In this document: positions 1 to 60,013 of the stretch, piece by piece
Layout of the letters: each line of letters opens with the position of its first letter
Numbering within the stretch: the first letter of the stretch is position 1
Source of the DNA: Nitrospirota bacterium
Lineage (GTDB): Bacteria > Nitrospirota > Nitrospiria > Nitrospirales > Nitrospiraceae
Assembly: GCA_005877775.1 (NCBI GenBank)
Contig: VBOJ01000050.1
Coordinates: 1 to 60,013 of the forward strand
Direction of reading: 5' to 3'
Length of the DNA: 60,013 nucleotides
Position numbers and translations under genes: made by a program
Notes under the pieces: generated by a model
What the model was told of the DNA's origin: nothing
The model's input: only the letters and a program-made list of their open reading frames with translations
Database searches by the model: none

Positions 1-9809: not shown

Positions 9810-9994
9810 CTACGTCCCGCCTTTATCATCCTTCTTTTCATCCATTGAGTCGGGCTCGGCCTTCGGACTATCTATTTCTTGTCCTTGGCCTAGCCTTCGG
9901 TTGGAACAAGCTCTGGGGCCGCCGCGAATGTCACGATTCCGATCCCAAAGCTCAGCATAACCGCCAGCGCGATCAACCTGATCGACTTTTTCAT
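9810..9994 (-). pseudogene. decayed paralog of the 7133..7324 secreted K/D/E-rich peptide
   Basis: AGGAGGA RBS and signal peptide MKKSIRLIALAVMLSFG. TAG sits where the sister has CAG, and a 1-nt deletion follows. The tail DEKKDDKGG is recovered in the +2 frame. Confidence 0.55.
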
Positions 9995-10373
9995 TTCATG
10001 TCCTCCTGATGCGAATGGATGGTAAAATTGGGAAGAGTCTTCTACGAGTATGCATCGGGCGATCGAGATCGTCCCGCATATGGTGGGGCATTGGGTAGGT
10101 CCCACTCTGAGAGCAAACAAGGGAAGCACCGAATGTCCTGAACGCACCCCCGTAGACTTGATACATGATTATTCAATGGCTTTTGAAAATCTACCAACCC
10201 TATGGTGTAGAGGGACTGACGGTAATAAAATCCTTCCGGGAAATTCGCCACCCGTAATAATCCTTGTTGATTTAGGGTAGGCCGAGCTTGTATGAGTTTC
10301 CCTACTGGACTGGAGGGGAGACCTCCACAGCTCTGGATCCTGATGACAGCCAACGTTCTCTCGGGAGCTAAGC

Positions 10374-11618
10374 ATGTCGGATTTTCATCAGAATGGCGTG
10401 GTAACCGTGCTGCACCGCTTGGGTCCGCCGAACGTTGACCAACTCGAGGAGGAGCTCCAACGTCACGCCACGGTGAATCCAATTGCCTTGGTGTTGCCTT
10501 CCCTCTACGCCGAACTCCAACGGCCTGCACTCAAGACAATCGTCGAGACCTTGAAAGAGGTCCGCTATCTCAACGAAATCGTCATCTCGCTGGACCGTGC
10601 CTCCGCCTTGGAATTCCGCCTGGCAAAGGAGTACTTTTCAGCGCTCCCGCAGCGGGTGCGGCTCATCTGGAACGACGGCGCCCGCATTCAAGACATCCTG
10701 AAGCTGCTGGTTTCACACGAGATTGACGTCGGTCTGCCAGGGAAAGGTCGAGGCTGCTGGACCGCCTTCGGATACGTGCTCGCTCGCCGGCAGAGCAAAG
10801 CCATCGCTTTGCACGATTGTGACGTACTGAGTTACAACCGTGAATATCTGGCGCGGTTATGTTACCCGATTGCCAACCCGAACCTCGGCTACGAGTTCTG
10901 CAAGGGCTATTACAGTCGCGTGACAGACCGCCTCCACGGCCGGGTCACTCGCCTCTTCATCACGCCTCTGATCAGAAGCCTCCAGCAACTGGTGGGGCCT
11001 CACCCGCTGCTGACCTTTCTAGACAGCTTCAGATATCCGCTGGCCGGTGAATTTGCAATGGTCCGGGATCTGGCGTGGATCAACCGGATCCCAGGCGACT
11101 GGGGACTCGAGGTGGGCGTGTTGGCGGAGGTCTACCGAAATTGTGCCTTGCGTCGGATCTGCCAAGCCGATATTGCGGACGCCTACGAGCACAAACACCA
11201 GGCTCTGTCGGCTGATAATCCGAACGCAGGGTTGCTCAAGATGTGCATGGACATCACCAAGTCGTTGTTCCGGAATCTGGCCAGCGAGGGGGTGGTCCTG
11301 TCAGAGGGGCTCCTCAAGACACTGCAGGCCACCTATCTGCAAGCTGCCCAGGAGGCCATTAGCCGGTACGAGAATGACGCCGCCATCAACAGCCTGAAGT
11401 TCGATCGGCACCAAGAACGGACCGCGGTCGAGGCCTTTCTCAAAGGCCTCAAGCTGGCCACGGACGGATTTCTGGAGGACCCGCTCGGGGTGCCGATGAT
11501 CTCGAACTGGAGTCGTGTGGCGGCCGCGGTGCCCGACATTTTCGGCCTCCTCATCGAGGCGGTTGAAGAGGACCATGAGTGGAATCCCGCGGCGGAGGCT
11601 GAACAGGCTCGTGCATGA
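10374..11618 (+). CDS. glycosyltransferase, probable glucosyl-3-phosphoglycerate synthase-like enzyme
   Basis: 414 aa. The N-terminus FHQNGVVTVLHRLG and the HDCD (DxD-like) motif match my recollection of GpgS/MpgS-type enzymes. Not verified by search. Confidence 0.55.
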   Translation: MSDFHQNGVVTVLHRLGPPNVDQLEEELQRHATVNPIALVLPSLYAELQRPALKTIVETLKEVRYLNEIVISLDRASALEFRLAKEYFSALPQRVRLIWNDGARIQDILKLLVSHEIDVGLPGKGRGCWTAFGYVLARRQSKAIALHDCDVLSYNREYLARLCYPIANPNLGYEFCKGYYSRVTDRLHGRVTRLFITPLIRSLQQLVGPHPLLTFLDSFRYPLAGEFAMVRDLAWINRIPGDWGLEVGVLAEVYRNCALRRICQADIADAYEHKHQALSADNPNAGLLKMCMDITKSLFRNLASEGVVLSEGLLKTLQATYLQAAQEAISRYENDAAINSLKFDRHQERTAVEAFLKGLKLATDGFLEDPLGVPMISNWSRVAAAVPDIFGLLIEAVEEDHEWNPAAEAEQARA

Positions 11619-12889
11619 CCGCCGCAGCGACTCCCCTCACGCCAGAGACCGAGGCCAAAGTCCAGGAGATCGGCGAAACGGACGTTCTGGTCGGCATTCC
11701 CAGTTATAACAACACCGACACGATCGGCCATGTCGTCCGCGCAGTCAGCGCCGGACTGGCCAAATACTTTGCCCGATCGCGAGTGGTCTTGGTCAATTCA
11801 GACGGTGGCTCGTCTGATGGCACGCCCGAAGCTGTCTCCCGAGCGGTAGTGGACCTCGGAACCCTGCTGATCAGTGAGCAGCAGAGTCCGCTGCACAAGA
11901 TCATCACGCCCTACCATGGAATCCCCGGGAAGGGCAGCGCGTTTCGGACCATCTTCGAGATCGCGAGGCGGCTGAAGGCAAAGGCCTGCGCGGTCGTGGA
12001 CTCAGATCTCCGAAGCATCACGCCGGAGTGGATCGAGTTGTTGGCCCGGCCAGTGTTGGAGGAAGGCTACGACTATGTCGCACCCTACTATCTCCGTCAC
12101 AAATACGACGGAACCATTACCAACAGCATCGTCTATCCCCTGACCCGCGCCCTCTACGGCCAGCGCATTCGCCAGCCGATTGGCGGTGATTTTGGCTTCT
12201 CCGGGAGGCTGGCGGAACATTATCTGGAGAAACATGTCTGGGAATCTGATGTGGCCCGCTTCGGCATTGATATCTGGATGACGACAGAGGCGATCGCCAA
12301 CGGAGCGAGGGTCTGTCAGAGCTTTTTAGGGGCGAAAATCCATAACCCCAAGGATCCAACTGCCGATCTCTCGGCTATGCTGGTTCAGGTCATGGGAGCT
12401 GTCTTCGCTTTGATGGAAGAGCATCAACCAGTCTGGGGGGGAGTGAAGGGTTCGAATCCCGTCAAGCTGTTTGGGTTCCAGTACGATGTCGGCGTCGAGC
12501 CGGTCAACGTCAACGTGGATCGCATGATCAGCAGTTTCCGGCAGGGCCTCGCTGATCTAGAGCCAATCTGGAGGGAGATGCTGGCGCCGGGTACGGTCGA
12601 AGGGCTCCTTCCCTTAAAGGACTGTCCACTCCAGGCCTTTCGCATTCCCGACGGGCTCTGGGCTCGACTCGTTTATGATGTCGCTGTGTCCTATCACCAT
12701 CGTGTCATGCCACGCGAGCACCTGCTCAAAGCGTTCACACCGCTCTATCTGGGGCGCACAGCGACGTTTGTGCTGGAGACACAAGGACTCACATCTTCCG
12801 AAGCTGAAGGGCGGATTGAGTCACTCTGTCAAGCCTTCGAGGACCGCAAGCCGTATCTGGTAGAACGATGGGGCGCAGGACGCGAGTAG
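11615..12889 (+). CDS. GT-A fold (family 2-like) glycosyltransferase, specificity unknown
   Basis: 424 aa. VLVGIPSYNNTDTIGHVV...VNSDGGSSDGT and VVDSDL motifs. ATGA overlap with the upstream gene. Confidence 0.6.
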   Translation: MTAAATPLTPETEAKVQEIGETDVLVGIPSYNNTDTIGHVVRAVSAGLAKYFARSRVVLVNSDGGSSDGTPEAVSRAVVDLGTLLISEQQSPLHKIITPYHGIPGKGSAFRTIFEIARRLKAKACAVVDSDLRSITPEWIELLARPVLEEGYDYVAPYYLRHKYDGTITNSIVYPLTRALYGQRIRQPIGGDFGFSGRLAEHYLEKHVWESDVARFGIDIWMTTEAIANGARVCQSFLGAKIHNPKDPTADLSAMLVQVMGAVFALMEEHQPVWGGVKGSNPVKLFGFQYDVGVEPVNVNVDRMISSFRQGLADLEPIWREMLAPGTVEGLLPLKDCPLQAFRIPDGLWARLVYDVAVSYHHRVMPREHLLKAFTPLYLGRTATFVLETQGLTSSEAEGRIESLCQAFEDRKPYLVERWGAGRE

Positions 12890-12973
12890 CGTATAGCCAA
12901 TAGCGAACAGCTCTGAACCCGAAGTTGTGCAGGCCCTGCTGGCTCTTCGCTATCAGCTCTCGAGGAGGACATC

Positions 12974-13681
12974 ATGAAAGAATTCTGGGAGAAAGCCCTG
13001 TTGGGACCGCTGGAGACGTTGAGCAGGAGTGTGCTCTCGGTACTGCCGAATGTGCTCGCCATGTCTATTATCTTGTTGGTTGGGCTCGCGGCTGCCTGGT
13101 CGATCGGTCTCGTGGTGGAGCGGCTGCTGCGCGTGATCGGATTAGACCATCTCACCAACCGGCTCGGAGTGAATGCTGCCTTGACGCGTGGCGGAGTCAA
13201 GGCCGATCCCTCCCATCTGGTCGGCCGAACGGTCTATTGGCTGGTGGTGGCATTTGCGGTCCTGGCTGGGTTGGGGGCACTGAATCTCCAACCGCTCAAC
13301 CAGTTTGCCCAGTCCTTTCTGGCCTACCTTCCGCGCCTGTTCACCGCCACGCTGATTCTGGTGGCCGGCTACCTGCTCTCGAACTTCGTCTCGCAGGCCG
13401 TCCTGATTGCCGCGGTCAATGCGGGCATTCCGCCCGCACGGCTTGTGGCAGCCTGCTCACGATGGGGCGTTCAACTTGTCGCAGTGGCCATGGCCCTGGA
13501 GCAACTCAGTATCGCGCAGAACATTGTGGTGGTGGGGTTTGGAATCATGTTCGGCGGTATCGTCATGGCTGCGGCGATCGCGTTCGGGCTGGGCGCGAAG
13601 GATCTGGCCAAGGAGTTCCTCGAGCAACGGCTCAGCAATAAATCTCGAGATCGCGCTCCCGATGATCTGCGGCATCTCTGA
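12974..13681 (+). CDS. membrane protein with repeated 'conserved TM helix' segments (mechanosensitive-channel-associated type)
   Basis: 235 aa with about five hydrophobic helices of a repeated pattern. Confidence 0.6.
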   Translation: MKEFWEKALLGPLETLSRSVLSVLPNVLAMSIILLVGLAAAWSIGLVVERLLRVIGLDHLTNRLGVNAALTRGGVKADPSHLVGRTVYWLVVAFAVLAGLGALNLQPLNQFAQSFLAYLPRLFTATLILVAGYLLSNFVSQAVLIAAVNAGIPPARLVAACSRWGVQLVAVAMALEQLSIAQNIVVVGFGIMFGGIVMAAAIAFGLGAKDLAKEFLEQRLSNKSRDRAPDDLRHL

Positions 13682-13689
13682 AGTGAGAG

Positions 13690-13929
13690 GTGGATAACAT
13701 GGCTGCAAGGAGAAAGCACCCGACCGATCACATGCGGAGTCGCCCTCCCGATCCACATCGCTCTGAAGAGTGGTTGGGAGGCGAGGCGCATGTGCGTTTT
13801 CAGCGAGGGCGGAGTTGGCGCGACCTGTTTCAAAGCCATCGAAAAGGTATGGCCGGCTTGGCCTTGGCCTTTCTGGTCGGGATCGCAGTCGGGACCGGCG
13901 TAAGCATCCTGACCAATCACAGACGGTAG
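13690..13929 (+). CDS. possible small protein with a C-terminal TM helix
   Basis: 79-aa ORF ending in GLALAFLVGIAVGTGVSIL. No clear RBS. Weak call. Confidence 0.25.
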   Translation: MDNMAARRKHPTDHMRSRPPDPHRSEEWLGGEAHVRFQRGRSWRDLFQSHRKGMAGLALAFLVGIAVGTGVSILTNHRR

Positions 13930-13935
13930 AGCAGA

Positions 13936-14628
13936 ATGGTTCGAGGACATTCACCCATGGGCGCCCGGCGTGCTGGGAGCCCTTTTCGCTTCGTGAGTTG
14001 CATGGAGTTGCGGGAAGTCATGGGCCAGCGAGCCATGGACGAGCAACGGTTGCTCGAGCTCATCGAGGAGATCCCGGCGGACAGCATTTACTACCATACC
14101 CACAGCTATTATCTGAGACACGCCTATGCTCAGGGGCTGTTCCCGAACGATTTCGCGACCTGGGTGACGCTGCACGCACATGATAGAGTGCTGGGAGAAC
14201 AGCTAGGCATTCTCGACCCCTTCGAGTTCGACGGCATCGAGCAGCTCCGCGGCGAGATCCTGGCGATTATGAGCGAGCATCTGAGCCACATCAAAACCCT
14301 CCCGCGCGCGACAACCGGCGAGCCATTCGAGTTCATGCGTTCGCACGTGATCGAGGCTGATCTGGGCCTGGAGACCTGGACGCTTCGGGAATTTCGCGAT
14401 GCCCTCGCTCACGTGGAGGTCGGGGCAATCTACAACCACGTCTGTGAAGCGCGGTTGCGAAAGGGACGGCTGTCCGGCGATTTCGCCGATTGGCTGTCCG
14501 CGGAAGATGGGCTAGGCCTGCAAGAATTGGCTGCGCGGGTTGCGAAGGTAGGCTGCCTGGGGGTGAGCTTGGAGGGAATACGGGAACAGATCGTTCGGTT
14601 GTGCGACCGGGAGCTTGCCGCCCGATGA
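13936..14628 (+). CDS. conserved hypothetical protein translationally coupled to the TreT-like gene
   Basis: 230-aa ORF with no recognised motif. Its stop overlaps the next start (ATGA at 14625-14628). Confidence 0.5.
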   Translation: MVRGHSPMGARRAGSPFRFVSCMELREVMGQRAMDEQRLLELIEEIPADSIYYHTHSYYLRHAYAQGLFPNDFATWVTLHAHDRVLGEQLGILDPFEFDGIEQLRGEILAIMSEHLSHIKTLPRATTGEPFEFMRSHVIEADLGLETWTLREFRDALAHVEVGAIYNHVCEARLRKGRLSGDFADWLSAEDGLGLQELAARVAKVGCLGVSLEGIREQIVRLCDRELAAR

Positions 14629-15821
14629 GAGCGATGCTCGAACAGTATCGAGAGGTGGCCCCACGGGGGACCGTGGAGTTCCTGCGGCAGCTCGGCCAGC
14701 GAGTCGAGGGCAAACGCATGTTGCACGTCAATTCCACCCGTCAGGGCGGTGGGGTGGCCGAAATCCTTCAGCGGTTAGTGCCCCTGCTTGAGGAACTCGG
14801 GGTCAAGACCAGGTGGGAGGTGATGACAGGATCCGACCTGTTCTATCGGACGACCAAAAGTTTCCATAACGCGCTTCAGGGAACCAAGCAGCGGATCACG
14901 GCGGAGATGTACGAGGCCTACCTTGAGTGCAACCGCGAGAATGCAAAGCGGTTGGACTTGGAAGCGGATGTCGCCATGATCCACGATCCTCAGCCCGCGG
15001 CCCTGATCGAGGCTCGTCCTGAGGGCTCGACGTGGATCTGGCGATGCCACATTGACGTCTCGACACCCCAGCGGTCGGTCTGGCACTTCCTCCGCCCTTA
15101 CCTGGTCCGGTACGATGCGGCCATCGTCTCGCTGCCTAAGTTTGCCCAGCGGCTGCCAATCCCCCAGTTCTTGGTCTATCCTTCTATTGACCCGCTGAGC
15201 GACAAGAATCGCGATCTGACGCCAGAGGAGGTTGACCAGATCCTCGCAAGGCTGGGCGTGCCGCGAGATAAACCGATTCTGCTTCAAGTGTCGCGGTTCG
15301 ACCGGTTTAAGGATCCAGTTGGGGTCGTTGAGGCCTACCGGCTGGTAAAAAAGAGTCACGACTGCCGTCTGGTGCTGGCCGGTGGGACCGCCACGGATGA
15401 TCCCGAAGGAGCAGAGGTCCTTGCGGAGGTGCAGGAAGCAGCAGGTGCTGACTCAAACGTGCATCTCCTGCTCTTGCCCCCTACGGCCAACCTCGAGATC
15501 AACGCATTACAGCAGGCTGCGACGATCGTGTTCCAGAAGTCCACGCGAGAGGGATTCGGGCTGACGGTCGCGGAAGCGCTCTGGAAGGGCAAGCCGGTCA
15601 TCGGAGGCGAAACCGGTGGCATCACGGTTCAGATCATTCCTGGTGCGACAGGATACACGGTGAACTCTCCGGAAGGGGCCGCGTTCTACGCGAAACGCCT
15701 CCTCAACGAACCGGACCGGATGGCTGCCATGGGCCGGCAGGGAAAGGAGTATGCCCGCCATCGATTTCTCATCACCCGACATCTCCAAGACTACCTCGGT
15801 CTAATGATCCATCTTGGATAA
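14625..15821 (+). CDS. treT: GT4 glycosyltransferase, trehalose glycosyltransferring synthase (TreT)-like
   Basis: HVNSTRQGGGVAEIL and TKSFHNALQG motifs match TreT-type enzymes as I recall them. Start set at the ATGA overlap; the ORF extends to 14490. Confidence 0.65.
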   Translation: MRAMLEQYREVAPRGTVEFLRQLGQRVEGKRMLHVNSTRQGGGVAEILQRLVPLLEELGVKTRWEVMTGSDLFYRTTKSFHNALQGTKQRITAEMYEAYLECNRENAKRLDLEADVAMIHDPQPAALIEARPEGSTWIWRCHIDVSTPQRSVWHFLRPYLVRYDAAIVSLPKFAQRLPIPQFLVYPSIDPLSDKNRDLTPEEVDQILARLGVPRDKPILLQVSRFDRFKDPVGVVEAYRLVKKSHDCRLVLAGGTATDDPEGAEVLAEVQEAAGADSNVHLLLLPPTANLEINALQQAATIVFQKSTREGFGLTVAEALWKGKPVIGGETGGITVQIIPGATGYTVNSPEGAAFYAKRLLNEPDRMAAMGRQGKEYARHRFLITRHLQDYLGLMIHLG

Positions 15822-16089
15822 AGCCGACGTTCAGCCGAACCCTCCACCACAGTGGATAGATCCTGCTCGTCCCCTGAGCAGGCAGTGAGTGCCGCTGAGC
15901 GCTAGATTTTGCGGTGCTCGCCTGCCGACACCCTATCGGTTCCGATTCGACATTCTCCACAAGAGATCAGCTTTTTTATCCATTGGGCAGTGGCTAGTGC
16001 TCCTGTTACCCTACCGGTATGGTGATGATCAGGCCGACTGAGAAAGTCAGCAACCCACCCACCCCCCAAGCCTCACAGGAGGGGAGAGC

Positions 16090-16389
16090 ATGAAGCAATT
16101 CTTTCATGTGCTAATCGCGGTGAGCCTGACGGTCGGAGGCATGACGCGGATGGTAGCCGATGATGTCGTGCTGGCGCAGACGGCGCCTCCTTTACAAATA
16201 CAAACTCTGAAGGGGCAACTGTTTGCCATACAGGGAGAGGTCTATGTGTTGAGGGACGCTGCCGGAAGATTCGTGAGAGTGCGGGTTGACTAGGACACGA
16301 AGAAGGTTCGCCCCCTTGTTGCCGGAGAGAAGATCGAGGCACAAGTGTCCCAGGACGGCCGTGCGCTCTCGCTGAGGCCGGCTCAGTAG
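16090..16389 (+). pseudogene. small secreted protein gene interrupted by an in-frame TAG (paralog of 6614..6931)
   Basis: GGAGGGG RBS and a signal peptide. TAG at 16291-16293 aligns with an AAG Lys codon of the paralog. Similarity (DTKK...GEKI...SQDG...AQ-stop) continues for 31 codons past the TAG. Confidence 0.6.
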
Positions 16390-16423
16390 CGTGCCTCCAA
16401 CGATCAACCAGAAAGGAGCAACA

Positions 16424-17521
16424 ATGAGAATTGCTCAGATCGCACCCCTGTGGGAAAGCGTCCCGCCCAAGTGTTATGGAGGGACGGAGCGGATTGTGTC
16501 TTATCTGACCGAAGAATTGGTTCGACTGGGCCACGATGTGACGCTGTTTGCCAGTGGTGACTCCAGGACAGCTGCTCGGCTCGATCCGGTCTGCCCTCAA
16601 GCGCTTCGCCTGAACTCCGGTATATTCCATCGCGATGCACCGTTCATCCTCATGTTGGAACGAGTCTTCCGTCTCTCAGGGGAGTTCGACCTCATCCATT
16701 CGCACCTGGACCTGTTGGGGTTCCCACTCTGGCGCCGGTGCAAAGTTCCGGTCATCAGCACGCTACACGGACGGTTGGATCTGCCCAATCTCATCCCTGT
16801 GTACCATGAGTTTGCCGACATGCCGCTGGTCTCGATCTCCAACGCCCAGCGCCGACCGCTCCAATGGGCAAACTGGCAAGCCACGGTGCATCACGGCCTG
16901 CCACGCGACCTCTACCGGTTCCATCCCGAACCGGGAAAGTACCTTGCGTTCCTCGGGCGCATCGCGCCAGAAAAGCGGCCTGATCACGCGATTGAAATCG
17001 CAAAACGAGTGGGGCTTCCGCTGCGCATTGCGGCCAAAGTGGACCCGGTTGATCGCAACTACTTTCACACCGAAATCGAGCCGCTGCTCGACCATCCCCT
17101 GGTCGAGTACGTCGGCGAGCTGACCGACGCCGAGAAAGATGATTTTCTCGGGGAGGCTTACGCACTCATGGCGCCCTTTGACTGGCCCGAGCCGTTCGGG
17201 CTCGTGTTCATCGAATCGCTGGCCTGTGGGACGCCGGTTCTGGCCTATCGCCGGGGTTCGATCCCGGAACTTATCGACGACGGCATCACCGGCTTCGTCT
17301 GCGAAGGCCCAAGCAAGATGGCCGCGGCCGTCGAGCAGGTGTCCTTGATCGACCGGCACCGATGCCGGCAAGCCTTTGAGGACCGATTTACGGTGGAGCG
17401 GATGGTACAAGATTACCTCGCAGTCTATGAGGATATGGTGGGCCAGGTTGGAGCCTTCACCGTTCCCGACAGAAGCCGATTCATTCAAAGACCCTCAGTC
17501 ACCGTTCAAGGTCTGTCGTGA
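16424..17521 (+). CDS. glycosyltransferase family 4 (GT-B, group 1)
   Basis: MRIAQIAPLWESVPPKCYGGTERIV N-terminus and an EPFGLVFIESLACGTPV motif. AAAGGAG RBS before 16424. Confidence 0.8.
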   Translation: MRIAQIAPLWESVPPKCYGGTERIVSYLTEELVRLGHDVTLFASGDSRTAARLDPVCPQALRLNSGIFHRDAPFILMLERVFRLSGEFDLIHSHLDLLGFPLWRRCKVPVISTLHGRLDLPNLIPVYHEFADMPLVSISNAQRRPLQWANWQATVHHGLPRDLYRFHPEPGKYLAFLGRIAPEKRPDHAIEIAKRVGLPLRIAAKVDPVDRNYFHTEIEPLLDHPLVEYVGELTDAEKDDFLGEAYALMAPFDWPEPFGLVFIESLACGTPVLAYRRGSIPELIDDGITGFVCEGPSKMAAAVEQVSLIDRHRCRQAFEDRFTVERMVQDYLAVYEDMVGQVGAFTVPDRSRFIQRPSVTVQGLS

Positions 17522-18837
17522 TCCCGACGAACGCAAACGAGATGGGGAACAAGGCCGCCCGGGGCGAAATCCCGGTGGCGCCCCCGAGGCTTCCTCCTTT
17601 GGGATGGCGACTGGTCAACACACGGGATTTTGGTCTGCTCTTTTCCGGCCAAGTCATCTCCCAGATCGGGGACAGTCTGAACAAGGTGGCGCTGCTCTGG
17701 TTCGTCTATGAGCTCACCGGTTCGGCGATCAAGATGACGGTGATCGGACTGCTGCAGACGATCCCTCCCCTCTTGTTTGGACCCGTGATCGGCGTGTACC
17801 TGGATCGTCTCCCCAAGAAGGCGGTCATGATCTGGGTCGATCTGGTTCGGACCCTGATGATTCTGTGCATTCCTGTGCTCTATGCGATGAATGCACTGAC
17901 CCTGGCGCGGCTGTACCTGTTCGTGTTCCTGATCGCGATCGTGTCGACCGTCTTCGGGCCCGCCCTGGCTTCGGCAGTCCCCGACCTCGTCAATCGGTCA
18001 CAGCTCACCTCGGCCAATGCCCTGATCCAAAGCACGACTTACATCGGAATACTAGTAGGCCCGGCGGCTAGCGGACTGGGCATCGCCCTGATTGGGGCAC
18101 AGAACGTGCTGTACATTGATGCTGCAACCTTCTTCATCTCGGCTCTCTGCCTGATGCCGATTCGGGTCCGGGCCTCTGGCGCCGCGACCGGTCAGTCAGC
18201 GGTCCCGCAGACGTTCGCGCACGAGTTGCTCGTCGGATTTCGGTTCGTGTTTCTCCAACACCGGCCGGTCTTCCTCCTCATGATGACGGCCACCTTCTAC
18301 AGTCTGGGAGCCAGCGCCTTCGTCTTTCTCCTGCCCGTCTTCGCGAAGCAGGCGCTGCGCGTCGGACCAGTCGAGCTCGGGGTGCTCTGGTCAGCGCTCG
18401 GCGTTGGGATGTTGGTGACCTCCGCCTGGCTGGCCTGTGTCAAGCAGGACGGTCTCCGTAATCGGTTGCGCATGATCTCCGGCTCGATGGCCATCGGCGG
18501 GCTGGCGGTCTGCTGGCTCAGCCTGCTTGAGACACCCCTCTTGGCGAGTGTCCTGATGATCATCATAGGAGGCAGCACGGCTCTCTTCACGCCGATCGTC
18601 TGGGCCTTGCTACAGGAAATGACCCCAGCGCACCTGCTGGGCCGCGTGTTCACGACGTTCAGCACCGGGAGTATGTCTTCCGCCATGGCCGGCATGGCTG
18701 GCTTCGGTTGGGCGGCCGACAGGGTCGGGGCTGCCGCCAGCCTCATCGGCATCGGTCTGATCCTGCTTGGAACCGCGACCGTCGCAGCCCTGATCAGCCG
18801 TCACTGCGGCGGCCCGCGTCTGACCGGGGTCATGTAG
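17518..18837 (+). CDS. MFS transporter
   Basis: 439 aa, about 12 TM helices, and a DRLPKK-type loop motif. GTGA overlap with the GT4 gene. Confidence 0.8.
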   Translation: MIPTNANEMGNKAARGEIPVAPPRLPPLGWRLVNTRDFGLLFSGQVISQIGDSLNKVALLWFVYELTGSAIKMTVIGLLQTIPPLLFGPVIGVYLDRLPKKAVMIWVDLVRTLMILCIPVLYAMNALTLARLYLFVFLIAIVSTVFGPALASAVPDLVNRSQLTSANALIQSTTYIGILVGPAASGLGIALIGAQNVLYIDAATFFISALCLMPIRVRASGAATGQSAVPQTFAHELLVGFRFVFLQHRPVFLLMMTATFYSLGASAFVFLLPVFAKQALRVGPVELGVLWSALGVGMLVTSAWLACVKQDGLRNRLRMISGSMAIGGLAVCWLSLLETPLLASVLMIIIGGSTALFTPIVWALLQEMTPAHLLGRVFTTFSTGSMSSAMAGMAGFGWAADRVGAAASLIGIGLILLGTATVAALISRHCGGPRLTGVM

Positions 18838-18897
18838 CTGGACCTGGGGCTCCATATGAATGAGGCAAGAGACAGCAACTCAACAAAGGAGGAACCA

Positions 18898-19125
18898 ATG
18901 AGCAATCCAACACAAGACGTGCTGGTCACCGGACTCATCTTCGCCATGGGCCTGCTGGCAGGGGCAGCAACCGGCCTTTTGCTAGCTCCGAACTCGGGAA
19001 GCCACACTCGTCGGCAGCTTCGTAGTTTGGCTGATGACATCGGCGAGCATGCCAGCCGTATCGCTGAAGAGGCGTCGGAGGCGGTCAACGAGATGTTCGA
19101 ACATGGGAGATGTCTGACCCGATGA
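18898..19125 (+). CDS. YtxH-like small membrane-associated protein
   Basis: AAGGAGG RBS. GLLAGAATGLLLAPNSGSHTRRQL matches the YtxH pattern. Confidence 0.6.
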   Translation: MSNPTQDVLVTGLIFAMGLLAGAATGLLLAPNSGSHTRRQLRSLADDIGEHASRIAEEASEAVNEMFEHGRCLTR

Positions 19126-19340
19126 CGGGGAATGACTGGATGAGGAGGGACCCCATGACATGCCTACGTTGTCGTGGCTTGATGGTTCGTTACTGGTTCA
19201 TGGAACTGTTGGACGAGACTGGTCAGGAGCACTGCCGAGGATGGCGCTGTGTCAACTGCGGAGATCTCCTGGATTCTGTCATCCTGCAAAACGAAGCTCG
19301 GCGTTCAGTCAAGGCCTCGGCTGCCGCTTTGAGAACCTGA
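19110..19340 (+). CDS. small zinc-ribbon protein (two CxxC pairs)
   Basis: CLRC ... CVNC. The start is uncertain because several in-frame Met codons exist. Confidence 0.4.
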   Translation: MSDPMTGNDWMRRDPMTCLRCRGLMVRYWFMELLDETGQEHCRGWRCVNCGDLLDSVILQNEARRSVKASAAALRT

Positions 19341-19382
19341 GACCAGCCTCTTCAGAAGAGAGGCGGTGATGCCTCCCAAGGC

Positions 19383-20066
19383 ATGCGGGCGGCGCTCGCG
19401 CGTCTTGTGCCTTGGTTCTTGGTCTCCGCTGAGACCAGGGGGCAGGACACCCGCTGCGAAGCGAATCAGTCCGCCGGAGTCAAGGTGTTACCGGAGGGCC
19501 GCAACCTTGAAGCAGAAAGACTTGTTCTGGCAGCCATCGCACGGGCCGAACAATTCTGAAAACAAGACATCCGTCTTGCGCAAGCACTCAACGATTTAGG
19601 CATGGATTCCACCCCGCAGGGCAAGAAGGTCGAGGTGGAGCCCCTCTTCCCTCGGTCCCTAGAGATCATTCAAGGGACCATGGGACCAAGACAGCCGAAC
19701 AGGGCGAGCCCTCCGAGGAACCTTGGGATTCTCTACCCCACGCCAGGGAAGTTTGTGCAGAGTCTGAACCCTTTTCCCCGCCAAACCTTCGCAATCAATC
19801 CTGCATCCCTTGAGCCGGATCACCCTGAAGTCGCCGTTAACTTGAGGATCTTGGCCGGGTTCTCCGCCTCGCAGGGGAACCATCCGAAGACGGAACACCT
19901 CGTCAGGAAATCTCTAGGAATCCAGGAGAAAGTCCTTGGGCCAGAACATGTGGAGGTGGCCGCAAGTTTGGAAGGTTTCGTCGCCCTCTTACGGACCACG
20001 CATCGGGACGAAGCAGCAAAAGAGCTGGAGGTCCGCGCTCGCAAGATCCGCGCAAAGGAGGCATAG
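19383..20066 (+). pseudogene. secreted TPR-repeat protein gene with an in-frame TGA
   Basis: Signal-like MRAALARLVPWFLVSA. TGA at 19557-19559. In-frame TPR_12-like repeats follow (LGPEHVEVAASLEGFVALL). The repeats look degenerate. Confidence 0.45.
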
Positions 20067-20289
20067 AAGAACCCTGTCAAGTAGGACTGCAGCGATTGCC
20101 CGCTTGAGCCTGCCATCCGATACCAGTTGCACAGACCCAGCATCTTGCCGAGGACGTCATTCACAGGACCCAAGATATTGGGGTTGACGTGGAGGTCCTG
20201 AAACCTCGAAAATGATCGGCGTTGGGAATAATCCGCTGATGCGAAGAGTTGAGCCGGACGCTGCTGCCTAGTTTTCCAAGGAAAGCAAA

Positions 20290-21741
20290 GTGGAAAGGTT
20301 ATCCGGATCCAATCTGATCATCGTGTCAAACCGGGAACCCTATGAGCACCGACGGCTCAAGGACCGCCTGGTTTGTCGGCGGACTGACGGGGGGCTCACC
20401 TCGGCGCTGGACCCGGCGCTGCGCCGCCTCGGGGGGACTTGGGTGGCATGGGGGAGCGGTGAGGCAGATCGAGGTGCCGTTGGGCCTGGAGCCGTCGTCG
20501 AGGTTCCACCAGAGTCTCATTCTCACACCTATAGGCTCCGACGGGTCTGGCTGAGCCGAGATGAGGTGAAGGGTGGGTACGTCGGCTACGCGAGCGAGGT
20601 GCTCTGGCCGCTTTGTCACGTGACACTGGACCGCGTGGCCTATCTGAAGGCCTTCTGGAACGGCTATCGCGCCCTGAACCATCAGTTCGCCGACGCAGTC
20701 CTGGAGGAGTTGCGCGAACGACCTGGGCCCGTGTGGGTCCACGACTTTCAGCTGGCTTTACTCCCTGGATTGCTCAAGCAGACGGCCCCGGATACGAGGG
20801 TGGCACTGTTCTGGCACATCCCTTGGCCCGGGCCGGATGTATTCCGTATCCTGCCGGAACGCCGTGAGCTGCTCGAGAGTCTGTTGGCGGCTGACTGCCT
20901 GACCTTTCAAACCGCCGGGTATGTCCGGGAGTTTGCGGAGTGCGCCCATCAGTTCCTAGGAGCGGAGGTGGGCAGGGCCCCCGACGGGGTCCAGTACCGT
21001 GGCCACATGACCAAGCTCACGGCACAGGCCATCAGCGTGGACTTTCGTTCTATTTCTGATATGGCCAAGACGGCCGAGGTGGAAAGTCTCATGACCCTTG
21101 CGCGCCGGCGGCTTGGCCTTGGTCAGGGCATCCGCATGGGACTCGGTGTGGACCGGTTGGATTACACCAAAGGCCTGCTCAAACGCCTCTGGGCCCTGGA
21201 CACGTTCTTCACTCGTTACCCCCACTACCGTGGCAAGTTCACCTTTGTCCAGATCGCGGTGCCGACCAGGAGCGAGGTGGAGGCCTACCGTCGCTATCGG
21301 GAAGTGATCAGGGAAACTGCCTCGGAGATCAATGCGCGCCATTGCCGCGGGGGCTGGCACCCGATCGAGTATCTCGAGGGCCGGATCGGATTCTCCACGC
21401 TGGTCGCGTACTACCGAATGGCGGACCTCGCGTTGGTCAGTTCCGTGTATGACGGAATGAATCTGGTGGCGAAGGAATATGCCTCGTCCCAGGTGGATGA
21501 GCAGGGTGTGCTGCTGGTCAGTCAGATGGCCGGCGCAGCCGACGAATTGACCGATGCGTTGATCATTAATCCGTATGACCCGGAAGGCCTTGCTGACGCC
21601 CTCAAGCAAGCCCTGGAGATGCCTGAGGAAGAGCGGCAGCGCCGAATGAGCGCGATGCGAAGACATCTGCAAATGTACGATATCCATGCCTGGGTGGATC
21701 GCTGCCTTCACGATGCCGGCGTGTGGTCGGATCAGAGGTAG
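20290..21741 (+). CDS. otsA: alpha,alpha-trehalose-phosphate synthase (GT20)
   Basis: GTG start. LIIVSNREP, GGLTSAL and VDRLDYTKG motifs. Confidence 0.9.
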   Translation: MERLSGSNLIIVSNREPYEHRRLKDRLVCRRTDGGLTSALDPALRRLGGTWVAWGSGEADRGAVGPGAVVEVPPESHSHTYRLRRVWLSRDEVKGGYVGYASEVLWPLCHVTLDRVAYLKAFWNGYRALNHQFADAVLEELRERPGPVWVHDFQLALLPGLLKQTAPDTRVALFWHIPWPGPDVFRILPERRELLESLLAADCLTFQTAGYVREFAECAHQFLGAEVGRAPDGVQYRGHMTKLTAQAISVDFRSISDMAKTAEVESLMTLARRRLGLGQGIRMGLGVDRLDYTKGLLKRLWALDTFFTRYPHYRGKFTFVQIAVPTRSEVEAYRRYREVIRETASEINARHCRGGWHPIEYLEGRIGFSTLVAYYRMADLALVSSVYDGMNLVAKEYASSQVDEQGVLLVSQMAGAADELTDALIINPYDPEGLADALKQALEMPEEERQRRMSAMRRHLQMYDIHAWVDRCLHDAGVWSDQR

Positions 21742-21752
21742 GACTCAAGTGG

Positions 21753-22550
21753 ATGAACAGGAGACCACCACTTCGCGCAAAGCTGACAGTAATTCCTCCC
21801 CATCGCCTCATTGTCTTTCTCGACTATGACGGTACCTTGACCCCGATCGTCCAGCGTCCGGAGGAAGCCAGACTCACGGCTTCCGTCAGAGGAACACTCA
21901 GCCAACTGGCACACTCGGTCCCGGTGGTCATTGTCAGCGGACGCGCCCTCGATGACCTGCGGCGACGCGTGGGAGTACCGGGCATCCGCTACGTGGCTCA
22001 CCATGGACTCCTGTACAAGGAACCAGGCTCTGCAATGCGTTGGTTGGGGCAGCGGCCTCTCAGAAGAGAGGTCCGGGAATGGACCAGAGCGTTAGAGCGC
22101 GCTGCCGAAGGAATTGCTGGCGCCCTCGTCGAGGATAAGGGAGCCACCGTTGCCCTGCATGACCGGCTGGTGCGACCGGCCGATCGTCCCAGGCTGCGCC
22201 GGCTGGCGCTTCGCGCATTGGCCCCATGGCTCGCAAAGGGGAAGGTGGCAGTGATGAGCGGCAAACGGGTTCTTGAAGCGAGACCGGTCGGGGCCTGGAA
22301 CAAGGGAACAGCCGTGGCCAGACTTCTCCGCCAACCCTGGGCCCGCGGTCGTGTTCCAGTCTATTTCGGCGATGACCGGACGGACTTTGATGCGTTCCGC
22401 GCGGTGCAGGACCTGGGACTCGCGGTGCGAGTTGGCGGGAGACGCGGAATAGCCGGCGAGGATGCCTGGGTATCGGGCCCCAACAGGTTGGCATCCTTGC
22501 TCTGCTGGCTCACGGCAAGGGTGAGCCGTTTCGAAAGAGATGTCTTGTGA
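21753..22550 (+). CDS. otsB: trehalose-6-phosphate phosphatase (HAD-IIB)
   Basis: FLDYDGTLTPIV and YFGDDRTDFDAF motifs. An alternative GTG start lies at 21723. Confidence 0.85.
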   Translation: MNRRPPLRAKLTVIPPHRLIVFLDYDGTLTPIVQRPEEARLTASVRGTLSQLAHSVPVVIVSGRALDDLRRRVGVPGIRYVAHHGLLYKEPGSAMRWLGQRPLRREVREWTRALERAAEGIAGALVEDKGATVALHDRLVRPADRPRLRRLALRALAPWLAKGKVAVMSGKRVLEARPVGAWNKGTAVARLLRQPWARGRVPVYFGDDRTDFDAFRAVQDLGLAVRVGGRRGIAGEDAWVSGPNRLASLLCWLTARVSRFERDVL

Positions 22551-22773
22551 GGATCGGGCTGCGAACGGTTGGGACCGGGAGGACCCTGACATCTGTCATG
22601 CTGGGTCTCATCGTTGGTGGCATGATGCTCCTCCTACCATCTGCCTTGCGCGCACCCACGGCAACGACCACACAGTTCCTGGTTGACGGTGGGCCGTCGC
22701 AAGGTTACTCTATCAACGGACGCTTCGTACCAGCCCTGACGGAGTCCCCACATCAATTGACAAAGAGGATCTC

Positions 22774-24711
22774 ATGGCAATGGCCCCCAAGCATCCGGTC
22801 CTCCCTGACGTGACCCTCCTGACCGATCAGGATCTCTATCTCTTCAACGAAGGCACCCATGTCCGCCTCTATGAGAAGCTGGGAGCCCATCCCATGACCG
22901 TGGATGAAACAGAGGGAACATATCTCGCCTTGTGGGCGCCAGATGCCGAGCAGATCTGCGTGATAGGGGATTTCAATGGATGGAGCAAGACCGGCCATTC
23001 CTTGCGTCCGAGAGGCCATTCAGGAATCTGGGAATCCTTTGTTCCCGGTCTCAAGAAAGGAGCCATCTACAAGTACCGCGTTGTTTCTCGATACCACGGC
23101 TACCAAGTCGACAAGGCAGATCCTCTGGCGTTTCACCACGAAACGCCACCCAAGACGGCCTCCATCGTCTGGAACCTCGAGTACGAATGGAAAGACCAGG
23201 GCTGGATGGGAACGAGGCACAGCCGCAACAGCCTCAACGGCCCCATCGCCATCTACGAGGTTCATCTGGGTTCCTGGAGACGTGTGCCTGAAGAAGGACA
23301 GCGCTCCCTGACCTATCGAGAATTGGCTCCCCAACTCGCCGAGTACGTCACACAGATGGGATTTACCCATGTCGAAATTTTACCCATTATGGAGCACCCC
23401 TTCTACGGCTCCTGGGGCTACCAGACCACAGGCTACTTTGCGCCGACCAGCCGGTACGGCACTCCGCAGGACTTCATGTACCTGATTGACTACCTGCATC
23501 AGCATGGCATTGGCGTGATCCTGGACTGGGTCCCCTCCCACTTTCCAACCGACGAGCACGGACCAGGCTTTTTCGATGGGACGCACCTCTACGAACACGC
23601 CGATCCTCAGAAGGGGTTCCACCCGGACTGGAGCAGCTTCATCTTCAACTACGGGCGGAACGAAGTCAGGAGCTTCCTGCTCAGCAGTGCCCTCTTCTGG
23701 TTTGACAAGTACCACATCGACGGACTGCGGGTGGACGCCGTCGCCTCCATGTTGTACCTGGACTACTCCCGAAAAGAAGGGGAATGGATTCCCAACCAAT
23801 ACGGCGGGAGAGAGAACCTGGAAGCCATCGCCTTTCTGCGCCACTTCAACGAGCAAATCTATGCCAACTATCCTGATGTCCAGACCATCGCGGAAGAGTC
23901 CACCGCCTGGCCGATGGTCTCCCGGCCCACCTATGTGGGGGGCTTGGGCTTTGGGCTCAAGTGGGACATGGGCTGGATGCACGACACGCTGGAGTACATG
24001 TCTAAGGATGCGATTCATAGAAAATACCATCACAACGACCTGACCTTCCGCATGCTCTACGCCTTTCACGAGAGCTTTGTCCTGCCTCTGTCCCATGACG
24101 AGGTCGTCCATGGCAAGGGGTCGCTCTTGGGGAAGATGCCGGGAGACGACTGGCAGAAGTTCGCTAACCTCCGGCTCCTGTTCGGCTACATGTATGCCCA
24201 GCCGGCGAAGAAGCTGCTCTTTATGGGCGGCGAGTTCGGCCAGTGGCAGGAGTGGAAGCACGAGGAGAGCTTGGAATGGCACCTCCTGCAATTTGTCCCG
24301 CACGCCGGCCTGAAGAGATGGGTCGCGGATCTGAACCAACTCTACCGGAGTGAACCGGCCTTGCACCAACTCGACTGCGACCCGGCAGGCTTCGAATGGA
24401 TCGACTGCCTCGACGCGGAGAGCAGCATCATCAGCCTCCTCCGCAAAGGCAAGTCAACGGGCGATCTCGTGCTCGCGGTCTGCAACTTCACCCCGGTGCC
24501 TCGCTTGAACTACCTCGTCGGCGCCCCCCGCGGCGGATTCTGGAGAGAGCTGCTCAACAGCGACGCAGCACAATACGGCGGGAGTGGCCTGGGGAACCTG
24601 GGCGGGGTGGAAGCAGCTCCCATGCCCTTGCACGGTCGCACACATTCCCTCGCCCTCACGCTCCCGCCTCTTTCCGCCCTGTTCTTCAAGAGCCAGGGCA
24701 AGAGGCACTGA
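22774..24711 (+). CDS. glgB: 1,4-alpha-glucan branching enzyme (GH13)
   Basis: 645 aa. [27 protein letters not shown] and [10 protein letters not shown] motifs. Confidence 0.92.
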
Positions 24712-24827
24712 TATGCATTTGAAGAGAGGGCAGCTCGCCCTGATCGTCAGGATTTGAACACGAACCGCATAAGGTGGGCGAACTATACTCTGATGGGATG
24801 GCCTTGCCGTTGCGCATGGCACGGTGG

Positions 24828-25652
24828 TTAGGTACAACTCAGGAAATCAAGCACGGCTCGGTTCCATCCGGCCGGGCCGACCCCCTGAGCGCGGGTCAGG
24901 TTGGGAAGTTGCACGTCGGGATCATAGGAGCCGTCGGGCTTCCTCACCAGAATCGGCCGATCCACCACAGCGAGCATCGGGAGGTCGTTGAGGCTGTCGC
25001 CGATCGCGACGGTGACGAGTGGGCCACGTTGACCATTGAAGTGACGACGGTAGCAGTCAATCAGCATCCGGCAGGCCTGCCCTTTATCGCTTCCCCCCAT
25101 TAGATGAAAAAAGCGCCCTCCCTGAGTGCAGCGAAGACCCCGCGCATTGATTTCGCGCTGGATTTCTTCCTCCATCGTGTGAGGTCCTTCGATCACGAAC
25201 GGCTCATCATACTCTCGCTGCTTGGCCAGGAGGGCGTCAGGCTGGCTAAGCCCCGTCCTCTCTGCTACTTCCTCTGCCGACATGTCGCCGAATCCCCTCA
25301 GAGGGCACCCGATTCTTTGCTCAATCTCCTTCAATGCGGCGCGCAGCCTAATGTAGGGCGTCCCAATCTCGATCACTTGGTAGGGACCACGCAGCGCAGT
25401 CTTCTCCACCGGGAAATCAAAGAGGCCTTTCGGAATATAGAGCCCTCCACCGTTCTCGACAATGAAGGGGTGGGGATGATTCAAACGGAACCGGATCGGT
25501 TCGATTTCGGCCCTGGTCTTGCTCGAAGCAAGCACGAGCGGAGTGTCGCTGGTTCGAAGGGCGCTCAACGCCTCGTTGGCTGCATTGAATGAGTAGGTGA
25601 CCGGATCAAGCAGGCTTCCATCCAGATCTGTAAACAGGAGCATCTTCGCCAT
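24828..25652 (-). CDS. HAD-IIB phosphatase of the mannosyl/glucosyl-3-phosphoglycerate phosphatase (MPGP/YedP) family
   Basis: LLFTDLDGSLLD, LASSKTRAE, FHLMGGSDKG and GDSLNDLPML, collinear with E. coli YedP as recalled. The ORF extends to 25703. Confidence 0.8.
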   Translation of the reverse strand: MAKMLLFTDLDGSLLDPVTYSFNAANEALSALRTSDTPLVLASSKTRAEIEPIRFRLNHPHPFIVENGGGLYIPKGLFDFPVEKTALRGPYQVIEIGTPYIRLRAALKEIEQRIGCPLRGFGDMSAEEVAERTGLSQPDALLAKQREYDEPFVIEGPHTMEEEIQREINARGLRCTQGGRFFHLMGGSDKGQACRMLIDCYRRHFNGQRGPLVTVAIGDSLNDLPMLAVVDRPILVRKPDGSYDPDVQLPNLTRAQGVGPAGWNRAVLDFLSCT

Positions 25653-25822
25653 GAGGTTGTCCGACTCGCCTGGCCTTGTTTCTGGACGATTGAACTCACG
25701 CACACGATACCGGAAGAGCCGAGACCGCGCAACCGCCCAGTGAGCACAGAGGCGGAATTGACTTCATAGGACAAACGCTTCACACTCCACGGAAAAGAAG
25801 CGCGAGGCTATTCCATCAGCTT

Positions 25823-26260
25823 ATGCTTTCAAATCATATGGGGACTCCTCAACTCAACGCGGTCCTGGGCAGTCTCGTTGTGACCATGGGCTGTTGGCTC
25901 ATGTGGGGTGAGATGCCACTTGCCTTGGCGGTCGGCATAGCCCTCTGTACCGCCGCGTTTCTCACATGGCAAAGGTCCAGCATCGCAATCGTCTGGGCCT
26001 GGGCCACATTGCTGCTGGGGGTCGAGAGCCTCGCCTGGCCGATTGTGACAATGGCCCGAGTGAGGATGGCGACGGAGGAGCCCACTGAACAACAGATGGG
26101 ACAAATTCTGACCGCAGTTCTCTTCGGCCTCTTCTCATCCATCTTCTGGTTGACCTTCGCGTACGGTCTATTCAAATGGGTCTGGCGAAAAGAGGCAGAG
26201 GCAGCCGCATCAGCGAGCAACGAGGAGCCCGGAAGGCAGATCGGTCAAAAACCCCGCTAG
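25823..26260 (+). CDS. hypothetical membrane protein (4 TM)
   Basis: 145-aa hydrophobic ORF with no recognised motif. Confidence 0.45.
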   Translation: MLSNHMGTPQLNAVLGSLVVTMGCWLMWGEMPLALAVGIALCTAAFLTWQRSSIAIVWAWATLLLGVESLAWPIVTMARVRMATEEPTEQQMGQILTAVLFGLFSSIFWLTFAYGLFKWVWRKEAEAAASASNEEPGRQIGQKPR

Positions 26261-26345
26261 AGTAGCACTCTGTTATCCCTTCCGTTTTCGAGGTGACTAG
26301 GAGAGCCCCTTACTGCGCGCGTCCGTTAGCCACACCTCACTCCAC

Positions 26346-28757
26346 TCACCCCATCTCCACCGGGTCCACATCCACATCGAACTTCAATCCACTCCCTCCC
26401 GGTCGCTTTTCCAGAACATCCAACGTCTGCTTCACCACTAGTCGGGCTGCTTCAGCCTTGGCTGATTTGACCAGCAGTTGCCAGAGGTGTCGCCCTCGAA
26501 CGCGGGCCACAGCGCCCGGAATGGGCCCCAAGATTGTGACGTCATCGCCGAAGGTCTCATGAGGGGCTGGTCTCTCCTCACCAGATGATCCACGTTGGAG
26601 CGCTGCCTTGAGTAGCCCAGACCATCGCTCAGCCGCCTCTCTCACCAGCCCAGCGTTCGTGCCGGACACGCGCAGGCTGACGAGGTGAGTGAACGGCGGA
26701 TATCCGACCGACTGACGAAAGGCCAACTCTTGGTCGTAGAAGCCCGATTCGTTGTCGCTGACCACCGAAGCAATTGCGTGGTGAGTCGGCAGATAGGTCT
26801 GCAGTACAACGTTCCCGCCAGCTTCGCTGGGACGAGCCAACGTCACCGCGTCTCGAATCGCATGAAAGGTCCGCTCGGCCGATCGAAAGTCCGGTAGATG
26901 CAGCCCGGCGTCCGCATGCGGAAGGCCGACGAACCCCACGGGAGGAAGTGGGGTTCCTTGAAACAGCATCTGGGTTCCGATCAGGATATCAAACTCGCCG
27001 GCCCGGGCCAGACTTCGAATCGCGTCTGCCCTCGCGGTGGTTGGAGCGGTATCCCGGTCCAACCTGCCGATCCTGGCACCAGGAAACAAGCGCCGGACTT
27101 CCTCCTCGACCCGTTCGGTGCCGAACCCGACCGGCTCAAGACGCGCAGCGAGACAAAAGGTGCAGGCTTCAGGGACCGGAACAGATGCGCCGCAGGAGTG
27201 GCAAGACAGGCTGGCAGCTCGTTTATAGAAACTGAGGGTTACGCTACAGTGAGGGCAACGTTGCGCGCCGCCGCAGTCGCGACAGAGAAGTGCGGGCGCG
27301 AAGCCTTTGCGATTGAGGAACAGCACGACCCCAGCCCGAGCCTCAAGGGCGCCACGGATGCCGACGAGCATGGGTTCCGTCAGGACAGATCCATGGGGGT
27401 GCCGGCGCAGATCTACGACTTGGATCGCAGGCGACATGGCGCCGTCGCCAGAGATGCACAACGTCTCGCCACAGGCTCCAATCGCTTGCACCGTCTCTAA
27501 CGACGGATGGGCCGAGCCGAACAAGAGCACGGCCTTGTCCTGGCTGGCCCGCATCCGGGCGACCTCGCGGGCATGATAGCGGGGCTCTGCTTCTTCTTTG
27601 AAAGACGAATCCTCTTCGTCTTCCACGCAAATGAGCCCAAGGGAGGCAAGGGGTGCAAAGACCGCCGACCGTGTCCCCACCACGATGCTGGCGGTCCCGG
27701 CTCGGATGCGACGCCAGACATCCCCGCGCTTCGTCGGCGTCAGACCGCTGTGGAATATCTCGACCCGATCTTCCCATCGCGCTCTGGCCAGCTCAGCGAT
27801 GGCCGCGGCCCTGGCAACCTCTGGGGCCAGAATCATCACCGTCCGATCCCGCGCCAGCGTCTCCTCGGCGGCCCGGATCACGTAACTCAGACGCTGCGAC
27901 GCCGGACCCTGCAGCAAAAATAACCTGGGCTCGGCTCTGTCGAGAGCGCTGCAGAGATGATCCCACCAGGCCAACTCTCGTGATGAAGCTGGAGCGGACT
28001 CCTGCGGTCTGTGGAATTGCCTTGGTGAGCTGGCAGGAGCCAATTCGCTGGCCGACGAATCGCGCTGCTCAGTCCGACTGCCCTGACCACCTCGACGGTC
28101 TTGCTCAATTGCCTGCACCCACTTGTGGCGTGCCAGAGTCCGCAGCGTGCGGGCCACCGGACCCGTGACTGTTCGACGCAGAGAGGTCATGGTCAGCCCC
28201 TTGGGTGCACCGATGAGTCTGGCGAGGATCTGGCGGGCTGTTGATGCCAGTCGTCCAGGGCTCTCCCGCTTCGTTCGGCCTTCTTCAGTGATGAGGTACC
28301 GAGACGAGTGCCTGTCTGCCGGCAAGGTCGGCAGAATCAACCGGACGCATTGGCCCCAGGGGGCCAAGTACCGTTCAGAGACCAAACGAGTTAAGGTCAG
28401 CAGGGCTGGGGTGATGCCCGCTTCTGGAGTTTCGTCGATGACTGACGCAATCTCTCTGAGCCGTCCCGCCAGGCGACCGCTCTTCACAAGATCTTGAGAA
28501 TCCCCGTGGCTGCAGCGCGCAGAGAGAGCCACGACCACGCCCTGGAGCATGCTCGGTCCAAATGGAATCCAGACCCTGCTCCCCACCTGCAGGTGATCTC
28601 GGAGCTGTTCTGGAATCGCGTAGGTGAAGGACCGGTTCAGATGTCGAGGGACAATCACTTCAGCGATGGCCGGCCGGTCCACCACAGTTGGTTGGGTCGC
28701 AACGGGGAATGCAGACTCAGCGGCAGGCAACGCGTGAGGCATGCGGCATTCTACCAA
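26346..28757 (-). CDS. priA: primosomal protein N' (replication restart helicase)
   Basis: 803 aa. Helicase core plus the characteristic Cys-rich zinc insert (CRDCGGAQRCPHCSVTLSFYK...CHSCG). Confidence 0.9.
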   Translation of the reverse strand: MVECRMPHALPAAESAFPVATQPTVVDRPAIAEVIVPRHLNRSFTYAIPEQLRDHLQVGSRVWIPFGPSMLQGVVVALSARCSHGDSQDLVKSGRLAGRLREIASVIDETPEAGITPALLTLTRLVSERYLAPWGQCVRLILPTLPADRHSSRYLITEEGRTKRESPGRLASTARQILARLIGAPKGLTMTSLRRTVTGPVARTLRTLARHKWVQAIEQDRRGGQGSRTEQRDSSASELAPASSPRQFHRPQESAPASSRELAWWDHLCSALDRAEPRLFLLQGPASQRLSYVIRAAEETLARDRTVMILAPEVARAAAIAELARARWEDRVEIFHSGLTPTKRGDVWRRIRAGTASIVVGTRSAVFAPLASLGLICVEDEEDSSFKEEAEPRYHAREVARMRASQDKAVLLFGSAHPSLETVQAIGACGETLCISGDGAMSPAIQVVDLRRHPHGSVLTEPMLVGIRGALEARAGVVLFLNRKGFAPALLCRDCGGAQRCPHCSVTLSFYKRAASLSCHSCGASVPVPEACTFCLAARLEPVGFGTERVEEEVRRLFPGARIGRLDRDTAPTTARADAIRSLARAGEFDILIGTQMLFQGTPLPPVGFVGLPHADAGLHLPDFRSAERTFHAIRDAVTLARPSEAGGNVVLQTYLPTHHAIASVVSDNESGFYDQELAFRQSVGYPPFTHLVSLRVSGTNAGLVREAAERWSGLLKAALQRGSSGEERPAPHETFGDDVTILGPIPGAVARVRGRHLWQLLVKSAKAEAARLVVKQTLDVLEKRPGGSGLKFDVDVDPVEMG

Positions 28758-28864
28758 GCATGCCTGAGTGGGACAACTAAGCCTTTACCGCCTGGCTGCC
28801 TCCGAGCTCAGTAGCAGGCAAGCATCCTGAGTACAGCCTGACGAGCAGAGGAGAGAGGGTTCTG

Positions 28865-30364
28865 TCAGCGAATCATGCCCGGCTGCTGATTAGGTGGCTG
28901 ATCGAGCGGGGGCGGAACGGGGTCTGAAATGCGGGGCGACGGAGGCTGGGCAACGGGGGGAGTTGATGCCGGTTGATCACGAAGCGACGGCGTTGGGGGC
29001 AGGGCCCCGGCGTCAGGCTGTCTAGGAGCCTGCTCTTTCGACGGCTGAGTCGGACTGTGGGGGAGCAGGAGAATCTCGACGCGCCGATTCGCCTGACGGC
29101 CTTCTTCTGTCTCGTTACTGGCTGCCGGTCTCGTATCTCCGTACCCGACCGCCGACAGGCTCGCCGAGTCGAGGCCTCCCTCCTCGATGAGATACCGTAC
29201 CACGCTTGTCGCGCGAGCCTTGGACAGCTCCCAGTTTGACGGAAACTTCTCCTTCAAACTCGGACCAATCGGGACATTGTCCGCATGCCCCTCGACCCTA
29301 AAGTGCTTGTCGGGCACACTCTTGAGAATCTCGCTCACTTGTTTAAGGATCCTGAGTCCTTCCGGCTTGAAGGTGGCCTCCCCGGATTCGAACTCGACGT
29401 GATCCACCAGCTCATCCAGATTAATCCTCAGGCGATCCCCGATCTGCTGAATCGCGATCGGGGCGCGACCGGAACCAGGCTCTTCCGGCAGCCTGGCCAC
29501 GCGCTCCAGCTCCTCCCTCTGACCTTTGAGCACTTCTTCTTCCTGCCGGACCGTTTCTTTGGTTGCTTCTTTGAAAATAAACCGGTCTCCGCGCAGGAGC
29601 GGTGCGGTCGAGCGCACAATGAACGCCGTCGCGGTGGTGTCCTCCAAGGCAACAATCTTCAGCTCGCCGATGACACGGTTGGGCAGGCCAGCTCCGACCC
29701 GGAAGACTTCGAGTCGATCTCCAAGCTGCAGCCCCTCCTCGCGACCCCAGTCTAGATAGACCACATTCCTTTGGCCGATCAGAAATCGTGGCTGTTGAAC
29801 TTCCACAATCATGCCTGGATTGTCGGATAGAGTCCGGCCTGAAGGCGCAGAATCCTCGTGAGACGGCGGCTCTAACCGGATGACTCGGTCTCCCGGAGAA
29901 ATTGCGCCATAGGCCCGGACAACGCGGACAGTTGTTAGGTCTGGCTCGACCTTGACCACCTTGACGATCCCAAGGTTTTGAAAGAGGTCGCCGAGATGGT
30001 TTCCGTACTGAGGGTGGAACACCTCTCGGATACGCCTGTAGATGATATAGAGATCGCCCGGGGACACTTCCTCTGGCTGACTCATCCGCAGATACAAGAG
30101 ATCGGCCATCCCGATCAGCATCCTGTTGCCGGTCGTCTGGTTGTCGCCTGTGACTTGGCCGACGACCCCGTCAACCGGCACACTCATGCGGATGAAACCA
30201 GAGAAAAAGGCGATGGCGCCATCCCCCCTCGTCAGACCTTGCAGATATGCATCTGCAGCGAAGGCGCCGTGCGAGACGAGCAAGACCCAAGCCAAGGACG
30301 GGAGGAAGACTGTGGTTAGCCTGTTCAGCATAGAAAATATGCAGGGCACTAACGAGGCAACCAT
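28865..30364 (-). CDS. OmpA-family protein with an N-terminal beta-rich domain, a coiled coil and a Pro-rich tail
   Basis: The C-terminal OmpA domain is closely similar to that of 4721..5734 (NWELS.ARAT.VVRYLIE.GG, NRR.EI). An alternative start lies at 30331. Confidence 0.8.
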   Translation of the reverse strand: MVASLVPCIFSMLNRLTTVFLPSLAWVLLVSHGAFAADAYLQGLTRGDGAIAFFSGFIRMSVPVDGVVGQVTGDNQTTGNRMLIGMADLLYLRMSQPEEVSPGDLYIIYRRIREVFHPQYGNHLGDLFQNLGIVKVVKVEPDLTTVRVVRAYGAISPGDRVIRLEPPSHEDSAPSGRTLSDNPGMIVEVQQPRFLIGQRNVVYLDWGREEGLQLGDRLEVFRVGAGLPNRVIGELKIVALEDTTATAFIVRSTAPLLRGDRFIFKEATKETVRQEEEVLKGQREELERVARLPEEPGSGRAPIAIQQIGDRLRINLDELVDHVEFESGEATFKPEGLRILKQVSEILKSVPDKHFRVEGHADNVPIGPSLKEKFPSNWELSKARATSVVRYLIEEGGLDSASLSAVGYGDTRPAASNETEEGRQANRRVEILLLPHSPTQPSKEQAPRQPDAGALPPTPSLRDQPASTPPVAQPPSPRISDPVPPPLDQPPNQQPGMIR

Positions 30365-30410
30365 AGCAAATCACGCTGAGAAGTCAAGCAAGTTTGAAGA
30401 ATGTGCGAGT

Positions 30411-30440
30411 TTGACAGGCTGTTCTAGCGGGTGATAAGGT
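30411..30440 (+). promoter_or_regulatory. candidate promoter in the long nuoA upstream region
   Basis: TTGACA (30411-30416), an 18-nt spacer ending in TGA (an extended -10-like TG), then TAAGGT (30435-30440). Confidence 0.3.
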
Positions 30441-30872
30441 GAGAGACCACCAGGAGATTCTACTGTGAATGTAACGAAGCGAGCCCCTGGGCAGGCTTCT
30501 GCATCAAGGGAGAGCCCAAAACGCCGAATCGAGACACAAATCCATCGGCGGAAGAAAGCGAAAGCGGTCTTCCCGCTCGAAGCCGAATGGGATGCGCGGT
30601 CGAACCGTCTTCCGGTCGGCCTCAGGATGGCCTCGGACAAGATGAAGAACACGCCCACCTCCCACTAAACGCTGCTTCGTCTCACATCTTGGCCGCTAGA
30701 CCAGAGTCAGGTCAAGCAATCAGAAAACAAGGTATTTTTGATATCGAAAAGAAGGGGGCTAGGGCTTTCGGCTGGAAAGGGTTAGGTCCTTTGTTCGCTT
30801 GATTTACCAAACACATAGGGGCTAAGATGCCAAATCTTCTTGGGAAGTCAAGGTGTTGAGAGCGAGGGTTTT

Positions 30873-31256
30873 GTGAGCGGTGCTGAATTGCTCCTTGACT
30901 ATTTGTCCCGGTATTTCCCGGTTCTATTGTTCATCCTGATTGCGATGGGGTTCGGCGTGGTGACGTTGCTTGTCAGTTATCTGGTGCACCCTAAGTTCCC
31001 GGAGACGGAGAAGCTTAGCCCCTACGAATGCGGCAGCGAACCGTTCTCCGACGCGCGCATGCCGTTTCCCGTTCGGTATTACATCTTTGCCATGTTGTTT
31101 GTCATCTTCGACATCGAGGTCATCTTCCTTTATCCGTGGGCCGTGGTCTTCGATAAGATCGGCCTCATCGGACTGGTCGAGATGTTGGTCTTCATCGGGC
31201 TGTTTCTGGTGGCCTACGTCTACGCTTGGAAGAAGGGGGCGCTGGAGTGGGATTAA
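30873..31256 (+). CDS. nuoA: NADH-quinone oxidoreductase subunit A
   Basis: PYECG motif and 3 TM helices. GTG 30873 was chosen because it carries the same GGGTTTT-start context as nuoB, nuoC and nuoD. The ORF could start at TTG 30840. Confidence 0.8.
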   Translation: MSGAELLLDYLSRYFPVLLFILIAMGFGVVTLLVSYLVHPKFPETEKLSPYECGSEPFSDARMPFPVRYYIFAMLFVIFDIEVIFLYPWAVVFDKIGLIGLVEMLVFIGLFLVAYVYAWKKGALEWD

Positions 31257-31261
31257 ACGGA

Positions 31262-31413
31262 GAAGAGCCGATGGCATATGGCCGGAGGACAAGAGCTGAT
31301 GGCGTATGGCTAATGGCGAATGACCGGAGAGTTCCACTTCTTGCCATAAGCTATAAGCTCTTCCGCCCAGGCTATCGGCCGTTAGCCATCAGCTATAAGC
31401 TCTTGGGGTTTTT
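31262..31413. repeat. heptad-phased nested inverted repeat (AGAGCYG ATGGCNN / GCCATMA GCTATAA GCTCT)
   Basis: The whole nuoA-nuoB spacer reads in one 7-nt register, and its left and right halves are imperfect reverse complements. Confidence 0.85.
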
Positions 31414-31932
31414 ATGGGACTGATACAGATCGGACGGCATGAAAAGGACGGGGAACTGGATATCATCACCACGTCGCTGGAAAAGGTCGTCAACTGGGCG
31501 AGGAAAGGCTCCTTGTGGCCTATGACGTTCGGCTTGGCCTGCTGCGCCATTGAAATGATCGCGGCGGTCTCGTCGCGCTATGACATGGACCGGTACGGGG
31601 CCGGCGTGTTCAGGGCCTCCCCTCGCCAATCAGACTTGATGATTGTAGCCGGCACGGTCTGCCGGCGGATGGCTCCCGTCATCAGGAAGATCTACGATCA
31701 GATGCCCGAGCCCAAGTACGTCATCGCCATGGGCTCGTGCGCGACGTCCGGTAACATCTACGACAGCTACAGCGTGGTGCAGGGAGTGGACCGCTTCGTG
31801 CCAGTGGACATCTACGTGCCGGGGTGCCCCCCAACCCCCGAGGCGCTGTTCGACGGCATCTTGAAGTTGCAAGAGCGGATCATGCAGAAGCGGGTGTTCG
31901 TCAAACAGCCTGAGCAAGTGAAAAACGCGTGA
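31414..31932 (+). CDS. nuoB: NADH-quinone oxidoreductase subunit B
   Basis: [14 protein letters not shown] and CPP cluster N2 motifs. Confidence 0.95.
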
Positions 31933-31959
31933 AGGCCTAGTTCGGAAGTTTTGAATTGA

Positions 31960-31999
31960 GCTCACAACTCAGCACTCATCACTTAGCACTGGTTTTTGA
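31960..31999. repeat. heptad repeat ACTCAGC ACTCATC ACTTAGC ACTGGTT
   Basis: Four to five 7-nt units immediately upstream of the nuoC ATG. Confidence 0.7.
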
Positions 32000-32497
32000 A
32001 TGCATCCAATAGCCCAACGCCTCCAGCGGGAATTCCCTGGGGGTTTCGTCAAGTCTGTTGAATGGCGCGGCGATTTGGCCGTGACCGTGCGTCGCGAGAC
32101 AATGCACGACGTGGCTGGGTTTCTCCATGATGATCCCGACATGGATTTCGATTACATCGTGCACGTCAGTTCCGTGGATTGGCCTGATGACGAGGAGCGG
32201 TTTGAGGTCGTCTATGAATTCTATTCGATCCGCAAACGCCATCGCATCAGGCTCAAGGCCCGTGTGCCCGAATCGGATTGCGAAGTCACCTCGCTGACGG
32301 ACCTCTGGAAAGGCGCCGATTTCATGGAGCGCGAGGTCTATGACATGATGGGCATCCGGTTCCGCAATCATCCAGACCTGCGCCGCATTCTCATGCCGGA
32401 TGACTATGATGAGGGCTACCCATTGAGAAAGGATTTTCCCCTGCGGGGCAAGGGGTGGCGGGACACGTTTGAGTTCCTGAACGAAACGAGGCCGTAA
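32000..32497 (+). CDS. nuoC: NADH-quinone oxidoreductase subunit C
   Basis: 165 aa with ERE.YDM.GI.F..HPDLRRIL, typical of NuoC. Confidence 0.9.
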   Translation: MHPIAQRLQREFPGGFVKSVEWRGDLAVTVRRETMHDVAGFLHDDPDMDFDYIVHVSSVDWPDDEERFEVVYEFYSIRKRHRIRLKARVPESDCEVTSLTDLWKGADFMEREVYDMMGIRFRNHPDLRRILMPDDYDEGYPLRKDFPLRGKGWRDTFEFLNETRP

Positions 32498-32500
32498 TGC

Positions 32501-32595
32501 CTCATCAGTGATGAGTCCTGAGGAATGAGTATTTGGGACGCATTGGGCGTTTCTCAACACAGATAACGCATCACGCATAACGAATCACGGGTTTT
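32501..32595. repeat. heptad repeat element (AGTGATG AGTCCTG AGGAATG ... ATAACGC ATCACGC ATAACGA ATCACGG)
   Basis: The nuoC-nuoD spacer stays in a single 7-nt register from 32507 to 32590. Confidence 0.75.
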
Positions 32596-33870
32596 ATGCA
32601 GCCGATCGAAGACCAGCGCAGCAACGCCTATGAAGACCAGCGGAGCACCGTTTATAAGGTGGACCCTGCTCATCCGGAGAGTTCGACCCTGCCGACCCTT
32701 CGGACTGAGGAGTTGCTCCTCAACATGGGCCCGCAGCACCCCAGCACTCACGGCGTCTTGAAAGTAATTCTGGAACTGGAAGGAGAGCGGATTGTCAAGG
32801 CCACGCCGGTCATGGGATTTCTGCATCGAGGCGTAGAGAAGTTGGCGGAAGATGGCACCTACCATCAGTTCATCCCCCACACGGACCGGCTGGATTATGT
32901 CTGCGCGATGTACAACAACTTCGCCTATTGTCGCGCGGTCGAGAAGCTGATGAACATTACAGTGCCGGAGCGGGCTGAGTACCTGCGCACCATTGTGGCG
33001 GAGGTCCAGCGGATCATCGGCCATCAGTTCTGGTTGGGGACGCAAGCGCTGGATATCGGCGCGATGACCGTGTTCTTCTACGCGTTCCGGGACCGTGAGA
33101 TCCTGCTGGACTGGTTCGACGAGTTGTGCGGTGCGCGCTTGACCACGAGCTGGTACCGGATCGGCGGCGTGGAACGGGATTTGACGCCGTCACTGACAGA
33201 GAAGCTCCGACGGTTCCTTGACTACTTTCCGCCCAAGATTGATGAGTACGTGGTCTTTCTCGAAAAGAACCGGATCTGGCTTGCCCGCACCAAGGGGGTA
33301 GCGGTGATCTCAGCCGAAGACGCGGTCAGCTTCGGTCTTAGCGGTCCCACGCTACGTGGCTCCGGCGTGGATTACGATCTGCGGAAGTCTGAGGCCTACG
33401 CGGCCTATCCCCGTTGCGAATTCAGCGTGCCCGTAGGCAAGAACGGCGACACCTACGACCGATACTGGATCCGAGTCCAGGAGATGCGAGAGAGTGTGAA
33501 GATTATCACGCAGTGCCTGGACCAGATGCCGGCAGAGGGATCGATCATGGCCGATGTACCGAGCGTGACCCTTCCTCCGAAGGACCGCGTGTTCACGAAC
33601 TTGGACTCCATGATTCAGCAGTTCAAACTCTTCTCGCAGGGATTCGACGCGCCGCGCGGCGAGATTTACTGCGGCACGGAAGCCCATAAAGGCGAACTGG
33701 GCTTTTACATCGTCAGTGCCGGGGGCGGCAAGCCATACCGCCTGAAGATTCGAGCTCCCTCGTTCATTCACATGGGGGCGTTTGACCACATGTCGCGGGG
33801 GTATATGATCGCGGACGCCGTGACGATCTTCGGGACCTACGATATTGTCATGGGCGAATGCGACCGGTGA
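32596..33870 (+). CDS. nuoD: NADH-quinone oxidoreductase subunit D
   Basis: LNMGPQHPSTHGVLK and HRG.EKL motifs. The N-terminal extension contains a 24-nt tandem duplication. Confidence 0.92.
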   Translation: MQPIEDQRSNAYEDQRSTVYKVDPAHPESSTLPTLRTEELLLNMGPQHPSTHGVLKVILELEGERIVKATPVMGFLHRGVEKLAEDGTYHQFIPHTDRLDYVCAMYNNFAYCRAVEKLMNITVPERAEYLRTIVAEVQRIIGHQFWLGTQALDIGAMTVFFYAFRDREILLDWFDELCGARLTTSWYRIGGVERDLTPSLTEKLRRFLDYFPPKIDEYVVFLEKNRIWLARTKGVAVISAEDAVSFGLSGPTLRGSGVDYDLRKSEAYAAYPRCEFSVPVGKNGDTYDRYWIRVQEMRESVKIITQCLDQMPAEGSIMADVPSVTLPPKDRVFTNLDSMIQQFKLFSQGFDAPRGEIYCGTEAHKGELGFYIVSAGGGKPYRLKIRAPSFIHMGAFDHMSRGYMIADAVTIFGTYDIVMGECDR

Positions 33871-33874
33871 AATG

Positions 33875-33958
33875 GTGAGGCGTGAGGAGTAAGGCGTGAG
33901 GGGTGTGGGGAGCCCGTTGGGATTTCGCCTAACTCCTCACTCCTTACGCCTAACGGAG
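33875..33958. repeat. heptad inverted repeat (GTGAGGC GTGAGGA GTAAGGC GTGAGGG GTGTGGG ... TTCGCCT AACTCCT CACTCCT TACGCCT)
   Basis: nuoD-nuoG spacer. The arms are about 80% complementary and 49 nt (7x7) apart, in the same register. Confidence 0.85.
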
Positions 33959-33966
33959 AAAAAAGA

Positions 33967-36675
33967 ATGGCTCTGAAACCAGCGACGAACCCTGACGTCG
34001 AAGCGGCGACGATCGAGCTGTCCCTTGACGGCCGGATCGTGACGGCTAAAGACGGGGTCTCGCTCTACGACGTGATTGCCAGCACGGGCAACATCGTGCC
34101 GGCCATGTGTTACCACTATACGTTTGACCCCTTCGGCTCCTGCGGCGTCTGTCTAGTCATGGTAGAGGGGAAAAAGGCGCCGGTTCGCTCCTGCACCGCG
34201 AAAGCCACGGCCGGCATGGTGGTGCGCACCGAGGGGGACGACCTGTTCCAGGCCAGAAAAAAGGCGGTCGAGAAACATCTGTCCGTCCACCCGCTGGATT
34301 GTCCGGTCTGCGACGCAGACGGCCATTGCGAGTTGCAGGACATGGCCTTCCAGCACCAGGTGACCACCCTGGCCAACGCCAAGCAAAAGCTGATTCCGGA
34401 GGACACCCGGAGCCTCGTCCTGGATTTCAACATGAACCGCTGCATCGCCTGTGGCGAGTGCATCAACGTATGCAAAGACGTGCTGATGATTGATGCCCTT
34501 CAATTCATGAAGAAGGACGGCTTCACCCAGGTCGTGGCCAAGGGCGATGTCGCGCTTTCCTGTGAGTTTTGCGGCGACTGCTTGGCGGTCTGCCCGGTCG
34601 GTGCGATCACGAACAAGTATTCCAAGTATCTGTACAAGCCTTGGCAGCTCAAAAAGACCACGACAACCTGCAACTACTGCGGCGACGGCTGCCAGATGTA
34701 CATCGAAACCAAGGACAACGAAGTGGTCCGTGTTACCTCTCCCCTGTCCTGGAAGAACAAGTGGGGGGACCGAGCCGAGACGGCAAAGGGGCATGGCGGC
34801 ATCTGTGTGCGAGGGCGATTCGGGTTCCAATACATCGACAGCAAGGCGCGCCTCCGTCAACCGCTGGTGCGCCGTGACGGGAATCTCGTCGAGACCCCTT
34901 GGTTGGAGACGATCCACACTGTGGTCGAGCGGCTGGCCGCCATCAAGGCCCAACACGGCCCCGAGGCAATTGGCGGGCTGATCACGGCCCGGTGCAGCAA
35001 CGAGGAACTCTACCTGTTCCAGAAGTTCATGCGCGCGGCGATCGGCACCAATCAGCTTGACAGCAGCGCCCGTTACGGACACCTAAATTTCGTCCACGCG
35101 GTCCAGCATGCGTTGGGCATCGGCCGGATGATGAATGATTGGGAGGACATCACCAAGGCTAAGACTATCCTCCTTGTCGGAACCAATATTACCGAAACCA
35201 ACCCGCTAACCGCCGTTCGAGTGAAAGAGGCGATCCGCGTCTATAAGTCGCAGGTGATCGTTGTGGACTCCGCCCAGACCAACATCGCCACGCTTGCATC
35301 GCATCCAATGCTGGTGGCGCCGGGGACCGAGGGGCTGTTCATCCAGGGTCTGGTGAAATCGGTGCTTGAGCAGGACCTCGTGGATGAAGAAGCCACGAGT
35401 AAGCACCCGCAAGCGTTCACTGCGCTCAAGCAGGCGGCCTCTAGGGTCCCACTTGACGTGATCGCTGCGCACACCGGTGTGCCGGTCGAGCAGATTCATC
35501 AGGCCGCTGCCATCTTCGCGGAGGCGCCACGTGCGATCATCCTATGCGGCGAGGGGATTGTGCGCCGGACCGGTGGATACAGGCATGTTCTGAACCTGGT
35601 GGACCTGGCCTGGATCACCGGGAAGCTGGGGCGGCCTGGCTGCGGCGTGAATACAATCACCGAAGAACCCAACGAGCAGGGCGCCGCGGACATGGGCGCG
35701 CTGCCGGAATGTTTCCCAGGCCAGGCTCGGTTCGACGATGCGGGAGCGCGCGAGAAGTTTGAGAAGGCCTGGGGTGCTGCGCTGCCAGCGGCGGGCAGTG
35801 GGGCGTCTCTCATGGAGATGCTCAAGCGTTGCCGGAGCGGGCACATCAAGGCGCTGTACGTGATCGGGGAGAACCCGCTCGCCACGCTTCCCTCGTCGGT
35901 CGGAGTCCGAGCCGCTCTGGAGAACCTTGAGCTGTTGATCTGCCAGGATCCGTTTCTGACCGAGACCGCCCAACTGGCCCACATCGTCCTGCCGGCTTGC
36001 ACCTATGCCGAAAAGGACGGCACGTTCACGAACCTCGAGGGGAAGGTGCTGCGTATCCGGCAGACCATGGATCCCATCGGGGAGAGTCTGCCTGACTGGC
36101 ACATCATGACCGCCATCGCCAACGGACTCGGCTATGAGCTGCCGTACGAATCTGCTCAGGACATCCAGAACGAGATCATGAAACTCCTGCCCGGCTACTA
36201 CAACCTGGGACAGCCTCGGAAGATCTCGCCGAAACCGGAGTCGTATCTCGCGAATGGCTACGCCGCGGAGGTGAGGAATCGGTATCGCAGCGATCTCAAG
36301 CGGAAGCCGGCGAGCGGGGGAACCGCTCGGCGTTCGTTCACTCTGCTGATGGGTCAGGTGCTCTACCACTCCGGCAAGCTCTCCACGCAGGCCTCCGGAT
36401 TGATCAAAATCTTGCCAAACACCGGTCGGCTCCACATGAACGCGAGAGATCTCGAGCAGATGGGACTGGGGGAAGGCGCGCGGGTCCGGGTCACCTCGCC
36501 GAAGGGATCGCTGGAGCTTGGCGTGCAGGCTGACCTGACGGTCCTGCCCGGCTCGTGCTTCTTCCCGGAGCACTTCAACGAGCCTCAGGTGAAGGACTTG
36601 ATGCCGGTCGAGGTGGATGCCGACACCGGCGTGCCCTATTTCAAACTGGCCGAGGTGACGATCGAAAAGCTGTAA
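33967..36675 (+). CDS. nuoG: NADH-quinone oxidoreductase subunit G-like Fe-S / molybdopterin-fold protein
   Basis: 902 aa. N-terminal 2Fe-2S Cys pattern, HPLDCPVCDADGHCELQ, 4Fe-4S motifs, and a molybdopterin oxidoreductase-like body. Confidence 0.88.
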   Translation: MALKPATNPDVEAATIELSLDGRIVTAKDGVSLYDVIASTGNIVPAMCYHYTFDPFGSCGVCLVMVEGKKAPVRSCTAKATAGMVVRTEGDDLFQARKKAVEKHLSVHPLDCPVCDADGHCELQDMAFQHQVTTLANAKQKLIPEDTRSLVLDFNMNRCIACGECINVCKDVLMIDALQFMKKDGFTQVVAKGDVALSCEFCGDCLAVCPVGAITNKYSKYLYKPWQLKKTTTTCNYCGDGCQMYIETKDNEVVRVTSPLSWKNKWGDRAETAKGHGGICVRGRFGFQYIDSKARLRQPLVRRDGNLVETPWLETIHTVVERLAAIKAQHGPEAIGGLITARCSNEELYLFQKFMRAAIGTNQLDSSARYGHLNFVHAVQHALGIGRMMNDWEDITKAKTILLVGTNITETNPLTAVRVKEAIRVYKSQVIVVDSAQTNIATLASHPMLVAPGTEGLFIQGLVKSVLEQDLVDEEATSKHPQAFTALKQAASRVPLDVIAAHTGVPVEQIHQAAAIFAEAPRAIILCGEGIVRRTGGYRHVLNLVDLAWITGKLGRPGCGVNTITEEPNEQGAADMGALPECFPGQARFDDAGAREKFEKAWGAALPAAGSGASLMEMLKRCRSGHIKALYVIGENPLATLPSSVGVRAALENLELLICQDPFLTETAQLAHIVLPACTYAEKDGTFTNLEGKVLRIRQTMDPIGESLPDWHIMTAIANGLGYELPYESAQDIQNEIMKLLPGYYNLGQPRKISPKPESYLANGYAAEVRNRYRSDLKRKPASGGTARRSFTLLMGQVLYHSGKLSTQASGLIKILPNTGRLHMNARDLEQMGLGEGARVRVTSPKGSLELGVQADLTVLPGSCFFPEHFNEPQVKDLMPVEVDADTGVPYFKLAEVTIEKL

Positions 36676-36688
36676 CACCCCCACCCAT

Positions 36689-36714
36689 CCCTCCCCCTGT
36701 GTGAAGGGGGAGGG
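36689..36714 (+). other. perfect 10-bp C/G-tract hairpin in the nuoG-nuoI spacer
   Basis: CCCTCCCCCT-gtgtga-AGGGGGAGGG with no U-tract after it. Confidence 0.8.
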
Positions 36715-36743
36715 ACAGGGAGGGACCTGAGCGGGAGAGCCTC

Positions 36744-37334
36744 ATGAGCGTGAGCGTGTTGGCAAAACAACTGTTGGACGCGGTGATGTTCCGCGAGATC
36801 TGGAACGCGATGAAGGTCACCTTCACACACATGTTCCATCGCCCCATCACTTTTCAATATCCGCGAGAAGAGCGGACGATTCCTGACACCCACCGAGGGG
36901 CCCTCGCGTTGCTGCGTTACGATGACGGGGCTGAGCGGTGCGTGGGTTGCGATCTGTGCGAGGTCGCCTGCCCCTCCCACTGCATCAAAGTCGTCAGCAC
37001 CGAAGATGAGTCCCTTCCCCTGCGACGGTACGCGAGCGAGTTCTATATCGACATAACCAAGTGCGTGTTCTGCGGCTATTGTGTGGAGGCATGCCCTGTG
37101 AATGCGCTGGCGATGACGAAGATGTACGAATACTCAACCCATGACAAACGTACGCTCCTGTTCGATAAGAAACGGCTCTACGAGATCGGCGAACGATTCA
37201 TCGAGGATGCCAAGAAATACCTGTACGCGCACAATCAGGAGAAAAACGATCAGATGTTCCACGACTACCGCTACTTCTTCCCCCAGTCGGTTCTCAAACC
37301 AACACAACCGTTGCCACCCAAACACCTGACCTGA
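36744..37334 (+). CDS. nuoI: NADH-quinone oxidoreductase subunit I
   Basis: Two ferredoxin motifs, CVGCDLCEVACP and CVFCGYCVEACP. Confidence 0.92.
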   Translation: MSVSVLAKQLLDAVMFREIWNAMKVTFTHMFHRPITFQYPREERTIPDTHRGALALLRYDDGAERCVGCDLCEVACPSHCIKVVSTEDESLPLRRYASEFYIDITKCVFCGYCVEACPVNALAMTKMYEYSTHDKRTLLFDKKRLYEIGERFIEDAKKYLYAHNQEKNDQMFHDYRYFFPQSVLKPTQPLPPKHLT

Positions 37335-37346
37335 GCCGTACCCCCT

Positions 37347-37874
37347 ATGGTCCTTGCCTTCTTCGCTTACTGCTCTCTGGTCAGCATTGTGGCCGGGTTC
37401 CTCACGGTTGCCCTGAAAAACCCGGTGCACTGCGGAATTGCGCTCCTGACTCTCCTGCTGCATGTGGCCGGCCTGTTCGTCCTCTTGAACGCGGAATTCC
37501 TGGCCATGGTCCAGATCATCGTCTATGCGGGTGCGATCCTGGTCCTGTACCTGTTCGTGTTGATGCTGCTCAATTTGAAGACCGACGAACGGTACTTGCA
37601 TTCAAGGTTCGCGTTGATTCTGTTCGCAGCCGTGGCAATTTGCGGCGAGCTCCTCCTCTTGATCGTGGGATCTCCTTTCGGCGGGTTGAAGGGTGACGCG
37701 CCCACGGAGGTGGTCCTCAAGGACGGAGCCAGTTATGCGATCGGCATCAAGATGTTCAGCGACTACCTGCTACAGTTCGAGATCATCGGCGTCTTCCTGA
37801 CGGGCGCAATCGTTGGGGCGATTGTGTTGGCCAAGACACCGACGTCCGCCGACATTGATAACCGTGAGGGGTAA
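37347..37874 (+). CDS. nuoJ: NADH-quinone oxidoreductase subunit J
   Basis: 175 aa, 5 TM helices, and VQIIVYAGAILVLYLFV typical of NuoJ. Confidence 0.9.
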   Translation: MVLAFFAYCSLVSIVAGFLTVALKNPVHCGIALLTLLLHVAGLFVLLNAEFLAMVQIIVYAGAILVLYLFVLMLLNLKTDERYLHSRFALILFAAVAICGELLLLIVGSPFGGLKGDAPTEVVLKDGASYAIGIKMFSDYLLQFEIIGVFLTGAIVGAIVLAKTPTSADIDNREG

Positions 37875-37947
37875 GGCGTTAGGCATGTGGCGCGAAGGCG
37901 GACAGGGTGTCGTGACCCCTTACGCCTCACCCCTTACGCCTTACGAG
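37864..37947. repeat. heptad inverted repeat (GTGAGGG GTAAGGC GTTAGGC ... TTACGCC TCACCCC TTACGCC TTACGAG)
   Basis: nuoJ-nuoK spacer. The left arm contains the nuoJ TAA stop. Confidence 0.85.
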
Positions 37948-37952
37948 TCGTT

Positions 37953-38255
37953 ATGGTCCCGTTAAGCGCATACGTGGCACTCAGCGCGACCCTGTTCGCG
38001 ACCGGGCTGATCGGCGTGCTGATCCGCCGGAACTTCATCATCGTCTTGATGGCGGTAGAGATCATGCTGAATGCGGCCAATATCAATCTGGTGGCCTTTT
38101 CCCACTACTTGGAATCCATGACCGGTCAGATCGTGGCACTCTTCGTCATCGCCATCGCGGGCGGGGAGGCGGCCGTCGGGTTGGCCATTATCATCGTAGT
38201 GTTCCGCGGGAAAATCTCAACGAACGTCGACGAGATCAACCTCTTGAAGTGGTAA
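37953..38255 (+). CDS. nuoK: NADH-quinone oxidoreductase subunit K
   Basis: 100 aa starting at MVPLSAYV, with the MAVEIMLNAANINLVAF motif. The ORF extends to 37887 only by reading through the repeat. Confidence 0.9.
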   Translation: MVPLSAYVALSATLFATGLIGVLIRRNFIIVLMAVEIMLNAANINLVAFSHYLESMTGQIVALFVIAIAGGEAAVGLAIIIVVFRGKISTNVDEINLLKW

Positions 38256-38256
38256 C

Positions 38257-40251
38257 GTGTTCGATCTGCTTGTCATTCTGATCCCCGCCCTCCCGCTGAC
38301 AGCCGTCCTCTTGAATGGGCTGTTGGGGACTCGCTACTCGCATGAGTTCGCACATCGGCTGGGCTGGGGCTCGGTCGCGGGGTCCTTCCTCTGCTCGATC
38401 GTCGTGTTCGCCGATACGCTCAAGACCGGCGCCGTGCAGGAAGTGACGGTCTATACTTGGATCTTCGGCGGCGACCTGACGATCAATTTGGCCTTCCTCA
38501 TCGACCCTCTCACCTGCATCATGCTGCTGGTGGTCACCGGCGTCGGGTTCCTGATCCATCTGTACTCGGTCGGGTACATGCATGGCGAGCGTGGCTTCAC
38601 GCGCTTTTTCACATACATGAACCTGTTCATGGTGTCCATGCTGCTCCTGGTGATGGGAAACAATTATCTCGTCCTCTTCATCGGATGGGAAGGCGTGGGG
38701 CTCTGCTCCTACCTCCTGATCGGATACTATTACGACCGCGTCTCGGCCGCCAAAGCCGCCACGAAAGCGTTCGTGGTCAACCGAATCGGTGACGCCGGAT
38801 TTCTCCTGGCGATCTTTCTGGTCTTCGTGAACTTCAACACACTGGACTATACCCAGGTGTTTGCGCAAGCCGGCAAGCTTTCACCGGAGATGGCGACGGC
38901 AATCGCCATCTGCCTGCTGATCGGCGCGATCGGGAAATCAGCCCAGATCCCCCTGTACACCTGGCTGCCGGATGCGATGGAAGGCCCCACCCCGGTCAGC
39001 GCGCTGATTCACGCTGCCACCATGGTCACGGCCGGCGTCTATATGATCGTCCGAAACCATGTGATCTACGACATGTCGCCGGTGGCGATGACCACGGTGG
39101 CCTGGGTCGGCGGCCTGACCGCGCTGTTTGCCGCGACGATCGGGCTCGTCCAGAACGACATCAAACGCGTACTGGCCTATTCTACCGTGAGCCAGCTCGG
39201 CTACATGTTCCTCGCCTGCGGGATCGGCGCATACACGGCCGCGATCTTTCATCTGATGACCCACGCGTTCTTCAAGGCTCTGCTCTTCCTCTCGGCCGGC
39301 TCCGTGATCCACGCCCTGTCGGGCGAACAGGACATCCGGAACATGGGCGGGCTGAAGGCCAAGCTCCCCTGGACCCACAGCCTGTTCCTGGTGGGCACCT
39401 TGGCCATTGCCGGCATCTTCCCGCTGGCCGGGTTCTGGAGCAAGGACGAAATCATGGCGCATGCCTTCACGCATCGTTACTACGCGCTCTATGCGATGGC
39501 CGTACTCGGCGCGTTCCTGACGTCCTTCTACATGTTTCGACTCACGTACCTGACGTTCTACGGGCAGTCGCGAGTCGACCACCACGTCGCCGAGCACATC
39601 CATGAATCCCCCCCGGTCATGACCGGACCGCTGGTGGTCTTGGCAGTCCTTTCCGTGATTGGTGGCTTCCCCGGGGTGCCGCCTGAGGAAGGGTGGTTCC
39701 ATGATTTCCTCCGTCCGGCCGCTGCCGGGGCCGGCGAAGTGCACTCGGCCGGACTGGGACTCGTCGTGGCACTGATGGGGGCGGCGACCGTGATCGCCCT
39801 GATGGGCTGGGGGCTGGCACACTACCTCTACGGCATCCGTCCCGAGGCGGCGCAGGAGTGGGTTGCCGTTGCGCCCCACGCCTACCAGACGCTCCTCAAT
39901 AAATACTACGTCGACGAGCTCTATGACTTGCTGGTGGTCGAGCCGACCAAACGGCTTGGCATGGTCTGTGACTGGTTCGATCGGACCGTGATCGATGGCA
40001 TCGTGCTGGGCGTCTGGCGCGTAACCCAATCAGGCTCGGCGCTCAGCACAGGATTCGAGAAATATGCGATCTATGGACTCATTAATGTCGCGGGATACGC
40101 CAACCATCTGGCCGCGCGATCCTGGCGGAAACTGCAGAGTGGAATGGTGCACCATTACGCCGCCATGATTGTGGCAGGGCTGTTCATTCTGGTCCATCTG
40201 ATCCTGGCCTGGTGGACCGGTTCTACCGTGTTCGGCCTGGCCTTGCGATAG
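38257..40251 (+). CDS. nuoL: NADH-quinone oxidoreductase subunit L (long form, 664 aa)
   Basis: GTG start. WEGVGLCSYLLIGYYY and VLAYSTVSQLGYMF motifs. Confidence 0.92.
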   Translation: MFDLLVILIPALPLTAVLLNGLLGTRYSHEFAHRLGWGSVAGSFLCSIVVFADTLKTGAVQEVTVYTWIFGGDLTINLAFLIDPLTCIMLLVVTGVGFLIHLYSVGYMHGERGFTRFFTYMNLFMVSMLLLVMGNNYLVLFIGWEGVGLCSYLLIGYYYDRVSAAKAATKAFVVNRIGDAGFLLAIFLVFVNFNTLDYTQVFAQAGKLSPEMATAIAICLLIGAIGKSAQIPLYTWLPDAMEGPTPVSALIHAATMVTAGVYMIVRNHVIYDMSPVAMTTVAWVGGLTALFAATIGLVQNDIKRVLAYSTVSQLGYMFLACGIGAYTAAIFHLMTHAFFKALLFLSAGSVIHALSGEQDIRNMGGLKAKLPWTHSLFLVGTLAIAGIFPLAGFWSKDEIMAHAFTHRYYALYAMAVLGAFLTSFYMFRLTYLTFYGQSRVDHHVAEHIHESPPVMTGPLVVLAVLSVIGGFPGVPPEEGWFHDFLRPAAAGAGEVHSAGLGLVVALMGAATVIALMGWGLAHYLYGIRPEAAQEWVAVAPHAYQTLLNKYYVDELYDLLVVEPTKRLGMVCDWFDRTVIDGIVLGVWRVTQSGSALSTGFEKYAIYGLINVAGYANHLAARSWRKLQSGMVHHYAAMIVAGLFILVHLILAWWTGSTVFGLALR

Positions 40252-40274
40252 CCGGAGAATGGAGTGAGCGCGTC

Positions 40275-41834
40275 ATGCTAGAGGAATTTGCCTTCGGGTT
40301 TCCGATCCTGTCGCTGTTGCTCTTCCTCCCCTTGCTCGGAGCCCTCTCCTTGTGGCTGCTGGATGACGAGGATCTGATCAAGAACGCGGCGCTGGCCGTC
40401 TCGGCGTTGGAACTCGTCCTCGCGATCATCGTCTTGCTGCGCTTTGTACCGGACTCCGCCGCGATGCAATTCTCCGAGCGACTGCGGTGGATCCCGCCGC
40501 TCGGGATCAGCTACCACCTCGCGGTGGACGGCATCAGCGTCCTGTTCGTCGGCCTCACCGCGTTGCTCACTACCCTGATCGTGGTGCATTCCTGTGATAC
40601 GGTTCGACAGCAGATCAAACTGTATTTCATGACCTTGCTGGCACTTGAGACCACCATCATCGGCATCTTCGTCTCGATCGATCTGATCCTCTTCTTCGTC
40701 TTCTGGGAGCTGATGCTGATCCCCAGCTATTTCCTGATCAAGCTGTGGGGCGGCGGAGTCGAACGGCAGTACGCCGCTCTCAAGTACGTCCTGTACACCC
40801 TGTTGGGCAGTGTGTTCATGCTGGTCGGCATCGCGCTCCTGAACCTGAACTACCATGACTGGGCGGTCACACACCACATTGAGCCCTCCTACTCCTTCGA
40901 CTTCCTCGAGCTTCTGACGGTCCCAATTCCCAGGGACCAACAGATCCTGATCTTCTGGCTGATCTTCGCGGGGCTGGCGTTCAAGGCTCCAATCGTTCCG
41001 TTCCACACGTGGCTCCCTGACGTCCTGCTGGAGGGCCCGATTGGGATGGCGGTTGTCCTGGCTGGGATCAAGCTCGGCACCTACGGCTTCATCCGGTTCA
41101 GCCTGCCTCTCTTGCCGGACGCCTCAAAGAGCGAGGGAGTGGTGACGATCATGGCGACGTTGGCCTTGATCGCAATCGTCTATGGAGCGATCGTGGCTCT
41201 GATCCAACCGGATTTTCGCCGACTGCTGGCGTTCAGCAGCATCAGCCATCTGGGCTTCGTCGTGCTGGGCCTGTTCGCATTGAACTTCCAGGGCCTGCAG
41301 GGAAGCTTGCTGACCATGATCAACCTCGGCTTCAGCACCGCCGGACTGTTCTTTATGGCCGGGTTTCTCTACGTAAGGCGGCACAACACCCATCTGTCAG
41401 CCTTCGGCGGGCTCGCCCGACAAGTCCCGCTGCTGGCGACGTTCTTGCTGATCATCGGACTCGCCTCGATCGGGCTTCCGGGTACCAATGGGTTCGTCGG
41501 AGAGTTTCTGATCCTGCTCGGCGCCTTCAAGGCGCATTGGGTCTATGGCGCGGTGGCGGTGACAGGCGTCATCTTGGGAGCAGCCTATTTCCTGTGGTAC
41601 TACGAGCGGGCCATGTTCGGGCCCTTGGCGCAGGGGCTGGGTCAGGCGATGGCGGACCTGCATGCCCGCGAACTGTTCATCGCCGTTTCGTTGTCCATTA
41701 TGATTTTCTGGATCGGACTCTACCCGGCTCCGTTCCTGCGGATCATGAATGGCTCGGTGCAGGCGCTCGTTCAACGGTTGGACCACGGGTCAGCGGGCGC
41801 AGTCCAGGCCACAAGGCTCATCTCGCGCGAGTAA
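40275..41834 (+). CDS. nuoM: NADH-quinone oxidoreductase subunit M
   Basis: LLAFSSISHLGFVVLG and an antiporter-like fold. Start at MLEEFAFG with a GGAG RBS. Confidence 0.9.
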   Translation: MLEEFAFGFPILSLLLFLPLLGALSLWLLDDEDLIKNAALAVSALELVLAIIVLLRFVPDSAAMQFSERLRWIPPLGISYHLAVDGISVLFVGLTALLTTLIVVHSCDTVRQQIKLYFMTLLALETTIIGIFVSIDLILFFVFWELMLIPSYFLIKLWGGGVERQYAALKYVLYTLLGSVFMLVGIALLNLNYHDWAVTHHIEPSYSFDFLELLTVPIPRDQQILIFWLIFAGLAFKAPIVPFHTWLPDVLLEGPIGMAVVLAGIKLGTYGFIRFSLPLLPDASKSEGVVTIMATLALIAIVYGAIVALIQPDFRRLLAFSSISHLGFVVLGLFALNFQGLQGSLLTMINLGFSTAGLFFMAGFLYVRRHNTHLSAFGGLARQVPLLATFLLIIGLASIGLPGTNGFVGEFLILLGAFKAHWVYGAVAVTGVILGAAYFLWYYERAMFGPLAQGLGQAMADLHARELFIAVSLSIMIFWIGLYPAPFLRIMNGSVQALVQRLDHGSAGAVQATRLISRE

Positions 41835-41840
41835 CATTCT

Positions 41841-43556
41841 ATGATCGACTCGACCTTGCTGATTATTTTGTTCGCGCCCTTCGCGGGTGCCACCACGTTA
41901 CTGTTCGTGTCGAATAAACAGGCGCTATTGGTCCGCGTGATTGCCGCAGCCGCGGCCGGCATGTCGCTGCTCACCTCCTTCTACATGTTCTTCGCATACG
42001 ATCCTGTGGAAGGTGGATTTCAGTTCGTGAAGCGGTTTGAGTGGTCGAAGGAGTTGGGCATCGCCTTCTACCTCGGCGTGGACGGCATCGGGGCACCGCT
42101 GGTACTGGCGTCTTCCATTCTATTGTTTGCCGGGATCTTCATCTCCTGGCACATCAAGGACCGCACCAAGGAGTTCTACATTTTCTTGCTGATCCTGGCT
42201 GCCGCCACCATGGGCGTGTTCATGTCCCTGGACCTGTTCTTCCTCTATTTCTTTTATGAGATGTCGGTCATCCCGATGTACCTCCTGCTGGGGGTCTGGG
42301 GCAGTCATACCAAGGGCTACCTGGACATGTCCGATCCCGAAGGCCTGAAAAAGCGCGATTCGGTCGGGTTCATCTTCAACTTTGCCGCCAACAGTAAGGA
42401 ATACGCCGCGATGAAGTTGACGCTGTTTCTGTCCGTCGGAGCGGTCGTCGCGCTCATGGGCATCCTGTTGATCTATAAGTTCTCGGGCCTCAACACGTTC
42501 GACATCCTGGTCCTGCGCGAGCAGGCCAAGTTCTCCGGCTCGCTGGCCACGATCATTTGGCTCCTGATCTTCTTTGGGTTCGCCTCGATCGCGCCGATCT
42601 GGCCTCTGCACTCCTGGTCGCCGGTCGGCCATGCCGCGGCGCCGGCCGCCACCAGCATGTTGCACGCGGGCGTCTTGATGAAGCTGGGACATTTTTCGAT
42701 CATCCGCATTGCCTTCGAGATTCTGCCCGAGACCACCCACGAGCTGATGCCGATTGCGGCCGTGCTCTGCATCTTCAATATATTTTACGGCGGATTTGTG
42801 GCCTATTACGCACGGGACACCAAGTATGTGATCGGGTACTCCAGCTCCAGCCATATGGGGTACGTCTTCCTCGGCATGGCGGCGCTGGACTACATCAGCC
42901 TGACCGGCGCGGTGCTCTACATGTTCGCGCATGCCTTGGCCACCGGCATGCTCTTCGCGATGGCCGGGTGGATCTATGACCAGACACACATGCGCGACAT
43001 TCCGTCGCTCGGAGGACTGGTCAACCGGATGCCGTTCGTCGCAGCCTGCTTCATGGTGGCCTGTATGGCCTCGATCGGCATGCCCGGCACGGTGAACTTC
43101 ATCGCCGAAGTCATGATCATCGTCGGAAGCTGGCACAAATATCCGTTCCAGGTTCTAGTGGCCGTGGCGGGGATCGCCCTCACGATGGCGTACCTGTTCA
43201 GAATGATGCGAGGGGTGTTCTACGGACCGATGGAGCACAAGTACAGCCATGCGCACGATGCGGTGGCGCCGGTGGATCGGCTCCCGCTGTTGCTCATGAT
43301 CGCCTGCAGCATCGCGTTTGGCATCTTCCCTGGACACTTCTACGACGTCATCCGGTCCGGGGTAGACCCTCTCGTGACCCGCATCACGGCGGTTGTGCCG
43401 CTGGCGGAGCAAACCCGTGAGGAGTTAGGGGTAAGGAGTGAGGCGAAGGTCTCCGGAGATCTGAGCCGGTCGCTGCTGCCCTCCGATAACCCCTCACCCC
43501 TCACGCCGACTCGACTGAGCTCGTCGCAGGCTCACGCCTCACGAGGATCGGAATGA
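41841..43556 (+). CDS. second NuoM-type antiporter-like subunit (571 aa)
   Basis: VIGYSSSSHMGYVFLG and FFYEMSVIPMYLLLG motifs. The last ~44 codons translate a heptad repeat element. Confidence 0.85.
   Translation: MIDSTLLIILFAPFAGATTLLFVSNKQALLVRVIAAAAAGMSLLTSFYMFFAYDPVEGGFQFVKRFEWSKELGIAFYLGVDGIGAPLVLASSILLFAGIFISWHIKDRTKEFYIFLLILAAATMGVFMSLDLFFLYFFYEMSVIPMYLLLGVWGSHTKGYLDMSDPEGLKKRDSVGFIFNFAANSKEYAAMKLTLFLSVGAVVALMGILLIYKFSGLNTFDILVLREQAKFSGSLATIIWLLIFFGFASIAPIWPLHSWSPVGHAAAPAATSMLHAGVLMKLGHFSIIRIAFEILPETTHELMPIAAVLCIFNIFYGGFVAYYARDTKYVIGYSSSSHMGYVFLGMAALDYISLTGAVLYMFAHALATGMLFAMAGWIYDQTHMRDIPSLGGLVNRMPFVAACFMVACMASIGMPGTVNFIAEVMIIVGSWHKYPFQVLVAVAGIALTMAYLFRMMRGVFYGPMEHKYSHAHDAVAPVDRLPLLLMIACSIAFGIFPGHFYDVIRSGVDPLVTRITAVVPLAEQTREELGVRSEAKVSGDLSRSLLPSDNPSPLTPTRLSSSQAHASRGSE
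43417..43543. repeat. heptad inverted repeat (GTGAGGA GTTAGGG GTAAGGA GTGAGGC ... TAACCCC TCACCCC TCACGCC) inside the 3' end of the second nuoM
   Basis: Same family and same 7-nt register (arms 70 nt apart) as the nuoD-G and nuoJ-K spacers. Confidence 0.8.
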
Positions 43557-45049
43557 CCTTCAACCTGACCCTGTCCGGCGCGGACCTGCTCCTGCTCGTC
43601 CCGGAGATGCTGCTGACGGTGTGGTTGTGCGTGGTCTTGATCGTGGACTTCGCCATGCCGCGCTTGCCGAAGGAACACCTGGCCTACCTCAGCGTGGGCG
43701 GACTGGGTGGTGTGCTGGCCTGCCTTCTGTGGTTCGATCTCGCCGGAATTTCCGGAAGCTTGTTTGCCCATATGTTCGTGGTGGACGGCTTGGCGCTGTT
43801 CTTCAAGATCTTTGTCGTGGGCGCCACGATCTTGGTGATTCTAGCCTCAGTGGATTATGTCCGGCGCTTCCGCTTCTTCAAGGGCGAGTACTATTTCCTG
43901 GTGCTCATGTCGGCCCTGGGCATGATGTTCATGGCATCGGCCAATGATCTCTTGTCGGTCTTCATCACGCTGGAATTCTCGACCTTCGGGTTCTATGTGC
44001 TGGTGGCCTATTTGCGCGATGACGCCGCCTCGAATGAAGCCGGGCTCAAATTTTTCATCCTGGGCGTGTTCGCGGCCGCGATCCTGGCGTACGGCATCAG
44101 CCTCGTCTATGGCGAGACCGGGAAACTCGTGTTTCAGGACATTGCGGCAGCCTCCTACACTCCTGGGCTCGTGATCGGGTTCCTGCTGATCTTCGCGGCG
44201 CTGGGGTTCAAGATCGGCGCGGTGCCGTTCCATTCCTGGATCCCCGACACCTATCACGGCGCGCCGACCCCTGTCACTGCCTTTCTCTCAATCGCGCCCA
44301 AGGGAGCGGCGTTCGCGATCCTGATCCGCATGTTCTTTGTGTCGCTGGTCGCCTTCAAGCCGGCTTGGGTCCTGCTCCTGGTCGGCGCCTCGATTCTCTC
44401 CATGACGTACGGCAACATCGTGGCCATCGCCCAGCGCAACATGAAGCGTCTGCTGGCCTACTCCGGCATCGCGCAGATCGGCAACATCCTCATCGGCTTA
44501 GCGGCCGGCACGAAGATGGGCGGCGACGCCATCCTGTTCTATTTGCTGACATACCTGTTCGCCAACCTCGGCGCCTTCGCGATCGTCATCGCCGTCGGGA
44601 ATCTGATTCGCAGCGACGAAATCGAGGACTACTCCGGCTTGAACCGGCGCTCTCCGTTCCTGGCCTTCGCCATGCTGGTCTTCTTATTGTCTCTGGCCGG
44701 CGTCCCGCCGCTGGCAGGCTTCATCGGCAAGCTCTACATCTTCGTGGCGGCGATCAAGGAAGGGCTCTACACCTTGATCATCGTGGGGCTGATCAACATC
44801 GTGATCTCGATGTACTACTATCTGGTCATCGTCAAGAAAATGTACATCAACGAGCCGACGGACCCCTCTCCGCTCAGCATTTCAGGACCGATGAAAGCTG
44901 TGGTCTACGTCGGGCTCGCCGGCACGTTGATCCTAGGGATTTATCCACAGCCGTTCATCGACTGGGTCGTGGCCGCCACCCTCATGTTTTCCAACGTTGT
45001 TGACTCCACCGCCTCGATGCGACCCACTGTCCCTCCTTTCGGAGGCTGA
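43553..45049 (+). CDS. nuoN: NADH-quinone oxidoreductase subunit N
   Basis: LLAYSGIAQIGNILIG motif, 498 aa. ATGA overlap with the preceding gene. Confidence 0.9.
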   Translation: MTFNLTLSGADLLLLVPEMLLTVWLCVVLIVDFAMPRLPKEHLAYLSVGGLGGVLACLLWFDLAGISGSLFAHMFVVDGLALFFKIFVVGATILVILASVDYVRRFRFFKGEYYFLVLMSALGMMFMASANDLLSVFITLEFSTFGFYVLVAYLRDDAASNEAGLKFFILGVFAAAILAYGISLVYGETGKLVFQDIAAASYTPGLVIGFLLIFAALGFKIGAVPFHSWIPDTYHGAPTPVTAFLSIAPKGAAFAILIRMFFVSLVAFKPAWVLLLVGASILSMTYGNIVAIAQRNMKRLLAYSGIAQIGNILIGLAAGTKMGGDAILFYLLTYLFANLGAFAIVIAVGNLIRSDEIEDYSGLNRRSPFLAFAMLVFLLSLAGVPPLAGFIGKLYIFVAAIKEGLYTLIIVGLINIVISMYYYLVIVKKMYINEPTDPSPLSISGPMKAVVYVGLAGTLILGIYPQPFIDWVVAATLMFSNVVDSTASMRPTVPPFGG

Positions 45050-45381
45050 GCCGGCGCCGCTTGCCATTCGTAAAGGCTGGACCAATCGGCCTGATCTGCT
45101 ACAATAGCCGGCATGGAACGCGCAGGCACGGTCTTCACGGCGCGTCGGCTTCTATCAGGACCGCGCCAGGGTTCACCCAGAGGGTTCATTCGATGTCCGC
45201 CCTTCTCCGGATCGCGGTGACCAGGCCGAGCGGAAGACCGAGTCTGTGGCGCCAGAACGGACATCCACCTCGCATGTCGCGGCGTCCCTGCCCACGGTCC
45301 GCACCCACGACAGCACGTGCCACTGGCTGGTCCTGTCTCCTGCCGCCCAATGTAGGTCGCGAGTAACGGCTGCTGGCTCCT

Positions 45382-46752
45382 ATGCACTGGTCTATCGAAA
45401 ACAGGATGGTGGCAGGGTTCGGTTTGGTGTTGGCCTTCGTCCTCGTGATTGGCGTCGTCTCCTACTTCAACACGAAGAAACTGATCGCGAACAGTCACGC
45501 GGATGCCCGCAGCCACGGGGCGCTCCAAATGCTCGAAGGCATCCTCTCCACCGCAGAGAATGCGGATCTGGGACAGCGTCGGTATCTCATCACGGGAGAG
45601 GAGAGCTATCTCAGCCCGTACCGCACCGCCGTTTCTCGTCTCCCTGAGCAGCTTCGTTACCTCAGGGAGACCACAGCAGATAGCGCCGCCCAGCAGAGTC
45701 GGCTCGACTCTCTCGAGAAACTCATCACGAAAAGCCTGGACTCCAGCAAAGCTGAGATCGCCTTGCGGACGAACGAGGGCTTTGAAGGCGTGCGTCACCT
45801 CATCTTTGCCAGTCGGGTCAAGAATGAAATTGACGAGATCCGCCTCCTGATCGAGGAAATGGAAAATGAGGAGAACAAGACCTTGACGCGTCGGGCCGAG
45901 GAGTCGCAAGCGAGCACCCACGACACGATCCTGCTCCTGGCCCTCGCCACGTTGCTGCAATCGGTCCTGCTTGGTTCCGTCTATTATCTGATCAGACACG
46001 ACATTACTCAACGAAAGCGGGTCGCGACGGAACTCCGCCATCGCGGCGAACAACTCGAAGCCGCGAACAAAGAACTGGAGGCCTTCAGCTATTCCGTTTC
46101 CCACGACCTCCGAGCCCCGCTTCGGCACATCGACGGATATGTGGGGTTGCTGGAAAAGGCCGCGGTCACAACCCTCGATGAGAAAGCCCGTCGGTACTTA
46201 GCGACGATTTCCGAATCCGCCAAACAGATGGGGCAACTGATTGACGACCTGCTGGTCTTTTCACGGATGGGGCGTGCCGAGATGCGGGACACACCCGTGT
46301 ATCTGGACCAACTCGTCAAAGAAGTCCAGCACGAGCTGCGGCATGACACGCAGGGACGCAACATCGCGTGGAGGATCGGCCCGCTGCCCACGGTGCACGG
46401 CGATCCAGCCATGCTGCGATTGGTACTGATCAATCTGATATCCAACGCGGTGAAATTCACCCGGACGCGCCCCCTCGCCACCATCGAGATCGGAAGTGCC
46501 TCAGGAAGACCGGGGGAGAAGGTGGTCTTCGTTCGCGATAACGGCGTAGGGTTCGACATGCAGTACGTCGAGAAGCTCTTCGGCGTCTTCCAGCGCCTGC
46601 ATCGCGCCGAAGAGTTCGACGGCACCGGCATCGGGCTCGCCAACGTCCGGCGCATCATCCATCGCCACGGAGGCAGAACCTGGGCCGAAGGTACGGTGGA
46701 CGGCGGCGCGACGTTTTACTTCTCACTTCCAACCGGCATGGAGCCAGCATGA
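45382..46752 (+). CDS. sensor histidine kinase with a CHASE3 extracytoplasmic domain
   Basis: CHASE3-like N-terminus ([18 protein letters not shown]), coiled coil, H-box [16 protein letters not shown], and N/G boxes. Confidence 0.85.
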
Positions 46753-47222
46753 CCACCCCAAGACCCATCCTCCTGGCTGAAGACAATCCCCGCGATGTGG
46801 AACTGATCCTGGCAGCCATGGCTGAACACAACCTCGCTAACGAGATCGTCGTCTGCCGCGACGGCGTCGAAGCGCTGGACTACCTGTACCGCAGAAGAGG
46901 CTTCAGCGCGCGCCGCCAAGGCAACCCCGCCGTGATCCTGCTCGATCTGAAGATGCCCAAGGTCGATGGGTTGGAAGTCCTGCGAACCATTAAAGCCGAC
47001 ACCGGCCTGAAACCGATTCCGGTGGTGATGCTGACCTCCTCGCGCGAGGAACGGGATCTCGTACAGAGCTATGCACTGGGGGCGAACGCCTACGTGGTGA
47101 AACCGGTCGATTTCCACAGCTATTTTAACGCGATCAAGGCGCTTGGGATCTTCTGGGGGGACGTCAACGAACCTCCGCCGGGGCTGGCCCGGACCACAGC
47201 GAACGGTTGCTCAACAGGGTGA
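46749..47222 (+). CDS. single-domain response regulator (receiver only)
   Basis: [22 protein letters not shown] and a conserved Lys in AYVVKP. ATGA overlap with the kinase. Confidence 0.85.
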
Positions 47223-48814
47223 ATCTACCTCCTGAACAAGGGACGCGCGTGAAGTCGCCGTTGCGCATACTGCATCTGGAGGATAGCCAGACGGATGCCG
47301 ACCTGATTGTGTCGACGCTGGCTGAGGAAGGCATCGCCTGCGAGGCTCGGCGCATTGACACCAAAGCAGACTTCGTTGCGGCCCTGGAGCAGGGCAGGTT
47401 CGACCTGATCATTGCGGACTATTCCCTTCCCTCCTTCGACGGCATCGCCGCCTTGGCCCTGGCGAGAGAAAAGTGCCCCGATGTGCCGTTCATTTTCGTC
47501 TCCGCCACCCTCGGCGAAGAACTCGCCATCGAAACCCTGCAGCGCGGCGCGACGGACTATATCCTGAAACAGCGACTGTCTCGGCTCGTGCCCTCGGTGC
47601 ATCGCGCCCTACGGGAACTTGAACAGCGGATCGAACGCAAGCGCGCGGAGGAGGCGCTTCGTCAAAGCGAGGAACAACTCCGCCAGTCGCAGAAGATGGA
47701 AGCCATCGGCCGGCTGGCCGGCGGCATCGCGCACGACTTCAATAATCTCCTCATGATCATCATGGGATACAGCGAGCTGCTCCTGAACGAGCTCGACCAG
47801 GCTCACCACATGCGTGAGAAGGTCGAGGAGACACAAAAGGCTGCGCAGCGCGCCGTGTCACTGGTCCGTCAGCTCCTCGCCTTCAGCCGGAAACAAGTGC
47901 TCGATCCGCAGGTGGTGGACCTCAATGCCGTCGTCGGGAACCTTGAGAAAATGCTGCGGCGCCTGATCGGCGAGGATATCGAGCTGATCACCAGGATGGA
48001 CCCCTCCCTGGGTCGGGTGAAAGCTGATCCCGGCCAGCTCGAGCAGGTCATCATGAACTTGGCCGTCAACGCTCGTGACGCCATGCCACAGGGAGGCAAG
48101 CTCACGATCGAGACCGGCAACGTCGAGGCGGCCGAGGCCGCGGCTCGCCAGCTCGCTCCCACCCAACCTGGTCCTTATGTGCAGCTGGTAGTGCGTGACA
48201 CCGGGTGCGGGATGGATGCCGCGACACAGGCGTACATCTTTGAGCCGTTCTTCACCACGAAGGAAGAGGGGAAAGGAACGGGGCTCGGGCTCTCGACCGT
48301 CTATGGGATCGTCAAACAAAGCAGCGGCGGCATCCAGGTTCAGAGCGCGCTTGGACGAGGGACCGCCTTCACGATCTATCTGCCTAGAATCGATGAAGCC
48401 ACCACAGCGGCGGAGCCACGCAAGGTGCCGGATCGGCCCCCGTACGGCATGGAAACGGTTCTGCTGGTGGAGGACGAACAAGGGGTGCGAACTCTCGTGA
48501 GGGACGGGCTCCGGCAGTACGGCTACACGGTGCTGGAGGCGCGACACGGCGTCGAGGCCTTCCTGATCAGCAACCAGCACCAGGGCCCTATCCACCTGCT
48601 CGTCACCGACGTCGTCATGCCGGGGATGACCGGCCGTGAGGTGGCGCACCAGCTCATGCCTCTCCATCCTGGCATGAAAGTGCTGTACATCTCAGGGTAC
48701 ATCGACGACGCGGGACTGCGCAGCGGGACGGACCAAGCACGGACCGGTTTTCTCCAAAAACCCTTCACGCCGGAGGCGCTGGCTCGAAAGGTGCGCGACA
48801 TGCTAGACTGGTAA
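47219..48814 (+). CDS. hybrid histidine kinase (REC - HisKA - HATPase - REC)
   Basis: N- and C-terminal receiver domains, H-box IAHDFNNLL, and GTGLGLS. GTG 47219 gives a GTGA overlap; the ORF could start at 47207. Confidence 0.85.
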
Positions 48815-48990
48815 CGCTTCTCAACACCAACCAACTGGAACTGGCCTGCCAATCTTCAGAAGCAAGAACATGGTGAGAGTGACCTCGAGGTTTCCTCGAG
48901 GGGCTCCTCATTCTTCTCGTTGATGCCACGAGCGCTTGGGGGATAGAATAGCCCCCGCCCTCAGGTCCCCAGGACATCACTTCCATAACC

Positions 48991-49437
48991 ATGACACCCA
49001 CTGCCGAACTGGGTGGAGGAGGCGCTGTGGATTCAGTTCGGACCGCGCAATACTTCAAAGTGCAGGTGCCCGACAAGCCCGGTGAAGGGGCCAGGATGCT
49101 GAGTGTGCTCCGTGCCGCCAGCATCAATCTCCTGGCCTTTTCCGGCTTCCCGCGGAACCGCCGAGCCCAGCTCGACTTTGTACCGGAGGATCCAACCGTG
49201 TTTCTGTACGCGGCGAAGCAAGCGAAGTGGAAGGTTCAGAAACCCAAAACGTGTTTCGTCGTCAACGGCGATGATCGGACCGGCGCCGTGGCAGACCTGA
49301 TGAGGAAACTGGCGGAATCCAGGATCAACGTCACAGCCATTGACGCTGTGTGTGCCGGCCAGGGTCGCTATGGCGCTCTCTTCTGGGTGAAGCCGCGTGA
49401 TGTGAAAAAAACCGCGAATGTCCTGGGTATCGGGTGA
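48991..49437 (+). CDS. ACT-domain-like small-molecule binding protein
   Basis: 148 aa. Two beta-alpha-beta-like halves with DKPGEGARMLSVL and DRTGAVADLMRKL. Confidence 0.5.
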   Translation: MTPTAELGGGGAVDSVRTAQYFKVQVPDKPGEGARMLSVLRAASINLLAFSGFPRNRRAQLDFVPEDPTVFLYAAKQAKWKVQKPKTCFVVNGDDRTGAVADLMRKLAESRINVTAIDAVCAGQGRYGALFWVKPRDVKKTANVLGIG

Positions 49438-49449
49438 ATCCACCACGCC

Positions 49450-50367
49450 ATGCGCGTCGTCGTGACGGGAGGGACAGGGTTTATCGGCCGACCGCTCTGT
49501 CAGAAGCTGCTTGAGCTCAGGCACACGGTCACAGTGCTCACGCGTAATCCTGATGCCGCCCGGTCACGTTTGGATCCTCGCATTGCGGCGATCGGCTGGC
49601 AGGGGTCTCGCGGGGCGACAGACGAGATGATGACCGCCTTGCGCTCTGCAGAGATCGTGATCAACCTGGCTGGCGCCCCAATCGCGGAGGGGCGTTGGAC
49701 GGAACAGACGAAAGATCGCCTGCGCAGAAGCCGCGAGGGGACGACGTCCGCGCTTGTGGCGGCCCTGGCCAAACTTCAGGCGAGACCGGTGCTGCTGATC
49801 AGCGCCTCGGCGATCGGTTATTATGGGCCTCGCCAGGACGACCTGCTGAGAGAGGACGCTCCATCCGGCATCGGATTTCTCGCAAGCCTCTGCCGTGAAT
49901 GGGAAGCAGCAGCCCGCGCCGCCGAGCGACTCGGCGTGCAAGTGGTGGTGCCTCGCATCGGCGTGGTCCTTGGACGAAACGGCGGCGCACTGGCCAGGAT
50001 GCTCCCAGCGTTCCGCCTGGGGCTGGGCGGGCCGTTGGGAAGTGGAACTCAGTGGCTCTCGTGGATTCACCTGGATGATCTGATCGAGCTGCTGCTGTTC
50101 CTGTTTCACGAGGCAGCCAGCGGACCAGTGAATGCGACCGCGCCGCAGCCGGTCACCAACGAGGAGTTCAGCCGCGTCCTCGGGCAGACGCTGAGAAGAC
50201 CGGCCTGGCTTCGGACGCCGAGCTTCGCGCTTAAATTCCTCCTCGGTCAGATGGCGGAGGAACTGCTGCTCACCGGGCAGCGGGTCGTGCCAGCTCGAGC
50301 TGAGGCGATGGGATTCCGTTTTCGATATCCGACCTTGTCGGAGGCATTGCATGCGATCCTGCATTAA
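49450..50367 (+). CDS. TIGR01777/YfcH-type NAD-dependent epimerase family protein (DUF1731 C-terminus)
   Basis: VVVTGGTGFIGRPL Rossmann motif, GSGTQWLSWIHLDD, and the C-terminal GQRVVPARA..GF.F.YP. Confidence 0.85.
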   Translation: MRVVVTGGTGFIGRPLCQKLLELRHTVTVLTRNPDAARSRLDPRIAAIGWQGSRGATDEMMTALRSAEIVINLAGAPIAEGRWTEQTKDRLRRSREGTTSALVAALAKLQARPVLLISASAIGYYGPRQDDLLREDAPSGIGFLASLCREWEAAARAAERLGVQVVVPRIGVVLGRNGGALARMLPAFRLGLGGPLGSGTQWLSWIHLDDLIELLLFLFHEAASGPVNATAPQPVTNEEFSRVLGQTLRRPAWLRTPSFALKFLLGQMAEELLLTGQRVVPARAEAMGFRFRYPTLSEALHAILH

Positions 50368-50383
50368 CCTCGCACGAGAGAAC

Positions 50384-51256
50384 ATGTCATCCGCTCGAGG
50401 TCAAGCAACCATCGTGTGTCGCGTGCTGTTCCTTGCTGGAGCCTGCCTGCTGTCCCATGACTCCTTAGCGGCGCAGGAGGTCTCGTGGACCACCCTGGTG
50501 GAGGGCCTGGCGGTGACAGTCTGGGAGCCTGGCACTCGGTGCAAGGAAGCTTCTCCTTTGCTGCTGGTGAAGGTCGATCCGGAGCGGTTCCGGTTTTCGA
50601 CCTATCATTTTCTCGACGAGGGCCTGTCTGCGCCTGTGACGATTCAGGAATGGCAACTACTGACCAACGCGAGCCTGCTCTTCAATGCTGGTCTCTTCCG
50701 GGAGGACTATTCCTATCTGGGACTGCTGTTCAAGGAAGGACGACCCTTGGGAACGAAGCGTCATCCCCGCTGGCAAGGACTGTTCGTCGCGGAACCAGTG
50801 AACCCTGGGGTACGGAAAGCGCATGTGCTGGATTTGGCCTTTGAGCGGTTTCGCGAGGACCAGCCGCCCTACCGAGAGGCGGCGCAATCGCTCATGTTGT
50901 TGGATCGAACCGGCAAGCCACGCGTCCGCCAGACCGGCAAGCGGGCGCACCAAACAGTCGTGGCAGAGGACGAGGAAGGGCACATCCTGCTGATCAAGAC
51001 GTCGGATATCGTGACGCTGCGGGGGCTGGCTGACTGCCTGCGAGTGGGGTTCCCCTCCATACGCCAGGCCATGGCCATGGACGGCGGTTCCTCGTCAGAC
51101 CTGCTGATCGGGACCGAGTTATTGAAGCCCCTTCGGAACGGTCCAGAACCGTTCCAGTGGTACTCGTTGCTGGATGGAAGCGGGACTGGTCACATCACAC
51201 TGCCGGCCGTCATCGGGATCCAGCCGCGCACCGGAAACCGCCACCCGTCACCATAG
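50384..51256 (+). CDS. secreted phosphodiester glycosidase (DUF2233)-like protein
   Basis: Signal peptide, LFNAGLF, and AMAMDGGSSSDLL motifs. The ORF extends to 50351. Confidence 0.55.
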   Translation: MSSARGQATIVCRVLFLAGACLLSHDSLAAQEVSWTTLVEGLAVTVWEPGTRCKEASPLLLVKVDPERFRFSTYHFLDEGLSAPVTIQEWQLLTNASLLFNAGLFREDYSYLGLLFKEGRPLGTKRHPRWQGLFVAEPVNPGVRKAHVLDLAFERFREDQPPYREAAQSLMLLDRTGKPRVRQTGKRAHQTVVAEDEEGHILLIKTSDIVTLRGLADCLRVGFPSIRQAMAMDGGSSSDLLIGTELLKPLRNGPEPFQWYSLLDGSGTGHITLPAVIGIQPRTGNRHPSP

Positions 51257-51682
51257 TCAGCGTTGGGGCGGTTCAAGCGGATAGCCGGCTTCCAACCAGG
51301 CGTTCATGCTGCCGCGCACGTTATAGACGTGCTTGTAGCCCAGGTCGGCCAGTGTCTCCGCCGCGATGTTGCTGCGGTGCCCGGACTGGCAATAGACGAC
51401 GATGTGATCATCCGGCTTGGCCCCGATCTCGCTGTGGCGAGCCTTGATTTCTCGGAAGTCGATATTCAGATCCGTCCCCGGAATCACGCCAGTGGCATGT
51501 TCGTGGGGCGACCGGACATCAATCAAGAAAAAGCCCTTATTGGAAGGCGTGGTCGCCTTGGCAAGCCCCTCTCTCAGTTGTTGGACCGTAAGCAGGTATG
51601 AATGATGGGCCGAGACGCTGCTGCCGATCAACGCCAGCGCCAGGCCAAGCCCGAAACAACTCATCAAGACTCTTGGTCTCAT
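51257..51682 (-). CDS. secreted rhodanese-domain sulfurtransferase
   Basis: Signal peptide and the active-site loop YCQSGHRS. Confidence 0.8.
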   Translation of the reverse strand: MRPRVLMSCFGLGLALALIGSSVSAHHSYLLTVQQLREGLAKATTPSNKGFFLIDVRSPHEHATGVIPGTDLNIDFREIKARHSEIGAKPDDHIVVYCQSGHRSNIAAETLADLGYKHVYNVRGSMNAWLEAGYPLEPPQR

Positions 51683-51772
51683 GACTCAGCCTCCTTTCCT
51701 TCACGCGCGACCGTGAACCAGCCTCGTGTTGAGATGGGCGACGCAAAGGACTGTGATCATCATACGGCTGCC

Positions 51773-52084
51773 ATGAAAGGATGGTCAAGAGCCACCCTGC
51801 TGGTCTTCCTCTTCGGCTGTGCCGGATGCGCTGAAGGGGCCAAGCTGGTCCAGGAAACGGAGTCAGGAGGCGTGGTGACTTACCCCTTCAAGGGCGACAA
51901 CGGGTATCTCTTTTCTCGGTTTCGAGACGACGCCTTTCGGATCATCGAGCAACGATGCGGGAAGCAGTACATGATCGTTCGGGAGGGCGAAGCGAAGGGA
52001 CGCAGCCGCGTGTCAGGCGTGATCGAGGGGGCGGAAGAGGTGGTGACGGAACGGCGCTGGGGGCTTCAGTTCCGATGTAAGTGA
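51773..52084 (+). CDS. small lipoprotein, function unknown
   Basis: MKGWSRATLLVFLFGCAGC lipobox. The ORF extends upstream to 51602, overlapping the rhodanese gene. Confidence 0.5.
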   Translation: MKGWSRATLLVFLFGCAGCAEGAKLVQETESGGVVTYPFKGDNGYLFSRFRDDAFRIIEQRCGKQYMIVREGEAKGRSRVSGVIEGAEEVVTERRWGLQFRCK

Positions 52085-52090
52085 TCAACA

Positions 52091-52207
52091 AGAGCTGATA
52101 GCTTATAGCGAATAGCCGATGGCCAGAGTAGCCGGCAGAGCTTATGGCTCACAGCAAGAAGTCGGAGTCTCCTGCCATAAGCCATTAGCCATACGCCATT
52201 AGCTCTT
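52091..52207. repeat. heptad inverted repeat (AGAGCTG ATAGCTT ATAGCGA ATAGCCG ATGGCCA ... CCATAAG CCATTAG CCATACG CCATTAG CTCT)
   Basis: Lies between convergent genes. 52181-52207 is the reverse complement of 31291-31317 with 26 of 27 identities. Confidence 0.85.
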
Positions 52208-52789
52208 CGAAACTGCCAGCAGATCCTTGATGGTCAAGAGGCTCGTCAGCGTCAGCGCCTGTTCCTCCACAGACGCGCGCCCATCCTGCTCATTGCGATC
52301 CACGATCACCAGCGCATGGTCCACCCGCAACCCGGCCTCCCGGGCCGCCTTGGCCGCTTTAATGATGGACCCTCCTGTCGTGAGGACATCGTCCACAATC
52401 AGCGCTCGGTCTCCCGGCTTGGCTGCGCCTTCGATCAGCTTTCCGAGCCCATGGTCCTTGGGTTGCTTACGGACGACAAACGTGCGCCACTCCCGCCGAG
52501 GCCTTTCTCGATAGCCATAGTCCGAGATTGTGGTGGCAATGGCGATCGCGCCGATCTCCAGCCCGCCGATGCAATCGAAAGGCAGGTCTTTGATCGCCTG
52601 GAACGCCAGTTGGGCGACTAGATTGCGGGGAGCCGGGTGAGCCATGAGGACCCGGCAATCCACATAGAATGGGCTCATGACTCCGGAGGCCAGCTTGAAT
52701 CCGGCAGTCTGGTCCCATTTGAAAGACCGAGTCGTCAGGAAGGCTTTGGCAAGGTCCTCTTTCAACATCGTGGCGCACCAATATATCAC
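52199..52789 (-). CDS. pyrE: orotate phosphoribosyltransferase
   Basis: The PRPP-binding loop ALIVDDVLTTGGS. An alternative ATG start lies at 52768. Confidence 0.88.
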   Translation of the reverse strand: MIYWCATMLKEDLAKAFLTTRSFKWDQTAGFKLASGVMSPFYVDCRVLMAHPAPRNLVAQLAFQAIKDLPFDCIGGLEIGAIAIATTISDYGYRERPRREWRTFVVRKQPKDHGLGKLIEGAAKPGDRALIVDDVLTTGGSIIKAAKAAREAGLRVDHALVIVDRNEQDGRASVEEQALTLTSLLTIKDLLAVSKS

Positions 52790-52904
52790 GGAATCGGCTA
52801 TTCCTTGATCTTTGTCCGAATCCAGGGTACGGTTTGTGCCATGTGCTCAACGACCGGCTCGCTCTTCTGGTCGAGCCAGCCACTTCCAACCGAAAGGAGC
52901 CTGT

Positions 52905-53222
52905 ATGATTGGACGGGTCGTCGTCGCGGTCATTCTGATCATGACATTTGCAGCCCCGGTGTTCGCAGGTCCCAAATCCCCTGGCGTTGATCGCCGGGAA
53001 CATAAACAGAAGCAGCGCATCAAGCAAGGGATCAAAAGCGGAGCACTGACGAAGGAGGAGGGCAGAGCCCTGACAGCCGAACAGAAAGCGATCCGTGCCA
53101 AGGAGCGCGAGATGAAGTCAGACGGATCACTGACGAGAGAGGAACGCAAAGAACTGCATCAGGACCTCAACGAAGCCAGCAAGAACATTGCGGAGCAGAA
53201 GCACGACGCGGAAACGCGGTAG
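52905..53222 (+). CDS. small secreted Lys/Glu/Arg-rich protein
   Basis: AAAGGAG RBS, signal peptide MIGRVVVAVILIMTFAAPVFA, and a charged helical remainder. Confidence 0.55.
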   Translation: MIGRVVVAVILIMTFAAPVFAGPKSPGVDRREHKQKQRIKQGIKSGALTKEEGRALTAEQKAIRAKEREMKSDGSLTREERKELHQDLNEASKNIAEQKHDAETR

Positions 53223-53263
53223 GCGAAAGGGGTGAGGCGTTAGGCGAAACCCCGGAAGAGAGG

Positions 53264-53306
53264 AAGGGCGGCCGCTTCAGACGAGGCAGCCGCCCTTCGT
53301 GTTTTT
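53264..53306 (+). terminator. rho-independent terminator
   Basis: 9-bp stem AAGGGCGGC/GCCGCCCTT followed by CGTGTTTTT. Confidence 0.7.
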
Positions 53307-53332
53307 CTGGTGTTGGTCTTAGGCGAAACGGG

Positions 53333-53349
53333 GGTTGGTGCCGAAGCCG
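53333..53349. repeat. 17-bp direct repeat of the tRNA-Leu(CAG) 3' end (att-like island boundary)
   Basis: GGTTGGTGCCGAAGCCG is identical to 56822-56838. It covers the last 14 nt of the tRNA plus 3 flanking nt. Confidence 0.85.
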
Positions 53350-53365
53350 AGAAGGAGAAGACCTG

Positions 53366-54004
53366 ATGCGAGTTTCGATTGCAGGCCTATTCCTAGTTGT
53401 TTTCCTTTCACACGGATGCATGGGAAGGTTTAGCAACATTGTGGACGATGATCCCATTACGGATGGTTTTCGAAAGTCTCTTCCGCCTCCACACGCACGT
53501 ACGGTAGTCTGGGGTGGACATCCTAGCGCTACTGGAACAGCAGTGAGTTGGCTACAGAGACAAGGCCTGCGAATAGTCGAGCGGTCCAAATTACAGAAAG
53601 TGCTTGACGAGCAAACTATTCGCCTCACTCACACGTCTGATGACGAGGCGCAGGTTCTGCGGGTAGGCAAGCTTCTCGGCGCTGAGGTCGTGGTATTCAT
53701 AGATTCCCCAGTGACTGGTGGCCATCAGAGTTCTGGCGGGGCCTACGGGAACATCGCTGCGTCGGGGAGTGCTACCGTGTACAGCACGAGCATCTGGGTA
53801 CGTGGTGTGGATATTGAATCGGGGGAGGTTTTGTGGAGTGCTACGGCTCGCTATCCTGAATCCTTCTCAAACCTTGACGACATGCTCGTGCGGTTGACCT
53901 GCCATGCCCTCGCGACTGCTTGGGGCTTTCGGCAGGTTGGAGAACCTGAAACAGTACTATTTCCAAAGGACATGTGCTTGGCAGGTTCAGATTCAGGCAG
54001 GTGA
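53366..54004 (+). CDS. putative lipoprotein, function unknown
   Basis: GAAGGAG RBS and a signal peptide with Cys (FLSHGC). No confident family call. Confidence 0.45.
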   Translation: MRVSIAGLFLVVFLSHGCMGRFSNIVDDDPITDGFRKSLPPPHARTVVWGGHPSATGTAVSWLQRQGLRIVERSKLQKVLDEQTIRLTHTSDDEAQVLRVGKLLGAEVVVFIDSPVTGGHQSSGGAYGNIAASGSATVYSTSIWVRGVDIESGEVLWSATARYPESFSNLDDMLVRLTCHALATAWGFRQVGEPETVLFPKDMCLAGSDSGR

Positions 54005-54172
54005 AACGATGAACTGCCTTTCCTTGGGGCTCATGGCTGAGAGGCTCGATTCCAAAGAGACCGTGAAAATTGAAGAAGTGGTGGTCTCTCACATGTTCGA
54101 GATCGCCGCCACCGGCCGACCACCCGCTCACTCCAAACAGTCAAGTCACGCTGCCGCCGCTCCCGTAATTCC

Positions 54173-54811
54173 TCATCGCTGCTTCTGGTTCATGAAATAC
54201 TGGAACCAAAGGAAACCGAGGTCCGACGAATTATTCGCAGCCTGAGCTTCCAGTGAGTCGATCTGTAACTGCATTAGTTCCATCTGTCGTTCCAACTGCC
54301 TCGCTGCGCTATCACTGTACCCCGCGACGGGAGCCCTAGCACTTGCGCGGCTCGCACTGTCTTCATATACCCGGAGCCTCTCCCTGTCGAGCACTTCATA
54401 AAATGCTTGAAGCGCAGGGTCTTGGACAGATCGCGGTGGAGGCTCGACATCTAAACACTGAGGCGGGATTGTCCCCCGTTGCTTAAACTCTTCCCAACAC
54501 CCTTGGGAGCTATAGACTTTGGCCCGCTTGCTGAACCTGTCCACCTTTTCCACGAAGTCCTTGTACCAGGCATCTGAATACTCGACATCTGATGGAGACG
54601 GAGTCGGGACATTCTTTAGCAAAACATGCTTACGACAATGGAGCGGGATTACCTTCCCTTGCTCTGCCTGTTCCAAGCACCACTGGGACTCGTAGCTTAG
54701 GATCGACTGACCTGGCGTGAGCTGGTTAAGGCGTTCCTCGAACGTGCTAGCTCCTAATGGTGTCGCGCTTGTCACAACAAGTAATAGGATAAGTGAACAT
54801 AGTTTACCCAT
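54173..54811 (-). CDS. secreted Cys-containing hypothetical protein
   Basis: Start taken at MGKLCSLILLLVVTSA (signal peptide). The ORF extends to 54928. Confidence 0.45.
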   Translation of the reverse strand: MGKLCSLILLLVVTSATPLGASTFEERLNQLTPGQSILSYESQWCLEQAEQGKVIPLHCRKHVLLKNVPTPSPSDVEYSDAWYKDFVEKVDRFSKRAKVYSSQGCWEEFKQRGTIPPQCLDVEPPPRSVQDPALQAFYEVLDRERLRVYEDSASRASARAPVAGYSDSAARQLERQMELMQLQIDSLEAQAANNSSDLGFLWFQYFMNQKQR

Positions 54812-54995
54812 ACCCCACCCACCTTTCCACCCGCTTGGGGCGTCCTTTCTCGTCTGGGGTGATCGTCTCCTCGATCTCGCCACCAGCAATAGTGAGGGCC
54901 GCATGAGTCCTTCTTTATGGGTGAGCATGCACTGCGCGAGGGGACTAGTTTGGATTCAAGTCAATACTTATGCTATCCCCCAAACGTAGGGGGGC

Positions 54996-55229
54996 ATGTT
55001 AGGAAAGGACGGAGCCGCAATCAAAGCGAGCCGGGTCACGCGAAGAAGAACGGAATTCTTACGGACAGTTGTGCGGGTGTTGAGGAAGGTCCAGAGAGCC
55101 AAGCGCCGGGTTGCTGAGGAGCAACAGAAGCAGCAGCGCCGGCAAGCCCTCACGGCCTACCGTGAGTCGAGGCCAGACCAGGGAATAGGCGCTCTCTTTC
55201 TGCATTCCCACTGCATCCACCGTGCATGA
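54996..55229 (+). CDS. possible small basic protein
   Basis: 77-aa Arg/Lys/Gln-rich ORF with no motif. Weak call. Confidence 0.2.
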   Translation: MLGKDGAAIKASRVTRRRTEFLRTVVRVLRKVQRAKRRVAEEQQKQQRRQALTAYRESRPDQGIGALFLHSHCIHRA

Positions 55230-55457
55230 AATTGTTGAAAATGTGTCGAAAACTGCACAACGCTGGACAAGCTATGCTTGACAATCAATGCAACCTTAAG
55301 GGAAACTTCTGTTTACTCCCCCCTGGCAGTTGTAGAGGAGGAACGCGGCGTCGGCTGCGGTATGAACTGTTAGAATGTACGGAGTAGTCTAATCGTTCAA
55401 GAAGGCTGGCATCGCACACCATGATTAAGGCGTTAGAAGCGGAGGAGTCCCTTCATC

Positions 55458-56162
55458 TTGAAAGTTCGCCTCCAAAACAAGCCTGACATCAGAGAGCTCC
55501 CAGCTTACTCCATCACGGAAGCTGCTCATTACCTTCTAATTCCGCCGTCTACCCTTAGGTGGTGGGTAACCGGGCGACGTTACGATAGGGGGATTCTTCG
55601 CGTGTCAAAACCCATTATTGAACTGCCCGAAGAAGATGGCAAGGGGCTTTCCTTCATGAATCTGGTTGAGATCCATGTTCTAGATGCGATTCGAAGAAAA
55701 CATGACATAGCCCTAAATAAAGTCCGCAAGGCTCTTCAGTATCTCGGACATCACCTCCCTTCTAGGCATCCTTTGGCCGAACGAGAGTTCGAGACCGATG
55801 GAATTAGCCTGTTCATTGAACAGTATGGCAAGTTAATCAACATTTCCGAGGAGGGGCAGCTTGCTATTCGTGAGTTATTGGAGGCTCACCTTAAGAGGAT
55901 CGAGCGAGATACCTCTGGCCTTCCGATAAGACTCTACCCATTCACTAGAAAGAGAGCACCTCAAGAACCCATGGCCGTCGTTATCGATCCGTATGTCTCC
56001 TTCGGTCGACCCGTTCTAGTGGGTACGGGTATTCCGACAGCGGTGATCGCTGCACGTTATAAGGCCGGAGAATCGGTGGACGATCTAGCCGACGACTATG
56101 GTCGCAGCCGCGAAGAAATCGAAGAAGCTATCAGATGCGAGCGCTTCCGCGAAGCCGCCTAA
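55458..56162 (+). CDS. VapB45-like antitoxin (N-terminal HTH plus C-terminal DUF433)
   Basis: ITEAAHYLLIPPSTLRWWV (HTH) and DPYVSFGRPVLVGTGIPTAVIAARYKAGESVDDLADDYG (DUF433 pattern). The start is a non-ATG codon. Confidence 0.7.
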   Translation: MKVRLQNKPDIRELPAYSITEAAHYLLIPPSTLRWWVTGRRYDRGILRVSKPIIELPEEDGKGLSFMNLVEIHVLDAIRRKHDIALNKVRKALQYLGHHLPSRHPLAEREFETDGISLFIEQYGKLINISEEGQLAIRELLEAHLKRIERDTSGLPIRLYPFTRKRAPQEPMAVVIDPYVSFGRPVLVGTGIPTAVIAARYKAGESVDDLADDYGRSREEIEEAIRCERFREAA

Positions 56163-56561
56163 CGAGCCCATCCTCTTCTTAGATCGATCCCTTGGGAAAA
56201 AGCAAATAGCCTCTGCCCTGCGCGCAGAAGGTTCTGATGTCCGAGTTCATGACGATCATTTCCCAAGTAACGCCAAAGATGAGTATTGGCTGACGGAGGT
56301 TGGGCAAAGAGGGTGGATTGTTCTGACAAAAGAGACCAAATCCGTCACCATCCAGTTGAACGCGACGCTTTAATGGCTGCCGGAGTAGGCGCTTTTATTC
56401 TACCGAGAGGTAACACGACCGGGTCAGAAATGGCCAGAGCGTTCGTAAAGGCTTTACCTAAAATTAAAAAATTCATCAGGAAACACTCTCGCCCTTTCAT
56501 CGCTCGGGTCACGAGTGGAGGATCTATAACGATGTTAGACGCAGGGGGGCGGAGACCTTAA
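56098..56561 (+). pseudogene. VapC45/PIN-like toxin gene, frameshifted
   Basis: The N-terminal half (ILFLDRSLG...GWIVLTKE) is in one frame to 56373. The C-terminal half (IRHHPVERDALMAAGVGAFILP...FIARVTSGG) is in another frame to 56561. The shift lies within AAAAGAGACC near 56329-56336. Confidence 0.6.
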
Positions 56562-56566
56562 GCCAT

Positions 56567-56755
56567 CTACTGAGGAGACACGCCTTCCTGAAATTTTCTC
56601 CACTCCCACGGCGGGACCGGGTCGGGATCTGCCCAAAGCCTCTGTTTGGCGTCCCTCGCTTCCTTTTCTAGCCCTGCCAGCACAGTATCACCCGGCGCAT
56701 AATGTCTGTACCACCACGCCAGCCCTGCCTTGACGAGCAGGTAGAAGACGCTCAG
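56567..56755 (-). pseudogene. C-terminal fragment of a thermonuclease (staphylococcal nuclease-like) gene
   Basis: A 62-codon frame, LVKAGLAWWYRHYAP...EKEARDAKQRLWADPDPVPPWEWRK, preceded by an in-frame TAG and lacking the N-terminal catalytic part. Confidence 0.55.
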
Positions 56756-56824
56756 CTAGCCGACCAGGCTGTATCTTTAGCCAGAGAGGATGGCCGAAGT
56801 GGTGGATGGAATAGAGAAGGAGGT

Positions 56825-56911
56825 TGGTGCCGAAGCCGGGATTTGAACCCGGACACCCGTGAGGGCGCTAGACCCTGAATCTAGTGCGTCTGCCAGTTCC
56901 GCCACTTCGGC
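56825..56911 (-). tRNA. tRNA-Leu, anticodon CAG
   Basis: Acceptor GCCGAAG/CTTCGGC; anticodon stem CTAGA/TCTAG with loop TTCAGGG; long variable arm; T-arm CCGGG-TTCAAAT-CCCGG; encoded CCA. Confidence 0.9.
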
Positions 56912-56917
56912 ACGTGC

Positions 56918-57155
56918 GGGATGCTGAAATAAGCCTACAACTGCGTTCTCGCTTCGCTCAAGCCCTCAACGTACCAACAAAGAGTACGCCTCGGGGTTTC
57001 GCTTGCTGCGGCCTTGTTCTAGCCTTATTTGAGCATCCCTAAGAATTATTTCCTCAAATTTGTTCGCGGTCGCTCACTCCCTTCAACCTACGAGAAGAGT
57101 ACGCCTCGGATTCTCGCTCGTTGCGGCCTAGTTGGAAGCCATTTTGAGCAGCCCT
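56918..57155. repeat. two ~95-nt imperfect direct repeats plus an inverted 20-mer, immediately upstream of tRNA-Leu(CAG)
   Basis: R1 (56945-57040) and R2 (57062-57155) are about 75% identical by eye. 56918-56937 is the reverse complement of 57020-57039 (18 of 20). Confidence 0.7.
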
Positions 57156-57259
57156 TCTGAAGGGATAACACTAGCAGGGAAACGCATTATCCCCGATCGT
57201 CCGAGTTCCGTCAAGGTGCGCTGTGCGCAGGATGACTGCGTGGTGGAGCACTGACGGAC

Positions 57260-58786
57260 TCACCCAACCTTAGAGGGTGAGTGAGTTGGATACCGATGGA
57301 TCGGCAAGGAACTACACGACTCCCAGGCCCGTACGAGGGGGATGTCGCGCGAATCTCCGCTCAGGACGATCCGTTCCCGTACCAAGCCAGCGGCGGCTAG
57401 CAAGAAAGGGGCTGGAATGAAGGGTGCCTCGTCCGCCATCAGCACATCGAACCGTACCCTGCCGAACAAGGGATCGGATACCACACGCGCAGCCGTCGTG
57501 ACGACGACCCGCTTGTTTTGAATGAAGGCCTGGCGGTTGGTGCCCTCTTCCGCCGCCAGCAACTCTCTGATCCGCTTGGTGCCGCCTAATCGGGCGATCT
57601 CCTCCTTCAGCTCGTTGTATTCCGGGCGCAGCTCCTTTGGGATCGCCGCTTCCGCGCTCAGTTCTTGAATGCGTCGCTTCGCCACCTCCAGTTCTTGCAA
57701 GAGTCCCTGCACCGTCGTTTCGTAGATGTCCCGATACTCGACAAGCGAGACCACGTTTTTGCCCAACGTCTGCATGGCCACTCGCCTCCAGATCGGGAGC
57801 CCCTCGTAGTCGGCCAGCGTGGTGCTGACCTCCTTGATCTTCCCCTGGAGTTCGCTGAGCTGAGTTAGAAGCCGCCATTCCAGGTGCTTCACCTCATCGA
57901 GCTCTTGTTGTTTCTGTGCCTTATAGGCCAGGAGCGGCGTCAGCTCGCGGAATCGGTCGTACTTGCGACGGAGCGTAGCTTTATCGGTTCTTGACCTCTC
58001 GTAGAACCGGTGCATCTGTGTCTCGAACCCCAGCTCCGACAGCGCCATCCCCACTGCCTCCCCCAGCACGGGCATTTCGTACCGGCTGACCAAACTCTTG
58101 AAGGGCAATCCGGCACCTCGCAGGGCTCGAGCGACTGTGCCTATAACCTCATCCGCTCGCCGGTGATCAGGACTGACCAGTAAGATCCTCTTATTGTCTC
58201 GGACCAACTCGATCACTAACGATGCTAGTTTGGCCTGCCGGGCCACAGGATCTTCATTCCACACCGTCGTCAGCACGGACGTGGAAGCCGAAACCGGCGC
58301 CGTGGCGCTCTGCGTTGACTGCTCCGGATTCAGCCAGGGGAGGAGTCGTTCAGCCGGCCCCAGCTGGTACGCCTCGGATTTGAGTGCCATCTCCGCGAGC
58401 CGCTTCGAGGCTGAGTCGAGAAACGCAGTGGTGTCCGGAACAATGGTAGGGGAACTGACGGTCTGGCCGAAGGCGTCAAACGTGTGGATCAGCACGGCCT
58501 GCTCAAGACGCCCGACCACAAACCCCTCGGTCGTCTCACCGTCTCCCGGCGGGATGACGGTGACCGGCAGATCCTCGAGCAGCGGCGCCTCTGCCGGCAC
58601 GTCAAACCGGTAGAGGTGGAGCGTTCCTGCCGTCGAGACGAGACGGCCTTCCGACGCCGTGACCGGTGCGTCCAGACCTCGGGCCGACGCGCCATCGCGC
58701 TCAGCCGCGAGCCTCCGCGAGCAGTGCTCGATCAGATCAATCAATCTCATTGGGCGGCAAGGAGATTCGCGGTCATCGTCACTCAC
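57260..58786 (-). CDS. SF1 (Upf1/DNA2-like) helicase-related protein with a degenerate P-loop and a truncated C-terminal domain; possibly a relic
   Basis: LNPEQ, DVLMADEA (Walker B) and VLSGDSRDIP (motif III) are present. No GxxGxGK[ST], and no RecA2 domain. Confidence 0.5.
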   Translation of the reverse strand: MSDDDRESPCRPMRLIDLIEHCSRRLAAERDGASARGLDAPVTASEGRLVSTAGTLHLYRFDVPAEAPLLEDLPVTVIPPGDGETTEGFVVGRLEQAVLIHTFDAFGQTVSSPTIVPDTTAFLDSASKRLAEMALKSEAYQLGPAERLLPWLNPEQSTQSATAPVSASTSVLTTVWNEDPVARQAKLASLVIELVRDNKRILLVSPDHRRADEVIGTVARALRGAGLPFKSLVSRYEMPVLGEAVGMALSELGFETQMHRFYERSRTDKATLRRKYDRFRELTPLLAYKAQKQQELDEVKHLEWRLLTQLSELQGKIKEVSTTLADYEGLPIWRRVAMQTLGKNVVSLVEYRDIYETTVQGLLQELEVAKRRIQELSAEAAIPKELRPEYNELKEEIARLGGTKRIRELLAAEEGTNRQAFIQNKRVVVTTAARVVSDPLFGRVRFDVLMADEAPFIPAPFLLAAAGLVRERIVLSGDSRDIPLVRAWESCSSLPIHRYPTHSPSKVG

Positions 58787-58870
58787 GAGAAGGGTTGAGC
58801 CGGATAGCGTGGGACTGTGTTGTACAGGCCTGGCTGTATCTTAGCGTCAGAACAAAGAGGCTGTCCACAA

Positions 58871-58899
58871 TTGACTTTTCCCCATGCGCTCAGTATGAT
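58871..58899 (+). promoter_or_regulatory. candidate sigma70 promoter for rplI
   Basis: TTGACT (58871-58876), a 17-nt spacer, then TATGAT (58894-58899). Confidence 0.5.
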
Positions 58900-58929
58900 T
58901 TTCCGCTTCCCACAGAAGGAGTTAGCCTT

Positions 58930-59400
58930 ATGAAGGTGATTCTGCAAGAGACGGTTGAAGGTCTGGGGCACGTAGGGGACCTCTTGGATGTGTCCGATGG
59001 CTTCGCCAGAAACTACCTGCTCCCCCGACGCAAGGCGCTGGAGGCCAGCAACCGTAACGTCAAAGCCCTTGAGCATGCCAAGCGCGTGACAGCTGAGAAG
59101 GCCCGGAAAGAGAAACTGCAAGTCGAGGCCTTCGCAAAAAAGATCTCCGCGGTCTCGCTCACGGTCATGGCTCAGGTGGGCAAGGACGATAAAATGTTTG
59201 GTTCCGTGACGGTCAAGGATATCGTGGAAGGGTTGGCCGAACATGGTATTGAAGTAGACCGCAGGAAGGTCCAGCTTGCGCAGCCGATCAAGGAGCTTGG
59301 AACGTTCACGGTGCCAGTGAAGCTCCACCGTGATGTCACCGCCAGCCTGTCGGTCAACGTAGTCAAGAAGCAGGAGACTGTCTCGACCGCAGAGGCCTAG
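58930..59400 (+). CDS. rplI: 50S ribosomal protein L9
   Basis: [32 protein letters not shown], with a GGAG RBS. The ORF-track entry starts far upstream. Confidence 0.93.
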
Positions 59401-59470
59401 GAACCAGTCGGCTGAAGGGTCGGATCGCGGTGGGGTTCGTGCGCACACTCAGAAAGAGGTCGTCATCCGT

Positions 59471-60013
59471 ATGAGTCACGCGGTAGGGTCACTGAAGGCC
59501 TTGAGAGCAACTGATCCGGCAGTGTTCGACGCCATCCGTGCCGAGGAAAAGCGCCAGCGCGAGAAGCTGCTGCTGATCGCCTCAGAGAATTTCGCCAGCC
59601 CCGCCGTGTTGGCAGCCCAGGGCTGCCTGATGACCAACAAATATGCGGAGGGCTATCCGGGGAAGCGGTATTACGGAGGCTGCCAGTACGTGGATGTGGT
59701 GGAAGACCTGGCAATTCAGCGAACCAAGCAGCTCTTCGGCGCCGACCATGTCAACGTGCAGCCCCATTCGGGGTCACAGGCCAACATGGCGGCGTACCTG
59801 TCGGTCCTGAAACCCGGTGACGTAATCCTGGGCATGGACCTGGCGCAGGGAGGACATCTCACTCACGGCAGCCGCGTGAATTTTTCCGGCACCCTCTTTC
59901 GCTCCTTCTTTTACGGCGTGAACCGAGAGACGGAAGTGATCGACTACGACGCGGTTCAGCGCATCGCTGAGGAATGCCGCCCTCGGATGATCGTGGTCGG
60001 AGCCAGCGCCTAC
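59471..60013 (+). CDS. glyA: serine hydroxymethyltransferase (5' part, runs off the window)
   Basis: [29 protein letters not shown] and [10 protein letters not shown] motifs. Confidence 0.93.

Follow-up and report, generated by a model that had tools for sequence, protein, structure and literature searches.

Heptanucleotide-repeat palindromes at the gene junctions of a Nitrospira complex I operon

The stretch of DNA analysed here (60,013 nucleotides of contig VBOJ01000050.1, assembly GCA_005877775.1; hereafter the window) carries a complex I operon on its plus strand. Within this operon a non-coding spacer of 157 nt (31257-31413) separates the end of nuoA at 31256 from the start of nuoB at 31414. 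Its limits, with the stop codon at 31254-31256 and the ATG at 31414, its length and its read-out in units of seven had been given correctly in the initial annotation. The spacer holds an element with two left and two right arms which could fold into nested hairpins (Table 1). The 3' end of the outer right arm R1 is identical across all three alleles that we found, and a new GGGG lies 6-9 nt 5' of the nuoB ATG.

Table 1. Features of the nuoA-nuoB spacer, other heptad arrays in the window and alleles of the spacer.
Feature	Position	Strand	Remarks
nuoA stop codon TAA	31254..31256	+	in related Nitrospira, inside the 10-nt overlap with the nuoB start
Outer left arm L1, AAGAGCC GATGGCA TATGGCC G	31263..31284	+	nuoA-nuoB spacer
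Left linker GAGGAC	31285..31290	+	in register; similar in another family copy (L102), A-rich variants in L091 and L142
Inner left arm L2, AAGAGCT GATGGCG TATGGCT AATGGCG AATGACC G	31291..31326	+	copy of L1 at 28-nt displacement
Central loop GAGAGTTCCACTTCTT	31327..31342	+	nuoA-nuoB spacer
Inner right arm R2, GCCATAAGCTATAAGCTCTT	31343..31362	+	nuoA-nuoB spacer
Right linker CCGCCCAG	31363..31370	+	nuoA-nuoB spacer
Outer right arm R1, GCTATCGGCCGTTAGCCATCAGCTATAAGCTCTT	31371..31404	+	last 20 nt are a copy of R2 at 42-nt displacement
GGGGTTTTT, Shine-Dalgarno-like G run and U tract	31405..31413	+	between element and nuoB ATG; conserved in all alleles
nuoB start codon	31414..31416	+	
nuoB-nuoC spacer heptad array ACTCAGC/ACTCATC (reverse complement GCTGAGT)	31933..31999	+	degenerate left arm
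nuoC-nuoD spacer heptad hairpin GTGATGA... / ...GCATCAC	32498..32595	+	genes overlap in relatives
nuoD-nuoG spacer heptad hairpin GTGAGGC/GCCTCAC	33871..33966	+	strongest lag-7 signal of the window, 0.79
nuoJ-nuoK heptad hairpin GTGAGGG/GTAAGGC ... CCTTACG	37863..37952	+	nuoJ stop TAA (37872-37874) inside the array
GTGAGGA-type heptad hairpin	43413..43507	+	in the 3'-terminal part of the second nuoM ORF as called (41841-43556); this ORF reads through the array
Second AAGAGCT...AGCTCTT family copy	52088..52208	.	flanked by convergent genes; matches the nuoA-nuoB element in nhmmer with E 5e-17
Heptad hairpin of GCTGAGT/GTGATGA type	3593..3708	-	between two minus-strand genes
Weak, degenerate array of AGCTCT/TAGCG type	12883..12962	+	between two plus-strand genes
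Solo GTGAGGC-type array, no complementary partner	53211..53250	+	adjoins a GC-rich hairpin, then a T run
104-nt allele			one hairpin
140-nt allele			one left arm, two right arms; 95%-identical strain
157-nt allele			two left arms, two right arms

The lag-7 identity of the spacer amounts to 0.453, against 0.247 +/- 0.035 in 2000 dinucleotide-preserving shuffles of the same sequence (z 5.9; 0 of 2000 as high), and no shuffle reached this value at any lag in the range of 2 to 30. Lags of 14, 21, 28 and 42 are significant as well (z 4.2-6.3). Reading in sevens from 31264 yields nine left units with A-T-G-G-C in columns 1-5 (six to eight of the nine per column) and nine right units in which G-C-Y-A-T is common in columns 3-7. 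The information content per phase is 7.1 and 7.0 bits, compared to approximately 2 bits in the shuffles (z 9 each). A periodicity by chance is therefore ruled out by both kinds of shuffle, for lag-7 identity and for per-phase information. Tandem Repeats Finder likewise reports a period of 7 (3.4 copies, 82% match). The left arm recurs after 28 nt (4x7), the right arm after 42 nt (6x7); since these duplications are in phase and 14 nt lie between the two phased sets, a single 7-nt register runs through the whole spacer, as had been proposed initially.

The earlier description of nested inverted repeats, in which left units are approximate reverse complements of right units, is borne out by four long arm pairings that are 75-82% complementary and by the minimum-energy RNA fold of the plus strand, which is nested (-60.7 kcal/mol, z -2.9; beyond all 200 shuffles). 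The minus strand folds with nearly equal energy (-57.0 kcal/mol, z -2.7). An open reading frame at 31226-31423 had been taken for a mere translation of the element. This view is justified: stops fall in frame in the 104- and 140-nt alleles of close strains, and given that the frame is not preserved there it is not coding, so that a small protein gene was rejected as a candidate.

A survey of the window with a sliding lag-7 scan and Tandem Repeats Finder revealed at least eight further heptad arrays or hairpins, six of which lie in the nuo operon. These, among them the second family copy at 52088-52208, contradict the uniqueness that had been implied for the nuoA-nuoB element. Essentially no arrays were found in the window when the sliding scan was run at the control lags 5, 8, 10 and 11. 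Strong arrays are present in 7 of the 31 spacers of at least 40 nt (five of the seven in the nuo operon) and in 0 of the 5 divergent, promoter-side spacers of the window. The 60 kb of the window hold approximately nine arrays, all of them in intergenic spacers or at gene junctions; the survey of copies covered the window and loci of about 20 kb from relatives.

The usual anatomy of a copy is a purine-rich array, a loop and an approximately complementary array. About 0-13 nt lie between the upstream stop and the left arm, and about 6-22 nt between the right arm and the next start, which leaves room for a Shine-Dalgarno site. Unit flavours vary with the site: the nuoA-nuoB spacer and the copy at 52088 have NATGGCN, three nuo junctions have GTGAGGC, and elsewhere the units are GCTGAGT/GTGATGA. 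A T run lies 3' of the right arm at nuoA-nuoB, nuoB-nuoC and nuoC-nuoD.

How the spacer came into the operon can be read from its relatives. NuoB is 94-95% identical to NuoB of Nitrospira moscoviensis and to that of related genome bins, and soil metagenome contigs with an identical NuoB belong to the same species (92.6-99.9% DNA identity). In N. moscoviensis and at 15 further Nitrospira loci, the nuoA and nuoB genes share 10 nt (ATGGGACTGA); in those relatives nuoB and nuoC are usually about 5-20 nt apart and nuoC and nuoD overlap in most. The lineage of the window instead has heptad spacers of 157, 67 and 98 nt at nuoA-nuoB, nuoB-nuoC and nuoC-nuoD, respectively. Because of the 10-nt overlap in related Nitrospira, the nuoA-nuoB element is a lineage-specific insertion or expansion that split this ancestral overlap, and the overlap segment is now found on both sides of it (GTGGGATTAA ... 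ATGGGACTGA).

Other lineages have other sequences at the same junctions. Between nuoA and nuoB we found a 7-nt GGATTGT in L018, a (GGATTNN)4 array flanked by a duplication of about 31 nt of the nuoA 3' end in L031, and a CTGAGTG hairpin in L015. The nuoJ-nuoK junction is, depending on the lineage, either an ATGA overlap or a heptad hairpin of 70-94 nt, and at least five flavours of heptad hairpin are found in the nuoD-nuoG spacers of close relatives. Heptad hairpins at these latter two junctions recur in many Nitrospira lineages, which could reflect a function. In N. moscoviensis NSP M-1, for example, nuoJ and nuoK are separated by a heptad hairpin (L012, 16221-16326), and nuoD and nuoG by a looser one. 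We also considered whether arrays are seeded when the heptad around the upstream stop codon is duplicated. The GGATTGT beside TGGGATTGA (L018, L031) and GCTGA at the ends of nuoD are suggestive, but with phases shifted by one and an imperfect alignment such seeding stays a conjecture. In L001 nuoC only seemed to be deleted; the sequence there is a scaffold gap of Ns.

Variation among strains is concentrated in the spacer. For contigs more than 99.5% identical to the window, 43% of the aligned spacer sites differ, against 0.27% elsewhere. These strains carry alleles of 104 or 157 nt, and a strain of approximately 95% identity carries one of 140 nt. The 104- and 157-nt alleles agree at both spacer ends, and all three alleles agree at the 3' end. 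The alleles are separated by the arm duplications (28, 42 nt) and by the presence or absence of arms. Given that their total lengths are not multiples of 7 apart and that their loops differ, too strongly for a recent change in situ, they may be of old origin and reshuffled by recombination, which is an alternative to rapid, fresh mutation. The 95%-identical strain also has a GTGAGGC-type hairpin in its nuoB-nuoC spacer instead of the ACTCAGC array of the window.

The nuoA-nuoB copy belongs to a dispersed family of the form AAGAGCT-(NATRGCN)n - loop - (NGCYATN)n-AGCTCTT. Arms resembling AAGAGCTGATGGC number 15 in the window where 2.1 are expected. An nhmmer search with the spacer as query retrieves the second copy of the window (E 5e-17) as well as copies on about 25 other contigs, several of them with two or three each; the further copies in the genome and in relatives on which the initial reading depended do exist. 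A metagenome scan with AAGAGCTNATNGCNNATNGC returned 120 stretches; of the 80 that were examined, about half are genuine arrays of the nuoA-nuoB type, located on contigs with 37-64% G+C. The doubled-arm layout (L1-linker-L2...R2-linker-R1) is present at unrelated loci as well, with a very similar linker in L102 and looser, A-rich linkers in L091 and L142. A composite layout conserved at unrelated loci together with the AAGAGCT/AGCTCTT ends is unlike pure in-situ slippage and hints at copying between loci, for which it is the best argument.

The distribution of lag-7 arrays across 80 genome loci is patchy: they are frequent in the window species and several other Nitrospira and absent from many other Nitrospira. 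Outside this genus they were observed in one locus each of Pyrinomonadaceae (AGTGACA hairpins), Anaerolineales (GGTAATT) and Terriglobia, where the paired arrays are non-complementary, and in some others.

To what extent base pairing is maintained can be judged from the arms themselves. Sense-strand wobble in 19 heptad hairpins inside nuo operons shows no excess of G-U (11, versus 21 A-C), and the sense-minus-antisense difference in fold energy of heptad hairpins is +1.7 kcal/mol (p 0.35). A chimeric-arm test on 17 family members gave -27.1 kcal/mol for native arms versus -29.6 kcal/mol for swapped arms, 99.4% of the permutations being more stable. Five related Nitrospira have orthologous nuoJ-nuoK spacers with a conserved left arm and a right arm homogenised to a lineage-specific unit (CTTCACG, CCTCACG, TCTCACG) without a matching change in the left arm; the covariation term for these spacers is +1.2 and compensatory changes are absent. 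The arms evolve as independent tandem arrays. As native arms are no better paired, do not covary and lack a sense signature, the pairing potential can be attributed to the shared unit core rather than to maintained base pairs, and the pairing as such does not seem to be selected. We read the missing covariation, the self-homogenisation of right arms and the lack of a sense G-U bias as DNA-level simple-repeat turnover, not as a selected RNA structure.

Consequently, the structured and possibly regulatory RNA implied by the initial annotation finds no backing in arms without covariation and a sense strand without wobble signature, and on present evidence no new regulatory RNA is revealed. An Rfam scan of the window at gathering thresholds yielded only two tRNAs, and an E-value scan of 31200-34000 yielded nothing with E up to 1. 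A known RNA family was thus rejected for the nuoA-nuoB element, which has no match to an Rfam covariance model.

Two regularities go beyond what neutral slippage alone explains. The 5' arm is the purine-rich arm in 27 of 33 hairpins, and the unit consensus of the purine-rich strand contains TGA, TAA or TAG in 63 of 80 Nitrospira arrays (33% expected), although these counts are not independent because both arms of some hairpins and homologous elements from related species are included. The overall unit consensus of the Nitrospira arrays is T-G/A-A-R-N-S-G. It might be conjectured that the stop triplets are a matter of survivorship, arrays at gene ends being tolerated only if they end translation immediately (compare nuoJ); seeding from stop-codon contexts is an alternative conjecture. 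A polarity of the first variable position, seen in paired family members, vanished once solo arms were added.

Heptamers are the over-represented class among the longer simple repeats of bacteria, for which polymerase slippage has been proposed (Mrazek 2007, as quoted in PMC4679880 and PMC4692102), and families of four or five tandem heptanucleotides are known from Geobacter metallireducens. The GGGAATC arrays of Xanthomonas are 89-93% intergenic, usually comprise about four units and are rare between divergent genes (Rehm et al. 2015, PMC4692102). Such arrays make up 70-75 convergent pairs per genome, which could form stem-loops and vary in length among close strains; no function was found (PMC4692102). 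The GGGAATC / GGGGA(C/T)T repeats of Xanthomonas / Nostoc PCC 7120 resemble the nuoA-nuoB element in having degenerate 7-nt tandem units, a mostly intergenic position, convergent pairs and about four units. Rarity between divergent genes and the lack of an established function are common to the Xanthomonas heptamers and the window arrays. As in Xanthomonas, the nuoA-nuoB element consists of two opposite-strand arrays of one unit that face each other. Its NATGGCN units differ in having no GGG run, whereas the Xanthomonas heptamers are defined by G tracts of at least 3, and hence G-quadruplexes are not expected at nuoA-nuoB. Further differences are the coexistence of several unrelated flavours in the window genome, the doubled arms at nuoA-nuoB and the splitting of ancestrally overlapping operon genes.

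A second counterpart is the P6b stem-loop of the Nostoc tRNA-Leu(UAA) group I intron. According to the passages of PMC4476775 devoted to it (citing Costa et al. 2002), P6b is built from heptanucleotide units TDNGATT or NNTGAGT, has gained and lost 7-nt units on either side, has acquired side stem-loops and has swapped its motif class repeatedly. Like P6b in that account, the nuoA-nuoB element is a hairpin with a heptanucleotide array on each side. The GCTGAGT array at nuoB-nuoC (31967-31990) fits NNTGAGT, and GGATT arrays occur in other Nitrospira loci. On the other hand, P6b is described there inside a self-splicing intron, whereas the nuoA-nuoB element lies between protein genes with no intron or tRNA at the site, and NATGGCN fits neither of the two classes named in these passages.

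The initial annotation knew of no description of this arrangement, a claim that fails because convergent arrays in Xanthomonas (PMC4692102) and heptanucleotide stem-loops in Nostoc (PMC4476775) have already been published. Its link to the STRR repeats was apt: both have period-7 head-to-tail units in dispersed, mainly intergenic copies. The STRR unit sequences of Calothrix PCC 7601 differ from the nuoA-nuoB unit. As far as they are cited in PMC4692102, the STRR repeats of that strain are, like the window arrays, dispersed tandem heptanucleotides of non-coding DNA, and a genome holds several types of unit; the description is of direct tandem arrays from the cyanobacterial phylum, whereas the nuoA-nuoB element is an inverted pair from Nitrospira.

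TAACTGA repeats, found in marine Beggiatoaceae, cyanobacteria and Bacteroidetes, are placed a few nt 5' of start codons (MacGregor 2015, PMC4679880). They share with the window arrays the position of heptamers near start codons, stop triplets in the units and a patchy distribution across phyla; unlike these they are almost all direct (169 direct sets, one indirect) and have a single unit sequence (PMC4679880). The Terriglobia locus L087 has a TTAACTG/TGAACTG array in a position like that of the TAACTGA repeats. REP, BIME and REPIN sequences are alike in being abundant intergenic imperfect palindromes, often in composite inverted arrangements, transcribed within operons and with proposed roles in mRNA stability, but REPs lack tandem 7-nt units, bear GTAG or CGTC tags and depend on a RAYT transposase (PMC3116915, PMC3733652). 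A GTAG/CGTC tag is not present at the nuoA-nuoB element, the ends of which are AAGAGCT/AGCTCTT. No report of heptamer or REP-like repeats in Nitrospira was found in the searchable literature. All in all, the nuoA-nuoB element shares its defining anatomy with the Xanthomonas convergent arrays and Nostoc P6b; it is set apart by its unit sequence, the absence of G tracts, the number of flavours per genome and a documented origin as an insertion splitting overlapping genes.

We therefore regard the nuoA-nuoB spacer as probably one copy of a genome-wide set of intergenic palindromes, each made of a degenerate heptanucleotide array and an approximate reverse-complement arm. The account that we favour on balance is that of a DNA-level heptanucleotide-repeat palindrome from a dispersed family, which gene junctions tolerate and which, once transcribed, would form a long imperfect hairpin that happens to bridge stop and start. 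Elements of this kind would be built and remodelled in DNA by slipped-strand mispairing in the 7-nt register, the inverted arm would arise from strand or template switching, and copies would persist at harmless places, i.e. gene junctions. The copy in the nuo mRNA could fold into a long imperfect hairpin from 6 nt past the nuoA stop to 9 nt ahead of the nuoB ATG, which would bring the stop near the start and leave the GGGG Shine-Dalgarno-like site free. This geometry is probably the reason why the element is tolerated inside an essential operon. A hairpin for mRNA stability or processing might be a secondary role.

If this reading is right, the core respiratory operon of a nitrite oxidiser has been invaded at nearly every junction by fast-changing 7-nt repeat palindromes, and overlapping, translationally coupled genes have been turned into pairs 70-160 nt apart with a structured spacer between them. 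The operon would then offer a natural experiment on the intercistronic structure that is tolerable in an essential operon, and the spacers a hypervariable marker for strain typing of soil Nitrospira. It would also extend the poorly understood excess of heptamer repeats in bacteria to new phyla, with a stop-triplet core and a purine-rich 5' arm that need explaining.

Other explanations were weighed against the same observations. The family could be a REPIN- or MITE-like non-autonomous mobile element, i.e. a palindromic cassette with AAGAGCT/AGCTCTT ends, spread to gene junctions by a transposase encoded elsewhere, the heptads being a property of the cassette. This would suit a dispersed family with conserved ends and doubled-arm layout at unrelated loci, its multiple copies in several contigs, the flavour swaps at one junction in 95%-identical strains and close relatives, and the duplication of the 10-nt overlap on insertion as well as of the nuoA 3' end around the GGATTNN array of L031. 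Nonetheless, we consider it rather unlikely: there are many flavours instead of one cassette, the arm duplications are exact multiples of 7, right arms are homogenised in place in orthologous spacers, the GTAG or CGTC tag that defines REPs is lacking, and the long, variable duplications on the flanks do not resemble fixed target-site duplications. A selected intercistronic RNA hairpin (an RNase III/RNase E processing site, a 3'-end stabiliser or a device for nuoA-nuoB translation coupling) seems unlikely as well. Compensatory changes and a sense-strand G-U excess are both missing, the antisense strand folds about equally well, close relatives do without any spacer, and an element of the same kind lies between convergent genes (52088-52208). 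These points have to be set against a stable predicted fold beyond all shuffles, a span exactly from stop to Shine-Dalgarno site, hairpins at most nuo operon junctions with recurrence at nuoJ-nuoK and nuoD-nuoG in many Nitrospira, and the conservation of the outer stem ends and of GGGGTTTTT in all three alleles.

HutP reads UAG-N4 triplets on RNA, and the arrays might similarly present a short core to a protein every 7 nt, either on RNA or on DNA as a symmetric two-arm site. The core is indeed conserved with two or three free positions per unit (ATGGC here; T-G/A-A-R in most other flavours), arms keep their cores rather than their pairing, and the position just 5' of start codons is like that of the TAACTGA repeats (PMC4679880). 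However, cores differ among the flavours of one genome, strain flavour swaps would alter the ligand, no candidate protein is known and Rfam has no match, which makes such an array very improbable. An intrinsic terminator or attenuator between nuoA and nuoB, with the hairpin followed by TTTTT, would be in line with the T run after the right arm at nuoA-nuoB, nuoB-nuoC and nuoC-nuoD. Yet a consensus terminator scan flags none of these elements, other copies have no T run, and the run at nuoA-nuoB, inside the operon and 9 nt from the nuoB ATG, abuts the start of an essential, promoterless downstream gene; a terminator is therefore most unlikely.

A wider proposal departs further from the favoured account of tolerated DNA-level repeats. 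Here heptad palindromes with a T-G/A-A-R core would form a class of gene-junction elements shared across phyla (Nitrospira, Pyrinomonadaceae, Anaerolineales and, with non-complementary pairs of arrays, Terriglobia) and would have a dedicated mechanism: either a novel mode of inserting cassettes of palindromic repeats precisely at stop/start junctions, or a factor that reads the core on mRNA, ends stray translation in all three frames and hands ribosomes to the next cistron. We judge it decidedly unlikely. If true, the purine-first polarity and the stop-triplet enrichment would be functional signatures and not by-products. The heptad palindromes of these phyla also echo units known from cyanobacteria and Beggiatoaceae.

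One pattern concerns the nuoJ-nuoK spacers of related Nitrospira. In an alignment of orthologous spacers (A1), the hairpins at four compared loci (L016, L017, L023 and L028) share an unchanged left arm, and homogenisation has given the right arm its own heptad in each lineage. This is a clean case of concerted evolution within one arm. At the same junction of the window, the final codons of nuoJ and its stop (..CGT GAG GGG TAA) form part of a heptad array, and insertion has therefore rewritten the NuoJ C-terminus relative to the relatives. Coding sequence is also involved in the second of the two nuoM-like genes. As called, its ORF comprises 571 aa, which is also what the metagenome gene caller gives, and it passes through a heptad hairpin because the sole stop-free frame is the coding frame. 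Read-through yields a predicted low-complexity tail of approximately 47 aa, ending in an ATGA overlap with nuoN.

Features of the nuo loci and heptad arrays in the window and the compared loci
Sequence	Position	Feature
Window	22647	single-base gap against contig L002
Window	30945-45049	nuo operon
Window	36676-36743	nuoG-nuoI spacer hairpin
Window	37863-37874	nuoJ final codons and stop in heptad array
Window	40275-41834	first nuoM-like gene
Window	40947-40958	12 nt within nuoM, missing in contig L002
Window	41841-43556	second nuoM-like gene
Window	43413-43556	heptad hairpin and predicted tail in second nuoM ORF
Window	53251-53310	GC-rich hairpin, then TTTTT
L001	10907-11016	110 Ns
L031 (Nitrospirales)	9862-9990	nuoA-nuoB spacer with (GGATTNN)4 array
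L085 (Pyrinomonadaceae, Acidobacteriota), nuo locus	3793-3924, 7913-8140, 13638-13808	AGTGACA/AGTGACG hairpins, very regular
L087 (Terriglobia)	2783-2927	spacer with (GGTAAAG)n, then (TTAACTG/TGAACTG)n

Within the nuo operon of the window, neither nuoE nor nuoF is present between nuoD and the gene for a 902-aa NuoG-like protein. With its two nuoM-like genes, the operon looks like one for complex I of the '2M' type, which has been reported for Nitrospira. Leaving aside the nuoA-nuoB spacer, just two gaps occur between contig L002 and the window over 19 kb: the single base and the 12 nt in nuoM (CTGATCTTCTGG), the latter an in-frame coding indel. In L001, another compared locus, nuoC seems to have lost its 3' half, and the nuoC-nuoD spacer seems to be missing as well; this reflects a scaffold gap, not a deletion.

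Two further hairpins were observed in the window. The one in the nuoG-nuoI spacer is an element of another kind, very GC-rich and nearly perfect (CCCTCCCCCTGTGTGAAGGGGGAGGG within CCCATCCC...GGGAGGG), with a folding energy of -0.54 kcal/mol per nt and no 7-nt periodicity in this spacer hairpin. The other (GGAAGGGCGGCCGC...GCCGCCCTTCGTGTTTTTCTGG) lies downstream of a gene ending at 53222, directly after a solo GTGAGGC-type array, and looks like an intrinsic terminator.

The heptad-hairpin phenomenon extends beyond Nitrospira, as follows from the Pyrinomonadaceae hairpins, which reach -60 kcal/mol at the strongest and occupy the same stop-to-start position as in Nitrospira. The two arrays of the Terriglobia spacer are not complementary to each other; the second stops 3 nt before an ATG and is similar to the TAACTGA repeats of Beggiatoaceae, which have been described upstream of start codons. 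In the Nitrospirales genome with locus L031, the array is flanked by a direct duplication (approximately 31 nt) of the nuoA 3' end (GGCGAAAAGGCGCGTTGGAGTGGGAC... / GGAGAAAAGGCGCGTTGAAGTGGGAT...), and the unit of this array recurs as the 7-nt spacer GGATTGT of compared locus L018.

What the first reader, a model, noticed from the sequence alone, without database searches (positions are those of the whole stretch)
31933..43556. Almost every long spacer of the nuo operon carries its own variant of the heptad element
Each of these spacers holds 4-5 tandem heptads on one or both sides, all in a single 7-nt register:
- nuoB-C (31960-31999): ACTCAGC ACTCATC ACTTAGC.
- nuoC-D (32507-32590): AGTGATG AGTCCTG AGGAATG ... 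ATAACGC ATCACGC ATAACGA ATCACGG.
- nuoD-G (33875-33951): GTGAGGC GTGAGGA GTAAGGC GTGAGGG ... AACTCCT CACTCCT TACGCCT.
- nuoJ-K (37864-37947).
- nuoM'-N (43417-43543).

The arms are separated by exact multiples of 7 (49 nt at nuoD-G, 70 nt at nuoM'-N). The nuoB-C arm (ACTCATCACT) is the exact complement of part of the nuoC-D left arm (AGTGATGAGT), so complementary arms also bracket the whole nuoC gene. Short junctions (I-J, K-L, L-M, M-M') lack the element.

This pattern suggests a structured RNA element that shapes processing, stability or differential translation of a 14-kb polycistron. Alternatively it is a REP-like selfish repeat that prefers operon spacers.
Basis: seen in the sequence. Interest (0 to 1): 0.85.

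Follow-up and report, generated by a model that had tools for sequence, protein, structure and literature searches.

The report
Heptamer-repeat hairpins between Nitrospira complex I genes
The gaps between the complex I (nuo) genes of this Nitrospira genome hold short hairpin-forming DNA repeats built from 7-base units that usually contain a stop codon; they resemble a poorly understood repeat class known from cyanobacteria and Xanthomonas and behave more like mobile or expanding DNA than like a conserved regulatory RNA.

Summary
The 7-nt tandem arrays are real and far beyond chance: 8 arrays at lag 7 against 0-2 at other non-multiple lags, and 12 pattern hits against 0.01 expected.

Most sit as inverted pairs that form long imperfect hairpins. 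D-G, J-K, A-B and M'-N fold better than shuffles; B-C and C-D do not.

Several details of the finding fail:
- The "M'-N spacer" lies inside the nuoM' reading frame.
- The "single register / multiples of 7" claim depends on arbitrary bracketing.
- The largest copy, a nested one in A-B, was omitted.

In 80 Nitrospira species:
- The same junctions are either tight or filled.
- Heptad sequences differ widely (66 consensus units in 117 arrays) but share a TGA/TCA core.
- Copy number changes in 7-nt steps.
- Copies nest in each other's loops.
- Arrays are about 29-fold denser per intergenic kb in nuo than in flanking DNA. Most of this comes from D-G and J-K, plus bursts in some lineages.

No strand-specific RNA signature was found (G.U:A.C mismatches 27:27) and there is no Rfam match.

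Best reading: STRR/REP-like heptamer palindromes that are harmless to translation because they carry stops in all three frames, and that may act as intercistronic stem-loops. New variant of a known kind.

The parts
31263..31404 (+). nuoA-B spacer. Nested double copy of the 'AAGAGC-(NNATRGC)n ... (GCYATNN)n-GCTCTT' family. The outer copy is 31263-31404; the inner copy, 31291-31362, sits in its loop.
   Evidence: Exact pattern hits at 31263, 31291 (+) and 31343-31362, 31385-31404 (-). Lag-7 array at 31295-31322. Fold z -2.5.
31961..31990 (+). nuoB-C spacer. One array, ACTCAGC ACTCATC ACTTAGC (the TCA-type arm), with only a weak partner arm.
   Evidence: TRF period 7, 3.4 copies. Lag-7 hit. Spacer fold not better than shuffles, z +0.13.
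32507..32590 (+). nuoC-D spacer. A degenerate TGA-type left arm (AGTGATG AGTCCTG AGGAATG) and the array ATAACGC ATCACGC ATAACGA ATCACGG.
   Evidence: TRF 32566-32589. Lag-7 hit 32562-32590. Fold z -0.35.
33874..33956 (+). nuoD-G spacer. The clearest hairpin: GTGAGGN x4, a loop, then NCCTYAC x3-4, with TGA/TAA every 7 nt on the 5' arm.
   Evidence: TRF. Lag-7 hits 33874-33912 and 33926-33956. MFE -44.5 kcal/mol, z -4.9. Pattern hits.
36680..36724 (+). nuoG-I spacer. A GC-rich hairpin that is not heptad-built (10-nt tandem GGGAGGGACA).
   Evidence: TRF 36708-36726, period 10. Fold -37 kcal/mol, z -2.0.
37864..37946 (+). nuoJ-K element. The left arm GTGAGGG GTAAGGC GTTAGGC overlaps the last codons and the TAA stop of nuoJ. 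The right arm is CCCCTTACGCCTCACCCCTTACGCCTTACG. nuoK most likely starts at ATG 37953.
   Evidence: The Pfam Oxidored_q2 domain starts at residue 29 of the longer ORF. Fold z -3.2.
43417..43543 (+). Element inside the 3' coding tail of nuoM' (ORF 41841-43556). The left arm is GTGAGGA GTTAGGG GTAAGGA GTGAGGC, the right arm is CCCCTCA CCCCTCA CGCC, followed by GCTCACGCCTCACG. The heptad that falls in frame reads TTA instead of TGA/TAA.
   Evidence: Orthologue tails. Fold z -2.4.
52090..52207 (.). A copy of the AAGAGC/ATRGC family outside nuo, between convergent genes 51602-52084 (+) and 52199-52789 (-).
12885..12961 (.). A degenerate copy of the AGC family just after ORF 11615-12889.
   Evidence: Pattern hits with 2 mismatches. 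Sequence. Fold not significant.
53225..53244 (+). A single GTGAGG-type arm directly after the stop of ORF 52812-53222, next to a terminator-like GC hairpin followed by a T run.
   Evidence: z -3.7 for the region.

Best explanation
These are copies of a class of small palindromic repeats. Each arm is 3-5 tandem 7-nt units with 5-6 conserved bases and 1-2 variable ones. Most units carry a TGA/TAA core, the other arm carries its complement, and a variable loop separates the arms. This is a Nitrospira counterpart of cyanobacterial STRR hairpins and the Xanthomonas heptamer inverted pairs.

SHOWN
- The elements are gained and lost at gene junctions.
- They occur as several sequence families that recur at different junctions and in different genomes.
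- They change copy number in 7-nt steps.
- They insert into the loops of existing copies.

INFERRED
- They spread at the DNA level: slippage within arrays, plus hairpin or loop-targeted insertion or template switching. No transposase was identified.
- They survive inside an essential operon because they are harmless to translation. A stop triplet every 7 nt closes all three frames within 21 nt on either strand. The upstream gene's stop is often the first unit, and a GAGG/GGGG Shine-Dalgarno follows the 3' arm. Where a copy sits inside nuoM', the one heptad that would place a stop in frame reads TTA.
- On the nuo mRNA they would fold into 20-30-bp imperfect stem-loops between cistrons. Their most likely effect resembles REP/STRR hairpins: barriers to 3'-5' decay and loosened translational coupling. 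This would be a side effect or a weakly selected function rather than a conserved riboregulator.
For: - Period-7 excess in the window and in 1.4 Mb of 80 orthologous loci: 109 arrays at lag 7 against at most 22 at other non-multiple lags.
- Junctions alternate between tight and filled across species.
- 117 arrays give 66 consensus units. 79 contain TGA/TCA against 29.7 expected, and 98 contain a stop on either strand against 65.9 expected (maximum 81 in 2000 shuffles).
- Families recur across junctions and genomes. Nested copies are seen in WIN A-B and L055 B-C.
- Indels of 7 and 14 nt separate species. A 15-nt tandem duplication separates L006 and L009 at A-B.
- The upstream stop is in phase with the first heptad stop in 11 of 32 cases, against about 4.6 expected.
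- About 20 of 41 species carry arrays inside the nuoM2 tail, with TTA at the in-frame unit.
- Both strands fold equally well and G.U:A.C is 27:27, which points to DNA-level symmetry.
- The same architecture occurs on many metagenomic contigs with GC from 0.35 to 0.74. There it lies mostly between co-directional (16) or convergent (5) housekeeping genes and rarely between divergent ones (1).
- Literature precedents: PMC2670836, PMC4692102, PMC4679880.
Against: - No transposase or RAYT was found in the window.
- No target-site duplication at K-L or B-C. The 10-nt duplication at A-B may only reflect the need to keep both gene ends.
- A purely neutral element does not explain the roughly 29-fold higher density in nuo spacers, nor the persistence of occupied D-G and J-K junctions in most species.
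- D-G spacers fold better than shuffles in 51% of species (z below -2), which hints at some selection for pairing.
- The stop-preserving bias TGA to TAA on the sense strand is weak (15 against 8, versus 6 against 6 on the antisense strand).
- The function on RNA is entirely inferred.
Confidence: 0.55

Rival explanations
1. Selected cis-acting RNA stem-loops of the nuo polycistron. The hairpins are kept because they set segmental mRNA stability or processing, or tune translational coupling and subunit ratios. The heptad make-up is merely how they arose.
For: - Strong concentration in nuo.
- D-G is occupied in about 70 of 80 species and J-K in about 34, while the sequences turn over.
- 51% of D-G spacers have z below -2.
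- The hairpin is retained in an orthologous group, with 13 one-sided G.U changes against 8 breaks.
- An element is kept in frame inside nuoM2 ahead of the ATGA coupling site.
- STRR hairpins between hupS and hupL have been proposed to act this way (PMC2670836).
Against: - No sense-strand signature: fold energies are symmetric and G.U:A.C is 27:27.
- One compensatory pair in 30.
- Many species have tight junctions with no hairpin.
- Many J-K copies have lost one arm.
- B-C and C-D in the window do not fold significantly.
- No Rfam family matches.
Confidence: 0.22
2. Purely local simple-sequence expansion. Arrays arise in place by slippage of the 7 nt around the stop codon and Shine-Dalgarno sequence (TGAGGNN, TAAGGAG). 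Palindromy comes from later inverted duplication, and no mobility is involved.
For: - Gene stops in phase with arrays.
- Short J-K junctions in L019 and L025 consist of three single-arm heptads, CGTGAGG CGTAAGG GGTAAGG, that span the stop and the SD.
- 7-nt indels.
- A 15-nt tandem duplication in A-B.
- The literature reports general over-representation of heptamer SSRs in bacteria (PMC4692102, PMC4679880).
Against: - The same families, with the same AAGAGC...GCTCTT ends, occur at A-B, at K-L and at a convergent gene pair outside nuo, and in different genomes.
- Nested copies sit in loops.
- Most families (TGAATNN, GTGACGN, GCTGANN, ATRGCNN) contain no SD.
- Slippage alone does not produce a complementary second arm.
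Confidence: 0.15
3. Binding arrays for a multimeric RNA- or ssDNA-binding protein that reads a triplet every 7 nt. Precedents are HutP on XAG-N4 repeats flanking a stem, and cold-shock or S1-type OB folds that cover about 7 nt.
For: - A TGA (TRA) core recurs every 7 nt and is the only feature shared across families.
- There are usually 3-4 units per arm.
- HutP binds three XAG motifs spaced by 4 nt on each side of a terminator stem (PMC2425495).
- CspB binds heptamer repeats, as cited in PMC4679880.
Against: - The second arm is the complement (TCA-N4), not a second set of the same triplet.
- Within an array the non-core positions are as conserved as the core, which fits descent by slippage.
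- No candidate protein is present in the window.
- There is no strand bias.
Confidence: 0.06
4. Chance or compositional artefact of GC-rich intergenic DNA.
For: B-C and C-D arrays are short (3.4 copies, 82% matches) and their spacers do not fold better than shuffles.
Against: - Lag-7 excess over other non-multiple lags in the window and in 80 genomes.
- 12 pattern hits against 0.01 expected.
Confidence: 0.01

Closest known systems
Cyanobacterial STRR (short tandemly repeated repetitive) heptamer sequences, e.g. the hairpin between hupS and hupL
   Same: Both have 7-bp units in tandem, lie in intergenic DNA between co-transcribed genes of a multi-subunit redox enzyme, and can form a hairpin. 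Function is unknown, with transcript stability or translational coupling proposed (PMC2670836). From memory, intergenic regions were described as highly variable but structured between close relatives (Jackman and Mulligan 1995).
   Different: The phylum differs (Nitrospirota). The units differ: from memory, STRR1-3 are CCCCAGT, TTGGTCA and CAACAGT. Here there are dozens of unit variants with a shared TGA core, a strong concentration in one operon, and copies translated within a gene tail.
GGGAATC-type heptamer repeats of Xanthomonas, including 70-75 convergent (inverted) pairs per genome (Rehm et al. 2015, PMC4692102)
   Same: Both are intergenic heptamer arrays of about 4 units with some variable positions. 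They are often paired on opposite strands and so could form stem-loops. They are conserved in position between related species while varying in length.
   Different: The Xanthomonas units are one G-rich family proposed to form G-quadruplexes. The Nitrospira units are many families, most of them not G4-prone, and they carry stop triplets.
TAACTGA direct repeats of Beggiatoaceae, Cyanobacteria and Bacteroidetes (MacGregor 2015, PMC4679880)
   Same: The heptamer contains stop codons, so forward arrays close all three frames. The arrays lie just upstream of start codons, sometimes overlap the upstream stop, and include sites within ribosomal protein operons.
   Different: Those are a single conserved unit in direct repeats only (one inverted case). 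Here the units are diverse and mostly arranged as inverted pairs.
REP/BIME/REPIN elements of enterobacteria and pseudomonads
   Same: Both are small imperfect palindromes found at the 3' ends of genes and inside operons and rarely between divergent genes. Both show nested or clustered copies. REP elements are known to stabilise upstream mRNA segments and to affect translation of the upstream gene (from memory: Newbury 1987; Liang, Rudd and Deutscher 2015).
   Different: REPs are one or a few conserved 20-40-nt sequences per genome, with a GTAG or CGTC head, and are mobilised by RAYT transposases (PMC3733652, PMC3116915). The elements here are built from tandem heptads, are highly diverse in sequence, and no RAYT was seen.

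Membership tests
STRR-type intergenic heptamer repeats | Tandem arrays of a 7-nt unit, at least 3 copies | tested here: met
   TRF period 7 with 3.4-4.4 copies. Lag-7 excess in the window and in orthologous loci.
STRR-type intergenic heptamer repeats | Intergenic location, often between co-transcribed genes, with inverted arrays able to form a hairpin | tested here: met
   A-B, D-G and J-K are spacers holding significant hairpins. Exceptions: M'-N is intragenic, and B-C and C-D are not significant.
STRR-type intergenic heptamer repeats | The canonical STRR unit sequences and a heterocystous cyanobacterial host | tested here: not met
   The host is Nitrospira. The units are GTGAGGN, NNATRGC, ACTCAKC and others. 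The STRR unit sequences are recalled from memory.
REP / REPIN | One or a few conserved palindromic sequences in high copy number, with a GTAG or CGTC head | tested here: not met
   66 consensus units in 117 arrays. The window families lack a common GTAG/CGTC head. Genome-wide copy number could not be counted.
REP / REPIN | An associated RAYT (Y1 HUH) transposase gene in the genome | not testable with these tools
   No transposase domain was found in the roughly 50 window ORFs scanned. The rest of the genome is not available.
MITE | Terminal inverted repeats plus a target-site duplication, and derivation from a parent IS | tested here: inconclusive
   The arms are inverted repeats, and AAGAGC...GCTCTT ends recur. 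No duplication was seen at K-L or B-C. The 10-nt duplication at A-B equals the former gene overlap. A parent IS could not be tested.
Intrinsic terminator / attenuator | GC-rich stem with a short loop, followed by a U tract | tested here: inconclusive
   The consensus scan finds no site at the elements and no excess overall (12 against 10.4). However, A-B, B-C and C-D end in GGGGTTTTT, GGTTTTT and GGGTTTT just before the next ATG.
Conserved structured cis-regulatory RNA (Rfam-type) | A match to a curated family, or covariation supporting a conserved structure on the transcribed strand | tested here: not met
   No Rfam hit at gathering or E<=1 thresholds. One compensatory pair of 30. G.U:A.C is 27:27. 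Sense and antisense fold equally well.
HutP/TRAP-like triplet-repeat protein binding site | A conserved triplet at fixed spacing, repeated at least 3 times, recognised by a multimeric protein | not testable with these tools
   The TGA-N4 pattern is present. The second arm is the complement rather than a repeat of the same triplet. No candidate protein can be examined. HutP precedent: PMC2425495.

The most novel reading that the evidence does not exclude
The heptad hairpins are an evolved 'operon punctuation' system specific to the Nitrospira 2M-type complex I operon. Under this reading the stem-loops are interchangeable in sequence, closed to translation in all frames, and kept at module boundaries (D-G, J-K, the M2 tail). 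They would uncouple or time the translation and membrane insertion of subunits, or set segmental mRNA half-lives, and would be renewed by a dedicated DNA-level mechanism that writes 7-nt units at stop codons.
Probability: 0.12. Interest if true: 0.85.

Novelty: new variant of a known kind. Interest (0 to 1): 0.55.

Why it matters
Heptamer tandem repeats have been known to be over-represented in bacterial intergenic DNA since 2007. They have still hardly been studied, and their origin and function remain open (PMC4692102).

The Nitrospira nuo operon offers a natural comparative series. The same 11 junctions can be followed in 80 species, and each is empty, half-filled, filled or nested, so birth, growth, turnover and decay of such repeats can be read directly.

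Three features make the class testable:
- A stop triplet every 7 nt, and its replacement by TTA where a copy is translated.
- Insertion into the loops of existing copies.
- Concentration in one respiratory operon of the main nitrite oxidisers.

If the hairpins do affect nuo mRNA, they would bear on how these slow-growing, hard-to-manipulate bacteria balance complex I subunits.

Tried and rejected
1. Register claim. The arms are different, complementary sequences, so any phase can be chosen. Phase offsets are scattered.
2. RNA-specific pairing. Sense against antisense MFE and G.U against A.C counts show no asymmetry.
3. Rfam at gathering and at E<=1 thresholds gives nothing.
4. The terminator scan shows no excess and no site at the elements.
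5. Homogenisation within a genome. Heptads from the same genome at different junctions are no more alike than those from different genomes at the same junction.
6. Target-site duplications. None at K-L or B-C. The A-B duplication is ambiguous.
7. Long-range pairing around nuoC is not conserved in 4 other genomes.
8. Stop-preserving mutation bias. The trend is not significant.
9. The metagenome scan with the GTRAGG pattern was meant to give an unbiased Nitrospira context. It returned contigs from many organisms (GC 0.35-0.74). This shows the class is widespread but does not give a Nitrospira-wide census.
10. Early negative 'gaps' at C-D were an artefact of using HSP starts. The true empty C-D spacers are about 9-15 nt.
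11. The Elhai et al. 2008 paper on small dispersed repeats could not be retrieved.

Full report
CONTEXT

The window comes from a Nitrospira. NuoD has 89-94% identical orthologues in 80 Nitrospiraceae genomes, including N. moscoviensis. GC content is 59%.

The + strand carries a complex I operon:
- nuoA 30840-31256
- nuoB 31414-31932
- nuoC 32000-32497
- nuoD 32596-33870
- a 902-aa NuoG-like gene, 33967-36675
- nuoI 36744-37334
- nuoJ 37347-37874
- nuoK, most likely from ATG 37953 to 38255
- nuoL 38257-40251
- nuoM 40212-41834
- a second nuoM, 41841-43556
- nuoN 43553-45049

No nuoE, nuoF or nuoH was seen.

THE OBSERVATION

They are not chance:
- Counting windows in which at least 16 of 21 positions match at a given lag, the 60-kb window has 8 arrays at lag 7. 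Other lags give 0-2, apart from 4 at lag 14, a multiple of 7.
- The GTRAGG x3 pattern hits 12 times against 0.01 expected.
- The AAGAGC-NNATRGC x2 pattern hits 12 times against 0.10 expected.

Most arrays come as inverted pairs. As RNA, the spacers D-G (z -4.9), J-K (-3.2), A-B (-2.5) and the M'-N element (-2.4) fold better than dinucleotide shuffles. B-C (+0.13) and C-D (-0.35) do not. The opposite strand folds about as well.

CORRECTIONS TO THE FINDING

1. The M'-N 'spacer' is coding. The nuoM' ORF runs through the element to an ATGA overlap with nuoN.
2. The J-K left arm begins inside nuoJ, and nuoJ's TAA stop is part of the second heptad.
3. 'One register' and 'multiples of 7' are bracketing choices, because the two arms are different, complementary sequences. 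The quoted 49 and 70 nt were not reproducible. Across two-arm elements the phase offset is scattered.
4. The exact 10-nt complement between B-C and C-D is real (3 of 500 shuffles reach it). D-G and J-K share 10 nt in the same way because they belong to one family. Four other genomes with both spacers filled show only 5-6 nt.
5. The biggest element was left out: a nested double copy in A-B, with the outer copy at 31263-31404 and the inner at 31291-31362.
6. G-I holds a GC-rich hairpin that is not heptad-built.
7. Copies also lie outside nuo at 12885-12961, 52090-52207 (between convergent genes) and 53225-53244.

COMPARATIVE PICTURE

Gene order is conserved in the 80 orthologous loci, but the junctions are not.

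Many species have tight junctions:
- A-B overlaps by 10 nt (ATGGGACTGA).
- B-C is 7-18 nt.
- C-D is about 9-15 nt.
- J-K runs from a 4-nt overlap to a spacer of about 13 nt.
- K-L is 1 nt.
- M2-N overlaps by 4 nt.

A subset has most junctions expanded to 70-140 nt with heptad hairpins: L002, L004, L007, L015, L020, L032, L050, L055 and this window.

D-G is long in about 70 of 80 species and J-K in about 34. In many of these the spacer is a heptad hairpin, yet the heptad sequence differs from species to species: GTCAGC, CGTCA, TGAATG, GTGAAA, GATTTGG, GTGAGG and others.

Lag-7 arrays number 109 in 1.4 Mb, against at most 22 for other non-multiple lags.

WHAT THE UNITS SHARE

The 117 arrays give 66 distinct consensus heptads.
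- 79 contain TGA or its complement TCA, against 29.7 expected from letter-shuffled heptads.
- 98 contain a stop triplet on one strand or the other, against 65.9 expected (maximum 81 in 2000 shuffles).

Because 7 = 2 x 3 + 1, three consecutive units put a stop in each reading frame. The complementary arm does the same for the opposite strand.

The upstream gene's own stop codon is in phase with the first unit in 11 of 32 arrays that start within 12 nt of it, against about 4.6 expected. Examples are TGACAAG TGACGCG TGACAAG in L002 and TGACGAG TGATGAG TGACGAG in N. moscoviensis.

The 3' arm is commonly followed by GAGG or GGGG a few nucleotides before the next ATG.

THE nuoM2 TAIL

In about 20 of 41 species, heptad arrays lie inside the C-terminal coding tail of NuoM2, up to the ATGA overlap. 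L003, L040 and L062 have short tails without them.

The reading frame stays open because the one unit that would place its stop in frame reads TTA:
- GTTAGGG in the window.
- CGTTAGR in L026, L033, L038, L053, L059 and L066.

This is direct evidence that the stop triplets matter when ribosomes traverse an element. It also shows that the M'-N copy is an old in-frame insertion rather than a spacer. L027 carries a different family (GTCAGC) at the same place.

EVIDENCE FOR DNA-LEVEL DYNAMICS

- The same family, with the same ends (AAGAGC ... GCTCTT), occurs in the window at A-B (twice, nested), at 52.1 kb and, in degenerate form, at 12.9 kb. It also occurs in L002 at A-B and K-L, in L015 at K-L, and in L045 and L055 at A-B.
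- L055 B-C has a GTAATTG element nested in the loop of a GTGACG element.
- Orthologous D-G elements differ by gaps of exactly 7 or 14 nt.
- The A-B spacers of L006 and L009 differ by a 15-nt tandem duplication.
- Many J-K copies keep a perfect CCTCACG x4 arm while the other arm has decayed. As a result only 29% of J-K spacers have z below -2.
- Heptads are not homogenised within a genome.
- No target-site duplication is seen at K-L or B-C.
- At A-B the former 10-nt overlap is present on both sides of the insert. This could be a duplication made at insertion, or simply the only way both genes could survive.

IS IT AN RNA ELEMENT?

Nothing specific supports that:
- Sense and antisense MFEs do not differ (38 against 34, Wilcoxon p=0.15).
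- In the 36 best stems, G.U and A.C mismatches are 27:27.
- An orthologous D-G group keeps a 30-pair hairpin but shows only one compensatory pair.
- Rfam has no match.
- The terminator scan finds nothing at the elements, although A-B, B-C and C-D end in G-rich runs followed by T4-5.

On the other side, 51% of D-G spacers have z below -2 and 26% have z below -3. Pairing potential is therefore retained more often than chance while the sequence turns over.

PREFERENCE FOR nuo

- In the 80 loci, 104 arrays lie in the nuo span (867 kb) and 5 in the flanks (534 kb).
- Per intergenic kb, that is 1.47 against 0.05.
- Per junction, it is 89/749 against 5/377, or 5/225 for co-directional pairs.
- Most of the excess comes from D-G and J-K. 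Without them the rate is about 23/600, close to the flank rate.
- In element-rich genomes the excess is operon-wide. In this window 7 of 11 nuo junctions are occupied, against about 3 of roughly 50 others.

However, the preference combines two or three long-occupied sites with lineage-specific bursts.

BEYOND NITROSPIRA

About 30 of these show the same two-armed architecture.

For those with both neighbours called:
- 16 lie between co-directional genes, 5 between convergent genes and 1 between divergent genes.
- The neighbours are ordinary housekeeping genes: purH/purD, trpA/B, aminotransferases, ubiD, tatD, lptFG and RNR.

The class is therefore widespread and has a REP-like distribution at the 3' ends of genes.

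COMPARISON WITH WHAT IS KNOWN

- Heptamer SSRs are known to be over-represented in bacterial intergenic DNA but are little studied (PMC4692102).
- The closest relatives are cyanobacterial STRR 7-bp repeats. These form a hairpin between hupS and hupL and have been suggested to stabilise transcripts or couple translation (PMC2670836).
- Xanthomonas GGGAATC arrays include 70-75 convergent pairs per genome (PMC4692102).
- TAACTGA repeats close all three frames just upstream of start codons (PMC4679880).
- REP/REPIN elements resemble these in placement and nesting. They differ in being conserved sequences mobilised by RAYTs (PMC3116915, PMC3733652).
- HutP shows that a protein can read a triplet every 7 nt on both sides of a stem (PMC2425495). 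Here, though, the second arm is the complement.
- I found no paper describing these elements in Nitrospira.

VERDICT

The heptad arrays are real and non-random. Several details of the finding are wrong or not meaningful.

The best-supported reading is a diverse, dynamic class of STRR/REP-like heptamer palindromes. They are tolerated in an essential operon because they stop translation in every frame and leave the downstream ribosome-binding site intact. A role as intercistronic stem-loops is plausible but unproven.

The distinctive points are:
- The TGA core.
- Stop avoidance in the translated nuoM2 copy.
- Insertion into loops.
- Concentration in the complex I operon.

I rate it a new variant of a known kind, of moderate interest.

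Noticed in passing
window 30840-45049: The nuo operon reads A-B-C-D-G(like)-I-J-K-L-M-M-N. No nuoE, nuoF or nuoH is present, and no scanned ORF in the window hits a NuoH family. The same order, with G directly followed by I, holds in the 80 orthologous loci. The two junctions where genes are 'missing' relative to the canonical order are D-G, which is nearly always long and occupied by a hairpin, and G-I.
   Followed up: partly
window 32596-32660: The NuoD N-terminus carries an 8-residue tandem duplication (EDQRSNAY EDQRSTVY, 24 nt) directly downstream of the C-D element. Orthologues have a single EDQRTTVY.
   Followed up: no
window 36676-36743: The G-I spacer holds a C-rich/G-rich hairpin (CCCUCCCCC...GGGGGAGGG, -37 kcal/mol, z -2.0) with a 10-nt tandem repeat, GGGAGGGACA. 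It is not heptad-built. In L002, L004, L007, L024, L032 and L047 the same junction carries GAGGC/GCCTC-type heptads.
   Followed up: partly
window 53245-53310: A strong terminator-like hairpin (GGGCGGCCGC...GCAGCCGCCC followed by TTCGTGTTTTTCTGG) lies right after the single GTGAGG-type arm that follows ORF 52812-53222. The region folds with z -3.7.
   Followed up: no
L055 B-C spacer (locus coordinates): A second element built of GTAATTG / TAACTGA-like units is nested in the loop of a GTGACG hairpin. Together with the nested copy in the window's A-B spacer, this suggests that hairpin loops are preferred insertion sites.
   Followed up: partly
L019 and L025 J-K junction: These 16-nt junctions consist of three single-arm heptads, CGTGAGG CGTAAGG GGTAAGG, that span the nuoJ stop and the nuoK Shine-Dalgarno sequence. 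They may be a seed or a remnant state of the GTGAGG family (stop codon plus SD forming one heptad).
   Followed up: no
window 4526-4607 (+) and 56828-56911 (-): Two tRNA genes are the only Rfam hits at gathering score in the window.
   Followed up: no
window 14490-24711: A cluster of trehalose and glycogen metabolism genes: TreT-like synthase, glycosyltransferases, an MFS transporter, OtsA-like GT20, trehalose phosphatase and a branching-enzyme-like amylase. No heptad elements lie at its junctions.
   Followed up: no
L193 4810-5069: On a contig from another phylum (NuoA-D only 33-62% identical), a GTGAGG-type hairpin sits next to a tRNA-Leu-like sequence near a nuo operon. The architecture is therefore not restricted to Nitrospira.
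   Followed up: no

What the first reader, a model, noticed from the sequence alone, without database searches (positions are those of the whole stretch)
33875..33958. Heptads carry a T-N-A triplet at a fixed position, so stop codons step through the reading frames
Each unit has T-N-A at the same offset. On left arms N is mostly G or A, giving + strand stops:
- TGA 33876, TGA 33883, TAA 33890, TGA 33897, in frames 0, 1, 2, 0.
- TGA 32512, 32519, 32526.
- TAG 52099, 52106, 52113.

On right arms N is mostly C or T, giving - strand stops: TTA/TCA/TTA/TTA at 37920, 37927, 34 and 41 (that is 37934 and 37941), which read TAA/TGA/TAA/TAA on the - strand.

Because 7 is not a multiple of 3, three successive units close all three frames. 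Real stop codons of flanking genes sit inside heptads: nuoJ TAA 37872-37874 in gTAAggc, pyrE TAA as the complement of 52199-52201, and the 52905 gene TAG 53220-53222 in gTAGgcg.

Hypothesis: the element acts as a frame-independent translational stop plus a hairpin, insulating neighbouring cistrons.
Basis: partly seen in the sequence, partly recalled or inferred. Interest (0 to 1): 0.75.

Follow-up and report, generated by a model that had tools for sequence, protein, structure and literature searches.

The report
Seven-base repeat hairpins between Nitrospira genes
The stretch is one of many fast-changing hairpin elements built from 7-base repeats that sit between the respiratory complex I genes of a soil Nitrospira; they are rich in TGA, so stop codons do fall in all three frames, but the data suggest this is a side property and not their purpose.

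Summary
The coordinates and triplets are all correct. Window 33875-33953 is an imperfect palindrome between nuoD and a nuoG-like gene: five GTNAGGN heptads, a 16-nt loop and four complementary heptads. It is one of about ten such elements in the window.

Some of the argument is arithmetic. 7 is not a multiple of 3, and rc(T-N-A) is T-N'-A, so minus-strand stops in right arms simply mirror the left arms.

Across 80 related Nitrospira loci, sense stops in 5' arms exceed shuffles (256 vs 185). The excess is TGA only (184 vs 67). TAA is neutral and TAG is depleted. With dinucleotides controlled, the TGA excess falls to 1.4-fold.

Several results argue against selection for stops:
- The middle base of the triplet is the most variable heptad position, with no stop-preserving bias.
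- Only 25 of 106 5' arms close all three frames.
- One same-family copy lies inside the second nuoM ORF and is read through.
- Orthologous junctions carry other units or no element at all.

Arrays do supply the real stop codon of five window genes.

Best reading: slippage-built heptameric repeat hairpins, like STRR and REP elements, that act as mRNA stem-loops next to stop codons. The TGA bias and the G-rich-arm-first polarity remain unexplained.

The parts
33868..33870 (+). TGA stop of nuoD (ORF 32596-33870). It lies 4 nt before the first heptad and is not itself in the array.
   Evidence: PF00346 Complex1_49kDa.
33875..33909 (+). E6 5' arm: GTGAGGC GTGAGGA GTAAGGC GTGAGGG GTGTGGG. T-R-A at 33876, 33883, 33890 and 33897 falls in frames 0, 1, 2, 0.
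33910..33925 (+). E6 loop. Its sequence is unique and is not shared with the other elements.
33926..33953 (+). E6 3' arm: CGCCTAA CTCCTCA CTCCTTA CGCCTAA. It is followed by GGAG (33955-33958, Shine-Dalgarno-like) and the ATG at 33967 of the 902-aa NuoG-like gene.
   Evidence: (MFE -44.5 kcal/mol, z -4.56).
37864..37945 (+). E7, same unit family, between nuoJ and nuoK. The 5' arm (37864-37891) is GTGAGGG GTAAGGC GTTAGGC ATGTGGC. It starts inside nuoJ, and its second unit supplies the nuoJ stop TAA at 37872-37874. The 3' arm (37916-37945) is CCCCTTA CGCCTCA CCCCTTA CGCCTTA.
   Evidence: z -3.1; same arrangement in eight lineages.
43417..43507 (+). E8, same unit family, inside the 3' end of the second nuoM ORF (41841-43556). 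The heptads are GTGAGGA GTTAGGG GTAAGGA GTGAGGC ... CCCCTCA CCCCTCA. The only unit whose T-N-A is in frame reads TTA, so the ORF runs through to the ATGA overlap with nuoN.
53218..53249 (+). E10, a half element: GGTAGGC GAAAGGG GTGAGGC GTTAGGC. TAG 53220-53222 is the stop of ORF 52812-53222. A separate strong hairpin with a T run follows at 53262-53297.
31266..31406 (+). E3, between nuoA and nuoB. Units are ATGGCNN/GCNNATG with AAGAGCT...AGCTCTT ends. It looks like one element nested in the loop of another. A 53-nt block differs between assemblies that are otherwise near-identical.
   Evidence: z -2.8.
31956..31994 (+). E4, between nuoB and nuoC. It is a single C-rich arm (ACTCAGC ACTCATC ACTTAGC) whose TGA triplets lie on the antisense strand. 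A relative with 93-97% flank identity has an unrelated GTGAGGG hairpin here.
32505..32590 (+). E5, between nuoC and nuoD. It is a degenerate heptad pair (GTGATGA GTCCTGA GGAATGA / ATAACGC ATCACGC ATAACGA ATCACGG) and does not fold significantly.
   Evidence: z -0.2.
3606..3715 (.). E1, between two minus-strand genes. Units are TGAGTGY. TCA 3709-3711 in the right arm is the TGA stop of the HAD hydrolase gene 3709-4404.
   Evidence: (z -3.9).
12883..12959 (+). E2, with units NNNTAGC (GAGTAGC GTATAGC CAATAGC GAACAGC). TAG 12887-12889 in the first unit is the stop of the glycosyltransferase gene 11615-12889. The hairpin is weak.
52092..52205 (.). E9, between convergent genes. The left arm is GCTGATA GCTTATA GCGAATA GCCGATG and the right arm is GCCATAA GCCATTA GCCATAC GCCATTA, with AAGAGCT/AGCTCTT ends. 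The complement of 52199-52201 is the stop of the phosphoribosyltransferase gene 52199-52789.
   Evidence: (z -4.0).

Best explanation
The stretch is one copy of a dispersed class of imperfect palindromes. Each arm is a short tandem array of 7-nt units, so these are heptameric simple-sequence repeats arranged as inverted pairs. They fill most gene junctions of the complex I (nuo) operon of a soil Nitrospira.

Shown:
- The periodicity, the inverted architecture and the stable sense-strand RNA hairpin.
- The stem base lies 0-3 nt after the upstream stop codon in most copies.
- The G-rich arm comes first.
- The elements turn over rapidly, by replacement or loss, between close relatives.

Inferred:
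- The arrays are made and remodelled by replication slippage. Arms expand independently and units homogenise.
- Hairpin-templated strand switching or insertion also contributes.
- The elements are tolerated inside an operon because they fold out of the way.
- In the mRNA they behave like REP elements. They form a structured spacer that can block 3' exonucleases, hinder Rho loading and, being next to the stop codon, stall or slow terminating ribosomes. This would loosen the translational coupling that relatives achieve by overlapping genes.

The T-N-A pattern is a real sequence property. TGA is favoured in the G-rich arm. Combined with a 7-nt period, it necessarily places stops in successive frames. 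Arrays that overlap a gene end therefore supply that gene's stop. The stops as such are a by-product and not the selected function.
For: Architecture and periodicity.

Hairpins: z scores of -2.6 to -4.6 for six window elements.

RNA level: sense RNA folds 2.3 kcal/mol better than antisense in 124 nuo spacers, 78 vs 45, Wilcoxon P 1e-4. There are 415 vs 334 G.U pairs.

Position: the stem starts 0-3 nt after the stop in 65 of 106.

Polarity: the G-rich arm is 5' in 64 and 3' in 12. In other phyla the count is 22 vs 0.

Turnover:
- Orthologous junctions carry different units, or none, or the genes overlap.
- The nuoB-nuoC element is replaced between genomes that are 93-97% identical in the flanks.
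- There is a 53-nt strain polymorphism in E3.
- In L129 the 3' arm has four perfect units while its 5' arm has 2-3 degenerate ones.
- There are no compensatory changes; substitutions break pairs.

Stops are not the constrained feature.

Precedents:
- Heptameric repeats are over-represented in bacteria and sometimes occur in inverted pairs (PMC4692102).
- REPs within 15 nt of a stop codon stall ribosomes and lower upstream expression (as summarised in PMC12306157).
Against: - TGA is still 1.4-fold above a dinucleotide model and is the top-ranked triplet among unit families, both here and in unrelated phyla. Something favours it that this account does not explain.
- In Nitrospira GTNAGGN arrays N is a purine in 77 of 94 units, while the other variable position is mostly C. 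The purine is therefore position-specific.
- No expression, RNA-end or ribosome data were available, so every functional step is inferred.
- Slippage in steps of 7 nt between strains was not directly seen. The one strain polymorphism is 53 nt.
Confidence: 0.55

Rival explanations
1. The element is selected as an all-frame translational stop pad followed by a hairpin. Ribosomes arriving in any frame terminate before the next cistron, and neighbouring genes are translationally insulated.
For: - E6 closes frames 0, 1 and 2 within 21 nt.
- Sense stops in 5' arms are 256 vs 185 expected. Arms closing all three frames number 25 vs 9.0 expected.
- Stops sit in the arm met first by ribosomes on either strand.
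- Natural stops lie in register with the arrays: offsets -7, +6/+7, +13/+14 and +20 are enriched.
- Elements occur where relatives have overlapping, coupled genes.
- The same property was noted for the TAACTGA repeats of Beggiatoaceae (PMC4679880).
Against: - Only TGA is enriched. TAA is neutral and TAG depleted, despite real stop usage of 211/185/131.
- The middle base is the most variable position, and TGA variants are T36 / A39 / C35.
- 76% of 5' arms leave at least one frame open.
- E4 carries its TGAs on the antisense strand.
- E8 is translated through.
- TGA excess is the same whether or not the stem abuts the stop.
- There is no sense-strand bias in other phyla, 15 vs 12.
- The elements are dispensable in relatives.
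Confidence: 0.15
2. The elements are non-autonomous mobile DNA of the MITE or REPIN type. They would be copied to new junctions by a transposase encoded elsewhere, and the heptads would be part of the recognition structure.
For: - Several families are dispersed over many junctions in one genome, and the dominant family differs between genomes. L139 uses GGACTGA at three junctions.
- One family shares AAGAGCT...AGCTCTT ends at three window sites.
- E3 looks like a nested insertion.
- An element is replaced between close relatives.
Against: - Copies of a family differ in unit order, unit number and loop sequence, so they are not copies of one master sequence.
- No target-site duplications were seen.
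- The ten flanking ORFs scanned against Pfam include no transposase or RAYT gene.
- Arms of unequal length point to local slippage.
Confidence: 0.15
3. The arrays are binding sites for an oligomeric RNA- or single-strand-binding protein that reads one triplet (UGA) every 7 nt. HutP reads XAG every 7 nt in this way. The complementary arm would sequester or release the site.
For: - TGA is the only feature common to otherwise unrelated units.
- It is the top-ranked triplet here and in other phyla.
- HutP binds three 7-nt repeats per face with sequence-independent spacers, at two sites flanking a linker in a terminator hairpin (PMC2425495).
- Cold-shock proteins were proposed for heptamers in PMC4679880.
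Against: - Within an array the four spacer positions are repeated as faithfully as the triplet. Mismatch rates are 0.20-0.25 and 0.15 for the spacer positions, against 0.245, 0.313 and 0.141 for the triplet. This is what whole-unit duplication predicts, not triplet-only constraint.
- No candidate protein was identified.
Confidence: 0.08
4. The hairpins are intrinsic transcription terminators or attenuators inside and between operons.
For: Some copies are followed by T runs (E3 GGGGTTTTTATG, E4 GGTTTTTGA, E5 GGGTTTTATG). E9 lies between convergent genes.
Against: - The loops are 16-45 nt long and the stems are long and mismatched.
- E6, E7 and E8 have no T run.
- The consensus scan found no terminator-like site at any element.
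- Six copies lie inside one operon whose distal genes must be expressed.
Confidence: 0.05

Closest known systems
Heptameric long simple-sequence repeats of bacteria: cyanobacterial STRR, and the Xanthomonas GGGAATC and Nostoc GGGGATT repeats (PMC4692102, which cites a 2007 study as first reporting the excess)
   Same: Tandem 7-nt units, intergenic, in many loci per genome. Length and sequence vary between close relatives, and some occur as inverted pairs able to form stem-loops. GTNAGG arrays of the window's type occur in Nostocales and many other phyla.
   Different: In this Nitrospira group the hairpin arrangement is common: 106 of 124 long nuo spacers fold into arms of at least 18 nt. It is not an occasional variant. 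Many unit sequences coexist in one genome, the arrays are short (3-5 units), and they sit directly against stop codons inside an operon.
TAACTGA direct repeats of marine Beggiatoaceae (PMC4679880)
   Same: These are heptamers containing TGA and TAA. [quoted passage not shown] They suggested a translational role.
   Different: That case is one fixed unit, almost always as direct repeats, oriented towards a downstream start codon. Here the units are diverse, the arrays are inverted pairs, and no sense-strand bias was seen in the wider GTNAGG set.
REP/BIME (REPIN) elements of enterobacteria and pseudomonads
   Same: Dispersed intergenic imperfect palindromes, often between genes of one operon, that form mRNA stem-loops. 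REPs within 15 nt of a stop codon stall terminating ribosomes (as summarised in PMC12306157).
   Different: REPs share a conserved consensus with a GTAG or CGTC head and are tied to RAYT transposases. They have no 7-nt internal periodicity. Here there is no shared consensus beyond TGA, and no RAYT was seen.
Geobacter metallireducens 'class 3 predicted global regulator binding sites' (PMC2700814)
   Same: Five tandem heptads of MTYCTGA, drawn by the authors as strand-switching alignments. The reverse complement is the GTCAGGA-type unit found by the GTNAGG scan.
   Different: They were annotated as DNA-binding sites without a test, and N is C on the G-rich strand.
HutP binding sites in the Bacillus hut terminator (PMC2425495)
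   Same: A triplet is repeated every 7 nt, three times, in two sets flanking a linker inside a hairpin.
   Different: HutP spacers are not conserved between repeats and the two sets are direct. Here whole heptads are repeated and the sets are inverted.

Membership tests
Heptameric simple-sequence repeats (STRR-like) | Head-to-tail copies of a 7-nt unit, three or more copies | tested here: met
   TRF reports period 7 with 4.4 and 3.9 copies at 33875-33905 and 33928-33954. Lag-7 excess is shown.
Heptameric simple-sequence repeats (STRR-like) | Dispersed in many, mainly intergenic, loci of one genome | tested here: met
   About ten elements in 60 kb, all at gene junctions except E8, which lies in an ORF tail.
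Heptameric simple-sequence repeats (STRR-like) | Copy number or sequence varies between close relatives, as expected from slippage | tested here: inconclusive
   Arms are unequal, the units at orthologous sites differ, and there is a 53-nt strain difference. No clean +/-7-nt allele was seen. Seven assemblies are identical at E6 and E7.
REP/REPIN | Conserved consensus sequence shared by the copies, with a GTAG or CGTC head | tested here: not met
   67 distinct consensus units were found. Anchored on T[GA]A, the other four positions show no consensus.
REP/REPIN | Associated RAYT (IS200-like) transposase in the genome | not testable with these tools
   Only 60 kb of this genome is held. No transposase is among the ten flanking ORFs scanned.
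MITE | Terminal inverted repeats with target-site duplication and near-identical copies | tested here: inconclusive
   AAGAGCT/AGCTCTT ends are shared by E2, E3 and E9. No target-site duplication was noticed, and the interiors differ.
Intrinsic terminator | G+C-rich stem, loop of 3-8 nt, followed by a T run | tested here: not met
   No site at any element in 30000-46000. The E6 loop is 16 nt and is followed by GGAGAAAAAAG.
Any Rfam RNA family | Match at the gathering score | tested here: not met
   Only two tRNA-Leu genes matched in the whole window.
   25 of 106 5' arms close all three frames. The middle base is the most variable position and shows no stop-preserving bias. TAA and TAG are not enriched.

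The most novel reading that the evidence does not exclude
UGA repeated every 7 nt in the first-transcribed arm of a stop-codon-adjacent hairpin is a selected signal used across bacterial phyla. It could be a termination pad working with the hairpin to set ribosome release and re-initiation, and hence subunit stoichiometry in operons such as nuo. Alternatively it could be the binding array of an as yet unknown oligomeric RNA-binding protein. Three results could be read as consistent with this: TGA/TCA is the top-ranked triplet in heptad units both in Nitrospira and in unrelated phyla; the purine at N is position-specific in Nitrospira; and the G-rich arm is strictly first.
Probability: 0.12. 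Interest if true: 0.7.

Novelty: new variant of a known kind. Interest (0 to 1): 0.4.

Why it matters
Heptameric repeats have been known to be over-represented in bacteria since 2007 (as cited in PMC4692102), but PMC4692102 found no detailed study of them as of 2015.

This operon gives a clean comparative system. The same gene junctions are seen in dozens of related genomes, either empty, overlapping, or filled with hairpins made of different 7-nt units. Two regularities emerge that have no accepted explanation. TGA is the preferred triplet, and the G-rich arm always comes first.

If these regularities reflect translation termination, Rho avoidance or a binding protein, they would reveal a widespread layer of control, or of tolerance, of operon expression.

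If they are only by-products of slippage and dinucleotide bias, the finding is ordinary. It is then a warning that stop codons stepping through frames follow automatically from any 7-nt repeat that contains a T-R-A.

Tried and rejected
- **Rfam at gathering score:** nothing but two tRNAs.
- **Consensus terminator and promoter scan:** no site at any element.
- **Genome-contig scan with GTNAGGN x4:** It gave distribution across phyla but no further copies from this organism.
- **Apparent difference of L003 around nuoM:** this is a run of N in a scaffold, not biology.
- **Clustering consensus units at two or fewer mismatches to get independent families:** all 67 units fall into one cluster because 7-mer space is small. 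Independent sets of about 10 units gave 6.8 observed vs 5.3 expected, which is too few to test.
- **Covariation in six orthologous nuoD-nuoG spacers of the TGAATGN family:** 26 pairs and no compensatory change.
- **Tolerance-filter idea:** the idea was that arrays survive only if they end the upstream ORF quickly. It predicts more TGA when the stem abuts the stop. The excess is the same in both classes, 2.83x vs 2.64x, so I dropped it as the main explanation.
- **Shine-Dalgarno mimicry:** GAGG and AAGG occur in GTRAGGN units. I considered this as the reason for the purine at N, but other unit families with TGA (TGAATGN, GTGAAAC, TGATGGC) are not Shine-Dalgarno-like.
- **Elhai et al. on small dispersed repeats in Nostoc:** the paper could not be found in the searchable library.
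Full report
**What is at the coordinates**

Window 33875-33953 lies between the TGA stop of nuoD (33868-33870) and the ATG at 33967 of a 902-aa NuoG-like gene. nuoD is ORF 32596-33870 and matches PF00346.

The stretch has three parts:
- five heptads, GTGAGGC GTGAGGA GTAAGGC GTGAGGG GTGTGGG;
- a 16-nt loop;
- four complementary heptads, CGCCTAA CTCCTCA CTCCTTA CGCCTAA.

GGAG follows, 8 nt before the ATG. Tandem Repeats Finder reports period 7 on both arms. The arms form a 22-nt, 86% complementary inverted repeat. The RNA folds at -44.5 kcal/mol with z -4.6.

Six other soil assemblies carry this element and the nuoJ-nuoK element without a single difference. The NuoD protein falls in a 90% cluster whose named members are Nitrospira sp. 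or Nitrospiraceae.

**It is one of many**

Lag-7 self-similarity picks out 20 runs in the window, against 2-4 for lags 4, 5, 8, 10 and 11. Seventeen of these runs belong to about ten elements:
- E1, 3606-3715
- E2, 12883-12959
- E3, 31266-31406
- E4, 31956-31994
- E5, 32505-32590
- E6, the finding
- E7, 37864-37945
- E8, 43417-43507
- E9, 52092-52205
- E10, 53218-53249

Six of them lie at junctions of the nuo operon. The units fall into at least three families:
- GTNAGGN;
- ATGGCNN/ATAGCNN, with AAGAGCT...AGCTCTT ends;
- TGAGTGY-like.

E1, E3, E6, E7, E8 and E9 fold significantly better than shuffles (z -2.6 to -4.6). E2, E4 and E5 do not. E10 is a half array followed by a separate strong hairpin. 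No Rfam family matches. No element looks like a canonical terminator.

**What is arithmetic and what is observation**

A 7-nt period shifts the frame by one at each unit. Any unit that contains a stop triplet therefore closes all three frames in three copies.

The reverse complement of T-N-A is T-N'-A. Every T-N-A is thus a stop on exactly one strand. In an inverted repeat, the minus-strand stops of the right arm are simply the mirror of the plus-strand stops of the left arm, so they are not a second line of evidence.

The TAG triplets at 52099, 52106 and 52113 are T-A-G at a different offset from the T-N-A of that unit. The right arm of E6 itself reads TAA, TCA, TTA, TAA on the plus strand.

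I permuted the seven columns of each array, which keeps both periodicity and composition. No single array then stands out. For the E6 5' arm, 36% of permutations also close all three frames. The pooled count is higher than expected, at 81 stops on both strands against 50.2 +/- 7.4. However, the arrays share families and the arms mirror each other.

**A larger, related sample**

A metagenome scan with NuoD returned 80 loci with 89-100% protein identity, about 1.1 Mb in total. These hold 137 lag-7 arrays, against 4-12 for the non-codon lags.

I mapped the nuo genes by tblastn to obtain the junction lengths. In many relatives nuoA/B, nuoC/D, nuoJ/K and nuoM2/N overlap (-10, -10 to -19, -4, -4), and nuoD/G is 9-35 nt. 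In the window's closer relatives the same junctions are 60-160 nt long and hold heptad hairpins.

At one and the same junction the unit differs from lineage to lineage. Examples are GTGAGGC, TGAATGN, CGTTAAA, GAGTGCT, GGTGATT, GTGAAAC, GTCAATC and GGACTGA. One genome (L139) uses GGACTGA at three junctions where the window uses three different families.

Between the window and L128 the flanks are 93-97% identical in DNA, yet the nuoB-nuoC element is unrelated. E3 differs by a 53-nt block between assemblies with identical flanks, and looks like a nested second element. In L129 the nuoJ-nuoK 3' arm has four perfect CGCCTCA units while the 5' arm has two or three degenerate ones.

Six orthologous spacers of one family show 26 conserved pairs and no compensatory change. 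Their substitutions break pairs.

The elements are therefore dispensable and short-lived. They are remodelled by local expansion and by replacement.

**Is the triplet more often a stop than composition predicts?**

Yes, but only for TGA.
- Of 67 distinct consensus units, 54 carry a stop on one strand or the other, against 39.9 +/- 3.35 for permutations of the same letters.
- Ranked by triplet, TGA/TCA is first (34 vs 17.8, z 4.6). GGC/GCC (z 4.6) and AGC/GCT (z 3.7) follow. TAA/TTA is neutral (15 vs 13.9) and TAG/CTA is low (11 vs 15.5).
- In 106 nuo-spacer hairpins, sense stops in the 5' arm number 256 against 185 +/- 9.9. These split as TGA 184 vs 66.7, TAA 42 vs 50.8 and TAG 30 vs 67.1.
- Real nuo genes end in TGA/TAA/TAG 211/185/131 times.
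- TA is strongly avoided in the arms (observed/expected 0.56) and TG is favoured (1.33). Against a first-order Markov expectation TGA is 184 vs 131, or 1.4-fold.
- Heptad arrays of other unit types in unrelated phyla show the same ranking: TGA/TCA 41 vs 27.7 (z 3.0), with TAA and TAG neutral.

**Is the stop the constrained feature?**

The evidence says no.
- I re-indexed each array on its consensus stop. The mismatch rates are then 0.245 (T), 0.313 (middle base, the highest of all seven) and 0.141 (A), against 0.15-0.25 for the other four positions.
- Variants of the G in TGA are T 36, A 39 and C 35. Variants of the middle A in TAA are G 27, T 22 and C 23. There is no bias towards keeping a stop.
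- Only 25 of 106 5' arms close all three sense frames, although shuffles give 9.0.
- E4 is a lone C-rich arm inside the operon, with its TGAs on the antisense strand.
- E8 is the strongest counter-example. It is a GTNAGGN hairpin inside the tail of the second nuoM ORF. In the window, L129 and L200, and in a related form in L194, the unit whose T-N-A falls in frame reads TTA or TCA. The out-of-frame units keep TGA or TAA. In L165 the 5' arm is degenerate but stays open in frame. In all five the ORF runs on to the ATGA overlap with nuoN.
- In the genome-wide scan of other phyla, GTNAGG arrays have a majority N of C 40, G 37, T 33 and A 10 loci. For unpaired arrays between co-directional genes, the stop-bearing strand is the sense strand 15 times and the antisense strand 12 times, using crude ORF calls.

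Arrays do deliver working stops.
- In the window the natural stop lies in a heptad for five genes: 3709-4404 (minus strand), 11615-12889, nuoJ, 52199-52789 (minus strand) and 52812-53222.
- The nuoJ arrangement, cGTGAGGnGTRAGGn with the second unit as the stop, recurs in eight lineages.
- Relative to the natural stop, stop triplets are enriched at offsets -7 (26 of 124), +6/+7 (22 and 16), +13/+14 and +20. The background is about 3-8.
- In the Nitrospira GTNAGGN arrays N is G 51, A 26, T 12 and C 5, while the other variable position is C 36, G 16, A 9 and T 0. The purine at N is therefore position-specific and not just a C-poor arm.
- The TGA excess is the same whether the stem starts within 3 nt of the stop (2.83x) or further away (2.64x). 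A simple filter of the kind "tolerated only if it ends the upstream ORF" does not explain it.

**Other regularities**

- The G-rich arm is 5' and the C-rich arm 3' in 64 hairpins, against 12 with the reverse order. In the other phyla the inverted partner of a GTNAGG array is always downstream, 22 vs 0.
- The stem base starts 0-3 nt after the natural stop in 65 of 106.
- Sense RNA folds better than antisense (mean 2.3 kcal/mol, 78 vs 45, P 1e-4) and has more G.U pairs (415 vs 334). This points to the transcript as the level at which the structure matters. G+U-rich strands tend to fold better in any case, so the support is modest.

**Best explanation and rivals**

I read these as heptameric simple-sequence repeats arranged as inverted pairs. 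They are built and reshaped by slippage and by hairpin-templated copying or insertion. They are tolerated inside an operon because they fold out, and in the mRNA they act like REP elements.

REPs within 15 nt of a stop codon are reported to stall terminating ribosomes and lower upstream expression (summarised in PMC12306157). The geometry here fits that. Having the C-rich arm last would keep it from ever being single-stranded, and hence from loading Rho. This step is inference only.

The rivals are:
- MITE- or REPIN-like mobility (0.15);
- a protein that reads UGA every 7 nt, as HutP reads XAG (PMC2425495). This is weakened because spacer positions are repeated as faithfully as the triplet (0.08);
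- intrinsic terminators (0.05).

**Relation to what is known**

- Over-representation of heptameric repeats in bacteria, their intergenic location, their variability between close relatives and their occasional inverted pairs are described for Xanthomonas and Nostoc (PMC4692102).
- The point that a stop-containing heptamer closes all three frames, and can overlap the upstream stop, was made for TAACTGA in Beggiatoaceae (PMC4679880).
- Geobacter metallireducens has five-heptad MTYCTGA sites, which are the reverse complement of the GTCAGGA-type unit (PMC2700814).
- GTNAGG x4 arrays occur in Nostocales, Nitrospira, Acidobacteriota, Planctomycetota, Bacteroidota, Proteobacteria and others.

Four things appear not to have been described:
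- the hairpin form dominating in a Nitrospira operon;
- the diversity of units at orthologous junctions;
- the strict arm polarity;
- TGA as the one shared triplet.

I could not find a paper on such elements in Nitrospira.

**Verdict**

Its statistical excess is a TGA bias and not a stop-codon bias.

It is not supported as the selected function.

The element class is a new variant of a known kind. Interest is moderate. The open questions are why TGA is favoured and why the G-rich arm comes first.

Noticed in passing
window 36679-36724 (nuoG-nuoI spacer): A hairpin without heptads, CCCCACCCATCCCTCCCCCT / AGGGGGAGGGACAGGGAGGG, has its C-rich arm first. This is the opposite polarity to the heptad elements. 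The G-rich, Shine-Dalgarno-like arm ends about 20 nt before the nuoI ATG at 36744.
   Followed up: partly
window 31266-31406 vs L001:8693-8830 and L004:1955-2092: The nuoA-nuoB element differs by a 53-nt block between assemblies whose flanking genes are identical. The longer form looks like a second AAGAGCT...AGCTCTT element nested in the loop of the first.
   Followed up: partly
window 31933-31999 vs L128:8653-8739: The flanks are 93-97% identical in DNA, but the nuoB-nuoC spacer holds unrelated elements. The window has a lone ACTCAGC-type arm and L128 has a full GTGAGGG hairpin. The element has been replaced rather than drifting gradually.
   Followed up: yes
window 30945-45049: The nuo cluster reads A, B, C, D, a 902-aa NuoG-like protein (Fer2_4, NADH-G and molybdopterin domains), I, J, K, L, M, a second M (571 aa), N. 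No nuoE, nuoF or nuoH lies in the cluster.
   Followed up: no
window 43400-43556 and the same region of L129, L165, L194, L200: The last 40 or so residues of the second NuoM are poorly conserved. In several lineages they are encoded by a heptad hairpin (R-E-E-L-G-V-R-S-E-A ... N-P-S-P-L-T-P). A repeat element has become coding sequence while the ATGA overlap with nuoN is kept.
   Followed up: yes
window 53262-53297: A strong G+C-rich hairpin (GGGCGGCCGCTTCAGACGAGGCAGCCGCCC) followed by TTCGTGTTTTTC lies directly after the half array E10. It is a likely true terminator of ORF 52812-53222.
   Followed up: no
L007-L126 (genome-contig hits): Heptad arrays of different units often lie side by side in one spacer. 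Examples are L009, L024, L109 and L126. Among arrays that are not of the GTNAGG type, TGA/TCA is again the most over-represented triplet (41 vs 27.7 units).
   Followed up: partly
L114:3700-4403 (Syntrophomonadaceae MAG): A GTGAGGN/GTAAGGN heptad array precedes each of two tandem copies of a roughly 170-nt coding-looking segment (…CATCATCGACTGGAAGC…). The array seems to travel with a duplicated gene fragment.
   Followed up: no
window 4526-4610 and 56825-56911: Two tRNA-Leu genes (anticodons GAG and CAG). The inverted repeat I10 is simply the acceptor stem of the second one.
   Followed up: no

What the first reader, a model, noticed from the sequence alone, without database searches (positions are those of the whole stretch)
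52085..52207. A near-identical inverted copy of the nuoA-B element lies between convergent genes and contains the pyrE stop
52181-52207 (gccattagccatacgccattagctctt) is the reverse complement of 31291-31317 (aagagctgatggcgtatggctaatggc), with 26 of 27 identities, about 21 kb away. The whole 52091-52207 spacer is heptad-phased, and its two halves are complementary. Several A-C mismatches become G-U pairs if the - strand is the RNA. The right arm overlaps the last codons and the stop of pyrE. So the element family is dispersed, not nuo-specific. Here it occupies the position of a bidirectional terminator.
Basis: seen in the sequence. Interest (0 to 1): 0.65.

Follow-up and report, generated by a model that had tools for sequence, protein, structure and literature searches.

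The report
Nitrospira intergenic inverted heptad-repeat hairpin
The sequence between pyrE and a lipoprotein gene is one copy of a very abundant Nitrospira repeat: two facing arrays of loosely conserved 7-base units that can fold into a hairpin. It behaves like a fast-changing REP-type genomic repeat, and nothing shows it to be a dedicated transcription terminator.

Summary
52181-52207(-) matches 31291-31317(+) at 26 of 27 bases. Both arms are 7-nt phased, and the AAGAGCTAA end supplies pyrE's last two codons and its stop. The - strand RNA folds better than the + strand (-56 vs -46 kcal/mol).

It is not a special copy of a nuo element. It belongs to a genus-wide Nitrospira family: AAGAGC-[N-A-T-R-G-C-N]x3-5, a loop, [N-G-C-Y-A-T-N]x3-5-GCTCTT, about 80-95 nt. 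A capped genome scan returned 120 or more loci, most of them Nitrospira. Sister families built on other heptads also occur in the window.

Key results:
- The two arms show no covariation. One variable position is anti-complementary.
- The sense strand shows no preference for G-U over A-C.
- There is no T-tract, no target-site duplication and no Rfam match.
- 78% of classifiable copies lie between co-directional genes. They typically fill the spacer to within about 15 nt of the next start codon. This includes spacers of the nuo operon.
- Heptad arrays are nearly absent from divergent spacers.
- At the orthologous pyrE site, relatives carry a longer nested version, a minimal version, a GTRAGG-type or GTGAC-type heptad hairpin, or nothing (21-nt spacer).

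Best reading: a REP/BIME-like repeat that evolves at the DNA level and incidentally forms an RNA hairpin. A terminator role is unproven.

The parts
52090..52128 (.). Long left arm: terminus AAGAGCT, then heptads GATAGCT TATAGCG AATAGCC GATGGCC, then AGAG. The arm starts 5 nt after the lipoprotein stop codon (52082-52084).
   Evidence: Sequence read; motif scan; lag-7 array 52089-52125.
52137..52161 (.). Internal short left arm (AGAGCT TATGGCT CACAGCA AGAAG). It competes with the long left arm for the right arm. In the - strand minimum-energy fold it forms the inner hairpin.
52162..52173 (.). Apical loop and closing bases (TCGGAGT CTCCT). This part is not conserved across the family.
52174..52207 (.). 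Right arm: GCCATAA GCCATTA GCCATAC GCCATTA, then terminus GCTCTT. Its reverse complement is the 26/27 match to 31291-31317. The heptad at 52188-52194 is missing from one related soil contig.
   Evidence: 7-nt deletion at 52188.
52199..52768 (-). pyrE (orotate phosphoribosyltransferase). The last two codons (AAG AGC, 52202-52207) and the stop (TAA, 52199-52201) are supplied by the element terminus.
   Evidence: (PF00156; sources name it orotate phosphoribosyltransferase).
51773..52084 (+). Convergent small lipoprotein-like gene (lipobox LFGC). It is syntenic with pyrE in all related loci examined.
31263..31404 (.). Compound (nested, LLRR) family member that fills the nuoA-nuoB spacer. The inner element is 31291-31362. 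The outer arms are 31263-31290 and 31369-31404.
12884..12960 (.). Third, smaller member of the same family, between two co-directional genes.

Best explanation
The 52090-52207 spacer is one copy of a high-copy family of intergenic repeats found across the genus Nitrospira.

Anatomy. Each element has two facing arrays of 3-5 degenerate heptads. The core A-T-R-G-C is conserved and the two bases between cores are free. The arrays are capped by the inverted termini AAGAGC and GCTCTT, around an unconserved loop.

Shown:
- The family is defined by sequence, not by base-pair covariation.
- It evolves fast at the DNA level. It gains and loses whole heptads, nests inside other copies, and is replaced by other heptad families or is absent altogether.
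- It is tolerated almost only downstream of genes, often abutting or overlapping the stop codon and ending just before the next ribosome-binding site.

Inferred:
- It works like an enterobacterial REP/BIME element. It is transcribed as part of the flanking mRNAs.
- Both convergent transcripts here (pyrE and the lipoprotein gene) would then end in, or run through, an imperfect stem. That stem consists of 5-bp blocks separated by 2x2 mismatches.
- Such a stem can slow 3'-to-5' exonucleases and perhaps pause RNA polymerase or the terminating ribosome.
- It is not a canonical intrinsic terminator and is not required at this site.
- The mismatched variable positions most likely reflect survival bias against perfect palindromes and perfect tandem repeats in DNA.
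For:
- Architecture: LR 48, solo L 45, solo R 35, LLRR 5, but RL only 2. Clean LR copies have a median length of about 90 nt.
- No covariation: 79.0% of cells pair against 80.2% in shuffles, and the covariation score is 0.103 against 0.118.
- Variable positions: N1 is complementary in 23 of 129 cases against 40 expected (P < 0.001). N2 and R show no excess.
- No strand signal: G-U 25 against A-C 34 on the sense strand.
- Gene context: tandem 62, convergent 13, divergent 5. Both gaps are 30 nt or less in 36 of 62 tandem cases.
- Any-family lag-7 arrays occupy 27% of tandem, 16% of convergent and 3% of divergent spacers. Lag 6 and lag 8 controls give 0-4%.
- Heptad indels: a 7-nt deletion of exactly 52188-52194, and one extra AGCTATC in L122.
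- Turnover at the orthologous pyrE site:
  - L122: 184-nt nested version.
  - L123-125: 47-nt minimal version.
  - L134: independent-looking ATRGC copy.
  - L128 and L131: GTRAGG type.
  - L129: GTGAC type.
  - L126/127: none (21-nt spacer).
- No T-tract at the element and no excess of canonical terminators in the first 40 kb of the window.
- RNA contigs span the nuoB-nuoC spacer, and the nuoA-nuoB spacer of a related strain (weak evidence).
Against: - No transcript 3' ends, RNA half-lives or protein binding were measured, so the REP-like RNA role rests on analogy.
- The defining REP features were not found: there is no 5' GTAG, and no flanked Y1 transposase gene in about 0.5 Mb.
- The pyrE 3' junction carries a heptad hairpin of some family in 8 of 9 lineages examined, against a background occupancy of 16-27%. 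This hints at a site-specific benefit such as termination or insulation of convergent transcription, or else an insertion hot spot. A purely passive reading does not predict it.
- Conservation of specific core bases without covariation fits recognition by a protein at least as well as it fits an RNA stem.
Confidence: 0.55

Rival explanations
1. Bidirectional, U-tract-independent hairpin terminator. This is the first reader's idea, comparable to the palindromic TRIT repeats proposed for Mycobacterium tuberculosis. The stem alone would stop or destabilise RNA polymerase arriving from either convergent gene.
For: - It lies exactly between two convergent stop codons.
- It is predicted to be stable on both strands.
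- Canonical hairpin-plus-T terminators are not enriched in the window, so another 3'-end signal may be needed.
- The same junction carries a heptad hairpin of one of three families in 8 of 9 lineages.
- Heptad arrays are almost absent from divergent spacers.
- TRIT is a published precedent (PMC3152330).
Against: - There is no T-run.
- 78% of classifiable family copies lie between co-directional genes with no room for a promoter, including nuoA/B and other nuo spacers.
- Arms show no covariation and no G-U preference on the sense strand.
- L126/127 manage with a 21-nt spacer and no hairpin.
- A canonical terminator follows a half-element at 53267-53305, so this genome does use ordinary terminators.
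Confidence: 0.2
2. Arrays of binding sites for a sequence-specific protein. The protein could bind double-stranded DNA (nucleoid or global-regulator type, as proposed for the paired tandem hepta- and octanucleotide sites of Geobacter metallireducens). It could instead bind single-stranded RNA or DNA in the manner of TRAP. In this reading the hairpin potential is a by-product of a symmetric head-to-head arrangement.
For: - Specific bases (A, T, G, C of the core and the AAGAGC terminus) are nearly invariant. The two spacer bases are free and not complementary.
- Spacing is strictly 7 nt.
- LR orientation outnumbers RL by 48 to 2, which hairpin formation alone does not require.
- There is a published analogue with the same architecture, also found inside operons (PMC2700814).
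Against: - No candidate protein was identified.
- At least three or four different heptad motifs occupy equivalent sites and replace each other. That would need several readers or one very tolerant reader.
- Arms are sometimes translated as protein tails, which suggests weak constraint on position.
Confidence: 0.2
3. Purely selfish non-autonomous mobile element (MITE- or REPIN-like). An unidentified transposase would recognise the AAGAGC termini and subterminal heptads, and the element would have no host function.
For: - It has terminal inverted repeats and subterminal repeats.
- Copies nest in the loops of other copies (LLRR and LLR architectures; L122).
- Close relatives show presence/absence and replacement polymorphism.
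- It is depleted from promoter-bearing divergent spacers.
- Insertions capture or extend gene 3' ends.
Against: - No target-site duplication at any offset or length tested.
- No conserved target beyond the terminus itself.
- Copies within a genome are no more alike at variable positions than copies from different genomes (3.83 against 3.70 of 9), so there is no master-copy burst signature.
- No transposase gene flanked by elements in the sample.
Confidence: 0.3
4. Chance resemblance of two low-complexity spacers, with no real feature.
For: The arms have low information content. Unrelated family arms already share about 21 of 27 bases.
Against: - No matches are expected in shuffles.
- Lag-7 arrays number 12, against 0-4 for other lags, and lie in or at the edges of intergenic spacers.
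- Hundreds of loci share the termini and the architecture.
Confidence: 0.01

Closest known systems
REP / BIME / REPIN elements of Enterobacteria and Pseudomonas
   Same: - High-copy, extragenic, imperfect palindromes.
- Found between convergent and co-directional genes, including inside operons, and rare between divergent genes.
- Often very close to stop codons.
- Compound or nested forms occur, and no target-site duplication.
- The proposed roles (mRNA 3' protection, attenuation, protein binding) fit the positions seen here.
   Different: - No 5' GTAG, and no RAYT gene found nearby.
- Arms are arrays of degenerate heptads, not a single palindromic unit.
- Arm mismatches are not compensated.
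- Copies within a genome are not clustered around a master sequence.
Paired tandem hepta-/octanucleotide sites of Geobacter metallireducens (classes 1-3; PMC2700814)
   Same: - Two arrays of 4-5 tandem degenerate 7-8-nt units on opposite strands, with variable spacing.
- Dozens of intergenic copies, including between operon genes (proB-proA).
- Function unknown.
   Different: - Different unit sequences (GTTGCTYN, MTYCTGA) and a different phylum.
- No AAGAGC-type terminus is described in the passages read.
- They were interpreted there as IHF/HU or global-regulator sites, without a test.
- Homology was not examined here.
Tandem heptamer repeats (cyanobacterial STRR, Xanthomonas/Nostoc GGGAATC, Beggiatoa TAACTGA)
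   Same: - 7-nt unit, intergenic, and length-polymorphic in whole units.
- Sometimes present as inverted pairs.
- The non-Nitrospira hits (cyanobacteria, Acidobacteriota, Bacteroidota) are mostly of this perfect-tandem kind, built on AGCTGAT or AGCTAAT.
   Different: In Nitrospira the units are deliberately non-identical: adjacent heptads share the two free bases in only 8% of cases. They are always few (3-5), capped by AAGAGC, and usually paired with an inverted array.
TRIT palindromic terminator-like repeats of Mycobacterium tuberculosis (RNIE paper, PMC3152330)
   Same: A repeated palindrome near gene ends in a genome poor in canonical terminators, proposed to act bidirectionally.
   Different: TRIT copies cluster at gene termini. 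This family lies mostly between co-directional genes, just upstream of the next start codon, and it shows no structural covariation.

Membership tests
REP/BIME/REPIN | Short imperfect palindrome, high copy number, extragenic | tested here: met
   120 or more loci. Only 2 of 98 complexes were called inside a gene. The window holds 3 copies in 60 kb.
REP/BIME/REPIN | Conserved 5' GTAG tetranucleotide next to the palindrome | tested here: not met
   The termini are AAGAGC and GCTCTT. The 20 nt outside them show no conserved motif in 154 termini.
REP/BIME/REPIN | Cognate RAYT (Y1/HUH transposase) gene flanked by the repeats | tested here: inconclusive
   Only 5 ORFs were flanked by elements in about 0.5 Mb of Nitrospira loci. 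Judged by eye from the translations, none resembles a transposase. No whole genome was searched.
REP/BIME/REPIN | Bias to convergent and co-directional spacers, rare in divergent ones | tested here: met
   Tandem 62, convergent 13, divergent 5. Lag-7 arrays occupy 27%, 16% and 3% of those spacer classes.
MITE (DDE-transposon derived) | Terminal inverted repeats | tested here: met
   AAGAGC...GCTCTT is invariant in the selected clean elements.
MITE (DDE-transposon derived) | Target-site duplication flanking the element | tested here: not met
   Flank identity equals the shuffled expectation for k = 2-8 at three terminus offsets.
MITE (DDE-transposon derived) | Near-identical copies within a genome (recent amplification) | tested here: not met
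   Within-genome arms share 3.83 of 9 variable positions, against 3.70 between genomes.
Intrinsic (Rho-independent) terminator | G+C-rich stem-loop directly followed by a U-tract | tested here: not met
   No terminator-like site was called at 52085-52207 on either strand. The flanks read CGAAACTG (+ strand) and GTTGATCA (- strand).
Intrinsic (Rho-independent) terminator | Transcript 3' ends map to the stem base | not testable with these tools
   Only low-depth assembled soil RNA contigs were available.
Structured RNA family (Rfam type) | Compensatory base-pair changes support the stem | tested here: not met
   The count of structure pairs gave observed values at or below the shuffled values on all five measures. 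There was no Rfam hit, even at E <= 10.
Tandem heptamer repeats (STRR-like) | Head-to-tail 7-nt units with copy-number polymorphism in whole units | tested here: met
   Lag-7 arrays number 12, against 0-4 at other lags. There is a 7-nt deletion at 52188 and an extra AGCTATC in L122. The units are degenerate, not perfect.
Geobacter-type paired tandem hepta/octamer sites | Two arrays of 4-5 degenerate tandem units on opposite strands, variable spacer, intergenic including intra-operon | tested here: met
   The architecture matches the published description. Sequence relatedness was not tested.

The most novel reading that the evidence does not exclude
Nitrospira may carry a modular system of 'heptad hairpins'. 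Several interchangeable families (ATRGC, GTRAGG, GTGAC and others) share one design: 3-5 degenerate heptads in two facing arrays, with the free positions kept non-complementary. These would be produced by a dedicated, still unknown mechanism and read by an unknown heptad-recognising factor. They would serve as U-tract-independent transcript-boundary or insulation signals, which would explain why the pyrE 3' junction is re-occupied by a different family in lineage after lineage.
Probability: 0.15. Interest if true: 0.8.

Novelty: new variant of a known kind. Interest (0 to 1): 0.5.

Why it matters
Nitrospira are the main nitrite oxidisers and complete ammonia oxidisers in soils and in water treatment. 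Their gene regulation is almost unstudied.

- In the loci sampled here, about a quarter of mid-length co-directional spacers hold a heptad array. In this window these include spacers of the nuo (complex I) operon.
- Whatever these elements do to mRNA ends, stability, translation of the gene upstream or chromosome structure, they would do it genome-wide.
- They rewrite the C-terminal tails of proteins (PyrE and a NuoM-like subunit).
- They are likely to break short-read assemblies and to mislead gene callers.
- The absence of covariation, together with the active avoidance of complementarity, is an unusual signature. It separates 'sequence-read' repeats from 'structure-read' repeats and gives a clear handle for experiments.

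I found no paper describing this family in the searchable library.

Tried and rejected
- Rfam, at gathering thresholds on the whole window and at E <= 10 on 51950-52350, gave only two tRNAs and noise.
- Soil RNA-seq runs are stored as low-depth contigs (depth 2-6). They give no 3' ends and no strand information. They were useful only for the 7-nt indel, for a related strain with a GTRAGG element at this site, and for weak read-through evidence.
- Searches for target-site duplications and for a conserved insertion target were negative.
- A shifted pairing register (plus or minus 1-2 heptads) could not explain the arm mismatches. No register beat the shuffled control meaningfully.
- The idea that whole elements are built in one heptad phase was rejected. 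Length modulo 7 is spread over all classes.
- No transposase was found among ORFs flanked by elements.
- Seven literature searches found no description of this Nitrospira family. They did turn up the Geobacter, Beggiatoa, Xanthomonas/Nostoc and TRIT analogues.
- My first lag-7 scan threshold was too strict and missed the element. It was replaced by motif scans and a scan requiring 15 of 21 matches.
- The home-made gene caller misses small genes and over-extends some ORFs, so the context counts are approximate.

Full report
OBSERVATION

The 27-mer AAGAGCTGATGGCGTATGGCTAATGGC occurs at 31291-31317(+) and, with one mismatch, at 52181-52207(-). No match is expected in shuffled sequence. The similarity extends to 75 nt at 83%.

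The spacer between the lipoprotein-like ORF (stop at 52082-52084, + strand) and pyrE (52199-52789, - strand) reads as follows:
- AAGAGCT GATAGCT TATAGCG AATAGCC GATGGCC AGAG (52090-52128)
- an 8-nt link
- a short second left arm, AGAGCT TATGGCT CACAGCA AGAAG (52137-52161)
- a loop
- CTCCT GCCATAA GCCATTA GCCATAC GCCATTA GCTCTT (52169-52207)

The pyrE reading frame ends AAG AGC TAA, which is the reverse complement of 52199-52207. So the element terminus supplies Lys-Ser-stop.

As RNA, the + strand folds at -46.1 kcal/mol (z -3.1) and the - strand at -56.1 kcal/mol (z -5.3). Three A-C mismatches at the R/Y position of the heptad become U-G on the - strand.

Only the arms are heptad-phased, not the centre. 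And 26/27 identity is inflated by the low information content of the family. Arms from unrelated genomes share 21.4/27 on average, 0.48% of such pairs reach 26/27, and the window arms also match arms in L093 and L001 at 26/27.

WHAT IT IS

A degenerate pattern built from the arm (AAGAGCTNATNGCNNATNGCNNATNGC) was scanned against one genome per bacterial and archaeal species. Most are Nitrospira or Nitrospiraceae genomes assembled from metagenomes.

The PyrE protein's closest named relatives are also Nitrospiraceae, and the window sequence is held by soil metagenomes. The organism is therefore a soil Nitrospira.

In Nitrospira loci the pattern is nearly always the left arm of a discrete element:
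- AAGAGC-N-[N-A-T-R-G-C-N]x3-5
- a 20-40 nt unconserved centre, often beginning GGC(A/C)(A/C)GA and ending TTCT(T)GCC
- [N-G-C-Y-A-T-N]x3-5-N-GCTCTT
- total length about 80-95 nt

The architectures found were LR 48, solo L 45, solo R 35, LLRR 5, LLR 3 and LRR 2, but RL only 2. The window's nuoA-nuoB element (31263-31404) is a nested LLRR form. The pyrE element is an LLR form on the + strand. A third, smaller copy lies at about 12884-12960.

Hits outside Nitrospira (cyanobacteria, Acidobacteriota, Bacteroidota and others) are mostly perfect tandem heptamers without an inverted partner.

The window also holds sister families with the same design but other heptads:
- GTRAGG type at 33873-33960, 37864-37949, 43416-43510 and 53217-53253
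- a CTCANCA type at 31958-31991
- another type at 32505-32595

Arrays with 7-nt periodicity number 12 in the window, against 0-4 for periods 4-11. All lie in or at the edges of intergenic spacers.

THE STEM IS NOT MAINTAINED BY COVARIATION

Forty-three clean elements were anchored at their termini. The conserved core positions pair almost always. The three variable positions per heptad do not pair more often than arms shuffled between elements.
- The dedicated tool gives 79.0% paired cells against 80.2 +/- 0.7% in shuffles, and a covariation score of 0.103 against 0.118.
- The base after GC (N1) is complementary in 23 of 129 cases against 40 expected (P < 0.001). It is therefore actively non-complementary. 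N2 and R show no excess.
- Shifting the register by whole heptads does not rescue complementarity.
- Adjacent heptads within an arm share their free dinucleotide in only 8% of cases.
- In co-directional gene contexts, the sense strand carries 25 G-U against 34 A-C at R/Y positions (p = 0.30). The strand asymmetry seen in the pyrE copy is therefore not a family property.
- No Rfam family matches.

The predicted stem is a series of 5-bp blocks separated by 2x2 mismatches. The sequence pattern is that of an element read by its bases, or shaped by selection against perfect palindromes and perfect tandem repeats in DNA. It is not that of an RNA helix kept by compensatory change.

WHERE THE FAMILY SITS

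I used a simple codon-bias gene caller, which is approximate: it misses some small genes and over-extends some ORFs.
- The complexes fall as tandem 62, convergent 13, divergent 5, inside a called gene 2, at a contig edge 16.
- In tandem contexts the median gap is 7.5 nt from the upstream stop and 14.5 nt to the downstream start. Both gaps are 30 nt or less in 36 of 62 cases.
- The ribosome-binding site often follows GCTCTT directly.
- After removing the spacers by which loci were ascertained, lag-7 arrays of any family occupy 27% of tandem, 16% of convergent and 3% of divergent spacers of 40-400 nt. Controls at lags 6 and 8 give 0-4%.

This is the REP-type distribution. Because there is no room for a promoter, downstream genes such as nuoB and the other nuo genes must be transcribed through the elements.

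Metatranscriptome contigs give weak support for read-through. One spans the nuoB-nuoC spacer at 100% identity. Another joins the nuoA 3' end to the nuoB 5' end in a related strain with a different spacer. DNA carry-over in these libraries cannot be excluded.

The element has no T-run, and no terminator-like site is called there. Canonical terminator-like sites are not enriched in the first 40 kb of the window (17 against 15.9 expected, and 14 against 14.2). One clear example does follow a half-element, at 53267-53305.

HOW IT EVOLVES

The orthologous pyrE-lipoprotein-rhodanese neighbourhood was recovered from nine lineages.

| Locus | PyrE identity | State of the pyrE-lipoprotein spacer |
|---|---|---|
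| L121 | identical protein | Same spacer as the window |
| L122 | 93% | Same two termini; 184-nt spacer with an extra complete element nested in the loop and one more AGCTATC heptad |
| L123-125 | 81% | Same AAGAGCTGA stop; 47-nt spacer with four left heptads and one right heptad |
| L134 | 72% | ATRGC element whose terminus overlaps the stop as TAAAGAGC |
| L128 | 92% | GTRAGG-type hairpin whose left arm encodes the PyrE tail (ALGVSREA*) |
| L131 | 80% | GTRAGG-type hairpin whose left arm encodes the PyrE tail (ASGVRR*) |
| L129 | 78% | GTGAC-type hairpin reaching into both genes |
| L126/127 | 90% | No element; 21-nt spacer; a longer PyrE tail (TDLQEVQQKAGGR) of a type also seen in several other orthologues |

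Further points:
- PyrE tails after the conserved LLTI(K/D)DL are hypervariable among 120 orthologues. Many read A-[SL]-[GD]-V-[RK]-R, as expected from GTRAGG heptads.
- A soil contig lacks exactly the heptad 52188-52194. Another contig, from a strain 90-95% identical, continues after 52082 with GTGAGGGGTAAGGGGTAAGG.
- There is no target-site duplication and no conserved target.
- Arms within one genome are no more alike at variable positions than arms from different genomes (3.83 against 3.70 of 9).
- No transposase-like ORF was found between elements in the sample.

The shown behaviours are whole-heptad slippage, nesting, and loss or replacement. The mechanism that creates new copies is not identified.

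INTERPRETATION

Best supported (confidence about 0.55). This is a REP/BIME-like repeat that evolves at the DNA level. It is tolerated downstream of genes, is co-transcribed with them, and gives both convergent mRNAs an imperfect 3' stem. That stem may retard exonucleases or pause polymerase and ribosomes. This last step is inferred by analogy with REP elements and was not tested.

The terminator reading (about 0.2) keeps some support:
- the element's location between two convergent stop codons
- the lack of an excess of canonical terminators in the window
- a striking re-occupation of this junction, where 8 of 9 lineages carry a heptad hairpin against a 16-27% background

It conflicts with four findings:
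- the missing T-tract
- the intra-operon majority of copies
- the missing covariation
- the empty site in L126/127

A protein-binding-array reading (about 0.2) fits the base-specific conservation, the strict 7-nt spacing and the LR orientation bias. It is what was proposed for the architecturally similar paired hepta- and octanucleotide sites of Geobacter metallireducens (PMC2700814). No binder is known, and several unrelated heptads are interchangeable. A purely selfish mobile-element reading (about 0.3, overlapping with the first) fits the nesting and the polymorphism, but lacks duplications, master copies and a transposase. These readings overlap, so the figures do not sum to one.

COMPARISON AND NOVELTY

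The closest known kinds are:
- REP/BIME/REPIN: same distribution and behaviour, but no GTAG and no RAYT found
- the Geobacter paired tandem sites: same architecture
- tandem heptamer repeats of cyanobacteria, Xanthomonas and Beggiatoa (PMC4692102, PMC4679880): same unit length and slippage, but perfect units and usually unpaired
- TRIT of M. tuberculosis (PMC3152330)

Seven full-text searches found no description of the Nitrospira family. I rate it a new variant of a known kind. It is abundant and taxonomically coherent, and it has an unusual signature: anti-complementary free positions, interchangeable heptad families and capture of protein C-termini. Its function is unknown. Interest 0.5.

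Noticed in passing
window 33873-33960, 37864-37949, 43416-43510, 53217-53253: A second heptad-hairpin family (units N-G-T-R-A-G-G and the complement) occupies several nuo-operon spacers and the spacer after ORF 52812-53222. It has the same design as the ATRGC family. Rotated, the two units share GGCGT (GGCGTAT against GGCGTGA).
   Followed up: partly
window 31958-31991 and 32505-32595: Two further 7-nt periodic arrays of other sequence types lie in the nuoB-nuoC and nuoC-nuoD spacers: CTCANCA, and GTGATGA/ACGCATC. Nearly every spacer over 60 nt in the first half of the nuo operon holds a heptad array.
   Followed up: partly
window 41841-43556: The NuoM-like ORF has no stop before 43556. It reads through the GTRAGG element at 43416-43510, which adds a roughly 50-residue tail (...REELGVRSEAKVSGDLSRSLLPSDNPSPLTPTRLSSSQAHASRGSE*) that overlaps the next gene's start (ATGA).
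   Followed up: partly
window 53217-53305: A solo GTRAGG left arm (53217-53253) is followed directly by a canonical G+C-rich hairpin plus a T-run (about 53267-53305). Loci L011, L054 and L112 show the same arrangement, with an ATRGC left arm followed by a canonical terminator.
   Followed up: no
PyrE orthologues P0001-P0120; loci L128, L129, L131, L134: PyrE C-terminal tails are hypervariable. In the four lineages checked at DNA level, the tail is encoded or truncated by the arm of a heptad element. The common tail motif A-[SL]-[GD]-V-[RK]-R matches translated GTRAGG heptads.
   Followed up: partly
L015, L031, L040, L049, L054, L061, L103 (next to ATRGC elements): A conserved motif, about GTGAAGCGTATCTCGT(Y)GGGGAAA (reverse complement ...ACGAGATACGCTTCAC), recurs immediately outside the AAGAGC terminus in several different genomes. 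It could be another repeat family or a conserved neighbouring feature.
   Followed up: no
window 4526-4610 (+) and 56825-56911 (-): Two tRNA-Leu genes (anticodons GAG and CAG) lie in opposite orientation. They account for the long-range inverted repeats I2 and I4 reported by the repeat finder.
   Followed up: yes
window 56980-57040 and 57095-57155: A 61-nt direct repeat (77% identical, 115 nt apart) begins AAGAGTACGCCTCGG and lies in the gene-poor stretch beside tRNA-Leu(CAG). Its nature is unknown.
   Followed up: no
window 51256/51257: The NAGPA-like gene (+, ends 51256) and the rhodanese gene (-, ends 51257) are convergent with a 0-nt spacer. At least one convergent pair in this window therefore has no intergenic hairpin at all.
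   Followed up: no
L017 6219-6274 (Deinococcus MAG): A hairpin built from the same ATRGC-type heptads (GCTGATGGCCGATAGCTGATGGC ... GCCATCTGCTATCAGCTAT) occurs outside Nitrospira. L060 (a Planctomycetota bin) and L062 (a Nitrososphaera bin) carry typical Nitrospira-type elements and may be mis-binned contigs.
   Followed up: no
L034 6740-7093: A 118-aa ORF that looks, by eye, like a four-helix-bundle protein is flanked on both sides by ATRGC elements.
   Followed up: no

Follow-up and report, generated by a model that had tools for sequence, protein, structure and literature searches.

A decayed islet at the 3′ end of tRNA-Leu(CAG) in soil Nitrospiraceae, probably the remnant of a site-specifically integrated element

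Genes and repeats at the tRNA-Leu(CAG) locus

Beyond the 3′ end of an intact tRNA-Leu(CAG) gene, the window (the whole 60,013-nt stretch that was analysed) contains a low-GC segment enclosed by two copies of the 17-bp sequence GGTTGGTGCCGAAGCCG (Table 1). Exactly two copies were found in the window with up to two mismatches allowed, compared with 0.03 matches expected from shuffles. The tRNA-proximal copy comprises the final 14 nt of the tRNA, with its CCA, and three further nucleotides (ACC); the distal copy is a direct repeat on the same strand and lies beyond the 3′ end of the tRNA. Both are perfectly intact in all same-species strains. The tRNA was recovered by ARAGORN and Rfam, the Rfam scan of 52.5–57.5 kb returned nothing beyond it, and its linkage to the AAA_11 gene upstream is kept in about 70 Nitrospirales loci. 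These results agree with the preliminary description, which had reported a 17-bp repeat of the tRNA 3′ end and had named occurrence of the 17-mer at many unrelated loci as a reason to abandon its reading. The remark that the enclosed DNA is AT-rich was likewise borne out: at 0.531 the GC content of the insert is below that of every other 3.47-kb block of the window (mean 0.591, sd 0.018), and GC3 is 0.45–0.58 inside the insert versus 0.62–0.73 in the flanking genes.

Table 1. Features of the tRNA-Leu(CAG) locus, in window coordinates
Feature	Position	Strand	Evidence or remark
Terminator hairpin of the p136 gene, native flank	53268–53305	+	Kept at the L096 and L098 empty sites
Distal 17-bp repeat (attR core), displaced tRNA 3′ fragment joined to original flank	53333–53349		Native flank resumes immediately after (L096 alignment)
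Inserted DNA, 3472 bp between repeats, low GC	53350–56821		Absent from close relatives L096 and L098
CsgG-like lipoprotein, 212 aa, cargo	53366–54004	+	Pfam CsgG E=9e-9; RBS 8 nt upstream
Orphan secreted protein, 212–251 aa depending on start	54173–54928	-	Signal-peptide-like MGKLCSLILLLVV, start at 54811
Intact antitoxin-type gene HTH_66 + DUF433 (VapB45-like)	55458–56162	+	Pfam HTH_66 E=1.2e-6, DUF433 E=3.7e-12
PIN_10 toxin pseudogene, single frameshift near 56335	56098–56561	+	Split into ORFs 56098–56373 and 56286–56561
Staphylococcal-nuclease-like (SNase) fragment, 5′-truncated, C-terminal 62 aa + stop	56567–56755	-	Pfam SNase, only positions 67–107 of 107
tRNA-proximal 17-bp repeat (attL core)	56822–56838		CGGCTTCGGCACCAACC in tRNA orientation; native at the L096/L098 empty sites
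tRNA-Leu(CAG), intact, integration target (attB-bearing gene)	56825–56911	-	ARAGORN; Rfam tRNA 52.3 bits

The CsgG-like lipoprotein has about 98 homologues, the best of them 60–70% identical, which lie in unrelated accessory neighbourhoods with toxin-antitoxin genes; an SNase-like fragment is close by in only one of these neighbourhoods (L175). The longer secreted protein matched nothing in Pfam, NCBIfam or PHROG, and a search of 1.84 billion representative proteins returned the protein itself and one marginal match (E=7.7e-4, a short stretch with 35% identity). Of the “orphan secreted proteins” first announced for this segment, the 251-aa protein, having no relatives, retains the label, whereas the 212-aa lipoprotein, with its Pfam domain and its homologues, does not. 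The HTH_66-DUF433 antitoxin belongs to a family of more than 4,000 homologues, one of which, from Nitrospira (68% identical), carries the NCBI name “putative antitoxin VapB45”; because the family is huge and its best match only 73% identical, the gene is uninformative about relatives of the insert. For the adjoining PIN_10 gene, the first ORF alone covers Pfam positions 1–60 of 84, and the two frames joined cover positions 1–83 of 84 with 67.8 bits. The frameshift is present in 8/8 same-species contigs. Both genes of the proposed VapB45/VapC45-like toxin-antitoxin pair are there, but the second is a pseudogene and, the toxin being frameshifted, the module would at best amount to an orphan antitoxin.

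The suspected nuclease fragment proved to be the C-terminal third of an SNase gene, cut off at the tRNA-proximal end, no more than about 70 nt from the att core. The missing N-terminal two thirds would need to extend through the tRNA, so this end of the insert has lost DNA by deletion. Together, the frameshifted toxin and the truncated nuclease gene support the earlier view of a decaying element, and so, too, did its reported lack of an integrase hold. No ORF of the insert matches Pfam Phage_integrase, and tblastn with five queries, namely three complete integrases and two integrase fragments that relatives carry in islands at this tRNA, gave nothing in the insert below E~2.6; across the whole window the best value was E=0.027, outside the insert and not significant. 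Neither an integrase gene nor a remnant of one is thus detectable by Pfam or tblastn. Pfam and PHROG likewise gave no matches to phage or conjugation genes, PHROGs and PADLOC returned nothing meaningful on the insert, and no NCBIfam names matched its proteins. The insert DNA matched nothing in plasmid and phage collections, and viral contigs contained neither the CsgG-like protein nor the circular attP junction, which was reconstructed as GAGAAGGA-GGTTGGTGCCGAAGCCG-AGAAGGAG. Searches of protein homologues, neighbourhoods, plasmid and phage collections and viral contigs found no intact relative of the insert.

Empty sites in relatives and a hotspot across Nitrospirales

The comparison with related genomes that had been proposed beforehand was run and revealed true empty sites in two metagenome contigs from close relatives, L096 (flanks 92–93% identical in DNA, AAA protein 94% identical in amino acids) and L098 (94.7% DNA identity). 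In both, the tRNA-Leu is followed by ACC and then by the left flank of the window with nothing in between, reading ...CGGCTTCGGCACCA-ACC-G/CTCGTTTCGCTTAAGATC..., and the insertion breakpoints coincide with the 17-bp repeat to the base. The 17-mer is present there as a single copy, which is the tRNA end itself. Written as a junction, the empty site has the form tRNA-ACC-CCCGTTTCGCC. The more distant Nitrospira L021 and L108 are empty as well, with the gene order AAA – tRNA – p136 – pyrE and a gap of 25 nt between tRNA and p136. The same alignments bear on the motif TTAGGCGAAAC and the terminator that had been noted at the left boundary: both are present, but as they also stand at the empty sites of the relatives they belong to the native flank and not to the island.

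Within the species, eight independently assembled contigs span the locus; all eight carry the insert, with 5–9 SNPs and no indels, and none of the eight is insert-free, so that neither within-species polymorphism nor excision was seen. Two further contigs (L009 and L010) break at the tRNA, which collapsed tRNA or repeat nodes explain better than polymorphism. Apart from the same-species contigs, the insert proteins are missing from all of the more than 160 related loci.

Other DNA has entered the same place in other lineages. In L048, L088 and L094, a Pfam-confirmed integrase lies directly at the tRNA 3′ end, that is, at the tRNA-proximal end where the SNase gene of the window is cut off, and the tRNA-3′ repeats measure 38–53 nt. 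Full-length tblastn homologues of these integrases, which fall into family A (L048-type) and family B (L094-type), were found in L061, L050, L038 (two copies), L039 and L018, partial matches in L022, L024 and L033, and weaker fragments detected by Pfam only in L031. Integrase-less islets with tRNA-3′ repeats of 15–22 nt occupy tRNA-Leu(CAG) in at least seven other Nitrospirales lineages (L058, L068, L075, L100, L101, L105 and L106). Relatives that are 82–94% identical (L097, L099, L100 and L012) carry different inserts. With its two integrase families, long repeats, integrase fragments and several short-repeat islets, the tRNA-Leu(CAG)–pyrE interval is a recurrent hotspot of integration and gene turnover across Nitrospirales. 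Knowledge of the hotspot could help to delimit islands and to explain contig breaks in Nitrospira MAGs. The islet alone matters little, as it is a textbook scar of tRNA integration in an uncultured soil Nitrospiraceae population; for annotation, 53350–56821 can be marked as accessory DNA and the two pseudogenes flagged.

Origin of the islet

We consider it very likely that the 3.47-kb segment is what remains of a mobile element, which entered the 3′ end of tRNA-Leu(CAG) by site-specific recombination and later decayed. As neither an integrase nor a fragment of one is detectable, the recombinase is a presumed one, and would have been a tyrosine integrase. Recombination between attP and the 17-bp attB (CGGCTTCGGCACCA+ACC) would have regenerated the tRNA, displaced a 17-bp piece of it to the opposite end of the insert and parted the tRNA from its original neighbours, namely the terminator, p136 and pyrE. 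A later deletion at the tRNA-proximal end may then have removed the integrase together with the 5′ two thirds of the nuclease gene, and the PIN_10 frameshift would have been acquired afterwards. The outcome would be a fixed islet, probably immobile today, in which the antitoxin-type regulator is still intact and which also encodes the CsgG-like lipoprotein and the secreted orphan. That DNA was inserted here, rather than precisely excised in the relatives, is suggested by parsimony and by composition. Since the identity block is 17 bp long, compared with 38–53 nt in the three integrase-bearing islands, neither of the local integrase families can be tied to the islet.

A chance origin of the distal 17-mer, or a functional likeness, for instance as a piece of the terminator region, within a low-GC segment of ordinary variable DNA, has next to no probability. 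It could appeal to the shortness of the repeat and to the fact that part of it (GCCGAAG) is self-complementary acceptor stem, but it would have to account for a match that is rarely expected in shuffled sequence, for breakpoints in L096 and L098 that fit the repeat exactly, and for the single copy at the empty sites. The shuffles and the base-exact breakpoints effectively refute a chance origin of the repeat. A different history, in which the element never integrated in this lineage and the whole block of tRNA, island and flank came in from another strain through homologous recombination, or an old island was precisely excised from L096 and L098, also appears very improbable, if less so. The rapid turnover at the hotspot, seen in the differing inserts of 82–94% identical relatives, makes such exchanges conceivable, and an integrase-driven excision would produce just such an empty site as is observed; however, both nearest outgroups and the distant one are empty, the insert genes occur nowhere else at the locus and their composition deviates. 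This history would moreover still need the same original site-specific event, and so it changes the history but not the nature of the feature.

Slightly less improbable, though still unlikely, is that the islet is alive, as a cassette resembling cis-mobilisable elements (CIMEs) with functional att sites that is excised or moved in trans by an integrase encoded elsewhere in the genome or on a co-resident island at this tRNA. The intact repeats in all strains, the integrase-less islets in at least seven other lineages and the tandem integrase copies that L038 carries at this tRNA, an arrangement called for by the accretion model, are what would be expected of such a cassette. But the 60-kb contig has no integrase, the attP junction was not found in viral contigs, no same-species contig offers an empty site and the pseudogenes suggest neglect, not maintenance; nor does the intactness of the repeats prove anything, as short repeats persist passively over so small a divergence. 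We give the same low credence to the generalisation that the small integrase-less islets form a class of cargo cassettes, flanked by att sites, that the two integrase families of the hotspot shuffle in trans.

Comparison with known systems

Read as a decayed integrated element, the islet can be set beside the tDNA islands collected by Islander, whose ends are marked by the tDNA and a displaced tDNA fragment, whose definition requires an integrase gene, and which are attributed to tyrosine integrases as the only ones known to target tDNAs (Hudson, Lau & Williams 2015, PMC4383910). Like them, it has an intact tRNA at one end and a displaced direct 3′ fragment at the other, its composition is foreign, relatives show the site empty, and the target is the very 3′ terminus of tRNA-Leu with its CCA. 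It differs in being very small (3.5 kb), in an identity block of only 17 bp and in having neither a tyrosine integrase nor phage or conjugation genes; lacking an integrase, it would not pass the Islander filter against inactive or damaged islands. The integrase-bearing islands L048, L088 and L094 sit at the same gene as the islet and on the same side of it, and their repeats likewise extend a few nucleotides beyond CCA. Unlike in the islet, a tyrosine integrase adjoins the tRNA, the repeats extend into the tRNA as far as the anticodon or T arm and, in L048, genes for a phage-type capsid-protease and an AAA_25/DnaB-like ATPase are also present. Relative to the flank, GC is lower in the L048 island, about equal in L094 and higher in L088, and no genes are common to these islands and the islet.

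With type II modules of the VapBC45 type (DUF433/PIN-like), the islet shares an HTH_66 + DUF433 gene followed by an overlapping PIN_10 gene, whereas the adjacent toxin of such a module is intact and that of the islet is frameshifted. CIMEs, as known from Streptococcus thermophilus ICESt1/3, are flanked by att sites and have no integrase or transfer genes; they are believed to come about either through decay or through accretion beside an element that has an integrase and occupies the same site, and their mobilisation in trans has been demonstrated. The islet resembles them in being att-flanked and integrase-less, but no sign of mobility was seen, and the 60-kb contig contains no helper. Features of this kind are already well known, and the islet at tRNA-Leu(CAG) is an ordinary case among them rather than a surprising one.

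Integration site and its empty counterpart

In the 60,013-bp window there are exactly two copies of the 17-mer GGTTGGTGCCGAAGCCG, with no additional sites at up to two mismatches and with 0.03 matches expected from dinucleotide-preserving shuffles. Read in tRNA orientation (CGGCTTCGGCACCA), the right copy comprises the final 14 nt of tRNA-Leu(CAG), in which the CCA is encoded, followed by ACC, and the preliminary description of a direct repeat of the tRNA 3' end, with 3 nt flanking these 14 nt of a minus-strand gene, is thus borne out by the counts and by ARAGORN and Rfam. The left copy points the same way and sits downstream of the tRNA 3' end, the position expected for a displaced 3' fragment. 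The identity block spans 17 bp at the extreme 3' end of the tRNA (acceptor stem and CCA); the two copies show no similarity farther into the tRNA body and only weak similarity beyond the 17 nt (family D3). The 3472 bp between them are indeed AT-richer than the flanks: island GC is 0.531 versus a window mean of 0.591 (sd 0.018), 3.47-kb blocks centred on the island have the lowest GC in the window, and GC3 is 0.45-0.58 in island ORFs versus 0.62-0.73 in flanking genes.

We compared about 160 related loci, obtained by scanning species-representative genomes with the AAA protein and metagenome contigs with PyrE. The ancestral order is L9 - AAA - tRNA-Leu(CAG) - p136 - pyrE - p160 - rhodanese, as present in L021/L108, with 25 nt from the tRNA end to the p136 stop codon. 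Base-precise empty sites, in which the tRNA is joined directly to the window's left-flank sequence, exist in two close relatives, L096 (AAA 94% amino acid identity, flanks 92-93% DNA identity to the window) and L098 (94.7% DNA identity; its contig begins within the tRNA 3' half). The attB junction of L096 reads TCAAATCC-CGGCTTCGGCACCAACC-GTCGTTTCGCTTAAGATC, the tRNA-proximal junction of the window TCAAATCC-CGGCTTCGGCACCAACC-TCCTTCTCTATTCC and the distal one TCTCCTTCT-CGGCTTCGGCACCAACC-CCCGTTTCGCCTAAGACC. Together, these junctions place the insertion exactly within the bounds of the repeat, supporting site-specific integration into the tRNA 3' end; these 17 nt already belong to the uninterrupted site. 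We judged the repeat too short to have caused an assembly mis-join at the empty sites, and the 5-8% divergence of their flanks from the window identifies L096 and L098 as distinct strains.

According to the neighbouring AAA_11 protein, the host belongs to a soil population of Nitrospiraceae (Nitrospira-like). Across the locus, 99.7-99.9% identity to the window is found in at least eight contigs, assembled independently from different JGI and ENA samples, and all of these same-species contigs contain the island (5-9 SNPs, no indels). The island is therefore no assembly artefact and is fixed in the sampled population. The same-species contig L007 (~6560-6570) lacks 57 bp (window 56812-56868) that lie between two TCTA microhomologies and include the att core and the 3' half of the tRNA; this is either an assembly artefact or a rare deletion variant, in which tRNA-Leu(CAG) would be inactive. 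In several independent metagenome assemblies, contigs stop exactly at the tRNA-Leu(CAG) gene boundaries, at its 3' end (L014, L019, L051, L053) or at window 56920, just upstream of its 5' end (L009, L010), which fits strain-level heterogeneity downstream or tRNA/repeat collapse in the assembly graph.

Gene content and decay

Features of the islet, its surroundings and related loci (window coordinates unless a locus is named)
Feature	Position	Strand	Details
Distal repeat (attR core)	53333-53349		
tRNA-proximal repeat (attL core)	56822-56838		
tRNA-Leu(CAG)	56825-56911	-	ARAGORN; Rfam 52.3 bits
CsgG-like lipoprotein	53366-54004	+	Pfam E=9e-9
Secreted protein, true orphan	54173-54928	-	database search
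Intact HTH_66+DUF433 protein	55458-56162	+	very large family
PIN_10 toxin	56098-56561	+	one frameshift near 56335; frames joined, profile positions 1-83/84, 67.8 bits
SNase-family nuclease, C-terminal 62 codons	56567-56755	-	profile positions 67-107/107 only
GCCGAAGTGGTGGA	56793-56806	+	first 14 nt of tRNA-Leu, one mismatch
TAGGCGAAA, three copies	53219-53330		GTAGGCGAAAGGGG, TTAGGCGAAACCCC, TTAGGCGAAACGGGG
~120-nt element, tandem duplicate	56912-57040, 57045-57155	-	between AAA gene and tRNA-Leu 5' end
~120-nt element elsewhere	L027 1866-1986; L076 11665-11784; L096 896-1016; L021 11605-11703; L113 1831-1953; L118 1062-1132		
Family B integrases	L038 11826-12929, 19896-20978		~77% identical to L094 integrase
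CsgG-like homologue	L175 3886-4575		68% identical; closest on a long contig
SNase-like fragment	L175 6347-6514		

Of the secreted proteins initially regarded as orphans, one remains so, matching only itself and one marginal sequence (E=7.7e-4) among 1.84 billion representatives; the other is the CsgG-like lipoprotein, with ~98 homologues (60-70% identity for the best), which sit in accessory neighbourhoods alongside toxin-antitoxin (TA) genes. The proposed VapB45/VapC45-like pair holds for its intact HTH_66+DUF433 gene, of which a 68%-identical Nitrospira member carries the NCBI name VapB45, and not for the PIN_10 toxin, a frameshifted pseudogene. The nuclease is a fragment, as described, and the reported lack of an integrase is confirmed: no integrase, transposase, phage or conjugation genes were found in the island, nor did its DNA match plasmid and phage collections. 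In L175, the lipoprotein homologue and an SNase-like fragment lie ~1.8 kb apart near DUF3987 and DUF4145 genes, a hint that some mobile element carries both.

Restored to full length, the nuclease gene, of which two thirds are missing, would cross the att core and the tRNA; DNA has therefore been deleted between the nuclease and the tRNA-proximal core. Among islands at tRNA-Leu(CAG) of other Nitrospirales, this position, directly beside the tRNA 3' end, is taken by the integrase gene in all three for which Pfam confirms an integrase and a bounding repeat was detected (L048, L088, L094); homologous integrases adjoin the tRNA in L061, L018, L038, L039 and L050 (tblastn), for which no bounding repeat was found. 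In the simplest history, a single deletion would have taken the integrase together with the nuclease gene's 5' portion, and a later frameshift would have inactivated the toxin, leaving the antitoxin-type gene intact.

The island also contains GCCGAAGTGGTGGA, inverted relative to the tRNA gene and separated by 16 nt from the att core; shuffles predict 0.03 matches for it, and it otherwise matches only the two tRNA-Leu genes. It may represent an attP-arm repeat, an integrase-binding repeat or an inversion relic; in L022/L145 and L065 the tRNA has the inverted orientation.

The tRNA-Leu(CAG) hotspot and its native flank

Essentially every Nitrospirales locus recovered shows linkage of the AAA gene and tRNA-Leu(CAG). 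Downstream of the tRNA the DNA is hypervariable, with tRNA-to-pyrE distances of ~0.8 to ~9 kb and a different insert in each of the near relatives L097, L099, L100 and L012. Two tyrosine-integrase families occupy this hotspot; the direct repeats of the tRNA 3' end measure 45-53 nt in family A (L048, one of its members, additionally has a phage capsid-protease fusion) and 38 nt in family B. Fragments of integrases are detected by tblastn in L022, L024 and L033 and, more weakly and by Pfam alone, in L031, and at least seven loci contain integrase-less islets with 15-22 nt repeats (L058, L068, L075, L100, L101, L105, L106). The window's islet is a further member of this series; its 17-bp block is shorter than the repeats of either integrase family, and its recombinase is therefore not assignable to A or B. 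In the complete Nitrospirales chromosome L038, a single tRNA-Leu(CAG) is followed downstream by two copies of the family B integrase at a spacing of 8 kb, which suggests a tandem island array.

The motif TTAGGCGAAAC and the terminator, previously linked to the left island boundary, have to be separated from it, both being native flank present in L096 and L098. Likewise native and conserved there are the TAGGCGAAA copies bracketing the p136 terminator hairpin, a motif whose frequency in the window exceeds chance only slightly (3 matches versus 0.58 expected; 2 of 100 shuffles reach 3). The ~120-nt element ends in inverted repeats of ~17 nt (GGGATGCTCAAATAAGGC...GCTTATTTCAGCATCCC) and has no Rfam match; many Nitrospira have it upstream of tRNA-Leu(CAG), and it is also present at other intergenic sites in L113 and L118. 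In L027 its nucleotide identity is 96%, whereas that of the adjacent AAA protein is only 64%. The element resembles a dispersed repeat of the MITE/REP type and may account for contig breaks near the tRNA.

Comparison with known systems

In Islander, island ends are marked by an intact tDNA and a displaced tDNA fragment, and tDNA targeting is known only for tyrosine integrases (PMC4383910). The islet shares with Islander entries the tDNA, the fragment, its orientation and the empty site, but lacks the integrase, which makes it a damaged or inactive island and not an Islander-type active one. In structure it also resembles a CIME, with no sign of trans-mobilisation here. The feature is real and its reading as the remnant of a tRNA-integrated island is supported: the islet once worked like a tRNA-integrating element and is an ordinary feature of an already known kind.
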